Assembly: GCA_002269645.1 (NCBI GenBank)
Contig: NIVC01000168.1
Location: 124,001-188,000, forward strand
DNA length: 64,000 nt
Source of the DNA: Macrostomum lignano
Lineage: Eukaryota
Direction of reading: 5' to 3'
Position numbers and translations under genes: made by a program. Below the pieces are notes generated by a model, which worked only from the letters and a program-made list of their open reading frames with translations, was not told where the DNA came from and ran no database searches. Of the stretch, positions 1-64,000 are shown piece after piece (positions within the stretch are counted from its first letter, which is position 1; the number at the start of each line of letters is the position of its first letter).

Positions 1-954
1 CTGACTGACTGACTGACTGACTGACTGACTGACTGACTGACTGACTGACTGACTGACTGACTGACTGACTGACTGACTGACTGACTGACTGACTGACTGA
101 CTGACTGACTGACTGACTGACTGACTGACTGACTGACTGACTGACTGACTGACTGACTGACTGACTGACTGACTGACTGACTGACTGACTGACTGACTGA
201 CTGACTGACTGACTGACTGACTGACTGACTGACTGACTGACTGACTGACTGACTGACTGACTGACTGACTGACTGACTGACTGACTGACTGACTGACTGA
301 CTGACTGACTGACTGACTGACTGACTGACTGACTGACTGACTGACTGACTGACTGACTGACTGACTGACTGACTGACTGACTGACTGACTGACTGACTGA
401 CTGACTGACTGACTGACTGACTGACTGACTGACTGACTGACTGACTGACTGACTGACTGACTGACTGACTGACTGACTGACTGACTGACTGACTGACTGA
501 CTGACTGACTGACTGACTGACTGACTGACTGACTGACTGACTGACTGACTGACTGACTGACTGACTGACTGACTGACTGACTGACTGACTGACTGACTGA
601 CTGACTGACTGACTGACTGACTGACTGACTGACTGACTGACTGACTGACTGACTGACTGACTGACTGACTGACTGACTGACTGACTGACTGACTGACTGA
701 CTGACTGACTGACTGACTGACTGACTGACTGACTGACTGACTGACTGACTGACTGACTGACTGACTGACTGACTGACTGACTGACTGACTGACTGACTGA
801 CTGACTGACTGACTGACTGACTGACTGACTGACTGACTGACTGACTGACTGACTGACTGACTGACTGACTGACTGACTGACTGACTGACTGACTGACTGA
901 CTGACTGACTGACTGACTGACTGACTGACTGACTGACTGACTGACTGACTGACT

Positions 955-984
<30 letters not shown>
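1..984. repeat. (CTGA)n microsatellite ending in a short (CAGA)n run; truncated by the window start
   Basis: Perfect CTGA repeats to about 955, then CAGA repeats to about 984. Confidence 0.99.
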
Positions 985-985
<1 letters not shown>

Positions 986-1899
986 CGAACTTCCGAACAA
1001 AGAAACCGAACAAACCGAACTTCCGCATCCCGCAGGAAGGCTCGCGGTCCATAATTAAGCGTCCCTGGCGCGAACTGAGCCAAGTGGTTAACCTGGAGGT
1101 GAGCCAACTTTTTTCAAAAAAATTCCTTGTCGATGACTCATCTTGCAGTTTAATTTGCAGTCTTCACTGTCAAACTAAGTTATATAGAATGCCAGATTTT
1201 TGCCAATGAATTCTTTCTAACTGAACAAATTGCATCTCAGTGTAGCTGATGCCAGCCCTCGTTCCTCTCTCCCATCTCCACGGATAGGGTTTCGTTTTTC
1301 CCATTTGACTCAAAATGTACTCAAATTGGGTAAAAAATACCATTTGAGTCGCATCCAAGTTCCTAAAGCTCTCACTTACTTAATTAGTTCTGCCTAATTA
1401 GCCGAGTTGCGTGCACACAGATTTTCCTAATATAGAGAGAGAAAAAGTTTTCTAAGACTCTTCTTCGCAGTGAGCTCAATTTTAATTGAAAACGGAATTG
1501 CCCCAACAGCCCTATTGTTGATTCTGTGGGACTCCGCCTGTCTCCGCCTCCGTTAGTCATCGTGACATCGTGCGTGCGTCAGTTTTTTGTCCCTTCCTAT
1601 TCCCTCTATTCAATCATTTATTTTATTCCAATATTTAAAAGTCAATTATTTAGGCAAGGCAGGCATTAGGCGGGGGGGGGGCTTGTGTCACAGTCGGAAT
1701 ACTCATTTTTTTCTAGAGTCTGTCTAAATTAAAGTTGACTGGATTGTCTGTCTCTGTATTAAATTGCGAGAGAATAAATTCATTTATTTCGAATTTCAAA
1801 ACGTTTTTACATTTGCTTCCATTGTATTTTAGCATCATTTGTACTAGCTCGTAAATCGCTATTGAGAAACCGGGGTTGTACTTTTCTGCTCAATCATTT

Positions 1900-2600
1900 G
1901 TCTATCAACTCTGTTTTCTTAGAATTCACGTTAGAATTTCTTAGAATTTGTTTGTTTTTCTTTTTTTCTTAGAAACCATCCGATTTTCTCGAAATTAGTT
2001 TTCAATTTTCTTAGAATCAATACAGTTTTCTTGGAAACTTCTGTTTGTTAGAATCGATCCATCCAGATTTCTTGGAATATTTTTTGTAGATTTTTTAGAA
2101 TTTAGCCAGTTTTCTTGGCATCTGTTTCTACTTTCTTAGAATCAATTCAGATTTTTTGGAATCTTCTCTGTTTATTAGAATCAATTCAGATTTCTTTGTA
2201 CTCTTTTCTATTTCTTAGAATCTACCCATATTTCTTGGAATATTTTCTGCTTCTTAGAATCAATCCAGTTTTCTTGGAAACTTCTGCTTCTTAGAATCGA
2301 TCCATCCAGATTTCTTTGAATCTGTTGCTACTTTCTTAGAATTTAGCCAGTTTTCTTGGAATATTTTCTGTTTCTTAGAATTTAGCCAGTTTTCTTGGAA
2401 TATTTTCTGTTTCTTAGAATTTAGCCAGTTTTCTTGGAATCTGTTTCTTCTTTCTTAGAATCAATTCAGATTTGTTGGAATCGTCTCTGTTTCTTAAAAT
2501 CAATTCAGATTTATTTGTACTCTTTTCTATTTCTTAGAATCTACCCAGTTTTCTTGGAATATTTTCTGTTTCTTAGAATCTATACAGATCAAGGATCATA
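1900..2600. repeat. Degenerate ~40-bp AT-rich tandem repeat (TTCTTAGAAT...TTTTCTTGGAAT)
   Basis: Recurring ttcttagaat and ttcttggaat motifs; near-identical units at 2335-2450. Confidence 0.8.
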
Positions 2601-3121
2601 TATACACAAGATAAGCCACTCACAAACCACTTATTTGGACAAAGAAGATCATTTGAAAAATAATTGCAACTCGCGACAGCGTGAAAATCCGTTATTGAAT
2701 TCAGTTTCCTCAATAGTCTCCGTAGTGCATGCATCATTTCTAATTTTATTAGGTATTTAATCTAAAGTCTAAGATGAAGGTAATATATAAGATTCATAAT
2801 CCAGATTTCTTTTTGGATCTGTTGAATTTTAAAATAAATTATCTTGATCTCTTAGAATCTGCCTGGTTTCCTTATAAACCATCTATATTTCTTATGTAGC
2901 TTCCTATTTCTAGTTTTCTTGGAAAACCGCTCATATTTCTCAGGACCCACGTTGATATTCTCAACCTAGGTTGCTTTATATATTTGTAATGTCTTAAAAA
3001 ATCAAAATGAATTTCTCGGATAAAGATTACTCACAATCCAGTTCATTCTGGTTCCATCGTTAATCGTCTTCTTGACGCAAGGATATGCATTAAACTAATT
3101 ATGCCAACGAAACCATTCCAG

Positions 3122-3307
3122 TGCGACAGCGTCAACATGACCGATCGAATACGCGAACTTCGAGTCAATTCCATCTTGTTTTTAAACATTCCCAAGTACA
3201 GCGCCGGCGCCATGCCCTGGGGCAATCCGACTGGTAGTCAGGGGTTCGAACCCCAACGACCCGACGATGGTTACGTTGAAGTGATCGGATTCAGTTCGAG
3301 TCATTTG
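3122..3307 (+). CDS. DGKZ/DGKI: Type IV diacylglycerol kinase, first exon visible in window (accessory domain); upstream exons lie outside or were not found
   Basis: ccag|TGC...TTG|gtaatc, phase 0-0. Encodes CDSVNMTDRIRELRVNSILFLNIPKYSAGAMPWGNPTGSQGFEPQRPDDGYVEVIGF, matching the DGK-zeta/iota FLNIPRYCAGTMPWG...FEPQRHDDGY.EVIGF motif. Confidence 0.95.
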
Positions 3308-3342
3308 GTAATCATTGGTTGTTTAAATGATTTGTGTCGTTC

Positions 3343-6300
3343 AAATTGAGCTTATAAGATGGTTAAATGGGAGCTTATAAGATGGTTAAATGGAGCTTAT
3401 AAGATGGTTAAATGGGAGCTTATAAGATGGTTAAATGGAGCTTATAAGATGGTTAAATGGGAGCTTATAAGATGGTTAAATGGGAGCTTATAAGATGGTT
3501 AAATGGGAGCTTATAAGATGGTTAAATGGAGCTTATAAGATGGTTAAATGGGAGCTTATAAGATGGTTAAATGGGAGCTTATAAGATGGTTAAATGGGAG
3601 CTTATAAGATGGTTAAATGAGCTTATAAGATGGTTAAATGGGAGCTTATAAGATGGTTAAATGGGAGCTTATAAGATGGTTAAATGGAGCTTATAAGATG
3701 GTTAAATGAGCTTATAAGATGGTTAAATGGAGCTTATAAGATGGTTAAATGGGAGCTTATAAGATGGTTAAATGGGAGCTTATAAGATGGTTAAATGGGA
3801 GCTTATAAGATGGTTAAATGAGCTTATAAGATGGTTAAATGGAGCTTATAAGATGGTTAAATGGGAGCTTATAAGATGGTTAAATGGGAGCTTATAAGAT
3901 GGTTAAATTGAGCTTATAAGATGGTTAAATGGGAGCTTATAAGATGGTTAAATGGGAGCTTATAAGATGGTTAAATGGGAGCTTATAAGATGGTTAAATG
4001 AGCTTATAAGATGGTTAAATGGAGCTTATAAGATGGTTAAATGGAGCTTATAAGATGGTTAAATGGGAGCTTATAAGATGGTTAAATGGAGCTTATAAGA
4101 TGGTTAAATGGAGCTTATAAGATGGTTAAATGAGCTTATAAGATGGTTAAATGGGAGCTTATAAGATGGTTAAATGGGAGCTTATAAGATGGTTAAATGG
4201 GAGCTTATAAGATGGTTAAATTGAGCTTATAAGATGGTTAAATGGAGCTTATAAGATGGTTAAATGGGAGCTTATAAGATGGTTAAATGGAGCTTATAAG
4301 ATGGTTAAATTGAGCTTATAAGATGGTTAAATGGAGCTTATAAGATGGTTAAATGGGAGCTTATAAGATGGTTAAATGGGAGCTTATAAGATGGTTAAAT
4401 TGAGCTTATAAGATGGTTAAATGGAGCTTATAAGATGGTTAAATGGGAGCTTATAAGATGGTTAAATGGGAGCTTATAAGATGGTTAAATGGGAGCTTAT
4501 AAGATGGTTAAATTGAGCTTATAAGATGGTTAAATTGAGCTTATAAGATGGTTAAATGGGAGCTTATAAGATGGTTAAATGGAGCTTATAAGATGGTTAA
4601 ATTGAGCTTATAAGATGGTTAAATTGAGCTTATAAGATGGTTAAATGGGAGCTTATAAGATGGTTAAATGGAGCTTATAAGATGGTTAAATGGGAGCTTA
4701 TAAGATGGTTAAATTGAGCTTATAAGATGGTTAAATGGAGCTTATAAGATGGTTAAATGGAGCTTATAAGATGGTTAAATGGGAGCTTATAAGATGGTTA
4801 AATTGAGCTTATAAGATGGTTAAATGGGAGCTTATAAGATGGTTAAATGGAGCTTATAAGATGGTTAAATGGAGCTTATAAGATGGTTAAATGGAGCTTA
4901 TAAGATGGTTAAATGGAGCTTATAAGATGGTTAAATGGGAGCTTATAAGATGGTTAAATGGAGCTTATAAGATGGTTAAATGGAGCTTATAAGATGGTTA
5001 AATGGAGCTTATAAGATGGTTAAATTGAGCTTATAAGATGGTTAAATGGGAGCTTATAAGATGGTTAAATGGGAGCTTATAAGATGGTTAAATGGGAGCT
5101 TATAAGATGGTTAAATTGAGCTTATAAGATGGTTAAATGGAGCTTATAAGATGGTTAAATGGGAGCTTATAAGATGGTTAAATGGAGCTTATAAGATGGT
5201 TAAATTGAGCTTATAAGATGGTTAAATGGGAGCTTATAAGATGGTTAAATGGGAGCTTATAAGATGGTTAAATGGGAGCTTATAAGATGGTTAAATTGAG
5301 CTTATAAGATGGTTAAATGGAGCTTATAAGATGGTTAAATGGGAGCTTATAAGATGGTTAAATGGGAGCTTATAAGATGGTTAAATGGGAGCTTATAAGA
5401 TGGTTAAATTGAGCTTATAAGATGGTTAAATTGAGCTTATAAGATGGTTAAATGGGAGCTTATAAGATGGTTAAATTGAGCTTATAAGATGGTTAAATTG
5501 AGCTTATAAGATGGTTAAATTGAGCTTATAAGATGGTTAAATGGAGCTTATAAGATGGTTAAATGGAGCTTATAAGATGGTTAAATGGGAGCTTATAAGA
5601 TGGTTAAATTGAGCTTATAAGATGGTTAAATGGAGCTTATAAGATGGTTAAATGGAGCTTATAAGATGGTTAAATGGGAGCTTATAAGATGGTTAAATTG
5701 AGCTTATAAGATGGTTAAATGGGAGCTTATAAGATGGTTAAATGGAGCTTATAAGATGGTTAAATGGAGCTTATAAGATGGTTAAATGGAGCTTATAAGA
5801 TGGTTAAATGGAGCTTATAAGATGGTTAAATGGAGCTTATAAGATGGTTAAATGGAGCTTATAAGATGGTTAAATGGAGCTTATAAGATGGTTAAATGGG
5901 AGCTTATAAGATGGTTAAATGGAGCTTATAAGATGGTTAAATGGGAGCTTATAAGATGGTTAAATTGAGCTTATAAGATGGTTAAATGGGAGCTTATAAG
6001 ATGGTTAAATGGAGCTTATAAGATGGTTAAATGAAGCTTATAAGATGGTTAACTGGAGCTTATAAGATGGTTAAATGGGAGCTTATAAGATGGTTAAATT
6101 GAGCTTATAAGATGGTTAAATGGGAGCTTATAAGATGGTTAAATTGAGCTTATAAGATGGTTAAATTGAGCTTATAAGATGGTTAAATTGAGCTTATAAG
6201 ATGGTTAAATGGAGCTTATAAGATGGTTAAATTGAGCTTATAAGATGGTTAAATGGAGCTTATAAGATGGTTAAATGGAGCTTATAAGATGGTTAAATGG

Positions 6301-9101
6301 AGCTTATAAGATGGTTAAATGGAGCTTATAAGATGGTTAAATGGAGCTTATAAGATGGTTAAATTGAGCTTATAAGATGGTTAAATGGGAGCTTATAAGA
6401 TGGTTAAATGGAGCTTATAAGATGGTTAAATGGAGCTTATAAGATGGTTAAATTGAGCTTATAAGATGGTTAAATGGAGCTTATAAGATGGTTAAATGGA
6501 GCTTATAAGATGGTTAAATGGAGCTTATAAGATGGTTAAATTGAGCTTATAAGATGGTTAAATTGAGCTTATAAGATGGTTAAATTGAGCTTATAAGATG
6601 GTTAAATGGAGCTTATAAGATGGTTAAATTGAGCTTATAAGATGGTTAAATGGGAGCTTATAAGATGGTTAAATTGAGCTTATAAGATGGTTAAATGGAG
6701 CTTATAAGATGGTTAAATGGAGCTTATAAGATGGTTAAATGGGAGCTTATAAGATGGTTAAATTGAGCTTATAAGATGGTTAAATGGGAGCTTATAAGAT
6801 GGTTAAATGGAGCTTATAAGATGGTTAAATGGAGCTTATAAGATGGTTAAATGGAGCTTATAAGATGGTTAAATGGAGCTTATAAGATGGTTAAATGGGA
6901 GCTTATAAGATGGTTAAATGGAGCTTATAAGATGGTTAAATGGAGCTTATAAGATGGTTAAATGGAGCTTATAAGATGGTTAAATGGAGCTTATAAGATG
7001 GTTAAATGGGAGCTTATAAGATGGTTAAATTGAGCTTATAAGATGGTTAAATGGGAGCTTATAAGATGGTTAAATGGAGCTTATAAGATGGTTAAATGGA
7101 GCTTATAAGATGGTTAAATGGAGCTTATAAGATGGTTAAATGGGAGCTTATAAGATGGTTAAATTGAGCTTATAAGATGGTTAAATGGGAGCTTATAAGA
7201 TGGTTAAATTGAGCTTATAAGATGGTTAAATGGAGCTTATAAGATGGTTAAATTGAGCTTATAAGATGGTTAAATGGAGCTTATAAGATGGTTAAATGGA
7301 GCTTATAAGATGGTTAAATGGAGCTTATAAGATGGTTAAATTGAGCTTATAAGATGGTTAAATTGAGCTTATAAGATGGTTAAATTGAGCTTATAAGATG
7401 GTTAAATGGAGCTTATAAGATGGTTAAATTGAGCTTATAAGATGGTTAAATGGGAGCTTATAAGATGGTTAAATTGAGCTTATAAGATGGTTAAATGGAG
7501 CTTATAAGATGGTTAAATGGAGCTTATAAGATGGTTAAATGGGAGCTTATAAGATGGTTAAATTGAGCTTATAAGATGGTTAAATGGGAGCTTATAAGAT
7601 GGTTAAATGGAGCTTATAAGATGGTTAAATGGAGCTTATAAGATGGTTAAATGGAGCTTATAAGATGGTTAAATGGAGCTTATAAGATGGTTAAATGGGA
7701 GCTTATAAGATGGTTAAATGGAGCTTATAAGATGGTTAAATGGAGCTTATAAGATGGTTAAATGGAGCTTATAAGATGGTTAAATGGAGCTTATAAGATG
7801 GTTAAATGGGAGCTTATAAGATGGTTAAATTGAGCTTATAAGATGGTTAAATGGGAGCTTATAAGATGGTTAAATGGAGCTTATAAGATGGTTAAATGGA
7901 GCTTATAAGATGGTTAAATGGAGCTTATAAGATGGTTAAATGGGAGCTTATAAGATGGTTAAATTGAGCTTATAAGATGGTTAAATGGGAGCTTATAAGA
8001 TGGTTAAATTGAGCTTATAAGATGGTTAAATTGAGCTTATAAGATGGTTAAATGGAGCTTATAAGATGGTTAAATGGAGCTTATAAGATGGTTAAATTGA
8101 GCTTATAAGATGGTTAAATGGGAGCTTATAAGATGGTTAAATGGAGCTTATAAGATGGTTAAATGGGAGCTTATAAGATGGTTAAATGGAGCTTATAAGA
8201 TGGTTAAATTGAGCTTATAAGATGGTTAAATGGAGCTTATAAGATGGTTAAATGGAGCTTATAAGATGGTTAAATGGGAGCTTATAAGATGGTTAAATTG
8301 AGCTTATAAGATGGTTAAATGGGAGCTTATAAGATGGTTAAATGGAGCTTATAAGATGGTTAAATGGAGCTTATAAGATGGTTAAATGGAGCTTATAAGA
8401 TGGTTAAATGGAGCTTATAAGATGGTTAAATGGAGCTTATAAGATGGTTAAATGGAGCTTATAAGATGGTTAAATGGGAGCTTATAAGATGGTTAAATGG
8501 AGCTTATAAGATGGTTAAATGGAGCTTATAAGATGGTTAAATGGAGCTTATAAGATGGTTAAATGGAGCTTATAAGATGGTTAAATGGGAGCTTATAAGA
8601 TGGTTAAATTGAGCTTATAAGATGGTTAAATGGGAGCTTATAAGATGGTTAAATGGAGCTTATAAGATGGTTAAATGGAGCTTATAAGATGGTTAAATGG
8701 AGCTTATAAGATGGTTAAATGGAGCTTATAAGATGGTTAAATGGAGCTTATAAGATGGTTAAATGGAGCTTATAAGATGGTTAAATTGAGCTTATAAGAT
8801 GGTTAAATGGAGCTTATAAGATGGTTAAATGGAGCTTATAAGATGGTTAAATGGAGCTTATAAGATGGTTAAATGGAGCTTATAAGATGGTTAAATTGAG
8901 CTTATAAGATGGTTAAATTGAGCTTATAAGATGGTTAAATTGAGCTTATAAGATGGTTAAATTGAGCTTATAAGATGGTTAAATGGAGCTTATAAGATGG
9001 TTAAATGGGAGCTTATAAGATGGTTAAATGGGAGCTTATAAGACGGTTAAATGGGAGTTTATAAGATGGTTAGATGGTTAAATGGGAGCTTATAAGATGG
9101 T
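3343..9101. repeat. 21-23-bp minisatellite, core GAGCTTATAAGATGGTTAAAT plus spacer (none/G/GG/T), about 260 units
   Basis: Read directly; fills most of a DGK intron. Confidence 0.99.
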
Positions 9102-9178
9102 CAAGTGCAAAATTTAACCGCAAATTGCAATTAAAAATCGATTCTTGATAACAATACAACGCCTTGAACCGAACGCAG

Positions 9179-9265
9179 GCCACAGTGCAGATGGGCTGGC
9201 ACGGGCACCGGATCTGCCAGTGCAAACGGGCGATAATACGCACTAGTCGAATCATTCCCATTCAG
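9179..9265 (+). CDS. DGKZ/DGKI: DGK exon (ATVQMGWHGHRICQCKRAIIRTSRIIPIQ)
   Basis: gcag|GCC...CAG|gtacg, 87 nt, phase 0-0; aligns by eye to AALQVGGHGERL.QCREV.L.T.KAIPVQ. Confidence 0.93.
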
Positions 9266-9296
9266 GTACGCATACTTGCACAGTTTCTCATAAATG

Positions 9297-11123
9297 TCAT
9301 TGAGTCAGATTGGTCCTCATTGAGTCAGATTGGTCTTCATTGAGTCAGATTGGTCTTCATTGAGTCAGATTGGTCTTCATTGAGTCAGATTGGTCTTCAT
9401 TGAATCAGATTGGTCTTCATTGAATCAGATTGGTCTTCATTGAATCAGATTGGTCTTCATTGAATCAGATTGGTCTTCATTGAATCAGATTGGTCTTCAT
9501 TGAGTCAGATTGGTCCTCATTGAGTCAGATTGGTCTTCATTGAGTCAGATTGGTCCTCATTGAGTCAGATTGGTCTTCATTGAGTCAGATTGGTCTTCAT
9601 TGAGTCAGATTGGTCTTCATTGAATCAGATTGGTCCTCATTGAGTCATATTGGTCTTTATTGAGTCAGATTGGTCCTCATTGAGTCAGATTGGTCTTTAT
9701 TGAGTCAGATTGGTCTTCATTGAGTCAGATTGGCCCTCATTGAGTCAGATTGGTCTTCATTGAGTCAGATTGGTCTTCATTGAGTCAGATTGGTCTTTAT
9801 TGAGTCAGATTGGTCCTCATTGAGTCAGATTGGTCTTCATTTAGTCAGATTGGTCTTCATTGAGTCAGATTGGTCTTCATTGAGTCAGATTGGTCTTCAT
9901 TGAGTCAGATTGGTCTTCAAATTAGTCAAATTGGTCTTCATTGAGTCAGATTGGTCTTCAAATTAGTCAAATTGGTCTTCATTGAGTCAGATTGGTCTTC
10001 ATTGAGTCAGATTGGTCTTCAAATTAGTCAAATTGGTCTTCATTGAGTCAGATTGGTCTTCATTGAGTCAGATTGGTCTTCATTGAGTCAGATTGGTCTT
10101 CATTGAGTCAGATTGGTCTTTATTGAGTCAGATTGGTCCTCATTGAGTCAGATTGGTCTTCATTGAGTCAGATTGGTCTTCATTGAGTCAGATTGGTCTT
10201 CATTGAGTCAGATTGGTCTTCATTGAGTCAGATTGGTCCTCATTGAGTCAGATTGGTCTTCATTGAGTCAGATTGGTCTTCATTGAGTCAGATTGGTCTT
10301 CATTGAGTCAGATTGGTCTTTATTGAGTCAGATTGGTCCTCATTGAGTCAGATTGGTCTTTATTGAGTCAGATTGGTCTTCATTGAGTCAGATTGGTCCT
10401 CATTGAGTCAGATTGGTCTTCATTGAGTCAGATTGGTCTTCATTGAGTCAGATTGGTCTTTATTGAGTCAGATTGGTCCTCATTGAGTCAGATTGGTCTT
10501 CATTGAGTCAGATTGGTCTTCATTGAGTCAGATTGGTCTTCATTGAGTCAGATTGGTCTTCATTGAGTCAGATTGGTCTTCAAATTAGTCAAATTGGTCT
10601 TCATTGAGTCAGATTGGTCTTCAAATTAGTCAAATTGGTCTTCATTGAGTCAGATTGGTCTTCATTGAGTCAGATTGGTCTTCATTGAGTCAGATTGGTC
10701 TTCATTGAGTCAGATTGGTCCTCATTGAGTCAGATTGGTCTTCATTGAGTCAGATTGGTCTTTATTGAGTCAGATTGGTCTTCATTGAGTCAGATTGGTC
10801 CTCATTGAGTCATATTGGTCTTTATTGAGTCAGATTGGTCCTCATTGAGTCATATTGGTCTTTATTGAGTCAGATTGGTCTTCATTGAGTCATATTGGTC
10901 TTTATTGAGTCAGATTGGTCCTCATTGAGTCATATTGGTCTTTATTGAGTCAGATTGGTCCTCATTGAGTCAGATTGGTCTTTATTGAGTCAGATTGGTC
11001 TTTATTGAGTCAGATTGGTCTTCATTGAGTCAGATTGGTCTTTATTGAGTCAGATTGGTCTTTATTGAGTCAGATTGGTCCTCATTGAGTCAGATTGGTC
11101 TTCATTGAGTCAGATTGGTCTTC
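9297..11123. repeat. 20-bp minisatellite CATTGAGTCAGATTGGTCTT, about 90 units
   Basis: Read directly; includes a 21-bp variant CAAATTAGTCAAATTGGTCTT. Confidence 0.99.
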
Positions 11124-11260
11124 AAAATAAGCAAGCAGTTTTTGCCAACAGAACAGCATAACAATGCTACAAAGCAGAATATCAAAACTTGCGGTCTACA
11201 CTTAAGTCTATTTCTAGCAACTTGTCAGATCTGACTATTTGACTATTTGATTATATTTAG

Positions 11261-11373
11261 ATTGACGGTGAGCCCTGGCGTCTCCAGCCGTCCGTAATTG
11301 ACATATCGTTGCACAACCAGGCCAACATGATTCAGAAGCCCAAACGGCGGAATAGCATTCCACTGCTGACTGA
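11261..11373 (+). CDS. DGKZ/DGKI: DGK exon (IDGEPWRLQPSVIDISLHNQANMIQKPKRRNSIPLLT)
   Basis: ttag|ATT...GA|gtaagt, phase 0-2; conserved VDGEP and NQA.M..K.KRR motifs. Confidence 0.95.
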
Positions 11374-11624
11374 GTAAGTTGAGATATTTTTTCGATTTTG
11401 TTATCTATTATTATACTACTGCTATTGTTAGTAGTTGAATAGAAGCTTATTGTAAAAAAGGCTAAACTATGAAAACCATTTTTATCATAAATTTCAGCCT
11501 GTCAATGTAAGACAATTGTGAAATCGAAGAAATAGTTCTTTGTTTTAATTTTGTCTTTCAAACCTGCATGCAGTTTTGTTGTCAAGTGTACATTTGGTTT
11601 AGTGGCAAATCGTTTCCTCGAAGC

Positions 11625-12532
11625 TTTACACACCTTGTGTCTACATGCGTACATACTTTACACACCTTGTGGCTACATGTATACATACTTTACATACATT
11701 GTGTCTACATGCATACATACTTTACATACATTGTGTCTACATGCATACATACTTTACATACATTGTGTCTACATGTATAATGTATACGTACTTTACATAC
11801 ATTGTGGCTACATGTATACATACTTTACATTGTGTCTACATGCATACATACTTTACATACATTGTGTCTACATGCATACATACTTTACATACATTGTGTC
11901 TACATGTATAATGTATACGTACTTTACATACATTGTGGCTACATGTATACATACTTTACATTGTGTCTACATGCATACATACTTTACATTCATTGTGTCT
12001 ACATGTATACATACTTTACATAAATTGTGGCTACATGCATACATACTTTACATACATTGTGTCTACATGCATACATACTTTACATACATTGTGTCTACAT
12101 GCATACATACTTTACATACATTGTGGCTACATGCATACATACTTTACATACATTGTGGCTACATGCATACATACTTTACATACATTGTGGCTACATGTAT
12201 ACATACTTTATATACCATGTTTCTTCATGCATACATACTTTACATACATTGTGGCTACATGCATACATACTTTACATACATTGTGTCTACATGCATACAT
12301 ACTTTATATACATTGTGTCTATATGTATACATACTTTACATACCTTGTGTCTACATGCATACATACTTTACATACATTGTGTCTACATGAATACATACTT
12401 TACATACATTGTGTCTACATGCATACATACTTTACATACATTGTGTCTACATGCATACATACTTTATATACAGTGTGTCTACATGCATACATACTTTACA
12501 TACATTGTGTCTACATGTATACATACTTTACG
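11625..12532. repeat. 32-bp minisatellite TACATACATTGTGTCTACATGCATACATACTT
   Basis: Period of 32 measured between GTGTCT at 11701 and 11733. Confidence 0.95.
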
Positions 12533-12689
12533 TAAGTTTCCAAGGTAGCTGGATTGCTTTAGCTTTTTGTAAATCTATTTTCTTCAAAGTTCGATTCTAC
12601 TCGACGCGTTTTAACCTTTAGTCGATAGTTTGGAAGCCCCTGATAATTTTCCTTGCTAAGTTTCTTAACATGTGAGAGCTGTGAAAGCC

Positions 12690-13037
12690 ACAGCCTGGTG
12701 TTGTAGCTGGCAGTATGTGCCAGCGGCCCAGGCTCGATTCCAAGTGCAGTCACATTAATTTGGAGCTAAATTGGAATCTCCGCTTGGCTCTGCTCGTGCA
12801 ATTAACGCCCTTGAGAGCCAACCCCCCAAGGCGCAGTGCAGTGTACATGCCTAAGGTGTAATAAAGTTAGGGCCGCTGTACACTCCTGTGTGAGTGTGTG
12901 ACTGCGTACGTATCCGCGCGCTTGTGTGCCTGCTCAGGGGAGTCGGCGGAATGGGCAGTAATGCCTCTCGCCGGTTGTGTGCTAATGTCGCTTAAAGTGG
13001 GCCAGGGTGCACACAACCCCCTGCTTCTATTAAAAAT
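12690..13037 (+). mobile_element. tRNA-derived SINE-like element, family B, copy 1
   Basis: High identity to 17715-18075 and 56140-56368/56957-57036; B-box-like GGCTCGATTCC; A-rich end. Confidence 0.75.
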
Positions 13038-14610
13038 AACATCGTCAGTCGTAAAAGTAAAGTGAACGTTTTGATTTTGTTGTGTATTTGAATAACAAAT
13101 GTTGTAACATTTCAATGAATTTCTTCCCGCACAAGAGGATGCTTCTGTCTTAGCTGCTGCCACGGTGGCTTTCGCAGAAATTCCTATTTTATGTTGGATT
13201 TCGATAGCCAAGATCGCCAGGATCGTACGAATTCAACTACTACTACTTATATTAATAAGTGCGATTAAATTGATCATTCTCATTGGGCCTAATGCTGGTT
13301 ACGTTTGCGCCTATTTAAACAAGAATTAGTCGGAAACCAATTTTGCTGATTAGTTTTTTGTCCAATTTTATTTTTTGTTTGATGGGATTAAGTTAAAGTC
13401 GCTAAAACACTACCTTTAATCATCCCTCTATCCGGCTGTCTGGAAAGCTTTTTGACCAATAATAATTAGTTAGAGCGAAAAAACATTATCTGTAATATTT
13501 TACTCAACAAAAATTCAATGAAACCCTTTTTCAAATCGTCTTCCACAATGTTTGTCAGAGTCTATGAGTAGTCTGAGTAGTATGTGCGAGTAGTAAGCTG
13601 GATACAGCAGCACCTCCCGGTCCAGCTGCAGGCTTAGCTGCTGAACTTCCAACTTTAAATATTTAGCGAGTGAAAAAGCACAAATTTTGAACTTTTTGTG
13701 AGTTTCAAATTCGCGGCAGAATTTTTTTTGTTTTAACAAATATTTGCGAGCGTAGAATGTGCCATGTAATTCATTCATAAAACCGCTAATTTTTCTAATC
13801 AAGCTCTCAAATTTCTGAAGATAAAAGCCGCAAGCCAAGATTTTGAGCAATTTGCGAAGCCAAAAAAAGCGCAAAAAAACTTTATCTATCTAAAGTAGTT
13901 AAAGTAATTAAACAAAATTTCCAGGGAGTTTTTTTCAACAAAAAAATTTCATTATCTTTATTTAAATCATTGAAGCATAAAGTCAATCATTTTAATATAT
14001 GGAGTTAGTTTCATAATTTCCTGGTATTTCCATAAAGTGCGCACATCTTTTAGAACCAACTAAGCCTTCAAAACCTTTCTTAGAAACGAAGTCATCCGTC
14101 TTTCGAATTCTATTTTGACTATTGAGCTCGTAAACATCCGATTATGTGTTGACCCTGAATCTAAAATTGGTTTTTTAAACTTTTACTAATATGGATCGTT
14201 TTTTTTCATTATTGCCTACTTATCTAGAATGTGTCAGTAATAGGAACCAAGCTTACATCTAAAATTAAACATTTGATTCTCGATAAGTAAACATGTTTTA
14301 CATTTACAGTGCGCAACGAATTAAAGCCAGACGTCAATTTGCCAGAAACGTTAGGAAATTTTGTCTGACTCCTATCCCAGCCGAGTAGTAAGGACAGCAG
14401 AGATTTTTCAAAATTAACCATGAAGAGATAATTCAGAATTTTATTAAAATCATAACCAACGTGTTAAACTAAAATTCTGTGCTCAAACATTGTATTTACA
14501 GTTTAACAATTTAGCAATACCTTTGTGCGTGACTTCAAAAACTTTCGAAAATCCATCCGACCGCTGCCAACGCATTTTAATTTTGTTTTTAAAAAAAAAT
14601 ATTTTTTTAG

Positions 14611-14753
14611 CGACGGGGACTATGGATTCAGTCAGGGCGCCGCACCGAGTAGTCAGCCGCTAATTATGGAACGGCTGCGCATTCAGGTGTCCGTCATCTC
14701 CATGACCGACTATGAGAGTCTGCAGTACGACAAGGAAAAGCTACGCCTAGCTT
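14611..14753 (+). CDS. DGKZ/DGKI: DGK exon (DGDYGFSQGAAPSSQPLIMERLRIQVSVISMTDYESLQYDKEKLRLA)
   Basis: ttttag|C...T|gtaagt, phase 2-1; matches RLRI.V..IS..DYE...YDKEKLREA. Confidence 0.93.
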
Positions 14754-14827
14754 GTAAGTTTTACCGGAACTTGAAGTTTCATTTTGAGGTTTCTGAGATA
14801 TTTTTATTAAATTATTTTTTTTTGCAG

Positions 14828-14907
14828 CGTACCCTCTGGGTATCATCTTGGTTGAAGTGGACTCGGATCTCGAACACGTTCGAACCCATATTGATCGACT
14901 CGCATCG
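14828..14907 (+). CDS. DGKZ/DGKI: DGK exon (SYPLGIILVEVDSDLEHVRTHIDRLAS)
   Basis: ttgcag|CG...TCG|gtaagc, phase 1-0; matches S.PLG..VV..D.DLE.CR..I.RL. Confidence 0.93.
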
Positions 14908-14933
14908 GTAAGCTGTTCTGAATGTAGGTAGTT

Positions 14934-15835
14934 GTTGCTGTTGTTGAGACGGGGTGCCTAGCAGTGCTGGGGCGTGGATGAGCCCGGAAGAGGATTTGTC
15001 GTTGGGGTGGGGGGGGGGGCCTGGGTGGACTCGGTCCTAGCACCGTCCCTGATTCCACTATGGGTTGGCGGTGTCTTAGTCCATGGACATTGAGCTAGTA
15101 GCCCCAATTAGGTTTCGCTACCAGGCAATGAGTCCTGGTCCCAATCGTGGCCTCTCGGGCTTCGGCCCCTGGCAGTATGGCCCACTTCAATATCTTAGCG
15201 GCAGAGCCCTTCCCTGAGCTGATCCGCGGGGCCCCTAGGCTACCCCCACCTTCAACAACAACAAGAGGATTGCTGGAAGCAGAGTGGGTCCACCAGGGGT
15301 ACTAGACCCGGGCCACTACCTGAGAAATTGGAATCCTCCTTTTCGTAGCACAAGGAAGAGAGCCTAAGCCATAATAGGCAAGATTGGGCTCCATCAAGGG
15401 CGAAAATTTTTGGGGGTCTTTACTGCGAAGCTCAGTTCTTAGTCTTAGTTTGTTGTTCAAGTCCGGCCTCCTCAGAGACCATCATCCACTGACGCAAAAT
15501 ACCCTTTAGACGGAGTCGCTGTAGGCAACCGAAAGAGATCGATTGCACTACTGGGCGGTGCCTGGAATGGATAGCCTGTCGCCAAGGCCGCCGAAAGCAT
15601 TTCCACAGCCTAGGATCCCCGAATTCCTGGCGGGTCCCACTGGCAGGGTACCAGCTTCTGAGGCACAAGCCTTCTAGGTGGTCCATTTACCAGCTCCCAA
15701 CTCAAGTAGGTTCACCTACTGGTAGCTCAAAGCCGCTCACCAGCAATGCAAGATCACCAGTCAGAAGCCCCATGCTGCACCACAACCCTCCGGGCTTAGT
15801 ACGCCAACTCTGGCAATCTCAAAAAGACCGTCTTT
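14934..15835 (-). mobile_element. 902-bp GC-rich non-coding insertion with 13-bp target-site duplication; probable non-autonomous non-LTR retroelement
   Basis: AATGTAGGTAGTT flanks both sides (14921-14933 and 15836-15848). A short (CAA)-like tail on the minus strand sets the orientation only tentatively. No RT ORF recognised. Confidence 0.8.
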
Positions 15836-16017
15836 AATGTAGGTAGTTACGACAGCCTAAAAAATAACTCGTCTAACTAACAAGCTTTCAAAGCAATGAA
15901 AATATGATAGTTGATAGCAAGTCAACTTTACATGTTTTCCTTTTGATATTTTGTTTTAAGCTCTGTAGTTCCTTTTCGATTACTAAAATTTTAATTGTGG
16001 AAAAATATCGTTTTAAG

Positions 16018-16081
16018 GACACCTGTTTGATCACGCAAACCGGAAAATCTCGACTGTCAAACAACTGGGTCTTTCTAGACT
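16018..16081 (+). CDS. DGKZ/DGKI: DGK exon (DTCLITQTGKSRLSNNWVFLD)
   Basis: ttaag|GAC...T|gtaagt, phase 0-1; matches LS.KWCFLD. Confidence 0.88.
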
Positions 16082-16170
16082 GTAAGTAAACACTGTTTAA
16101 AATGTGTCAGTTTTTATGAATAGCTAATATTGAAAACAAGCGTGATTAATCTGTGCACTGTGTCCCACAG

Positions 16171-16408
16171 CCACCACAGCTGAACGATTCTTCCGAATTG
16201 ACAAGCAGCAAGAGTCGTTGCACTTCATCACGGACATCAGCTCGGAAGATCTGTACGTTCTGGACCCGGAGCTGATCACTGGCAGCTCTGACGAACGACT
16301 GTTCCCAGTTGAGCGGGTGCACAGCGAGGAAACTCTTCCAAAGATGCTAGTCCATAGCCCGGATATTGAGGTTGCAGCCAGTCCTGATCCCGACTATCGC
16401 TGCTCCAG
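16171..16408 (+). CDS. DGKZ/DGKI: DGK exon (STTAERFFRIDKQQESLHFITDISSEDLYVLDPEL...)
   Basis: cacag|CC...AG|gtaagt, phase 1-2; matches TTA.RFYRIDR.QEHL.FV.EI..DE...LDP. Confidence 0.93.
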
Positions 16409-16967
16409 GTAAGTAAGCCTTGGTTAATTAATTCCTGGTTTTGTTAATATTTATACTAGGAGTAAAGTGCTACTATTCTTTAAGCAGTTCTAATGCATGC
16501 TTGATAAATTTGTTTAAATTGCGCGAGTGAAACAGTTTACTATTGAAAGTAAACTTGCATGTTTATTAACTTATAGCATGGTTTTTCGATAGAAAAAGTA
16601 CATGTATAGAATCTTATCGGCTTTTGAAATTAGTCTGCAGAAATTTATCCTATTTTAACCTTTTCTGCATGCGACAAGTGTATAGCTTGTCGTACTTTAC
16701 CTAATATAAATATTTCTAAATATATACTACTTAACATTCGAAGGCTATTTAATTTTTTCGCTAATAAATTTAATGCACTAGCACTATATTAATCATCATC
16801 TTTTCTAATCAGGTTATTGTATTAATTTAAATTTTGTGCGTTCTATATATTTACTTACACAACGACACGTTGTTGCACTTAATACGTTTAAAACGGATTT
16901 TCCGCGGAAATTCCGCGGTTTTTCCTTGTCTTAAATCACCTATACGAATATGTACAAATATATGTAG

Positions 16968-17111
16968 GCCATCAGCCAGAAAGGGCAGCGAGGCGGTTGC
17001 CAATCCGCCCCCTTCGGCTGGCTTGCGTCTTCGCTTGCGTCGAGCCACCGCCATTTCGGACAATTTTCTGGCCAAAACAACCGAACAGCAAGAGAAGCCG
17101 GCCTATTCGAG
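16968..17111 (+). CDS. Candidate frame-preserving cassette exon of DGK (RPSARKGSEAVANPPPSAGLRLRLRRATAISDNFLAKTTEQQEKPAYS)
   Basis: tgtag|G...AG|gttggg, 144 nt, phase 2-2 matching both flanking exons; GC-rich island in AT-rich intron. No recognisable homology. Confidence 0.45.
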
Positions 17112-17714
17112 GTTGGGAAAGAAAGGGTTGCTCGTGAGATAGAGGCTTGCTAGTGTTGGAGAGTTAATGTATCGATTGTGTTATGTGTCATAACCTCACT
17201 TTTCTGTCTTTTTATGCCGCCATGTGAACTCTGGTATAGCAAGTAATGAAGTTCCAGTATCTAAAATGATAAATTATTAAGATTCGAAAAGTCTAATTAT
17301 TGTAATGACTATTTGGGAATGACTCTCAAGGTCACTTTGAATGAAAGCACGCCACTGCCTCGTGGAATTATCTCAGATGTCCGCACAACACCAAGCAGTG
17401 AAGTGATTTCAAAGTGACCTTAATAGAATTTCCAGCATTTAGAAACCGACGGAAAAACATTTCAATGTCACCTGAGTTCACATGTCAGAATCAGAATAAT
17501 GTCACTGTTTTGCCTGGTTGGTTGTGTCATCTGACTTTTTTATTAATTTTGTTTTGATTAATTGATAATTAGTCAAAGCGCTTGCTGTTATTGTGACGTT
17601 AAATTTTACGTGTCCGTACATGTACTTGTAACTTGTGACGTACTTTTCCGGCACGCTCTTTTCGATTTGTCGCTGCATACTCGTAGTTTAGATAGTTTAG
17701 CGCATGCGTACGCT

Positions 17715-18075
17715 GGGGGGCCGTAGCCCAGCGGTAGCGCAGCTGCTCTGGTGTGCCGTGACCCAGGCTCGATTCCAAGTGCAGCCACATTAATTTGGGG
17801 CTGAATTGGAATTTCGGCTTGGCTCGCTTGTGCAATTAACGGCCTTGAGAGCCAACTCCCCCAAGGCGCAGTGAAGTGTACATGCCTAACGATAATATAA
17901 AGTTAGGGCCGCTGTACACTCCTGTGTGAGTGTGTGCCTGCGTAACGTATCCTCGCGCTTGTATGCCTGCTCAGGGGAGTCGGCGGAATGGGCAGTAATG
18001 CCTCTCGCCGGTTGTGTGCCAATGACGCTTAAATTGCGCCAGGGTGCACACAACCCCCCTGCCTCTAATAAAAAA
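17715..18075 (+). mobile_element. tRNA-derived SINE-like element, family B, copy 2 (most complete)
   Basis: A-box TAGCCCAGCGG at 17724-17734, B-box-like GGCTCGATTCC at 17766-17776, body shared with other copies, AATAAAAAA tail. Confidence 0.8.
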
Positions 18076-18643
18076 GGCCAATTTAAACAGATAAGGATAT
18101 TAAAGTTCTGGGACTATAAAACCGAGCAAATGTACATTCATCTAAGAGCAGTTGTTGGTTCTCATCAACTTAAGGAATAAGGGCGAGGGTTTTTATTAGC
18201 CCCAATGTACATTAGATGCTTGTATATTGGAGATTAATTGCAAGATAAAAACAAGTGTACAACGTATCTTGGGTTGTTGGTAAGACATAATAATTAGGCT
18301 TAATGCGATATATTTTAAGTTTTAGTGGGTGTTTAATTTTACAAATGAAAGTAATTAAACTTGTGCATCAAAAGTTATTGGATGGCTTTCAGTGTACATT
18401 AATGCAATCTACATAAGAGCATTTTATTTTACCAAAATACATGTACGTTAAGAACTTGAATCACAGACCATTCTAATAGTTTCAAGTACGAACGCAAAAG
18501 TGAAGAAAAACGCAATTTAATTTTCCTGACAAACGCTACAATCTAATATACTAAATTGATACTATAGCTATTGATAAATAGGAGCGCTAAATGCACACTT
18601 GTCACGGGATCCAAACGAATTTTTTAGTCTTATCACTGTTTAT

Positions 18644-19039
18644 CAGTGGCGGCGCAGGGGGGGCGGGGGGGGGGCGGGCTGCCCCGGGTGACCACCCCTC
18701 ACCACCCTCAGGGGGTGACCACCCCCAGGGGTGACCACCCACTTAAAAAAAATTGGTACTTTCGTCTTTACCATATTTTTTCAAAAGTGTGGTCACCCCA
18801 TGGGGCATGGGGGTGGTCACCTGAGACCTCAGGGGGGTGGTCACCCGGTAGGGCCTGTAGGCTGTAAGGGTGGTCACCCTTTGAGGGCGAACCGCGAACT
18901 GGGCCTGGGCGATAACGAATCCTAACGATTTTGGAAAGCTTTTTTTTTGATAATTTTTTCTGGGGGTGACCACCCAGCCGGGGAGAGTGACCACCCAACC
19001 ACCGCCCCCCCCCCAGCTGGAGGTCCTGCGCCGCCACTG
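18644..19039. mobile_element. hAT-superfamily MITE (396 bp)
   Basis: Perfect 15-bp TIRs CAGTGGCGGCGCAGG; 8-bp TSD CTGTTTAT (18636-18643, 19040-19047); nine GTGACCACC-type internal motifs in both orientations; no transposase. Confidence 0.92.
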
Positions 19040-19529
19040 CTGTTTATTATTGTACTTACAGTCCTGCTTGTAAACTTCATAGCTCGTCGTATATAATGTC
19101 ACAAATGCAAAGAGCACCATTCACTAGCATATTTGTCTTATATGCACTCTCTTTGGAAACTGTTTTTTAATAGTTGTAGATCTTAGTATAGTCTAGAAAT
19201 TAATTACATAACTCTAATGTCTAATGTTGCTCATATAAAATAGACAGAAGATACAATTGTTAGATAAAAGTTCGTTTGCTTGTTTGCGTTCTAAGTCTAG
19301 GGAAAATACTTTTGGGCGTTATTAGATATTGCTGAGTGGGACCATCGACAAAGTGTTGCGCTGTTACGCAGTCTCAAGTACCACAAAATACATAGCTACT
19401 CACAAACGTCCCATATACTCGTATGTCTAGTAATTTATATAACCTGTTTCGACTAATCATTAGTATAAATTATCAAAAATTATAGTTCTTCTTGCTTGCT
19501 GTTTTAAGGACTTTTCATCAGACCATCCA

Positions 19530-20170
19530 CCTCGTTCCGCGTCCTTGGGGAAACCCCAGTTTATTGGCTAATATATTTTCAATCCATCCACCCCTCACTC
19601 CGCGTCCTTGGGGAAACCCCAGTTTATTGGCGAATAGATTTTCCATCCTTCAACTATCCGCCTCACTCCGCGTCCTTGGGGAAACCCCAGTTTATTGGCT
19701 AATAGATTTTCCATCCTTCAACTATCCGCCTCACTCCGCGTCCTTGGGAAACCCCAGTTTATTGGCTAATAGATTTTCCATCCTTCAACTATCCGCCTCA
19801 CTCCGCGTCCTTGGGAAACCCCAGTTTATTGGCTAATAGATTTTCCATCCTTCAACTATCCGCCTCACTCCGTGTCCTTGGGGAAACCCCAGTTTATTGG
19901 CTAAAAGATTTTAAATCCATTCATCCCCCTCACATCGCGTCCTTGGGGAAACCCCAGTTTACTGGCTAATAGATTTTCCATCCTTCAACTATCCGCCTCA
20001 CTCCGCGTCCTTAGGGAAACCCCAGTTTATTGGCTAAAAGATTTTAAATCCATTCATCCCCCTCACATCGCGTCCTTGGGGAAACCCCAGTTTATTGGCT
20101 AAAAGATTTTCGATCTTCCAACTATCATCCTCACTCCGCGTCCTTGGGGAAACCCCAGTTTATTGGCTAA
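19530..20170. repeat. ~68-bp minisatellite, about 10 units, with invariant core CGCGTCCTTGGGGAAACCCCAGTTTATTGGC
   Basis: Read directly; the variable halves are related to each other. Confidence 0.93.
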
Positions 20171-20290
20171 AGGATTTTCCATCGTTCTATCCACAATGCT
20201 CCGCTTCAGAAGCCCCGGTTGCTTAGCTAAAGAACTTTCTCCCTTCCATTCCATGCAAATCTACCCAATCAACTTCCGCCATAATCACAG

Positions 20291-20553
20291 CTCGGAGCCC
20301 GGCTCGCCAGACTCTGACAACGCCGCGGCCGTCGGTCCCCCAGTCGGTCAGCTTGTGCGCAGGCGCAACAGTTTCCTATCGGCTATGAATAAAAATCTTA
20401 TCGAAGCTTGCAAACGCGGCTCGCTAGACAAAATGCGATCACTCAGAGACGAGGGCGCGGATCTGTGCGCCGCCGATGGAGGCGGCATGACCTGTCTGCA
20501 TCATGCGACTCGCTTCGGCTACAAGGACATTGTTGCCTATCTCATAGAGAATG
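20291..20553 (+). CDS. DGKZ/DGKI: DGK exon with ankyrin repeat (...LIEACKRGSLDKMRSLRDEGADLCAADGGGMTCLHHATRFGYKDIVAYLIEN)
   Basis: cacag|C...G|gtgaga, phase 2-1; ankyrin G.T.LH.A...G..DIV.YL. Confidence 0.93.
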
Positions 20554-20648
20554 GTGAGAGATCTTATCTTTTTATAAACTTGACATTTTATATACACATT
20601 TCTACTTATATTAGGAGTAAACGAGACAAAATTACCTAATAAATTCAG

Positions 20649-20849
20649 GCCCGCCGCAGCTATTAGACATGATCGACACAGAGAAAGGTCAAACTGCCCT
20701 ACACAAGGCTAGCTGGTATCAGCGAAGGCAGATCTGTCATCTGTTGGTGCAGGCGGGAGCCAGTCTGACCATCACAGATTTCTCCGGCCTGACGCCGAGA
20801 CAGCAGGCGCAGCGGGCTGAGGACAGTGAGCTGGCACTGTGGCTTGAGA
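20649..20849 (+). CDS. DGKZ/DGKI: DGK exon with ankyrin repeats (GPPQLLDMIDTEKGQTALHKASWYQRRQICHLLVQAGASL...)
   Basis: ttcag|GC...A|gtgagt, phase 1-1; matches DGK-iota GPSELLDM.D.E.GETALHKA. Confidence 0.95.
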
Positions 20850-20926
20850 GTGAGTCAAAAATGACCCCCATCATGAGCAAGTCGGAAGGGTCCTACCTGT
20901 TCAATTCTAAATGCAATAATGTGATA

Positions 20927-21635
20927 TTATCTATGGCCTGCTAGCCCAACCCCCATTCTTATTATCTACGGCTTGCTACCCCACTCCCCATTCTTATTAT
21001 CTATGGCCTGCTAGCCCAACCCCCATTCTTATTATCTACGGCTTGCTACCCCACTCCCCATTCTTATTATCTATGGCCTGCTACCCCACTCCCCATTCTT
21101 ATTATCTATGGCTGGCTACCCCACCCCCATTCTTATTATCTATGGCCTGCTACCCCACCCCATTCTTATTATCTATGGCCTGCTACCCCACTCCCCATTC
21201 TTATTATCTATAGCTGGCTACCCCACCCCCATTCTTATTATCTATGGCCTGCTACCCCACTCACTATTCTAATTATCTATGGCCGGCTACCCCACCCCAT
21301 TCTTATTATCTATGGCCTGCTACCCCACTCCCCATTCTTATTATCTATAGCTGGCTACCCCACCCCCATTCTTATTATCTATGGCCTGCTACCCCACTCA
21401 CTATTCTAATTATCTATGGCCGGCTACCCCACCCCATTCTTATTATCTATGGCCTGCTACCCCACTCCCCATTCTCATTTTCTATGGCTGGCTACCCCAC
21501 CCCCATTCTTATTATCTATGGTCTGCTACCCCACTCACTATTCTAATTATCTATGGCCGGCTACCCCACCCCATTCTTATTATCTATGGCCTGCTACCTC
21601 ACTCCCCATTCTTATTATCTATGGCCTGCTACCCT
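20927..21635. repeat. 33-35-bp minisatellite TTATTATCTATGGCCTGCTACCCCACTCCCCATTC
   Basis: Read directly; about 20 units filling the last DGK intron. Confidence 0.95.
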
Positions 21636-21691
21636 TGCCAAAATGGTGCTATTTCTAGGAAAAGCAACAAAAACCGTTTTTCGTATTGCAG

Positions 21692-21744
21692 CTCAGGAGC
21701 ACATGCAGCTGGTCAAGAAGGAGAACCAGGAGACTGAAGTCTGA
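21692..21744 (+). CDS. DGKZ/DGKI: DGK terminal exon (TQEHMQLVKKENQETEV*)
   Basis: ttgcag|CT, phase 1, TGA stop; C-terminal ETEV resembles the ETAV PDZ ligand of DGK-zeta/iota. Confidence 0.9.
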
Positions 21745-22088
21745 TTTGCTAGTACATTTAATCGTTGTTGATTAATCGGCTTTTTTTCTACCCATTTGAG
21801 TCCTTCGTGTCCTTGACGTCATAGCCCTGACACTCTGGTATTACTGGCCGATACAAAAATCAAATCTTTTGAGATTTTCGGCTCAATAATATTCTAGGAT
21901 ATCATATAATTTTTTTCATTTTTATTCGAGCATTATTGTTTTATTTAGCATTGCACTATTTGCTGTGTTTGAGTTGCTTCCTCGGTTTCGGGAAATTCTT
22001 ATTACTCTCAGATAGAACCATATTTTATAGAGGTGAAGCTAAAATTCTGAGAGTAACTCTTACAATTGCTAATTAGACGTACAATTTG

Positions 22089-22853
22089 CCGTTGCTAAGC
22101 GGAATTCCCCGTTGCTAAGTGGAATTCCCCGTTGCTAAGCAGAAATCCACGTTGCTAAGTGGGATTCCCCGTTGCTAAGTGGAATTCCCCGTTGCTAAGC
22201 AGAACTCCCCGTTGCTAAGTGGAATTCGCCCTGTTGCTAAGTTAAATTCCCCGTTGCTAAGCAGAACTCCCTGTTGCTAAGCCAAACTCGCCGTTACTAA
22301 GTAGACTTCTCCGTTACTAAGCCAAACCCTCATTGCCGAGCAGAACCGCCGTTACTAAGCCGAACTCCTCGTTGCTAAGCCAGACTACCGTTGCTAAGCC
22401 AAACTCCCGTTGCTAAGTAGAATTATCCCTTGCTAAGCCGAATCCCCCGTTACTAAGCTGAACTCCCCGTTACTAAGCCGAACCTTCCGTTGCTAAGCAG
22501 AACCCCCGTTGCTGAGCAGGACCCCCGTTGCTAGGTGGAACTCTCAGTTGCTAAGCAGAACCCCCGTTGCTAAGCCAAACTACCGTTGCTAAGCCAAACT
22601 CTCCGTTGCTAAATAGAATTCTCCGTTGCTAAATAGAATTCTCCGTTGCTAAGTAGAATTCTCCGTTGCTAAGTAGACTTCTCCGTTACTAAGCCGAACT
22701 CCCCGTTGCTAAGCCGAACTCCCCGTTGCTAAGCCAAACTCCCCGTTGCTAAGCCAAACTCCCCGTTGCTAAGCAGAAATTTCTATTGATTAACTAGTAG
22801 TCGTTGTTGCTAAGTGAAAATCCCGTTGCTAAACGAAGCTCCCAGTTGCGAAG
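22089..22853. repeat. Degenerate ~20-bp tandem repeat with core CCGTTGCTAAG
   Basis: Roughly 35 GTTGCTAAG/GTTACTAAG cores. Confidence 0.92.
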
Positions 22854-23374
22854 CGCACTGGACTGATTGAAGGCCAGTTGTCATATCTGCTTGTTCCATT
22901 TCCTACATTTTTCTTTGACTTTTGCCAGATTCTGATTGTATTGTTACTAAATCTTTATCTGTAAATTATTTCGTGTGTTTTTTTAGCTTTGTTGTCAGCT
23001 GTTTCTGAACTAAGTCGTTTTCTGAACTAGCTACTTAGCTTAGTAACCATGGACGAAAATTGTCGTAGTGAAGTGAAAATAATTATTTTGCTTTTATTTT
23101 AACAATACTTTGCTTGTATTATTATGTTTTTAAAAGAAATCATTGCGCGTGTAAGACTAGTTTCGTGTGCCACCCAATCACTGCAACTTTTTTAATGCAC
23201 TGGTTTTAATGGATTTGCAGTTCTCAGCAGGATAAGGTATACTTATAGTTGTGAAAAAGCGTTTACATGTATCATGTTTCTTACCGCGCGGTTTTGCATT
23301 TATATTCTTTAACTACTGGACTTTATCAGGTCATACTTCTCTGAAAGTTCACGGCTCGCTCGAGCCCTTGCAGT

Positions 23375-24150
23375 AGTCAGGGGTCGCTTGCTATCGTTCT
23401 AGAAGTTTAGGGGTCGCTTGACCTCCCCCTCAGAAGTTCAAGGGTCGCTTGACCCCCCCCCTTAGTAGTTCAGGGGTCGCTTGACCTCCCCCTCAGTAGT
23501 TCAAGGGTCGCTTGACCTCCCACTCAGTAGTTAAGGGGTCGCTTGACCTCCCACTCAGTAGTTCAGGGGTCGCTTGACCTCCCACTCAGTAGTTAAGGGG
23601 TCGCTTGACCTCCCACTCAGTAGTTCAAGGGTCGCTTGACCTCCCACTCAGTAGTTCAGGGGTCGCTTGACCTCCCCCTCAGTAGTTCAAGGGTCGCTTG
23701 ACCTCCCACTCAGTAGTTCAAGGGTCGCTTGACCTCCCCCTTAGTCCTTAGTAGTTAAGGGGTCGCTTGACCTCCCCCTTAGTAGTTCAAGGGTCGCTTG
23801 ACCTCCCACTCAGTAGTTCAGGGGTCGCTTGACCTCCCACTCAGTAGTTCAGGGGTCGCTTGACCTCCCCCTCAGTAGTTCAAGGGTCGCTTGACCTCCC
23901 CCTCAGTAGTTCAAGGGTCGCTTGACCTCCTCCTTAGTCCTTAGTAGTTCAGGGGTCGCTTGACCTCCCACTCAGTAGTTCAGGGGTCGCTTGACCTCCC
24001 ACTCAGTAGTTCAAGGGTCGCTTGACCTCCTCCTTAGTCCTTAGTAGTTCAGGGGTCGCTTGACCTCCCCCCTTAGTAGTTCAGGGGTCGCTTGTCCCCC
24101 TCTTAGTAGTTCAGGGGTCACAACCTCCCCAATAGTACAAGGGTCACTTG
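23375..24150. repeat. 31-bp minisatellite TCAGTAGTTCAGGGGTCGCTTGACCTCCCAC
   Basis: Read directly. Confidence 0.95.
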
Positions 24151-24957
24151 ACCTCTCCCCCTTCCGAGTAAATTTGAATTATTGTGTGTAACTTTACAGG
24201 GTCAATAATCTAATATGTGCACTTTTATCGTTAGTGCACTGGCTCCTCTAGAATTTAAAAGTGCATTATTAGTCTGCACAGATAGTTTAGTAGGGTACCT
24301 ATTCCGCGTGTGTTAGCATTATTTAGAATTTTTATTGTGTGCAAATCACTAAATATTATTCCGTGCCATTGTAATGCAAATTGTAAGAGAATTATTTCTA
24401 ATCATGGCAATATTGTCAGACGTTTTTAAAAACCTAAATATTGACATTAATTTGTATTCACTTTGCCCAGTTCCAATTTCTCTTGGCAATTAATTTTTTG
24501 TATTTGAAAGGGTTTCTATAAATATTTTACTGCGATAATTCTATTTATATCCGATATAAATTTATTGCAATCTTATTCATTTTTAACTCGTGTCTCACAC
24601 AACTGAGAGAGCAAATATTATTTTGTTATATTTGCGATTTTTAAACGGATTTTTATTAATAATAATAATAACTCTATACTACTACTTCAGTGTGTCCGTA
24701 TATTTTGCGAATATATATGCTTATATGGTTAATCAGCTGTCTGTAAAAGCGCTGACTGACCTGAGTTGACAGCTGTTGTGTTGCGCGTCTGGTCGCTTAT
24801 TTTGAGAAACGAATTTAAACAAAATGTTTTCCTTGTCTCTCTTCATTTTTGTGAGGTTTTTCAGCTTGCAAACTGAATATTGGCGGGGCTGTTTTACGAT
24901 TTGGAAATGTCAAGCCTCTGAAAGTCACCTCTTCATGGCACAGTTTCTGGTGCGGGC

Positions 24958-25332
24958 GCCCCTGGTGCTAAAGCCCATGGTGCTAAAGCCCTTGGTGCTA
25001 AAGCCCCTGGTGGTAAAGCCCCTGGTGCTATAGACCCTGGTGCTATAGACCCTGGTGCTAAAGCCCCTGGTGCTAAAGCCCCTTGGTGCTAAAGCCCCTG
25101 GTGCTAAAGCCCTTTGTGGTAAAGCCTTGGTGCTAAAGCCCCTGGTGCTAAAGCCCATGGTGCTAAAGCCCCTGGTGCTAAAGCCACTAGTGCTAAAGCC
25201 CTGGTGCTAAAGCCCTTGGTGCTAAAGCCCCTGGTGCTAAAGCCCTGGTGCTAAAGCCCCTGGTGCTAAAGCCCCTGGTGCCCTGGTGCTAAAGCCCTGG
25301 TGCTAAACCCTGGTGCTGAAGCCCTGGTTCTA
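24958..25332. repeat. 15-bp minisatellite CCCCTGGTGCTAAAG, locus 1 of 4
   Basis: Same unit at 39074-39302, 48708-49402 and 62497-62601. Confidence 0.95.
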
Positions 25333-25819
25333 AAGCGACATCTGACAATCAATCAAACGTGTCGTGAGCTCAGCGCACAGAAAAACAAAGAAGTTTGGCA
25401 GTAATGAGGGAGGCCCTGTCATATAGTAAAGAATCAATTACATTTGACTCGGCAGGGTCAAACAAAAAGAGTGCGCCCACCCTACAGTATGTTGTCCAAT
25501 TCTGTTTAGCTATCAACCAGCTGCTTAGCTCGACTGCATGGGCGGTGCGATGACACATGCAGCGCGTGGGCGTATTTTTTTTAGTGAGAAACTGCTCTCG
25601 CTTTCTTGCGTATAGATAAAATCCCATGCCTTCAGTGGACATTTCTTCCCTTTAATTGACTGGTTGCACAGCTTGGCCATGTGCGTGGGAGGCTGGCACT
25701 TTGGGAGCTCTTTCAACAGCAGTGTCAACTTCATCCCATTCCTTTGATCCCCTCTTTGTCGCCTCCTTGTCTCAACTATCTTGTCTATCCCGTCTCATCC
25801 GTCTGCTCACCCCTCTGCC

Positions 25820-28800
25820 CAATACTCTGCTACATCCTGTCTGTTTCATCCTCTGCTTCATCCTCTGCTTCATCCTCTGCTTTATCCTCTGCTTTATCCT
25901 CTGCTTCATCCTCTGCTTTATCCTCTGCTTCATCCTCTGCTTTATCCTCTGCTTCATCCTCTGCTTTATCCTCTGCTTTATCCTCTGCTTCATCCTCTGC
26001 TTTATCCTCTGCTTCATCCTCTGCTTTATCCTCTGCTTCATCCTCTGCTTTATCCTCTGCTTTATCCTCTGCTTCATCCTCTGCTTTATCCTCTGCTTTA
26101 TCCTCTGCTTCATCCTCTGCTTCATCCTCTGCTTCATCCTCTGCTTCATCCTGTGTGTCTCATCCTCTGCTTTATCCTCTGCTTTATCCTCTGCTTTATC
26201 CTCTGCTTCATCCTCTGCTTCATCCTCTGCTTCATCCTGTGTGTCTCATCCTCTGCTTCATCCTGTGTGTCTTATCCTCTGCTTCATCCTGTGTGTCTCA
26301 TCCTCTGCTTCATCCTGTGTGTCTCATCCTCTGCTTCATCCTGTGTGTCTCATCCTCTGCTTCATCCTGTGTGTCTCATCCTCTGCTTCATCCTGTGTGT
26401 CTCATCCTCTGCTTCATCCTGTCTGTCTCATCCTCTGCTTCATCCTGTGTGTCTCATCCTCTGCTTCATCCTCTGCTTCATAAATCGTGACTTTGACAAT
26501 CGGCACTGTGTGTCTCATCCTCTGCTTCATCCTGTCTGTCTCATCCTCTGCTTCATCCTGTCTGTCTCATCCTCTGCTTCATCCTGTCTGTCTCATCCTC
26601 TGCTTCATCCTGTGTGTCTCATCCTCTGCTTCATCCTGTGTGTCTCATCCTCTGCTTCATCCTGTCTGTCTCATCCTCTGCTTCATCCTGTGTGTCTCAT
26701 CCTCTGCTTCATCCTGTGTGTCTCATCCTCTGCTTCATCCTGTGTGTCTCATCCTCTGCTTCATCCTGTGTGTCTCATCCTCTGCTTCATCCTGTGTGTC
26801 TCATCCTCTGCTTCATCCTGTGTGTCTCATCCTCTGCTTCATCCTGTGTGTCTCATCCTCTGCTTCATCCTGTGTGTCTCATCCTCTGCTTCATCCTGTC
26901 GGTTTCATCCTCTACTTCATCCTGTGTGTCTCATCCTCTGCTTCATCCTGTGTGTCTCATCCTCTGCTTCATCCTGTCTGTCTCATCCTCTGCTTCATCC
27001 TCTGCTTCATCCTGTGTGTCTCATCCTCTGCTTCATCCTCTGCTTCATCCTGTGTGTCTCATCCTCTGCTTCATCCTCTGCTTCATCCTGTGTGTCTCAT
27101 CCTCTGCTTCATCCTCTGCTTCATCCTGTGTGTCTCGTCCTCTGCTTCATCCTGTGTGTCTCATCCTCAGCTTCATCCTCTGCTTCATCCTGTGCGTCTC
27201 ATCCTCTGCTTCATCCTGTCTGTCTCATCCTCTGCTTCATCCTCTGCTTCATCCTGTGTGTCTCATCCTCTGCTTCATCCTCTGCTTCATCCTGTGTGTC
27301 TCAACCTCTGCTTCATCCTGTGTGTCTCATCCTCTGCTTCATCCTGTGTGTCTCATCCTCTGCTTCATCCTGTCTGTCTCATCCTCTGCTTCATCCTCTG
27401 CTTCATCCTGTGTGTCTCATCCTCTGCTTCATCCTGTGTGTCTCATCCTCTGCTTCATCCTGTGTGTCTCATCCTCTGCTTCATCCTGTGTGTCTCATCC
27501 TCTGCTTCATCCTGTGTGTCTCATCCTCTGCTTCATCCTGTGTGTCTCATCCTCTGCTTCATCCTGTGTGTCTCATCCTCTGCTTCATCCTGTGTGTCTC
27601 ATCCTCAGCTTCATCCTCTGCTTCATCCTGTGTGTCTCAACCTCTGCTTCATCCTGTGTGTCTCATCCTCTGCTTCATCCTGTGTGTCTCATCCTCTGCT
27701 TCATCCTGTCTGTCTCATCCTCTGCTTCATCCTCTGCTTCATCCTGTGTGTCTCATCCTCTGCTTCATCCTGTGTGTCTCATCCTCTGCTTCATCCTGTG
27801 TGTCTCATCCTCTGCTTCATCCTGTGTGTCTCATCCTCTGCTTCATCCTGTGTGTCTCATCCTCTGCTTCATCCTGTATGTCTCATCCTCTGCTTCATCC
27901 TGTGTGTCTCATCCTCTGCTTCATCCTGTGTGTCTCATCCTCTGCTTCATCCTGTGTGTCTCATCCTCTGCTTCATCCTGTGTGTCTCATCCTCTGCTTC
28001 ATCCTGTGTGTCTCATCCTCTGCTTCATCCTGTGTGTCTCATCCTGTGTGTCTCATTCTCTGCTTCATCTTGTGTGTCCCACCCTTTTTCTCATCCTCTG
28101 CTACACCCTCTGTCTCACTCTGTCTCATCCTCTGTCTTACCCTCTATCTCATTGTTTGTCCTTTCCTTTGCCGCACCGCAGAAACGCTACAACCCTGCAC
28201 TTTTATATATTGACGGTAAATCTAGGCCAAACAATTATAAGGTATGACTAATATTTTCTACAAAAATTCGTACAAATTTACAGTTGATTGAACTCAAAAA
28301 ATAGTCTATGAGTCCGCATGAAGCCCCCTACCCCGTCGTAGTCACATTTAGTGATTAAAGCATGTTGGATATGTTTTGGGAGCAGGGGGGTGGGGGGAAC
28401 CTAAGGGCTAGAATCTAGATTAGGCTAGTGCTGAGGGGAGTACAGCGCATGCAGATGACCACCAGCCAAGGGTTGGGGCGCCAGACAGACAGGCCAGGCA
28501 GACTGAGGAATGGGGTGTGGGGTGAGCGTGGGAGAGAGTGTTTCTAGGAAGTGCACGTGGTGGGGAAGTGGGAAATGCGGCGCTCATGGAGACCGAAACA
28601 GAGAACTCTCTGGATTGCCCAACTCATCAACAAGCACGAGATTTTAGCACCAATAATGATAATAACAATTGATTACACCTGACAGCTCAGCCGCAGCTAT
28701 TGCGCGACGCATCTGAAGGCTGCCAAATATAGCGCCACAGGACCAGATTTTAGAACCATTTCCTCCTCTGCTTCATACTGTGTGTCTCATCCTCTGCTTC

Positions 28801-31800
28801 ATCCTGTGTGTCTCATCCTCTGCTTCATCCTGTGTGTCTCATCCTCTGCTTCATCCTGTGTGTCTCATCCTCTGCTTCATCCTGTGTGTCTCATCCTCTG
28901 CTTCATCCTGTGTGTCTCATCCTCTGCTTCATCCTGTGTGTCTCATCCTCTGCTTCATCCTGTGTGTCTCATCCTCTGCTTCATCCTGTGTGTCTCATCC
29001 TCTGCTTCATCCTGTGTGTCTCATCCTCTGCTTCATCCTGTGTGTCTCATCCTCTGCTTCATCCTGTGTGTCTCATCCTCTGCTTCATCCTGTGTGTCTC
29101 ATCCTCTGCTTCATCATGTGTGTCGTCTCATCCTCTGCTTCATCCTGTGTGTCTCATCCTCTGCTTCATCCTGTGTGTCTCATCCTCGGCTTCATCCTGT
29201 GTGTCTCATCCTCTGCTTCATCATGTGTGTCTCATCCTCTGCTTCATCATGTGTGTCTCATCCTCTGCTTCATCCTGTGTGTCTCATCCTCTGCTTCATC
29301 CTGTGTGTCTCATCCTCTGCTTCATCCTGTGTGTCTCATCCTCTGCTTCATCCTGTGTGTCTCATCCTCTGCTTTATCCTCTGCTTCATCCTCTGTTTTA
29401 TCCTCTGCTTCATCCTCTGCTTCATCCTATGCTTCATCCTGTGTGTCTCATCCTCTGCTTCATCCTGTGTGTCTCATCCTCTGCTTCATCCTGTGTGTCT
29501 CATCCTCTGCTTCATCCTGTGTGTCTCATCCTCTGCTTCATCATGTGTGTCTCATCCTCTGCTTCATCATGTGTGTCTCATCCTCTGCTTCATCATGTGT
29601 GTCTCATCCTCTGCTTCATCATGTGTGTCTCATCCTCTGCTTCATCCTGTGTGTCTCATCCTCTGCTTCATCCTGTCTGTCTCATCCTCTGCTTCATCCT
29701 GTGTGTCTCATCCTCTGCTTCATCCTGTGTGTCTCATCCTCTGCTTCATCCTGTGTGTCTCATCCTCCGCTTCATCCTGTGTGTCTCATCCTCTGCTTCA
29801 TCCTGTCTGTCTCATCCCCTGCTTCATCCTGTGTGTCTCATCCTCTGCTTTATCCTCTGCTTCATCCTCTGTTTTATCCTCTGCTTCATCCTCTGCTTCA
29901 TCCTGTGTGTCTCATCCTCTGCTTCATCCTGTGTGTCTCATCCTCTGCTTCATCCTGTGTGTCTCATCCTCTGCTTCATCCTGTGTGTCTCATCCTCTGC
30001 TTCATCCTGTGTGTCTCATTCTCTGCTTCATCTTGTGTGTCCCACCCTTTTTCTCATCCTCTGCTACACCCTCTGTCTCACTCTGTCTCATCCTCTGTCT
30101 TACCCTCTATCTCATTGTTTGTCCTTTCCTTTGCCGCACCGCAGAAACGCTACAACCCTGCACTTTTATATATTGACGGTAAATCTAGGCCAAACAATTA
30201 TAAGGTATGACTAATATTTTCTACAAAAATTCGTACAAATTTACAGTTGATTGAACTCAAAAAATAGTCTATGAGTCCGCATGAAGCCCCTACCCCGTCG
30301 TAGTCACATTTAGTGATTAAAGCATGTTGGATATGTTTTGGGAGCAGGGGGGTGGGGGGAACCTAAGGGCTAGAATCTAGATTAGGCTAGTGCTGAGGGG
30401 AGTACAGCGCATGCAGATGACCACCAGCCAAGGGTTGGGGCGCCAGACAGACAGGCCAGGCAGACTGAGGAATGGGGTGTGGGGTGAGCGTGGGAGAGAG
30501 TGTTTCTAGGAAGTGCACGTGGTGGGGAAGTGGGAAATGCGGCGCTCATGGAGACCGAAACAGAGAACTCTCTGGATTGCCCAACTCATCAACAAGCACG
30601 AGATTTTAGCACCAATAATGATAATAACAATTGATTACACCTGACAGCTCAGCCGCAGCTATTGCGCGACGCATCTGAAGGCTGCCAAATATAGCGCCAC
30701 AGGACCAGATTTTAGAACCATTTCCTCCTCTGCTTCATCCTGTGTGTCTCATCCTCTGCTTCATCCTGTGTGTCTCATCCTCTGCTTCATCCTGTGTGTC
30801 TCATCCTCTGCTTCATCCTGTGTGTCTCATCCTCTGCTTCATCCTGTGTGTCTCATCCTCTGCTTCATCCTGTGTGTCTCATCCTCTGCTTCATCCTGTG
30901 TGTCTCATCCTCTGCTTCATCCTGTGTGTCTCATCCTCTGCTTCATCCTGTGTGTCTCATCCTCTGCTTCATCCTGTGTGTCTCATCCTCTGCTTCATCC
31001 TGTGTGTCTCATCCTCTGCTTCATCCTGTGTGTCTCATCCTCTGCTTCATCCTGTGTGTCTCATCCTCTGCTTCATCCTGTGTGTCTCATCCTCTGCTTC
31101 ATCATGTGTGTCGTCTCATCCTCTGCTTCATCCTGTGTGTCTCATCCTCTGCTTCATCCTGTGTGTCTCATCCTCGGCTTCATCCTGTGTGTCTCATCCT
31201 CTGCTTCATCATGTGTGTCTCATCCTCTGCTTCATCATGTGTGTCTCATCCTCTGCTTCATCCTGTGTGTCTCATCCTCTGCTTCATCCTGTGTGTCTCA
31301 TCCTCTGCTTCATCCTGTGTGTCTCATCCTCTGCTTCATCCTGTGTGTCTCATCCTCTGCTTTATCCTCTGCTTCATCCTCTGTTTTATCCTCTGCTTCA
31401 TCCTCTGCTTCATCCTCTGCTTCATCCTGTGTGTCTCATCCTCTGCTTCATCCTGTGTGTCTCATCCTCTGCTTCATCCTGTGTGTCTCATCCTCTGCTT
31501 CATCCTGTGTGTCTCATCCTCTGCTTCATCATGTGTGTCTCATCCTCTGCTTCATCATGTGTGTCTCATCCTCTGCTTCATCATGTGTGTCTCATCCTCT
31601 GCTTCATCATGTGTGTCTCATCCTCTGCTTCATCCTGTGTGTCTCATCCTCTGCTTCATCCTGTGTGTCTCATCCTCTGCTTCATCCTGTCTGTCTCATC
31701 CTCTGCTTCATCCTGTGTGTCTCATCCTCTGCTTCATCCTGTGTGTCTCATCCTCTGCTTCATCCTGTGTGTCTCATCCTCCGCTTCATCCTGTGTGTCT

Positions 31801-33000
31801 CATCCTCTGCTTCATCCTGTCTGTCTCATCCCCTGCTTCATCGTGTGTGTCTCATCCTCTGCTTTATCCTCTGCTTCATCCTCTGTTTTATCCTCTGCTT
31901 CATCCTCTGCTTCATCCTCTGCTTCATCCTCTGCTTCATCCTGTGTGTCTCATCCTCTGCTTCATCGTGTGTGTCTCATCATCTGATTCATCCTGTGTGT
32001 CTCATCCTCTGCTTTATCCTCTGCTTTATCCTCTGCTTCATCCTCTGCTTTATCCTCTGCTTTATCCTCTGCTTCATCCTCTGCTTTATCCTCTGCTTTA
32101 TCCTCTGCTTCATCCTCTGCTTCATCCTCTGCTTCATCCTCTGCTTCATCCTGTGTGTCTCATCCTCTGCTTTATCCTCTGCTTTATCCTCTGCTTTATC
32201 CTCTGCTTCATCCTCTGCTTCATCCTCTGCTTCATCCTTTGTGTCTCATCCTCTGCTTCATCCTGTGTGTCTCATCCTCTGCTTCATCCTGTGTGTCTCA
32301 TCCTCTGCTTCATCCTGTGTGTCTCATCCTCTGCTTCATCCTGTGTGTCTCATCCTCTGCTTCATCCTGTGTGTCTCATCCTCTGCTTCATCCTGTGTGT
32401 CTCATCCTCTGCTTCATCCTGTGTGTCTCATCCTCTGCTTCATCCTGTGTGTCTCATCCTCTGCTTCATCCTGTGTGTCTCATCCTCTGCTTCATCTTGT
32501 GTGTCTCATCCTCTGCTTCATCTTGTGTGTCTCATCCTCTGCTTCATCCTGTGTGTCTCATCCTCTGCTTCATCCTGTGTGTCTCATCCTCTGCTTCATC
32601 CTGTGTGTCTCATCCTCTGCTTCATCCTGTGTGTCTCATCCTCTGCTTCATCCTGTGTGTCTCATCCTCTGCTTCATCCTGTGTGTCTCATCCTCTGCTT
32701 CATCCTGTGTGTCTCATCCTCTGCTTCATCCTGTGTGTCTCATCCTCTGCTTCATCCTGTGTGTCTCATCCTCTGCTTCATCCTGTCTGTCTCATCCCCT
32801 GCTTCATCTTGTGTGTCTCATCCTCTGCTTCATCCTGTGTGTCTCATCCCCTGCTTCATCCTGTGTGTCTCATCCTCTGCTTCATCCTGTGTGTCTCATC
32901 CTCTGCTTCATCCTGTGTGTCTCATCCTCTGCTTCATCCTGTGTGTCTCATCCTCTGCTTCATCCTGTGTGTCTCATCCTCTGCTTCATCCTGTGTGTCT
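25820..33000. repeat. Composite minisatellite of 12-mer CATCCTCTGCTT and 14-mer CATCCTGTGTGTCT (mostly a 26-bp dimer), interrupted by a repeated 708-bp block
   Basis: Read directly; produces the spurious 400-800 aa ORFs. Confidence 0.98.
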
Positions 33001-33708
33001 CATTCTCTGCTTCATCTTGTGTGTCCCACCCTTTTTCTCATCCTCTGCTACACCCTCTGTCTCACTCTGTCTCATCCTCTGTCTTACCCTCTATCTCATT
33101 GTTTGTCCTTTCCTTTGCCGCACCGCAGAAACGCTACAACCCTGCACTTTTATATATTGACGGTAAATCTAGGCCAAACAATTATAAGGTATGACTAATA
33201 TTTTCTACAAAAATTCGTACAAATTTACAGTTGATTGAACTCAAAAAATAGTCTATGAGTCCGCATGAAGCCCCCTACCCCGTCGTAGTCACATTTAGTG
33301 ATTAAAGCATGTTGGATATGTTTTGGGAGCAGGGGGGTGGGGGGAACCTAAGGGCTAGAATCTAGATTAGGCTAGTGCTGAGGGGAGTACAGCGCATGCA
33401 GATGACCACCAGCCAAGGGTTGGGGCGCCAGACAGACAGGCCAGGCAGACTGAGGAATGGGGTGTGGGGTGAGCGTGGGAGAGAGTGTTTCTAGGAAGTG
33501 CACGTGGTGGGGAAGTGGGAAATGCGGCGCTCATGGAGACCGAAACAGAGAACTCTCTGGATTGCCCAACTCATCAACAAGCACGAGATTTTAGCACCAA
33601 TAATGATAATAACAATTGATTACACCTGACAGCTCAGCCGCAGCTATTGCGCGACGCATCTGAAGGCTGCCAAATATAGCGCCACAGGACCAGATTTTAG
33701 AACCATTT
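28054..33708. repeat. Three direct copies of a ~708-bp block (28054-28761, 30017-30723, 33001-33708)
   Basis: Copies look identical apart from a C5/C4 homopolymer difference in copy 2. Confidence 0.95.
28648..28744 (-). mobile_element. 97-bp 5'-truncated retro-insertion with 9-bp TSD (also at 30610-30706 and 33595-33691)
   Basis: TSD AGATTTTAG at 28639-28647 and 28745-28753; minus strand has GCAGCCTTCAGATGCGTCGCGCAATAGCTG...CAGGTGTAATCAATTGTTATTAT, the same tail as the SINE at 53700. Confidence 0.8.
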
Positions 33709-33879
33709 TGGCAGTGCAAAATAGTCATTCATTTTTTTCTAAAGGTCCTTGACCAACCGTCCTTGACGCTGTCATTGATGCCTTCCCTATTACAGTTGAG
33801 CAATTTTCCGGAGTTGCCCTCAAGCCCTTGCCAAGTCATCGGGTCCATTTGAAACTTTGCAATAACAATTTGGCCTGTC

Positions 33880-34095
33880 CATTGTGTCCTCGTCTCAGCT
33901 CCCTCCTTTTTTCTTCTCTCCTCACCTATTTCCCCTCTCCCCTCTCTCCTCTCTCTCATTTCTCCTCTCTCATCTCTCCTCTCCCCTCTCATCTCCCGTC
34001 TCTTCTCTCCTCCCCTCCTTTCCCTTCCCCTCTTTCATCTCCTCTCTTCCCTCTCCCCTCTCATTATCCCCTCTCCCCTTCTCTCTCTCATCAGT
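33880..34095. repeat. CT-rich low-complexity tract
   Basis: Almost pure pyrimidine on + strand. Confidence 0.9.
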
Positions 34096-34444
34096 AATCA
34101 GTTGCCGACCCCTGCGCGGCCATAAATCGTGACTTTGACAATCGGCACTGCATGCAGATCCCTCGATCAAGATCGCCTTGAATAGGATAGAGAAACAGAG
34201 AGAGGGGGTTCAGTGAATTGAAATTGGCTCGGGGGGGCAGAGGGGTAAAAGCTTTATTGGGAATGGACGAGACCCGAGCTTATGCTATTGGCTGGCTTGG
34301 TTCCGGGTGGGGCTAGAGAAGGGATGACAAACACAAGGGGTTGGTTGGTAGTAGGGAAGTGGGGAAGCACAGTTCAAAGAGCGTATTAAACCCCCCCCAC
34401 CCAACCACACCGAAAAAGCGTTCCGTCAGTTTCCTAATTTAGTG

Positions 34445-34628
34445 TATAAAACTGACTGACTGGACAAGGGCTTAAGGAAGGGAGCAACCCGAACGGAAAG
34501 GTTTAGCTTAAACGGTGGCATCGCGGTTCAAGACTTGCTTCTGTCCTGTAAGGTACGCGTACTACACGTACGAGGGTACTACAGCGTTTTATAGTGGAAG
34601 ACCGGGTCGGATATTAAAACAGGTAAGT
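34445..34628 (+). promoter_or_regulatory. Candidate TATA box (TATAAAA, 34445-34451) and non-coding first exon ending at CAG|GTAAGT (34622/34623) for the plexin
   Basis: Motif spacing plus a consensus donor upstream of the acceptor at 36887; no transcript evidence. Confidence 0.25.
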
Positions 34629-34837
34629 TTCAGTTTGCACTTTTGCAGATGAATAATACTAGTTAGTTAGAACTGATGTCACGTAGTTGAAAACAGCTGT
34701 ACCTGTTTATTATAAACAATTAGTAGTCGAATTACCGTGCATGAGTATGTTGTACTTTGTTGAAATGCTGGAAGTTTTGGATTGACAAGTGAGTAAATTA
34801 GCAATGAGTCATAGAAGTGCATTGCTCCTAACTCGTG

Positions 34838-35177
<340 letters not shown>

Positions 35178-35782
35178 CTTAATTAATAATCTCTCTCTCC
35201 CCACTACCCTTTGTCCGGCCTCAATCATTCCCTGTCTCGGTCGCACTACTATGATGTCAATTCACCAGACTCGATTTAGGAGCAGGCTCACGAGCAAAGC
35301 TAAGCATGGATGACGGGTCTATGAAAGGCAAGATTAGTCTTCAGTCTTTACCATCAGAGCACCTGGCCATCCATCAGGGCGGACACAATAAAGAATGCTA
35401 ATCTAGCTAGCTCACAAGGCTGTGCCGCACGGGTGCCAGGTTAAAAAAGGCCGTACTAAGAGCTCAGCAGCGCCGTTTAATCATCAAGTTTACATCAAAT
35501 CTTTTCCACTATCTACAGAGAGAGGTCTTTCTAATTTCTTTTTATAGCTTTTACAGTTTGGCTTGACTCTGAAGCCAAGGCTTGCAGCGACTGCCCATAG
35601 CATTTACCAGTATTTTCCATCTTCAGCTTTCCGTATACTCGTTACCCCTACCTCACCACTATCTATCTATTCTTGTGTGTATGCTGTTTATTTTCTTAAT
35701 ATGACAAGCGAAATATAGATGTGACTATAAGTGATCGACTACAGATTGACACAGGTCCTATCCAAGGGTTCTATCCCTCCAG

Positions 35783-36316
<534 letters not shown>

Positions 36317-36946
36317 GATCAACTTCACTCCGGTTTGGTCACAGCCAAACAGGCTATTTTTGGTAGCACAGGAATGACGCACAGATTATCTGTGTAACAA
36401 GAGCCAGTAAAATTTTTCGTTGCAAAATATTTTTCAAGTTATTGTTGCCTCGCATCGGAGCTGCTATGACTTACTGACTGTGTTTATTAAACAGACATTG
36501 ACCTCCTCTTTAAGCTGCAGTCGTTAAACTTTCTGCGCAAATTAAAACTATTTATTTGTCGCTGAAAAGCTGCAAGGCTATAGAGCTTGAAGCAAATTAG
36601 TTTTGTCACGGTATAGTTTTTCCACTATAGTCTAGATAGGTTGTGGATTAAAGCAGAGAGAAAGAGAGAGAGAGCCGGGGTGGCGAGTCGTACAGTTAAG
36701 GTTAGGACAGTCTGACACTTCAGCAAAAACCGGTTCAACACCCCAGTGGCATCATAAAAGCTAGAAGCTTCAGCGATAGAGTGCAACAATTTAAATAGTA
36801 ATTAGCATTTGCATTAGTCATTGCTAATTAGCTCGGATAAAAATACTTCATTCGTAATTTACTTGCCTTGCCGTTTAACTATTTCAGAGATGAATCCAAG
36901 GAAACAGTTGTTCAAACTGTCTTCAAATTGTCTTTAGCGCGGCGTT

Positions 36947-37943
36947 ATGCAGCAAAGTCTTCCGCGTCATCAGCGGCTGCTGCTGCTACTGCTGCTGATA
37001 ATTCTACAACTTGGTGGTTCTGTAAGCAGCTCAGAAGTTCCAAGCAGCACTAACAGTTATCAGACCAGCTACAATGGCAACAACTTCAGTCACCTGGAGC
37101 TGTACACAGATCCAACCGGTCGAGAATTGGTGCTGGTGGCTCAGAAGAACGCTTTGATAAGATTGAGTCCAGACCTCAGCCAGTCATCCCGGACTCTACT
37201 TGGCCCGTTAAACGATTCAAAGACATGCATGCCGCACCAAATTCATCAGGGCATGCCGAACTGCCACCTGGCACCGATGGATAACTACATCCGGGCTGTG
37301 GACATTGTCAATGGTTCGATGCTGCATTTCTGCATGAGCTACCTCAGCGGCAGCTGCGCCAGCGTCCGCCTCACAGCCTTGGACGCTCCTCTGCTGGTGA
37401 ACACGACCGCCGTCGCTGAAGTTCTCAGCGAGTCTGTCGATGGATTGCTCTGTCGGAATCCCGAGTCCGACATCTTCCTGACCGTGTCGGATCGGAGCCT
37501 CGGCAGAGGCGGCAGCGTGCCCGATGCTCTGTACCTGACGATGCCGTTCTGCGCCTCGAGGCGGGACAAGATTGAGCCGACACTGGCGATTGTGGACCCG
37601 CAAACTCTGCGGAAATTCGCCGTCTCGGAGGAATTCAATTTTTTCCAAGCCGAGATCGTGTCGCGAAGGGATTTCATCAGGCCTGGCCGTCTCGCGCATC
37701 ACGCATCCTTTCGACGCGTTTCTAAGGACGCTCGAGGACTTAGAAGGTCTTGCGTGTACTTAGTTCTGACGGCTAGGGCTGGCCCATTGCGCAGGGCGAG
37801 GCTACGACTGGCTCGTCTGTGCTCTGCTGACCTCAGCCTGTCCAACTATGTGGAAGCTCTGGTAGACTGCGGCGGCTGCGGCACTCTGAAGGGTCGGGAC
37901 GAAGTGGACTGCGTTGGTCGAGCTGCGGCTGTGGCGCCTGCGG
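36947..37943 (+). CDS. PLXN: Plexin coding exon 1: signal peptide and N-terminal Sema domain
   Basis: ATG then hydrophobic LLLLLLLIILQLGG signal; Sema-like features (RLARLCSAD.S..NYVE..VDC); ends G|gtgagt, phase 1. Confidence 0.9.
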
Positions 37944-37950
37944 GTGAGTG

Positions 37951-38490
<540 letters not shown>

Positions 38491-39073
38491 AATATCCAGA
38501 TGCATACATATACACAAGCTATAGATAGACTAGAGCATATATAAACACAAAATGAGGGCAGAGTATGTGGCGCACTGATGGCAATTTCCAGACATTTGAA
38601 AATGGGACAGCGCGATGTAAATTGCCTCTGTCGTGGTCCCTTCTTTCTCTCTCTCATCCCTTTCCCCTGCCTCCTCTCAGGCTCTCGAAAAGCGTCCCCC
38701 CTCTCTCCTGTCCCTCTGCACTGTCGCATCCTCAATTGATTGCAAATATTCGAAAAAGTCGAGTTATAACCGCTCACGCAGCACTGCACAGGCTCTGGGG
38801 GAGAGCTTAGATAGATCCCTCCAATTTCACCTCTCGGGATACCGCAGTCTCCTAAGGGGTGCAGCGGCTGGGAACCTACTACCACCCCTTTGCCCGTCAG
38901 TCCTCAAGTGTTACTTACGGCCTTCGTTCCGTCAGCCAACAAAAGTGCAAGTTATAATCCATCTCTTTACATCATATAGATTGTGAAAGGACAGGAACTT
39001 TGGTTGGTGTGCGCCAATTTGTAGCTTTTCGAGTTAACTTTCACTTCGTGGCTATAATTACATATAATTATGG

Positions 39074-39302
39074 TGCCCCTGGTCCTATAGACCCTGGTGC
39101 TATAGACCCTGGTGCTAAAGCCCCTGGTGCTAAAGCCCTTGGTGCTAAAGCCCCTGGTGCTATAGACCTTGGTGCTAAAGCCCTTGGTGCTAAAGACCCT
39201 GGTGCTAAAGCCTTGGTGCTAAAGCCCCTGGTGCTAAAGCCCTTGGTGCTAAAGCCCCTGGTGCTATAGACCTTGGTGCTAAAGCCCCTGGTGCTTAAGA
39301 CC
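39074..39302. repeat. 15-bp CCCCTGGTGCTAAAG minisatellite, locus 2
   Basis: Read directly. Confidence 0.93.
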
Positions 39303-40516
39303 CTTGCTTAACTTCTGTGACACTTGATAGCTTGGAGCTAAGCTTGGTTTACCTGCTGCTCATGTGTGTTGGTGCGTCTGCATGTATTTGCGGCTATAAA
39401 TCTAGAACAAGCATATTATAAATAGGTACGACTTAAGAATCAAAGAAGATAGGAGCGTAAAGGCAGCTGCATGAGGTACCTCGAGTGGAACACAAATAAA
39501 CGAACAACCATCTGCTCTCCCAAGTGCACTAAAAAGCGCTTTCCCATGCACAGTGCAGTATTGCACAGGTTAACTCTCCATCTCTCTTTGATCCCTAACA
39601 TCCCTTTATGGTAATCTATACTTTCTGGGCCAGGCATATAGGCTAAGCTTAAAGGTTTCTATCCCAATTTTGGACTTTTTCCAAATCCCTCTAATATCTG
39701 ACTCCCCCCTCACCCTCTCTTTGCTGTGCCACGAGGATTGCATTTCTTTGGAGAGATTTGCTCGTTTTCTCCTCTCTGCCTCTCCAAACGTCATGCCCTG
39801 CCTGTGTACAAACACTGATAAGAGGGAGAGGGTTGGGGTAGAGAGAGTGAGTGTGTGTGCGAGGAGTTGTGAGGATCATCATTAGTACTGTAAGTGTGCA
39901 CCCAACCTACGCTTCGTTTGTACGCCTATATACGCCGCAGTGTACACCATGGGTGCCCGACTGGATGAACGTCCTCTTTTAAAGTTACAAGACCAGCAAC
40001 AATGCCCTTTCATTTCGCTTTCCCCCTCCTAGACAGAAAATTATCCTAAAATAGGCAACAGCAGGACGAAGGGAAAAAGATCCCCCAGATATTGGGGATG
40101 TATATGGGTAACGGAATGGGAAACTCTGGTAGCTTGCTTTTACAAGTGTTTTTTGTCTTGGATTTACCAGCGGGTCTCCATACTTAATCTAGATCACCAT
40201 CCATGTAGGAAACATGATCCCTATCTAAAATACATGATCCTCATCTTAAACACATGATCCTTCAACACATGATTCTTATCTGAAACATATGATCCTACAT
40301 AAATCACCTCTAGCACAAACTATTCAACTTATTACCATCTAAAACACATTGTCCTATATGACATACCTCTAAGACACATGATCTCCATCTAAAACACTTG
40401 GTGGTACGTGATCTACTTCTAGAACATATGATGCACATCTGAAACACTCGATGCTACGTGATGTACCTCTAGGACACATGATCTGCACACCCATTGTTCT
40501 GATCCCATTTCTACAG

Positions 40517-41070
40517 GCAGGCACCTGGCCCGGCACCTGAACATCTCATCCACATCAGACACCGAAGTACTGTTCCTGACGTCCAGCCACAATAATCGAA
40601 GCGGAGTCTGTGCAGTCAGAATGCTCCAAGTCGATCAGCTTCTCGATTTGATCCTGGACGATTGTCGTCAAGGCCGTCCGCAGGCACTCTATGGCCCGAC
40701 CTACCTGCGCGATGAGCTGCCCTGCTCGCAGGTGAACGGAGCCTCGGGTTCGGGAGGCGCCTCGTCCAGTGCTCGAGGCATCTGGGCGGGCATCGTGAGC
40801 GCCAATCCTGACAGGGTGATTCGAGCTCCGTTTATGGCCGAAGTTCCCGAGCCTGCGGACGAAGTTACAGCCGTTGCTTCGGTGGCTACAAGACGTGGAG
40901 ATCAGCTGATCTACTCTGGCACCCTGCTGGGCAGTCTGCTTGGATATCGGATTGACAGCTCGATTTCTTCTTTGCCAAAGATGGCCTTCTTTCAGACTCA
41001 AATCGGGCAGAAGCCAATCCTTGCGGTTCGGACTGGAGAGGATCGTCTGCTTGCGTTGACTGAGTCGCAG
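40517..41070 (+). CDS. PLXN: Plexin exon 2 (Sema domain, C-terminal part)
   Basis: ctacag|GC...CAG|gtgagc, phase 1-0; GRHLARHLNISSTSDTEVLF...VCAVRM...DDCRQG matches plexin LA.QL.I....DVLF...SALC...I..CY.G. Confidence 0.9.
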
Positions 41071-41112
41071 GTGAGCTTGAGGTTGAATTATCAATGGTGG
41101 ATTTAGCAAATA

Positions 41113-42260
41113 AGGGGTAGATAGATGAAAAATAGGATGGTAGATCGATGGACAATAGGATGGTAGATCGATGGACAATAGGATGGTAGATCGATGGACA
41201 ATAGGATGATAGATAGATGGACAATAGGATGGTAGATAGATGGACAATAGGATGGTAGATAGATGGACAATAGGATGGTAGATAGATGGACAATAGGATG
41301 GTAGATAGATGGACAATAGGATGGTAGATAGATGGACAATAGGATGATAGATCGATAGACAATAGGATGGTAGATAGATGGACAATAGGATAGTAGATAG
41401 ATAGACAATAGGATGATAGATAGATGGACAATAGGATGGTAGATAGATGGACAATAGGATGATAGATAGATGGACAATAGGATGTTACATCGATGGACAA
41501 TAGGATGGTAGATCGATGGACAATAGGATGATAGATAGATGGACAATAGGATGGTAGATAGATGGACAATAGGATGATAGATAGATGGACAATAGGATGT
41601 TACATCGATGGACAATAGGATGGTAGATCGATGGACAATAGGATGGTAGATCGATGGACAATATGATGATAGATAGATGGACAATAGGATGTTAGATCGA
41701 TGGACAATAGGATGATAGATAGATGGACAACAATATGATGGTAGATAGATGGACAATAGGATGTTACATCGATGGACAATAGGATGGTAGATCGATGGAA
41801 AATGGGATGGTATATTGATAGACAATGGGATAATAGATAGATGGACAATAGGATGGTAGATAGATGGACAATAGGATGGTAGATAGAGGGACAATAGGAC
41901 GTTACATCGATGGACAATAGGATGGTAGATCGATGGACAATAGGATGATAGATAGATGAAAAATAGGATGGTAGATCGATGGACAATAGGATAGTAGATC
42001 GATGGACAATAGGATGGTAGATCGATGGACAATAGGATGGTAGATCGATGGACAATAGGATGTTACATCGATGGACAATAGGATGGTAGATCGATGGACA
42101 ATAGGATGGTAGATCGATGGACAATAGGATGGTAGATCGATGGACAATAGGATGATAGACAGGTGGACAATAGGATGGTAAATAGATGGACAATAGGATG
42201 GTAGATAGATAGATGGACAATAAGATGGTAGATAGATGGACAATAGAAGGGTAGATAAAT
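41113..42260. repeat. 23-bp minisatellite GATAGATGGACAATAGGATGGTA
   Basis: Read directly. Confidence 0.96.
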
Positions 42261-42641
42261 GAAAAAATAACATATAAGAAAGTTTAATAGCAGATGGATG
42301 AAAAAGAATCTGAGCCATGAAGCAAAATATAAGTCAGTATAATTGACTGCCTATGTTTTAAAGCGATTGGTTCTGATCTGGCATTTGGCAATACTATGAC
42401 CAAAACAATTTGGCGCTGAAAGTCTCAAGCAACTGTAATGAGAAATTCTCCACAATGGAAATAACCCTTTGCAGGAAAGGTCACGGTAAGGCTAAGCGTT
42501 GCAATTTTGAAGCGTGATAGAGGGGGAATGAGTTCCGCTGCCGCTAGGGAAGTTGTCCAGAGTGTCACTCAAGCGGAGACCGGGATTATAATGGTCACGC
42601 GATGAAATACTGCAGAGTTAGTAGAGTAGTTTGAGTGTTAA

Positions 42642-42668
42642 ATAGATAGATAGATACATAGATAGATG

Positions 42669-42712
<44 letters not shown>

Positions 42713-42713
42713 C

Positions 42714-42745
<32 letters not shown>

Positions 42746-42800
42746 ATTAATTGATTGATTAACTAATTGATTGATTGATTGATTGTTGATTGATTGACTG
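42642..42800. repeat. (GATA)n and (GATT)n microsatellites
   Basis: Read directly. Confidence 0.95.
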
Positions 42801-43559
42801 ACTCGATACACTCAAGCAAGCTCATCTCTGGACAGTCTAGTAAGAAATTCGTTTGAGAGAAATTGTATACACAATAACTCATCAAACCAGCATATAATGG
42901 GTAGTAGTTAGCCTCTGAACTACGCCAATGGGAGAACTTTCCCTTCAACCCCAGCAACAAACAACCTCGTCTCCCCATTTAATTTCCCAAGCGACAGTCC
43001 AAATTTAGACCCCGACTGGCTTGTTGGTGGTTAACTGGAGCAGCCTCGGGGGGGGGGAATGAATTAACAGTAAAGCTGGTGGAATGGGCGCCAATCGCGA
43101 ACTCCATGGCCCAGTGGAATCTCCGCACCCCGCAGGGGGGTTCGCGCTAGTCCACATATACTAAGTTGATATACGCTGCGGCTCTATGGTCGCGGAGCAG
43201 ATAGAATAAGATTCAGTAAATTTAGCTTTTGGCTAAACGGATCGCTGAAGAGCTGAGAGGGGTGCGGGGGTAGAAATCTTTGCAATCAGGCTGGCTAGAT
43301 CTCACTCCCACGCACACAGGCTTTATACAGCTTTATACAAAAAATCGAAGCCTGCATATTCGTTGGGATCTTACTATATGTATTGCAATATAGCAAAATA
43401 CTTGAGATAACGAGTATTATTTTGCTATGTTATTCATATTCCATTGGGATCTTCGAGTTATACATAGATATGGGATGTTTATTCCTAATCTTAGGGAAGA
43501 GCTGATGGCGTTGGAACACTTGACTCATAACGGTTTTGACTCTGTGACTGGCTGTGAAG

Positions 43560-43925
43560 GAGAGAGAGTGAAGGGAGCAGAGAGTGAATGGAGCAGAGAG
43601 TGAAGGGAGCAGAGAGTGAAGGGAGCAGAGAGGGAAGGGAGCAGAGAGTGAAGGGAGCAGAGAGTGAAGGGAGCAGAGAGTGAAGGGAGCAGAGAGTGAA
43701 GGGAGCAGAGAGCGAAAGGAGCAGAGAGTGAAGGGAGAAGAGAGTGAAGGGAGCAGAGAGTGAATGGAGCAGAGAGTGAAGGGAGCAGAGAGTGAATGGA
43801 GCAGAGAGTGAAGGGAGCAGAGAGTGAATGGAGCAGAGAGTGAAGGGAGCAGAGAGTGAAGGGAGCAGAGAGTGAAGGGAGCAGAGAGTGAAGGGAGCAG
43901 AGAGTGAAGGGAGCAGAGAGTGAAG
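43560..43925. repeat. 16-bp purine-rich minisatellite GAGAGTGAAGGGAGCA
   Basis: Read directly. Confidence 0.95.
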
Positions 43926-44530
43926 TGAGGAGGTATTGCAAAGTCACTTGACTTTCATTCCTGCGCAGTTTAGCAGTCCAACAAGCCGTTTGATTCACTC
44001 ACTTATCTCTCTCTCTCTCCAGCTCTGGCTTGCACTGCGCATTTTTGGCATTGGCCTGTTGTGCAGGGGCCTTCAATGCACAGACAGGGATTGCATAACA
44101 GCAGAAAATATGAATTCACCCCCTCCCCTAGTACCATATAGAGCTGAAATTGACTTGCGGATAAAGCTTCAGGCCTTGGTGGCAATCTAGCTAGTATATA
44201 GAGTATTTCATCTACCCGAGCCTTGTTCTGGTGCTAAAATCCAGTCAGTCAGTCAGTCAATCAAGCGCTTCCAAGCGCAGATATTGGCTCTCCTTCCCGT
44301 ACGCAAAAACGCGTGGCCTTCAGCAGAAAAAAAATGGACAGACCCCCTAACCGAGTCGAATGGTTGGGAGATGTTACGTAATGCCTAATGTATAGGACAC
44401 AGCTGTTTTGCTCGGAATACGATCTCATCTAAACAGTTATATAGAGGGAGGATCAAGACCAATTTCATAGATTTCATACTTTTTGTTCGTGCTGCCTGCA
44501 TTTAGCTACTGACAATTTACTGACTGACTG

Positions 44531-45180
44531 AAGGGAGAGAGAGTGAAGGGAGAGTGAAGGGAGAGAGCGAAGGGAGAGAGTGAAGGGAGAAATTAAAGGG
44601 AAAGAGTGAAGGGGAGAGTAAAGGGAGAGGGAGAGAGCGGAGGGAGAGATTGGAGGGAGAGATTAAAGGGAGAGAGTGAAGGGAGAGAGTGAAGAGAGAG
44701 AGTGAAGGGGGAGATTGAAGGGAGAGATTAAAGGGAGAGAGTGAAGGGAGAGAGTGAAGGGAGAGAGTGAAGGGAGAGTGAAGGGAGAGAGTGAAGGGTT
44801 GAGAGTGAAGAGAGAGAGTAAAGGGAGAGAGTGAAGGGAGAGAGAGTGAAGGGAGAGTGAAGGGAGAGAGTGAAGGGAGAGATTGAAGGGAGAGTGTAGG
44901 GAGAGAGTGAAGAGAGAGAGTGAAGGAGAGAGAGTGAAGGGAGAGAGCGAAGGGAGAGAGTGAAGGGAGAGAGTGAAGGGAGAGATTGAAGGGAAAGATT
45001 GAAGGGAGAGAGTGAAGGGAGAGGGTGAAGGGAGGGAGTGAAGGGAGAGAGTGAAGGGAGAGATTGAAGGGAAAGATTGAAGGGAGAGATTTAAGGGAGA
45101 GAGTGAAGGGAGAGTGAAGGGAGAGTGAAGGGAGAGAGTGAAGGGTTGAGAGTGAAGAGAGAGAGTAAAGGGAGAGAGTG
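44531..45180. repeat. Degenerate 11-13-bp purine-rich repeat GAGAGTGAAGGGA
   Basis: Read directly; related to the 16-mer at 43560. Confidence 0.93.
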
Positions 45181-45854
45181 ATTAATCAATCGTTCTTGAA
45201 TCACCAACACCCGACAGAGATTCTCCCACATAATATATCCCAAACAAATCTGTTCCCGCATCGTCATCAGTAAAACTTTGCTGGCCCCCAGCCTCCCCTC
45301 TCTCGAATGAGTCATCAAAAGCCGAAGCGGTGTAGTATTCGTACGCCACTTTTATAAGCAGAGAAAAACACACACAGAGATTTCAAACGCACGAACCAAA
45401 ACATAAGCGGGCCGTTTTTAAGAGGCCTGACTTGTCCTAAACTCCCTAGATTGTAACTTAGCTTTCATGCCAATGGTGGCCTGGTCACACACTGAGCATC
45501 TGCATGCAGTATAAGCTGCAGTGTGGGAACGGTAGCACCATTTGTGCTGAATGGTACCACTTACAGTTATATATGCAGTACTTGCTGTACTTGCAATATT
45601 TATAGCAGATTAATCAGCTACCAAGTGAACTAATGTTCCTCTTTCCCTCGAAGATGAAATTCCCCTCCCCTCTGAAATATTGCCCCCCTCCTATCTCAAT
45701 GATAGATCTGGCTGTGATGCTGATCTCTCAGGGGGACCGCAGTTGCGTATCGAAAAAAAACTGCTGCAAAAGAGGAAAGGTCATTTCGGTATCTGGGATG
45801 AAGCGAACCTCAAACCCTGCTGGCGTCTTGAAATAATATTGACAAGCCAATTTT

Positions 45855-46355
45855 TTGACGCCGTCTGACACCCAACATTGACGCTATCTGATACCCAACA
45901 TCGGCGCTATCTGACACTCGATTTCGGCGCTATCTGAAATCCAAATGTGGCGCTATCTGACATTTATTTTGGGCGCTATCTGACACTTAACTTTGGGCGC
46001 TATCTGACATTTAACTTTGGGCGCTATCTGACACTTGATTTTGGCACTATCTGACACTTGATTTTAGCGCTATCTGACACTTAATTATTTCGCTATCTGA
46101 CACTTGATTTTGGCGCTATCTAACACTTGATTTTGGCGCTATCTGACACTTGATTTTGGCGCTATCTGACACAAATTTGGCGCTTTCTGACACTTAATTT
46201 TTGCGCTATCTGACACTTGATTTTGGCGCTATCTGACACTTGATTTTTGCGCTATCTGACACTTGATTTTGGCGCTATCTGACACAAATTTGGCGCTATC
46301 TGACACTTAATTTTTGCGCTATCTGACACTTGATTTTGGCGCTATCTGACACCCA
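45855..46355. repeat. 23-bp minisatellite GGCGCTATCTGACACTTGATTTT
   Basis: Read directly; about 22 units. Confidence 0.95.
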
Positions 46356-46969
46356 GTTTCAGCTATTGACGAACTTTTTTGCTTTACATTGCCCTACAAA
46401 AATTGAACTTGTGGTGGTAGATGAAGGACACAAACTGTCCTGAAATGTCAGAGGAAATTAAAAAAACAGTATGAGGTCAACCAGCTTATCTTCAGGAAAA
46501 ATTCTCAAGAAATGCCAGCTTAAGAGGTTCCAGTAATCCACCAGCTTAGGCCCCCGTTTAAGCCTAATCCGCTGAAAGAAACTTGCCGCATTAAATAGAT
46601 AAGAAATAAAAGTTAGTTAAGCGTTACTCTTGCAGTATATTTATCTACCTAACTTAGATGGAAGAGGTTCGAAAAGGTGTAGAAGAAAGGGTTAATTCAG
46701 GTCAACACCGTTTTTTCCAAGGTTAAACTGCCTGGTATAAGTTTTGACTGTTGTATACAAAGTTGATGTGCCGTGCAGAATCATACACACATTTTGTATC
46801 ACGAAGGCAAGAAAATAAATTAATCTGAGGGTTGGGCCTAGGCAAAGACTTGTAGGTAGATATGTGGAAGTTTCTAGGCTTTAAGAAACCATGGGTCCTT
46901 AGATGAATTAGTTTTTTGAATCTGTGTGTTTTCCTAGAAATGCCGATTAGATTCTTGGAATTTTTGAGA

Positions 46970-47290
46970 TAGTGGAGGGTGAGGAGGGTGAGACACGGGG
47001 GGTGAGGAGGGTGAGACAGGGGGTTGACGAAGGTGAGACAGTCGGTTGAGGAATGTGAGACAGGGTAGGTGAGGAAGGTTAGACAGGGGAGGGTGAGGAG
47101 GGTGAGACGGGGGTTGATGAAGGTAAGACAGAGGGCTAAGGAGGTGGGACAGAGGGTTAAGGAGGGTGAGACAGGGTAGGGTAAGAAGGGTGAGGAAGGT
47201 GGGACAAGGGAGGGTGAGGGGTAAGACAGCAGAATGTGAAGAGGGTAAGACAGTGGAGGGTGAGACAGAGGATGATGAGACTGAAGAGGG
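46970..47290. repeat. Degenerate GA-rich repeat (GAGGAGGGTGAGACA-like)
   Basis: Read directly. Confidence 0.8.
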
Positions 47291-47789
47291 GGATACTTTA
47301 TGGTAAGAACTGCATATTTTTTAAGCGCCAAAGATCAGCCCGACTCAGTTAATTTATTCTTTTAAAAGCAAAAATTTGGAATATTGCAGAGTGGCAAATT
47401 CTGCAGGCCACAGCTAGATTAGCTGGCAAATTTGACAAATGCGCTTTGACAGGCAGTCAGAGTCAATCACCGAGCTTCCCAACCCATCAGTGCGCTGCAC
47501 TCGAATGTAATTTCATTGCGTTAGCGTTGGCTTGGCAGGTCATTTAAGGTCATATCCTCAGCGCTCGAAATTACTTCCATCAATTTATATTCGAGTATTT
47601 TGGTAGGGGCAAATATTTCCTATCTACCTTGGCCTCCCAGCGTGCAGGTCAGGGAAGTGAATGATAATTATTTCCGGTCAATTGATCTCTCCAAACACCT
47701 CTTGGCCCGGAGGTAACGGGAAACTAGAAAAGTTTTACGCTTTCAGAGAATATTTTTGAGCTAGACAGAGGGAGAAAATCGTTTGGAAG

Positions 47790-48180
47790 AGAAAGGAGAG
47801 GGAGGGGAAAAGGGGCGTAGAAAAGAGGGAAGATTTGAGAGGGAGAGATGAGAGGGAGAGATAAGAGGGAGAGATAAGATTGAGAGATGAGAGGGAGAGA
47901 TAAGATGGAGAGATAAGAGGTAAAGATAAGAGGGAGAGATAAGAGGGAGAGATAAGAGGGAGAGATAAGAGGTAAAGATAAGAGGGAGAGATAAGAGGGA
48001 GAGATAAGAGGGAGAGATAAGAGGGAGAGATAAGAGGTAAAGATAAGAGGGAGAGATAAGAGGGAGAGATAAGAGGGAGAGATAAGAGGGAGAGATAAGA
48101 GGGAGAGATGAGAGGGAGAGATAAGAGGGAGAGATAAGAGGGAGAGATAAGAGGGAGAGATGAGAGGGAGGAGAGGAAGC
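47790..48180. repeat. 13-bp purine-rich repeat GAGGGAGAGATAA
   Basis: Read directly. Confidence 0.93.
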
Positions 48181-48707
48181 TAAAGCATGGGGAGATGAAG
48201 AGAAGGGAGAATGTAATATTAATGAGGTGAGATAGCTACATCAGTGTTACTCGAATATTATTTTTTAAGATTTCAAAGAAATTTTCGTAGAAAGCAGAAT
48301 TTCTCCGCTGACCAAACCCCTTTATCCAGCGTTATTGGCCCATGATCACCGATATGTATTATAAATAATTTCCCACCGCTACAAGAGAAGGAAAAATTAC
48401 AAACTGTTGTGGTTTCGCCGTTCGGCTTGGACTATTTTGGTTCACTTGGCGAACTATTTTTATGATACAAAGGCTAAAAAGATTTTATTCATAATATGCA
48501 AGTTTTTGGAGCGATATTATTTTATTATTATAATTGCGAAATGCACACTTTCTGCGCAGTTTTCGCACTTCCTGCTGCTCCTTGCGCGCAAAAACTGTCT
48601 GTGTTTTAACCAATAAACGGAACACTGAAGTACCAAATAGTGAACAGAAATTAATAGTCTCTAGCGGCTCTGGTCTGATAAAGTACTCTGAGCTTTAAAA
48701 AGCAGGG

Positions 48708-49402
48708 TACTCAAGCCCCTGGTACTCAAGCCCCTGGTGCTAAAGCCCCTGGTACTCAAGCCCCTGGTGCTCAAGCCCCTGGTACTCAAGCCCCTGGTAC
48801 TCAAGCCCCTGGTACTCAAGCCCCTGGTACTCAAGCCCCTGGTACTCAAGCCCCTGGTACTCAAGCCCCTGGTACTCAAGCCCCTGGTACTAATGCCCCT
48901 GGTACTAATGCCCCTGGTACTAATGCCCCTAGTACTAATACCCCTGGTACTAATGCCCCTGGTACTCAAGCCCCTGGTACTAAAGCCCCTGGTACTCAAG
49001 CCCCTGGTACTCAAGCCCCTGGTACTCAAGCCCCTGGTACTAATGCCCCTGGTACTAATGCCCCTAGTACTAATGCCCCTGGTACTAATGCCCCTGGTAC
49101 TAATGCCCCTGGTACTCAAGCCCCTGGTACTCAAGCCCCTGGTACTAATGCCTCTGGTACTAATGCCCCTGGTACTAATGCCCCTGGTACAAATGCCCCT
49201 GGTGCTAAGCTAAAGCCCCTGGTGCCAAAGCCCCTGGTACTAATGCCCCTGGTACTAATGCCCCTGGTACTAATGCCCCTGGTACTAATGCCCCTGGTAC
49301 TAATGCCCCTGGTACTAATGCCCCTGGTACTAATGCCCCTGGTACAAATGCCCCTGGTGCTAAGCTAAAGCCCCTGGTGCCAAAGCCCCTGGTGCTAAAG
49401 CC
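48708..49402. repeat. 15-bp CCCCTGGT(G/A)CT(A/C)A(A/T)G minisatellite, locus 3
   Basis: Read directly; ends about 50 nt before a plexin acceptor. Confidence 0.96.
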
Positions 49403-49451
49403 TCGGTGCAGCAAGGCTCAGCATCTTTCCAAACCGTCACTCCACCCGCAG

Positions 49452-49896
49452 GTCCACTCGCAGCCGTACGCCAATTGCGAGGCTCAATATTTCACCTGTT
49501 CAACTTGCCTATCGCCTAGCAACCCGCACTGTCTATGGTCCAACCTGCCCGGCTCCAACGGAGGCTGTCGCACGGTGAAGCCACGGGAGCAGTATAATCT
49601 GACGGCGATCGCCTCTCTGGCTGAGGTCACTGAAGCCGAGAGGTGCGCCCGGGTGACGCTGATATCTGGCGAAGGCGTCGATGTGGACCAGCTCAGACAG
49701 GGAGGCGAAACTGCCGCTTCTGTGGTTGCTGAGGTGGCAAATGCACCGCTGGGACTGCCGCTGCACTGCCAGCTGGGAGTGGCCGGCAACGCTTCTGAGG
49801 CAGCTGAAGTAGCGACGGTTCAGTACAATGGGACTGCGGCTGTGGTCACCTGCGGACTGAGCACGGCCCGCCTGGCTGCTCTGCTGGGAGATAGAA
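49452..49896 (+). CDS. PLXN: Plexin exon 3 (PSI-1 and following domain)
   Basis: ccgcag|GTC...A|gtaagt, phase 0-1; CEAQYFTCSTCLSPSNPHCLW matches the PSI pattern C..Y.SC..CL...DPHCGW. Confidence 0.92.
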
Positions 49897-49906
49897 GTAA
49901 GTGGTT

Positions 49907-50860
<954 letters not shown>

Positions 50861-50865
50861 CACAG

Positions 50866-51206
50866 GCAGCAGACAGCTTACCCTGCAGCTATCAGTGAAT
50901 TCGAACCCCGGTCAATCAGCCCTGGCGTCGGCTGAATTGTTCGCCTTTGCCTGCAGCCGGCACTCGAGCTGCAACAGCTGCACCGAAGGCGGTCGCGGTC
51001 GGTGTGGCTGGTGCGTTCCGGAGGGCAGGTGTCTGACGGCCGGTTCAAGTTGCGGCGTGGACAGTTTTGCCTCAGAGAGTTTGCTATTAACCAGGTCACG
51101 GTGTCCCGTCATTCACTTAGCCTCAGGTGCCTCAGAAGCTCCGATGTTGCCATCAGGTGCAAGCCAAGGTCAGGCTAGACTGGTGTATGCAGCTGCGGGA
51201 TTGCAG
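50866..51206 (+). CDS. PLXN: Plexin exon 4 (PSI-2)
   Basis: tcacag|GC...CAG|gtaagc, phase 1-0; CSRHSSCNSCTEGGRGRCGWCVPEGRC. Confidence 0.92.
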
Positions 51207-51581
51207 GTAAGCATCGCATCGAATGCCTAGCACAGGTACGAGAATAATGGAGAATACTTCATTAAAGGAACTAACTGTCTCTAAGCAGTCTGTGCTCTCC
51301 AGTGTCAGTTTCCCGGCAATCAATATTGGCACAGCCAAAATAGAGTTCGGCCCAGAGCAAGTATAGGAGGGCCCAAGGGTAGCAAACAGATATTGAGCCG
51401 GGCCAGCAATCGATGCCTCAACTGCGGCATGTATGCGTGCGCTGGCTGAGTCAGAAAGGAAGCGAATAAACACGAAATAGTGGTATTATTTCATCTGCGC
51501 GCCCCACCGGATCGATGGGGAGAATTTTTCCTCAGCTGTAAACTGCAAGCCTTTCGCAATTTTTCTATTCTCCATCCGCAG

Positions 51582-53599
51582 GCCTACATGCGCTCACTCT
51601 ACTGCCGAGTCAGTTGCCCGGGAACTTCTGCGCTGAATCTTTCTGCTAGCCTCTCCGATGACGGTCGAGAGTTCAACTGTAGTATTCCGACGGGAACTCG
51701 ACTAACTTACGCCTCGAAGAGTTTACAGAATGTCACCTGTTCGGTGAGGTTCTACTGGACGACTGGCACTTCGTCTGGTGGACGGCGTCTGTTGGACTCG
51801 GACGGGCCAGCCGGGAGCCTGGTGCTGTACAAGTGTCAGGCCATGGCGGGATCCTGCGACGCCTGCGTTCTGACCGTTTCCCAACGATACGGCTGCGTCT
51901 GGTGCGGCGATTCGTGCGCCGTTGAGTCCAGCTGCTCAGCTAGTCGAGTGCCGCACGGCGGTCTCTGCGCCAATCCCCGGCTGCTGTCGGTCAGGCCGGC
52001 AAAACTGGCGCCCAGACCGGGGCTGAGACTTCGAGTCGACGGCGCCAATTTGGGCAACTCGCCTGACAGCTTGTCTGCTCGCCTGTTGGCCGACTCAGCG
52101 CCGGCTCTGGACTGTCGAATCGATTCGTTGAGTTATCGTCCTGGCCGAAGTTTTGTCTGTCACGTGGACGATACCGCACCGATGGAAGATGTTGGCGATT
52201 ATCGACTAGAAGTAAGCGTTCTGGGCCTGGCTAATGGCTCTACAGCGACAGCCGTTAGCGGCCCGCTGCCAGTCCGGCTGCCGTCAGTTGATTCGGTGAC
52301 GCCTGCGACGGTGCAACGCGGCGGTCGAGTTGTGGTGCGCCTTCGAGGAGCAAACCTGGATGCCGGATCCGACCTGTTTGTGTCCTGGCGTCTTGTAGCT
52401 GGGAACAACACCACTGAGCACGGTCTGGAGGTCAACTCTGCCGAGGTGCTTGAACGCTCACACGGCAGTATGACGGTAAAGTTGGCTACTTTCAATGCCA
52501 CAGGAACGTACCGTCCGGTACTATCCGTTCAAGGCTCGGTGGTTCAAAATCCGACCCTTGGAGCTGAGTTGCTCCTGCAAGTCATGCCGAATGCGAAGCT
52601 GGCAATTGCCTCGGACGAGCTGAGGTCGGCACTCATACCGTCTGGTGGGCTAGACTTTGTCATCTCCGGCCAAGGATTGTCTAATGTACGTCGGGCGGCG
52701 CTGCGATTTGTAGAACTGTCAAATGCAAGCAGTAGAACAGGAGACGCGCCTCTGACTCTGGAATCTCCTTGTCATCTGGTGATGCCGGACACGACTAGCG
52801 CGGATACCGAAAGATTAGTCTGTCCTAGTCCGAGGGTACCTATTTCGATTGCGAAAGAAGATCGGCGCCCAAGAAGGCAGCGCCGAAGCTTCATCGAAGG
52901 TTCACAGCCGGTTCGCAGATTCTCTGCAACGATACTGCTGGATGAGCTCAGCTATCCGTACTCGACTACTCTGACTCTGTTTCCCAATCCCATTATTGAG
53001 CCGCTCTCTTCTCGACCACCCGTGCTGCTGCAAAGCTCGTCCGATGCTCGACAGACTCGAAAGTTGCAGCTGTTTGGCCGAGGCCTCCTCCAGTCTGTTC
53101 GGCCAGCTGACATCCGCGTGACAGTTGGCTCGGCGCCGTGCCAAGGCGTCACCCAGGTGAGAAGTGCCGCCAGTGAACTGGAAGTTTTCACCTGCCAGTT
53201 CCGTCTGACGGAGAACGACCTCGGCCAGGCCCTCTCGGTTCGAGCTTCGATTGGACGGCTGAATTTCGAGCTCGGTTATCTCACCTTTGTGGTGGAGTTT
53301 CCCTGGAGTTACGTCTACGTGATCGCGGGCATAGGCTCGATGCTGCTAATTGCCGCGGCCATTGCTTGCTGCATTCACGCGCATCAACGGTCTCGAAAGC
53401 GCAGCGACAAGGTCAACGGCATCGAGGTTCATCTGAACAAACTCGAGGCCAAAGTGTCCAAGAGTTGTCGGGACGCGTTCGCCGAGCTGCAGCTGAATTC
53501 TAGTCCGGATTCCACGGAGGATTCCACGGCTCCGGCTCCGGTGCGAACCTACGGCCAGTTTGCTGCCTACTCCTGCTTTGCGGAGCGGTACAAAGAGCG
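51582..53599 (+). CDS. PLXN: Plexin exon 5 (PSI-3, IPT/TIG domains, transmembrane helix, juxtamembrane segment)
   Basis: ccgcag|GCC...CG|gtgagt, phase 0-2; LYKCQAMAGSCDAC...CVWC; TM YVYVIAGIGSMLLIAAAIACCI followed by basic residues; LEAKV...CRDAFAELQ juxtamembrane motif. Confidence 0.96.
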
Positions 53600-53699
53600 G
53601 TGAGTATACTTTGAGTTGGTCATTCTTCCTTTGTTATAAGGAGCCCCCTCGAGGCTCCTGGGCGCAAGAGTCAGTTTAAAGGCATTCTTCAGCAAGACA

Positions 53700-53950
53700 G
53701 GGGTTGTAGCCTAGTGGTTAGAACGTCGGGCTTACGACTGAGAGGTCGGGGGTTCGAATCTCGACCCAGTTGGAACAATTTGTGTTGCGTAACTCTGCAT
53801 TGCTTTAATTCATCCAGCTGTGGCGACCCCCAGTCCTTGGACTGAACAGCCGTATGCAGCCTTCAGATGCGCCGCGCAATAGCTGCCACTGAGCTATCGG
53901 TTGCACATCTGCACCTTAGGGCAGGTGTATTCAATTGTTTTTGTTATAGT
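53700..53950 (+). mobile_element. tRNA-derived SINE, family A
   Basis: A-box TAGCCTAGTGG (53707-53717), B-box GGTTCGAATC (53751-53760); cloverleaf stems do not pair well; tail shared with the truncated insertion at 28648. Confidence 0.75.
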
Positions 53951-54089
53951 GTTAACTCAACAATAGCAATGTATCTATTAATTTTTACGTAGCTCAGTCC
54001 TGTACAATTTAGGAGCTAACTTTTACTGAGCTGTGAGAGTCATAGCAAACTCCGACATTAGCCCCTCTCAACCCATCTTTAATCTCCAG

Positions 54090-54624
54090 ATTTATCGCCA
54101 ATGACTGTTTATTTGCCGACGTAGCAACAGAGGAGGCAGCCAACGGGCACGATTCTGCAGAGGTGCGCAAAGCTTTGGGCCAACTGCGCCACCTGCTGCT
54201 CAATGAGGACTTCCTTCTGACTCTGATTGCAGCGTTGGAGTCGCGGACCGACAGTTTTATGCACCAGGAGCGTAACCACTTCGGCTCGCTAGTGTCTGCC
54301 CTGCTATTCTCCGATCCGACTTATTTCACCCGCATTCTGACCGCCCTAATTCGCCAGCTTATTGAACGAAAACGCGACGCTCACGACAACTGCAAGGTGA
54401 CATTTCGTCGCTGCGATTCGGTTGCCGAGCGGTTGCTACCCAATTGGTTGGCATTTCTAATGTATGACCATCTGGCTAGCAGGGTAGCGGAGCCACTGTA
54501 CAGACTTAGCCGGGAAATGCGGCTGCAAATCTACCGAGGTCCAGTGGACCAGGTGACTGAGGACTCGAGGTACACTATCAATGAGCAGAAACTGCTTAAG
54601 AAGGAGATCACGTTTCGTCCGATG
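54090..54624 (+). CDS. PLXN: Plexin exon 6 (RasGAP segment 1)
   Basis: ctccag|A...ATG|gttagt, phase 2-0; FRRCDSVAERLLPNW and IYRGPVDQVTEDSRYTINEQKLL match LRRTESVAEKMLTNW and I.KGP.D.IT.EARYSL.E.KL. Confidence 0.96.
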
Positions 54625-54716
54625 GTTAGTTTTACAACGTTGAATTCTCATCAAGTATATCATGTAAATCTTCACATATTTCTACTGAAAGTAAGCATCT
54701 GTGCACATCATTCCAG

Positions 54717-54957
54717 ATATTGGTTTTCTACGACCGATTTGGGCAGTTTGGCAACGGTGCGGAGCCTCTACAATGCAAAGTGTCTGTACTCGACTGCGAC
54801 ACCGTGCGTCAGGCTAAAGAGAAAATTCTGGACGCAGTCTACTCGCGATTGCGCGTCCCCGCCTCGAGACGACTGCCAGCCAGCCGTTTCGACCTGATCC
54901 GGTTTGGTACTCCGCCAACCGTAGCGGCGGTTGAGCCGACCGCGTCTGGCGAACGCG
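54717..54957 (+). CDS. PLXN: Plexin exon 7 (Rho-binding domain)
   Basis: ttccag|ATA...G|gtgagt, phase 0-1; VLDCDTVRQAKEKILDAVY is the plexin RBD signature. Confidence 0.96.
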
Positions 54958-55052
54958 GTGAGTGATGTTGCATTGTTGGCAGTCTGCTATAATCTGCTTG
55001 CTGTGGTAGAAATCTCCCTAAAAGTGTTTTATTTGTTGTCAAAATACCCAAG

Positions 55053-55277
55053 GCATCCAAGTTCTACAAGAAATGGACGATATTGACGTTGGTGGCAGCA
55101 GCGATGGAATGCAGCGACTGCGTCGTATGAGTTGCTTAAACCTGATCGACCCCGATGCCTCGACTAATAACAACGGCGGCGGCAATGCGGCTGGCTGCGG
55201 GCCGTTCTGGGTGTACCTCAGGCCGAGGAAAAACGCCGGCAATTCAATCGAGTCAACTCGGCGCGGGCTCTGCAAAG
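55053..55277 (+). CDS. PLXN: Plexin exon 8 (RBD C-terminal part); alternative in-frame donor after 55289
   Basis: cccaag|GC..., phase 1-1; LQEMDD...GMQRLRRM resembles LQDED...WKRLNTL. Donor is gtgcgt at 55278 or gtgagc at 55290. Confidence 0.8.
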
Positions 55278-55666
55278 GTGCGTCTTACGGTGAGCATCGG
55301 AGCCAAAGCTGATGACTAGTCAGTTGACTTTTTTAAATAGTTCAAGCGTACAATGACGTATTCATCAATCTAGGTGAGGGTTTACACGGCAACGCATATC
55401 ATCGAAGGTCCTCACTACGTACTAAGTAACATAAAAACTCAAACAGGGTGTACAACGATTCTGACTCTCGGATCGTTTAAAGAATTTACTACACGCTCTG
55501 TGCCGATTGGGATTTGACCTTCATTTGACCCTCGAAAGTGTGCACGAAGGTCGGACGCGATTACACGGGGCAACTTTTGCTTTTTTCAACCCTCTCCCCC
55601 TTAGCTAGCCATAAAGTTGAGTCTGTCTGCGAATTCTGATCTATATTTTTCCTCTTGCCCATTCAG

Positions 55667-55935
55667 CCGACATTGGCAGCCTGCCAGGCGGCGTCAGCTC
55701 CAAGTCGCTGCAGGACATGAAACATATCAGCAGCTCGTACTCGCGGTTGTCCACGTCAGCACCGAGGCAGTACCACCTCATCCAGCCCAGCGGACCGGCA
55801 TCGCACACGCTCGACCGTGGCACGAAGAAGCGCCGTCACGGTGGACGAGCAAAGAAAGGCGACGCTGATGGAGGCGAAGCTGACAACGAGCAAATTGTGT
55901 CGGAAGTTCTTTACCCGATATTGCTAAGTACAAAG
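55667..55935 (+). CDS. PLXN: Plexin exon 9
   Basis: attcag|CC...AAG|gtaagt, phase 1-0; YHLIQP...IVSEVLYPILLSTK resembles WHLVK...MVSEIYLTRLL.TK. Confidence 0.92.
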
Positions 55936-56139
55936 GTAAGTTGCTTTGGTCACTTTGGCTTGTGAATTAGTCAAATTAGATGTAGAACTAAAAAGGAGGG
56001 AATCCCACGACAAATATTTTTGCTACACCGGAACGGAGCAAAGCAGAACAGGACTAAATTTTGTTGCTCAACTTCTGAAACAAGAATGAAGACACCAGCT
56101 CTAGACCGCCGAGTTATCCTGATATTAAAATCTGAATTT

Positions 56140-56368
56140 CCCCTGAGCAGGCACACAAGCGCGCGGATACGTACGCAGTCATACGCACAGGCACACACTC
56201 ACACAGGAGTGTACAGCGGCCCTAACTTTATATTATCGTTAGGCATGTACACTTCACTGTGCCTTGGGGGTTGGCTCCTCAAGGCCGTTAATTGCACGAG
56301 CAGAGCCAAGCCGAGATTCCAATTTAGCCCCAAATTAATGTGACTGCACTTGGAATCGAGTCTGGCCC
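56140..56368 (-). mobile_element. SINE family B, 5' half in inverted orientation
   Basis: Reverse complement matches 17760-17979 and ends at ...CTGCTCAGGGG. Confidence 0.88.
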
Positions 56369-56956
56369 CAAGTTTAGCTTAATCTTGAGAAATCGGCAAC
56401 TCACGTTAGAAAATGGTCAATTACTCCCTTTCTCCGCAGTATTAAAAATTCCCTTACTAATACTGCCTGTGTAAGACATGTTATATTTTGTTAGGTCTTA
56501 CTTAAATTTTATAGTAGGAGTACAAAGCCCTTTTAATTCCGCCCATCGAACTACTAAAGGGGGATACCCCCTGACATTCTTTTGCTGTGCTGGAACGGAG
56601 CAACGCAGGCGGCACCCGTAATTCAAGAACATGGGCCAAGTGTTTGTTGTTGAGAAATGCTTGAAAGACTAGCTGAGGACGTCCAGCAGTTGAGGCTTGA
56701 TTAGCGAAACTAGAGTTCGCAAAGCGGTGTCCATAGCCACATCGTGTCACCTGTACGAGTAGAATGTCCAAAGCTCGGCCTGAGTGAAGGCAAGTGACCA
56801 ACGAAGTCAGAGCTGATGCAGACGCATGTGTTCGACGTACTGCTGAAATTTGGAGCTTGGCAAGGCAAACTGAGGCGCAGTGCTCATTGGAGCACAGGGA
56901 TGTATTGATGCATTAGCGTTAGCGTCTCATGATGTATGATGCATTAGCGTCTATGA

Positions 56957-57036
56957 GAGTCGGCGGAATGGGCAGCAATGCCTCTCGCCGGTTGTGTGAC
57001 AATGTCACTTGAAGCCCCTCTGCTTTTAATTAAAAA
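56957..57036 (+). mobile_element. SINE family B, 3' half
   Basis: GAGTCGGCGGAATGGGCAG...TTAAAAA matches the family 3' end. Confidence 0.85.
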
Positions 57037-57062
57037 CTCCATTCCACCAACTAAATCTACAG

Positions 57063-57781
57063 AAAAATCTAGTCAACAAGATCACAGATCTGTTTGCGGC
57101 TCTGTTCCCAACTGATCAAGAGTTGCAACAGCAGCTGAAACAGTTGAAGCGACAATCAACTGTGGTGTCGGTCGAGCAGGACCAGCAGCTACAGCAGCAA
57201 CAGCACCAGCAGCAGGTGGACGTTCCGCAGTGTCTAATATACCTGTTCGACCTCCTCGACCAGCTTGCTAAAAAGAGCGCGGCGAGAAAGCCCCAGATGT
57301 CGCTCACGTGTGGAAGTCCAACGCTCTGATGCTTCGTTTCTACACGCATCATTTGTTGAACGTTGAATACCTGCTAGACGTGGAGGTTCCCGGTCCAGTT
57401 CGCTACTGCATGAGCACAGTCTCGACACTGTTCATGGACGCCTGCAGTGCGGAGCAGCCGAAGAAGCCCGACAAGACGTCCACTGCTCAGCGATTGTTGT
57501 TCTACAGCGAAATCGCTTCCTTGCACCAGCGAGTCAATGCCTATTACGCATTGTTGAGAAAGCGCTCTTTGACCTGCGAGTCAGGTGGTAACGACGATTC
57601 GTCTCTGACAGCGGCGTCATTGGCCCAGTCGACTTCGCAGTCGCAGTATCATCAACAGCAACAACAGCAGTCACCACCGCCGCCGCCTCTGCCGCCGCCT
57701 CCGCGCGAGTGTCGACCATTCAATGCTGGACCGCTGCTTAAAGAGCTGTTCGTCTGCTTTGTTTTCAAGTACTTCGACGAC
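57063..57781 (+). CDS. PLXN: Plexin exon 10 (RasGAP segment 2), containing a one-base frameshift at about 57270-57274
   Basis: ctacag|AAA...GAC|gtgagt. YLFDLLDQLA is in one frame; APDVAHVWKSNALMLRFY...FMDACS is in the -1 frame (cf. YMFDFLDEQA...HTWKSN.LPLRFW...FMDSCS). Confidence 0.9.
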
Positions 57782-58137
57782 GTGAGTTCTAATCGCTCTT
57801 GAGTATTTAAATTCTTTTATTTCATGCTAAGATAAAAAGAAACGGACATCCATCGATAAAATCCTACAGGAAAATGATAGTTGAGCTATTAGTGACTATA
57901 CAAAGTCAAAACCTACACGTTTAGTTCATTCAAAAACTTATATTTCTTCCTTTGTTGTTCCCCAACGGAAGGGCGCAGATTGCTAGTCTAAATACTAAAA
58001 AGCATCTTTAGTAACTTTGATTAATAAGCTTTAACAGACACCAACTAATGGTCGAAATTATATTATTGTTTGTTACCCATGTCAAGCAGATACTTTTAGA
58101 ATAAACTTATCATAACCCATCACATTTACACGCGCAG

Positions 58138-58362
58138 GTCGTTCGACATCTGCAACAGCAGCGTGTGTCTCAGAGCCTGATAGCCAATCTGCAGTCTGTA
58201 GCTCATGTGCTCAGTAGTGAGTCACCCCAACAACAACAACAACAACAGCAGCAACATCAGCAGAATCAGCAGCACCACACCCTGAGCTCTTCTGGTAGTC
58301 GTGATCGCAAAAAGAGATCAAACTCGCGACCTGCGCTAGACTCGAACGCCTATGATTTCTAG
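58138..58362 (+). CDS. PLXN: Plexin terminal exon (VVRHLQQQRVSQSLIANLQSVAHVLSSESPQQQ...NAYDF*)
   Basis: cgcgcag|GTC, phase 0, TAG stop; plausible terminal helices plus low-complexity tail. Confidence 0.8.
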   Translation, partial: VVRHLQQQRVSQSLIANLQSVAHVLSSESPQQQQQQQQQHQQNQQHHTLSSSGSRDRKKRSNSRPALDSNAYDF

Positions 58363-58659
58363 AGACTTAAGGGGGAAGGCTGCCTTAAAAGTTGTTGTGC
58401 ATGAAAAATCTTGTCAAATTCATACAAAACCTCACTCTATTCTCCACTGTTTGAGCAGACCTGCAGATTATTCAGTGCAATGCAATTATTATACATGTAT
58501 CATTTCATATTTGATATTACGATTCTGATCAATCTGTGTTGGTATGTTAAAGTGTACGGGATTTCCCCGTTAAAAAACCTGTTCAATGTTTCAACGAGCA
58601 AGATTTGGTTTGTAGAGCATTTAATTTAGCAAAGGATATTTAACCGTTTTAACTTACAC

Positions 58660-58960
58660 TTGACAGGAATAACAGCCTTACAGCATCAACAACCTCGTGG
58701 AATCAAGAACTCTACGGAATCACCACTCACAACTACATGTAACGAACAGCCCACAAGGAACCGACCTCTTCACAGAGCCCACTTGTGGGAGCAAACAACC
58801 CACAAGGAACCAATGACCCCACGGAGCCTCACAGCCCTACACTGAATCAACAAACCACAAGGAACCAAGCGACCCAGAGGAATCCACAACTTCACGAAAA
58901 CCGAAAACCACAGTCCCACGGAATCAACAACCCCACATCGCCTCAATAACAGCCTACGAG
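58660..58960. repeat. Degenerate AC-rich repeat (CCACAAGGAACC / CACGGAATC)
   Basis: Several imperfect copies. Confidence 0.55.
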
Positions 58961-60229
58961 TATAGTAGCTAAATGGCTAGATTCCAAGTCCGTTAAAATT
59001 GGCACAAAAATATCTATTTTCTATCAATACAGGTGTAAAATCATCTTTATCTCGCTTATGCAATATGCAAAAAACACGTTCAAAATATCAGTTTGCTGCC
59101 TCAATTGAAAAAAATTGCTACAGCAGAAGTCGCTTCGCAAAGTTATGCTTCCGCAATATTAACAAGCCGCTTACTAAATATTATTGCTACTATAATAAAT
59201 TATTGTAAAAGTGAGCATCGGATGTCTTTTGTGGCTTTTTTATCGCTTTCTGCAAGTGCATATATATTGTAAATTTTTTACAGCACATTGCAGTACATGC
59301 CGATCCTCTTTGTATTCTTTTTCCATGTGCAAACACATATTTGTATTTATTCTTTTCAACGCTTTCATGCTTTACAAGCGTAGTTAGTTAGAAGCCAAAC
59401 TATAATGCTCCTAAATCGATTGATTCGAATTTGTTTTACGAAATTGTAAAATAAAAAGCGTAAAATAACAAGCACATGTTGCTATTTACAGTATTAAAAA
59501 ACAAGATTGCCTCATGGAAGTGTTTTACTTTTATTTAGTCTAGAGTATATTGGTCGCTTTATTTTTGTGTCATGTACATTTAAATCAATTTTGCCGACGA
59601 AGCAAGATCGAGGTCGTCTGGACCGGCGGGGCGATGCAGTACGTGCCTCATTGGTGACTCGCTCGACAGCGTGTTGCTCGGGCGAGATTGTCAGAGTCCG
59701 GGTCTTGGCTTTTGACTACAGGACTGCCCTCACAGAACGAAACGCAGCCCAGGCAAGCCTGCCGTGCTACCGCAGATCCTCGCGGACGCTGGGAACCAAA
59801 CTGCCAAGGTTAGATGAACTGCTGACAACGCGAAAGAGGCTGAGAACCCTGAGAATTTAGAATGCATATTGAAAACGGATGACTGCAGGAGGATATTGAT
59901 CAATGAAGTTGCGAGTAAAAGTACGTAAATGTAGTAAGAACGAATTAATGCGATTACGGAGGTTGTAAAATTGGCATGAAAAATGTTATTGCAGCATGCT
60001 TCGAGTTCTTTAATTTTACAGTTTTTCTAATTTTCACTATACAGAATTGATTTGACCATCTGAAACACAGGAAAGATTCACGTAAACCAAAGCCGTTTGC
60101 GTCTGTAGTAGACGTAATAAAATATCAGCCAAAGAAGATTATAGAACAATTAAGATTTTTTTCTAGCCTGCCGAGACTATAAAGAAATATTTAGCATTTT
60201 TCGGGCGAACAACTCATTTTAGTCTACAG

Positions 60230-60319
60230 GCTGGGAATGGCACAGTACGGGTCGCAGCAGATGAAAGTCGGAGCAAAAATCTGCCCTTGCGCTCTGCAGC
60301 CCCACTGAGCTGGTTGACA
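60230..60319 (+). other. Candidate upstream exon (5' UTR or coding) of the LRR gene
   Basis: ctacag|GCT...ACA|gtgagc, 90 nt, open in frame with the strong acceptor at 60791. Confidence 0.35.
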
Positions 60320-60821
60320 GTGAGCACTATACTGTGGGCACATGATTGAGCAGTATATTTTCTTAGACTATTTTGCTTACGTCTCTTTCTCTCTTTGCCT
60401 GCTCATTTTTTCCTGCCTCTGCAGTCTTTTAAAAGCGTCCATAAACATAGGCGATGCATAATACACTGCAGAAAAATGTTTTTAAGGTGCGCGCGGCATC
60501 TAAGCACGGTTGTAGAAATTACAATAATAGACTTCTATTTGCCGCGTTGTTGGTAACTACTTCAACACTGTTTACGTACATATACGCAGCATATATTTAA
60601 TTCCAGAGAGGATTCTGTAAAATATCAATCTAAGTTGGTAAGTTTTTACTTGAACGCTGCATCTATTTAATATACGCTGTCGTATTTGAATTAGGCCAGA
60701 AAGACAAAATCGACTATAAGATTACCGACAGCCGTAAAGCTTGCCAATCAACAAATTCATACGCAAACTCGTCTCGTCTCCCTCTTTGCAGACCTTTAAA
60801 GCGCGCGATAGAACGCTTGCA

Positions 60822-62162
60822 ATGTCCAATCAGCCAGAGAAGCAGTCGGGTGAGCTCAGGCGAGCCGGCAGTCAAATCCCATCGCAGGCCACGGCCTCGG
60901 CAGCTGCAGCGGCAGTCGCCGCACCGACATTCTTCAGCAGGACCAGCACCTTTTCGAAAACTTTGACAGAGCGCGAGAAAACTATCGTGACAGAAATGTT
61001 CGATAGTCGACAAAGAAACGCTACAAGAACTATGCTTGACAATCTGATCGAGAAAAGGCCAGAAGATGAGGATGCCAACGAGCAAGAGGAGGAGCCTGGA
61101 AGCGAAGAGGTCGCGGGGACGAAGACGGAGGCTCAACCTCAAGGCGAGAAGGCGACAGCGGAGGTGGACGTTGAAAAACGACGTCGTAAAAAGCGTCGCC
61201 GTCTTAAGCCAGGAGAATTCGATTTCTCAGACGTGACAGATTCGCGAAATCTGACGCAACTGACGCAGCTACGGTTGCGACCGCACGAACTTCAGGGCTC
61301 TTGGTCGCAAAAGCTGTACAGTCTGGTGTGTCGACGCCTGTCCCTAGCGCCGCGACAGTACATTCGGGACACCCTAGCCAAGGCTAAGCTCGTCTTGGCT
61401 AATAAATTCTCCCAAAGTGAGGAGATCCTATCCGTGGCCGTCAGCATGACGGACAATCGGACCCTCACCTGCGTTGAAATAGTGGACAACAAGCTGGATA
61501 CAAAGAGCATCGCGTACTTGTGCCACGCCGTATGGGAGTGCGCCAGCATCAACAGCTTCACTCTGGCTGGCAATGAGTTCACAGACGAAGGCCTGTCAAT
61601 CGTGATCGAATTACTGGTTGCAACCCGGCACCTGCATACGGTATCGCTGAGGGACAATCGAATCCGCGACGTGCACGGTCCGAAAATTGCGGAGCTACTT
61701 GAGCAAAACCGTAGCATCACCAATCTGGACTTAAGCTACAACCAGCTCGGAGACACGGCTGCGCAGTACATCGGCCCGGCTTTGGCTGAGAACGACCGAG
61801 TTCGACACCTGAACCTCAACTGGAACTGCTTCAGGTCCGTTGGCGTTCGTCTGCTTACCAGAAACCTAAACGAGAACATTGCCCTGCGGGAATTGACCCT
61901 GAAAATGAACGGCTTGGGCATCGAGGGTGCCGGCTACGTGGCAAATACCTGGCAACTAACGAGACTCTGTTTAGCATCGATTTGAGCAGCAATCGAATTG
62001 GCGACTTTGGCTTCGAGCTGATCTCGAAAATGGTCGCTAAGAACTACTCACTGAAGGAGATTAAAATTGGTCATAACACTGTCAGCACTTCCGGTGTTTA
62101 CAAAGTGCTTGAGGCTTTCCATAGGAACAAGGATTCTGATCTCAGGATTTTGGACTTTGAAG
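60822..62162 (+). CDS. LRRC74: LRRC74-like RNI-type leucine-rich-repeat protein, main exon; one-base frameshift at about 61943-61949
   Basis: First ATG after acceptor 60791. Repeats such as LDLSYNQLGDTAA, LNLNWNCFRSVG and LTLKMNGLGIEGA continue in the -1 frame as LATNETLFSIDLSSNRIGDFG. Confidence 0.78.
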
Positions 62163-62496
62163 GCAAGTACATGCACAGTAGTTTTACAGTGTACTTTCGG
62201 TTTGTTTGCACTTCTGAAAGAAGTACCTGCTGAGTTTAATACCTTTGAATCTACTCGTCAAGATTTGACTTGTTATCCAGAATTTCCCGCTAAAATTTGC
62301 AAAGTTTACACATATGATTTTAGGCAATCATTTCGCTCATAAGCAGGAAAGTATTAATGAGAATGAAATTTTTGTCTTAAAATATTTAAGTGCAAAATCT
62401 AGGGGCGTAGCCAGGTAAAAATATAATGGGGCGCCCTCAGCCCCTTAAGCAACTGGAAAAGGTATACATGGTGCTTCTAACAGTAACTTGAACGAT

Positions 62497-62601
62497 CCTG
62501 GTGCTAAAGCCCCTGGTGCTGGCGCCCATGGTGCTAAAGCCCCTGGTGCTAAAGACCCTGTGCTAAAGCCCTTGTCTGCTAAAGCCCTGGCGCTGGCGCC
62601 C
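62497..62601. repeat. 15-bp CCCCTGGTGCTAAAG minisatellite, locus 4
   Basis: Read directly. Confidence 0.9.
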
Positions 62602-62724
62602 AGAAAAAATGAACCCCTCTGCAACCCTCCTTATAATAATTAGTTATATTGTACAGAAACGGCTACGTGCCTTTGAGAAAAGTACACCCTTCAAAGCCTC
62701 AATGTACATGCTTGCCAACTGCAG

Positions 62725-63191
62725 GTCTCTACATGGACAAGAAGTGCTTGGAGCTGATCGACGCCATCAAGGAGGAGCGGCCGCACACCTACTTCGTGAT
62801 GCACGGCACTATCGAGCGCGGCACCGAGCACAAAACCAAGGAGCTCATCCGCGGCATCATCGACCACGACAGTCCGCTGGAGATTCTGCGTTTTTACGTT
62901 GAACAAACTGGCAGCCGCCTTGTTGACGTGTTCAACATCTTCGACACAGAGAAGAACAACGCGATCACAAAGAGTGACTTGGTTCGAGGCCTAGAGAAGA
63001 TCAACGTGATATTCACACAGGAGCAGGTGGACATCTTATTCGACGAACTGGACGCTGACAAATCTGGCGACATCGACTTTGGCGAGCTGATGGCCGGAGA
63101 TCGCGAGGCGCGAAAGAATCTTCGGCGTAAAGGAAAATTCCACGCGACTGCTGTCAATCAAACTGCTGTGCCAGATTTTGTTGATATCTGA
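62725..63191 (+). CDS. LRRC74: LRRC74-like terminal exon with an EF-hand pair
   Basis: ctgcag|GT, phase 1; RLVDVFNIFDTEKNNAITKSDL and LFDELDADKSGDIDFGEL are EF-hand loops; TGA stop. Confidence 0.82.
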
Positions 63192-64000
63192 TTTGATGAT
63201 TCAAAGTGCTGAAGACAATTAAGGAACTTTAAATTAATGATATCGAAAAGTTAATTTAATTATGTAAAGATACAGAAAATTGTGTTAAAATACTTCATGC
63301 AGTATATGACAACGCTTGGGGAGAGAGATGGTGATCATGAACTGCACTGCTAGTAGCAAAGGCATTTTTCGTCCCTTTTCTTCTCCTAATCTCGCCATTT
63401 ATATATTTCTTTGATCCTTGATCGGCCCCTACAGTGCATCTTTCCCATTCTTTCCTCCCTCTCCCTAGCTATCTTCTCCATTCTTATTCCTTCTGCCTTA
63501 TCTTCCCATATTTTTCCTCCCCTCTCCCCGACATAAATTGTACATGTAAATGTATCTTCCCCAAATTATTTCTTTAATTTTTCATCACAGACACAAAATT
63601 GATCAGTAACTAATAACAACTACCAAAATGCTTTTCGACGACAAAGTTTATCATCAACACAGGTCGGCCTCCAACTTCTGTTGTTTTCCGGTCTCTAGTA
63701 GTTAGTAGTCCCTGGCTGCACGCCATGTACCAGGTATCTTTTATCTACGCTAAAATTGGGGCTGCGGGACCATATAGTGACAGGATGAGTGGGGGCTTAG
63801 GCCATGCAGGGAGTGCTGCATACAGGTAGGTGATTAATCTTCATATTAATGTATGTGCGACCAGCCTCTGATCAAGGGGATTAAGAAAGCCGAACCAATC
63901 AATGTCGTATACACGGTATTGAGAAAGTCGAGATTTCTGGGTGAGAATTTCATAATATTGCATATTTGCAAGGTCCGTCGAAATGCGTGTGCAAAGCTGC

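What the first reader, a model, noticed from the sequence alone, without database searches (positions are those of the whole stretch)
15822..15836. The insertion's inferred 5' end matches the start of the spliced-leader exon
On the minus strand the element begins TAAAGACGGTCT(T)TT exactly at the TSD boundary. The M. lignano SL exon, as I recall it and cannot verify here, is CCGTAAAGACGGTCTCTTACTGCGAAGACTCAATTTATTGCATG. That gives a 12/12 match to SL nt 4-15 (14/15 to nt 18), after which the match stops. Trans-splicing would add the whole leader, so a partial 5' leader points instead to an element resident inside an SL gene and transcribed from the SL promoter. Trypanosomatid SLACS/CZAR/CRE and nematode NeSL are established SL-targeting retrotransposons. 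This may be a dispersed non-autonomous copy of an undescribed SL-associated retroelement (inference).
Basis: partly seen in the sequence, partly recalled or inferred. Interest (0 to 1): 0.7.

Follow-up and report, generated by a model that had tools for sequence, protein, structure and literature searches.

The report
Retroposed insert starting with spliced-leader bases
A 902-base non-coding insertion in an intron of a Macrostomum-type flatworm gene begins with 12 bases identical to the start of the worm's spliced-leader RNA and holds two more decayed leader-gene-like stretches, so it probably derives from a leader-RNA gene locus, but only this one copy could be examined.

Summary
On the minus strand, 15836-15825 reads TAAAGACGGTCT, directly next to a perfect 13-bp target-site duplication. 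An SL RNA gene I recovered from a metagenome contig shows these bases are collinear in the gene.

The window is from the Macrostomum lineage: the only database relative of its plexin is an M. lignano protein (67% identity).

The insert (14934-15835, minus strand) is 902 bp and 56% GC in 36% GC flanks. It has no coding remnant and a CAACAACAGCAAC tail, so it looks like a target-primed retroposition. It lies 26 nt into a diacylglycerol-kinase intron.

New here: the body holds two more SL-gene-like stretches. One is antisense, 22 of 23 bases matching SL nt 11-35 (two 1-nt gaps). The other is sense and crosses the exon/intron junction (CATGG[AC]TAAGACACC). Together they exceed every simulated control.

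A 5' leader piece plus SL-intron sequence cannot come from trans-splicing. Origin from an SL RNA gene locus is the best reading. Template switching onto SL RNA, and chance, remain live rivals.

The parts
14934..15835 (-). Inserted element: 902 bp, non-coding, 55.7% GC against 35.5% GC in the flanks
   Evidence: Bounded by a perfect 13-bp duplication. GC contrast measured. No ORF above 84 aa. No Pfam match in any of six frames at E<=10. No Rfam or tRNA match. No other copy in the window. No plasmid or vector match.
15836..15848 (.). Target-site duplication, copy at the element's 5' side (AATGTAGGTAGTT on the + strand). Base 15836 is shared with the SL match.
14921..14933 (.). Target-site duplication, copy at the element's 3' side. 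Its first bases in element orientation (AAC) overlap in sequence with the CAA-type tail, giving microhomology for priming.
15825..15836 (-). 5' terminal TAAAGACGGTCT, identical to SL exon nt 5-16 (45-nt numbering). Extends to 14/15 through 15822.
14934..14946 (-). 3' tail CAACAACAGCAAC (simple-repeat-like, not poly-A), abutting the duplication
15415..15437 (+). Internal stretch antisense to the element: GGTCTTTACTGCGAAGCTCAGTT, 22 of its 23 bases matching SL exon nt 11-35 with two 1-nt gaps. It is the best SL-like local alignment in the whole 64-kb window.
15049..15094 (-). Internal stretch in element sense, resembling SL RNA gene nt 30-76 across the exon/intron junction (CATGG[AC]TAAGACACC against CATGG|TAAGACACC). 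The GT donor is destroyed by the 2-nt insertion, so it is not a working SL gene.
14895..14920 (+). Host context: end of a + strand exon of a diacylglycerol-kinase-iota-like gene, with putative donor G|GTAAGC at 14908. The insertion point is 26 nt into the intron and the element is antisense to the host gene.
   Evidence: The splice site is inferred from sequence only.

Best explanation
The 902-bp element is a non-autonomous retroposed sequence. It was inserted by target-primed reverse transcription, borrowing a non-LTR reverse transcriptase. Its source RNA came from a spliced-leader RNA gene locus rather than from a trans-spliced mRNA.

Shown:
- It is an insertion with a 13-bp duplication and a CAA-type tail.
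- Its first 11-12 bases are the cap-proximal bases 5-16 of the SL exon.
- Its body holds two degenerate SL-gene-like stretches, one antisense (exon nt 11-35) and one sense across the exon/intron boundary.

Inferred:
- The master copy is a rearranged or interrupted SL RNA gene locus.
- Transcription starts at the SL start site, so it yields the perfect leader 5' end.
- The transcript leaves the normal SL sequence after about nt 16 and runs through old SL-gene debris.
- It ends in a tail that a resident LINE enzyme can prime on. The AAC overlap between tail and target fits such priming.
- The missing first 4 leader bases are ordinary slight 5' truncation, or joining at the 1-nt T microhomology.

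It does not require an SL-specific endonuclease.
For: Insertion anatomy:
- Perfect 13-bp duplication.
- GC 55.7% against 35.5% in the flanks.
- CAACAACAGCAAC tail overlapping the AAC of the target.

Leader identity:
- 12/12 and 14/15 against the published 44-45-nt leader and against a genomic SL RNA gene.

Internal SL-gene-like stretches:
- Smith-Waterman scores are 17 (antisense), 16 (sense) and 13 (terminus).
- In 1500 Markov simulations of the element, the best score reached 17 in 0.3% of runs. The second-best, the third-best and the sum of three never reached the observed values.
- The same three places are the top three under three other scoring schemes, with the sum never reached in 600 simulations each.
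- Within the real window, the element holds the single best tile out of 1827 and two of the four loci scoring 15 or more.

Other points:
- The sense stretch includes SL intron bases (TAAGACACC), which only the gene or the unspliced SL RNA contain.
- Organism: the only database relative of the window's plexin is from M. lignano.
Against: - Only one copy was seen, so nothing shows that the leader bases are a family feature rather than a one-off.
- The terminal piece is 100% identical, while the internal stretches match SL at 22 of 23 bases and at roughly 70% (about 34 of 46 element bases, gaps aside). They cannot have the same age.
- Beyond nt 15 the 5' ~115 nt of the element is not detectably SL-RNA-like (P = 0.08-0.3).
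- Similarity to the SL gene's upstream region is not above the empirical background.
- The internal matches are modest by the empirical null: two other loci in the window also reach score 15.
- The inverted-repeat relation between the two internal units is not significant.
- The match starts at leader nt 5, not at the transcription start.
- The SL gene used for comparison comes from a metagenome contig whose species is unknown.
Confidence: 0.42

Rival explanations
1. The element is a non-autonomous derivative of a site-specific non-LTR retrotransposon with a restriction-like endonuclease. That retrotransposon lives inside SL exons after about nt 16, as the CRE clade and NeSL do. It is transcribed from the SL promoter, and here it has landed off-target.
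For: The 5' leader fragment sits at the exact terminus. CRE-clade elements insert at one fixed position in SL RNA genes (PMC12278014), and NeSL families are SL-specific (PMC4640811). The internal sense SL-gene-like stretch could be co-mobilised target flank.
Against: This copy is in a kinase intron whose target has no SL similarity. There is no reverse-transcriptase, endonuclease or zinc-finger remnant, and no partner element in the window. M. lignano has only about 8 SL RNA genes in the deduplicated assembly (PMC8629364), which is a very small niche. The one SL gene I could see (L005) is uninterrupted. Site-specific elements rarely give clean off-target insertions.
Confidence: 0.15
2. A chimeric retrocopy made by template switching. 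The reverse transcriptase reached the 5' end of an ordinary non-autonomous element RNA. It then jumped onto abundant nuclear SL RNA at a TCT/TT microhomology near nt 16 and copied it towards its cap. This is comparable to U6-L1 chimeras in mammals (own knowledge).
For: The terminal piece is perfect while everything else SL-like is decayed, as expected for a per-insertion event. The junction GGTCT|TTTT against GGTCT|CTT offers 3-5 nt of microhomology. SL RNA is an abundant small nuclear RNA (established knowledge).
Against: The known chimeras carry the small RNA through to its 3' end, not a 12-nt 5' piece (own knowledge). It does not explain why the body of the same element is also enriched in SL-gene-like stretches, unless the family has done this repeatedly.
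Confidence: 0.2
3. Coincidence. This is an ordinary full-length or 5'-truncated non-LTR or SINE-like insertion whose first 12 bases happen to match the leader. The match is helped by the near-palindromic AAAGAC-G-GTCTTT.
For: 23% of simulated 64-kb windows contain some exact SL 12-mer. The internal matches are only moderately above the real-sequence background. The head beyond nt 15 is not SL-like.
Against: Placement exactly at the duplication boundary is about 2e-5 per element by my calculation. The best SL-like alignment of the whole window and a further top-four locus fall in the same 1.4% of the window. The joint score was never reached in 1500 plus 3x600 simulations.
Confidence: 0.2
4. 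A relic of trans-splicing. A transposon transcript received the leader by trans-splicing and was then reverse-transcribed and integrated. This is how partial leaders inside LTR and LINE elements of parasitic flatworms have been read.
For: 597 partial-leader loci associated with mobile elements are reported in parasitic flatworm genomes and interpreted this way (PMC12582326). The internal antisense stretch (leader nt 11-35) could be such an old relic.
Against: Trans-splicing adds the whole leader ending ...TTGCATG, and 5' truncation keeps the 3' part. Here the terminus has nt 5-16 only, and the 3' 29 nt are absent. The sense internal stretch contains SL intron bases that are never trans-spliced.
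Confidence: 0.03

Closest known systems
CRE-clade retrotransposons of trypanosomatids (SLACS, CZAR, CRE1/2)
   Same: A retroelement physically tied to spliced-leader RNA genes. Resident copies sit a few bases into the leader exon (PMC12278014), so transcripts can begin with the first leader bases (own knowledge: SLACS RNA starts at +1 of the interrupted SL gene).
   Different: Those are autonomous (reverse transcriptase plus restriction-like endonuclease), have a poly-A tail and are found inside SL genes. This copy is non-coding, has a CAA-type tail and lies in a kinase intron. No SL-resident copy has been seen.
NeSL-1 and related SL1-specific non-LTR elements of nematodes (NeSL/Utopia lineage)
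   Same: Animal example of SL-exon targeting. Planarian relatives (LIN families) target other multicopy RNA genes (PMC4640811).
   Different: No coding capacity here, no SL target, and no evidence of lineage membership.
Partial leader sequences inside LTR/LINE elements of parasitic flatworms (Mol Biol Evol 2025, PMC12582326)
   Same: Flatworm genomes in which mobile elements carry fragments of the leader.
   Different: Those are read as trans-spliced transposon transcripts. Here the fragment is the 5' end of the leader without its 3' end, and SL-intron-like sequence is also present, which that mechanism cannot supply.
Small-RNA/LINE chimeric retrocopies and snRNA-derived SINEs (U6-L1 chimeras, SINEU); own knowledge
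   Same: A small nuclear RNA sequence fused to the 5' end of a retroposed body with a target-site duplication.
   Different: Those carry most or all of the small RNA. Here only 12-15 nt are clearly leader, and the next ~115 nt are not SL-RNA-like.

Membership tests
Target-primed (non-LTR type) retroposed insertion | Target-site duplication flanking the insert | tested here: met
   Perfect 13-bp AATGTAGGTAGTT at 14921-14933 and 15836-15848
Target-primed (non-LTR type) retroposed insertion | 3' A-rich or simple-repeat tail abutting the duplication, with microhomology to the nicked target | tested here: met
   CAACAACAGCAAC followed by a duplication that starts AAC
Target-primed (non-LTR type) retroposed insertion | Multiple dispersed copies, or an autonomous partner sharing the 3' end | not testable with these tools
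   No second copy in the window.
SL-exon-specific non-LTR retrotransposons (CRE clade, NeSL) | Inserted at a fixed position inside an SL RNA gene | tested here: not met
   This copy lies in a diacylglycerol-kinase intron, and its target shows no SL similarity. Whether sibling copies sit in SL genes is untestable here.
SL-exon-specific non-LTR retrotransposons (CRE clade, NeSL) | Encodes reverse transcriptase and restriction-like endonuclease | tested here: not met
   Longest ORF is 84 aa. Six-frame Pfam scan is empty at E<=10.
SL-exon-specific non-LTR retrotransposons (CRE clade, NeSL) | 5' end preceded by, or carrying, the first bases of the leader | tested here: met
   TAAAGACGGTCT equals leader nt 5-16 at the terminus
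Retrocopy of a trans-spliced RNA | Leader present through its 3' end (…TTGCATG) and joined to the body | tested here: not met
   The 3' 29 nt of the leader are absent from the window. The match stops after nt 16-19.
Pol III SINE (tRNA, 5S or 7SL head) | Small-RNA-derived head with an internal promoter | tested here: not met
   ARAGORN found no tRNA. No Rfam match above noise.
SL-RNA-derived SINE-like head (hypothetical) | Similarity to the SL RNA along the first ~100 nt | tested here: not met
   After nt 15, similarity to the rest of the SL RNA is at background (P = 0.08-0.3)
Functional SL RNA gene | Leader exon, GT donor, Sm-like site and three hairpins | tested here: not met
   The internal units lack the donor (CATGGACTAAG; CTTAGTCTTAG). 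For contrast, the L005 gene has all of these.

The most novel reading that the evidence does not exclude
Macrostomum harbours a previously undescribed family of retroelements that lives in, or is driven by, spliced-leader RNA genes. It would be the first SL-gene-associated mobile element in flatworms. Its transcripts start at the SL promoter and carry the first ~16 leader bases, and this 902-bp copy is a dispersed non-autonomous member.
Probability: 0.2. Interest if true: 0.7.

Novelty: new variant of a known kind. Interest (0 to 1): 0.45.

Why it matters
SL-gene-targeting retroelements are textbook cases of 'safe-haven' transposition, but they are known only from trypanosomatids and nematodes. 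A flatworm example would show a third independent use of leader genes as a niche or as a borrowed promoter. Macrostomum is a transgenic, regenerating model with only about 8 SL RNA genes. The finding would also warn annotators that partial leader sequences in flatworm repeats are not all relics of trans-splicing. If instead the leader piece is a template-switch product, it is a small but direct footprint of how the resident reverse transcriptase behaves. If it is chance, the element is an ordinary intronic insertion.

Tried and rejected
- Other copies in the window: none. Tail-motif search: only weak hits with 3 mismatches.
- Other copies elsewhere:
  - A protein search with the element's 84-aa ORF found nothing.
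  - Exact-protein look-ups of window ORFs and of the M. lignano plexin were not on record.
  - Three scans of viral contigs with element strings were empty.
  - A scan of prokaryotic genomes with a degenerate leader/element pattern gave 34 hits in assorted bacterial and archaeal genomes, which I take as chance. In hindsight this was a wasted scan.
- The single metagenome scan went on the leader itself. It paid off: it returned the L005 SL gene and five SL-capped mRNAs. None of those loci shares anything with the window.
- A structured RNA or known RNA family: no Rfam match, no tRNA, and fold z-scores of -1.1 and 0.0.
- Coding remnant: none.
- Vector or bacterial contaminant, prompted by an EcoRI-BamHI-AvrII cluster: no plasmid match.
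- SL-RNA-derived head beyond nt 15: not significant.
- Similarity to the SL gene's upstream (promoter) region: Markov P = 0.02, but 29% of real 903-nt tiles do as well, so rejected.
- A long degenerate inverted repeat joining the two internal SL-like units: suggestive shared motifs (GCGAAA...TTGGGG...AGCTCA), but the score is within the null.
- Other SL 9- to 11-mers in the window (1462, 18763, 24559, 38700, 60731): AT-rich or isolated, and not at insertion ends.

Full report
WHAT IS THERE

Read on the minus strand, the stretch is ...GTCGT AACTACCTACATT AAAGACGGTCTTTTTGAGATTGCC ... CCCCGTCTCAACAACAGCAAC AACTACCTACATT CAGAACAGC.... The repeat finder gives a perfect 13-bp direct repeat, AATGTAGGTAGTT on the + strand, at 14921-14933 and 15836-15848.

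The 902 bp between the repeats (14934-15835) are 55.7% GC, against 35.5% in 2 kb of flank. They end in CAACAACAGCAAC. The last AAC of that tail overlaps in sequence with the start of the duplication, which is the microhomology expected when a nicked target primes reverse transcription.

The insert has:
- no ORF above 84 aa;
- no Pfam match in any frame even at E = 10;
- no Rfam or tRNA match;
- no unusual folding energy on either strand;
- no second copy in the window;
- no plasmid or vector match.

It is therefore a non-coding, retroposition-type insertion. It lies 26 nt into an intron, after a putative G|GTAAGC donor at 14908. The host is a + strand gene with a diacylglycerol-kinase-iota-like exon and downstream ankyrin exons. 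The element is antisense to that gene.

CHECK OF THE OBSERVATION

The 12-mer TAAAGACGGTCT occurs once in the window, at 15825-15836 on the minus strand. M. cliftonense and M. hystrix have the same leader with the same 5' bases (PMC10468722 supplement).

One discrepancy matters. Ustyantsev and Berezikov 2021 (PMC8629364) and the papers they follow use a 35-nt leader starting CGGTCTC, which would leave only six matched bases inside the exon. It returned five SL-capped mRNA contigs and one genomic contig, L005, with a complete SL RNA gene:

...CTCTTT GCCGTAAAGACGGTCTCTTACTGCGAAGACTCAATTTATTGCATG GTAAGACACCGGTGATCC...

This gene folds into three hairpins with z = -3.0. So the TAAAGA bases are collinear in the gene, and three independent transcriptomes put them in the leader.

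The match is real: 12/12 and then 14/15. It starts at leader nt 5 of 45. There is a 1-nt ambiguity because the T at 15836 may belong to the duplication.

ORGANISM

Two protein searches found nothing. The third used the plexin cytoplasmic exons of the window. It returned a single protein, a UniRef entry from Macrostomum lignano, at 67% identity. Exact-sequence look-ups failed.

The window is therefore from the Macrostomum lineage, but the species is not settled. At 67%, the hit is either a paralogue or an orthologue in a congener. Because the three sequenced species share the leader, this does not affect the comparison. The heavy load of micro- and minisatellites fits a Macrostomum genome as well.

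IS IT CHANCE?

An exact SL 12-mer somewhere in 64 kb appears in 23% of Markov simulations, so the bare match proves little.

Its position does count. The chance that one of the two termini of a given insertion carries a leader 12-mer is about 2e-5 by my calculation.

I then asked an independent question: is the rest of the element SL-like?
- The best local alignment between the leader and the entire window lies inside the element, on the opposite strand. It is 15415-15437, GGTCT-TTACTGCGAAG-CTCAGTT, with 22 of its 23 bases matching leader nt 11-35 across two 1-nt gaps, score 17.
- Against the full SL gene of L005, a second stretch appears in element sense at 15094-15049: CTCAAT---GTCCATGGACTAAGACACC-GCCAACCCATAGTGGAATCAG against gene nt 30-76, score 16. 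It crosses the exon/intron junction.
- In 1500 simulations of the element, the best score reached 17 in 0.3% of runs. The second-best, third-best and summed scores never reached the observed values.
- Three other scoring schemes pick the same three places, again never matched by simulation.
- Against real sequence the result is more modest. The element has the single best of 1827 tiles and two of the four loci scoring 15 or more. That is roughly 1e-3 for a stretch occupying 1.4% of the window.

I take the SL relationship as probably real but not proven.

WHAT DID NOT HOLD UP

- The 115 nt after the terminal match are not SL-RNA-like, so this is not a SINE with an SL RNA head.
- A similarity to the region upstream of the L005 SL gene looked promising but is ordinary against real-sequence tiles.
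- The two internal units share motifs not found in the canonical leader (GCGAAA...TTGGGG, and AGCTCA instead of AGACTCA) and face away from each other. However, the alignment between them is within the null.
- Both internal units lack a GT donor, so neither is a working SL gene.

MECHANISM

Trans-splicing can be set aside for the terminus. It adds the whole leader, and truncation would keep the 3' part. Here the 3' 29 nt are absent. The sense internal stretch also carries intron bases.

Three readings remain.

(a) Origin from an SL gene locus. The source RNA starts at the SL start site, leaves the normal sequence after about nt 16, runs through old SL-gene debris and is mobilised in trans. This accounts for all three SL-like places and for their gene-type (intron) content. 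I give it 0.42. Nothing specific to it could be tested, and this copy fails its two testable criteria.

(b) Template switching of the reverse transcriptase onto SL RNA at a TCT/TT microhomology. This explains neatly why the terminal piece is perfect while the internal ones are decayed, but not why the body is SL-enriched. I give it 0.20.

(c) Coincidence: 0.20.

The contrast between 100% identity at the terminus and 22/23 and roughly 70% matching inside is unexplained by any simple single-event model.

COMPARISON WITH WHAT IS KNOWN

The closest systems are the CRE clade and NeSL, which are SL-resident autonomous elements. Next come the partial leaders reported inside LTR and LINE elements of parasitic flatworms (PMC12582326), read there as trans-spliced transposon RNAs. 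After that come small-RNA/LINE chimeras.

The present element works most like a promoter-proximal 5' transduction from a small-RNA gene. It is not a demonstrable member of CRE or NeSL: it has no SL target here and no enzymes. No SL-gene-associated mobile element has been described in flatworms in the papers I could search.

VERDICT

The decisive tests need the Macrostomum assemblies, which these tools could not reach: the 5' ends of sibling copies, the state of the roughly 8 SL loci, and an autonomous partner. Interest is moderate.

Noticed in passing
window 1-985, 3343-9077, 9297-11124, 25825-33032, 35783-36316, 37951-38494, 41116-42261, 49906-50861: Extreme load of tandem repeats: (CTGA)n of 246 units, a 22-bp satellite of 257 copies, a 20-bp array, and a 7-kb 26-bp array. 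Long tetranucleotide microsatellites lie inside plexin introns and create long spurious low-complexity ORFs.
   Followed up: partly
window 36938-57800 (+): A plexin gene: signal peptide and Sema-like first exon, a 717-aa exon with a TIG domain and transmembrane segment, and Plexin_cytopl exons. Its only relative in the 5.8-billion-protein collection is an M. lignano UniRef protein at 67% identity. No other animal plexin passed the word filter.
   Followed up: partly
window 60738-63188 (+): A gene with LRR_6 leucine-rich repeats followed by an EF-hand pair.
   Followed up: no
L005 601-722 (JGI Ga0302322_100095745): A complete Macrostomum-type SL RNA gene in an environmental metagenome contig. 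GCCGTAAA occurs a second time 14 nt upstream of the gene (start to start). A coding gene starts about 1.1 kb downstream. The first 13 leader bases can form a CCGU-AAAG-ACGG mini-hairpin.
   Followed up: partly
L001-L004, L006 (JGI Ga0316592): Contigs whose ends carry the Macrostomum leader, joined directly to different downstream sequences in the two I read (L002, L003). These look like trans-spliced mRNAs of a macrostomid captured in an environmental metatranscriptome.
   Followed up: no
literature (PMC5173321, PMC10468722 against PMC8629364): The M. lignano leader is given as 44-45 nt in some papers and 35 nt in others. The genomic gene in L005 encodes the longer form collinearly, so the true 5' end of the SL RNA deserves an experimental check.
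   Followed up: partly
window about 15607-15625: A cluster of restriction sites, GAATTCGGGGATCCTAGG (EcoRI, BamHI, AvrII), inside the element. It forms part of a 15-nt inverted repeat with 15227-15241. There was no match to any plasmid record.
   Followed up: yes
window 15252-15264, 15450-15461, 14935-14947: The CAA-type tail motif recurs twice inside the element, once inverted (TCAACAACAACAA on the + strand) and once in sense (CTTGAACAACAA). This hints that the 902 bp may be a composite of older units.
   Followed up: partly
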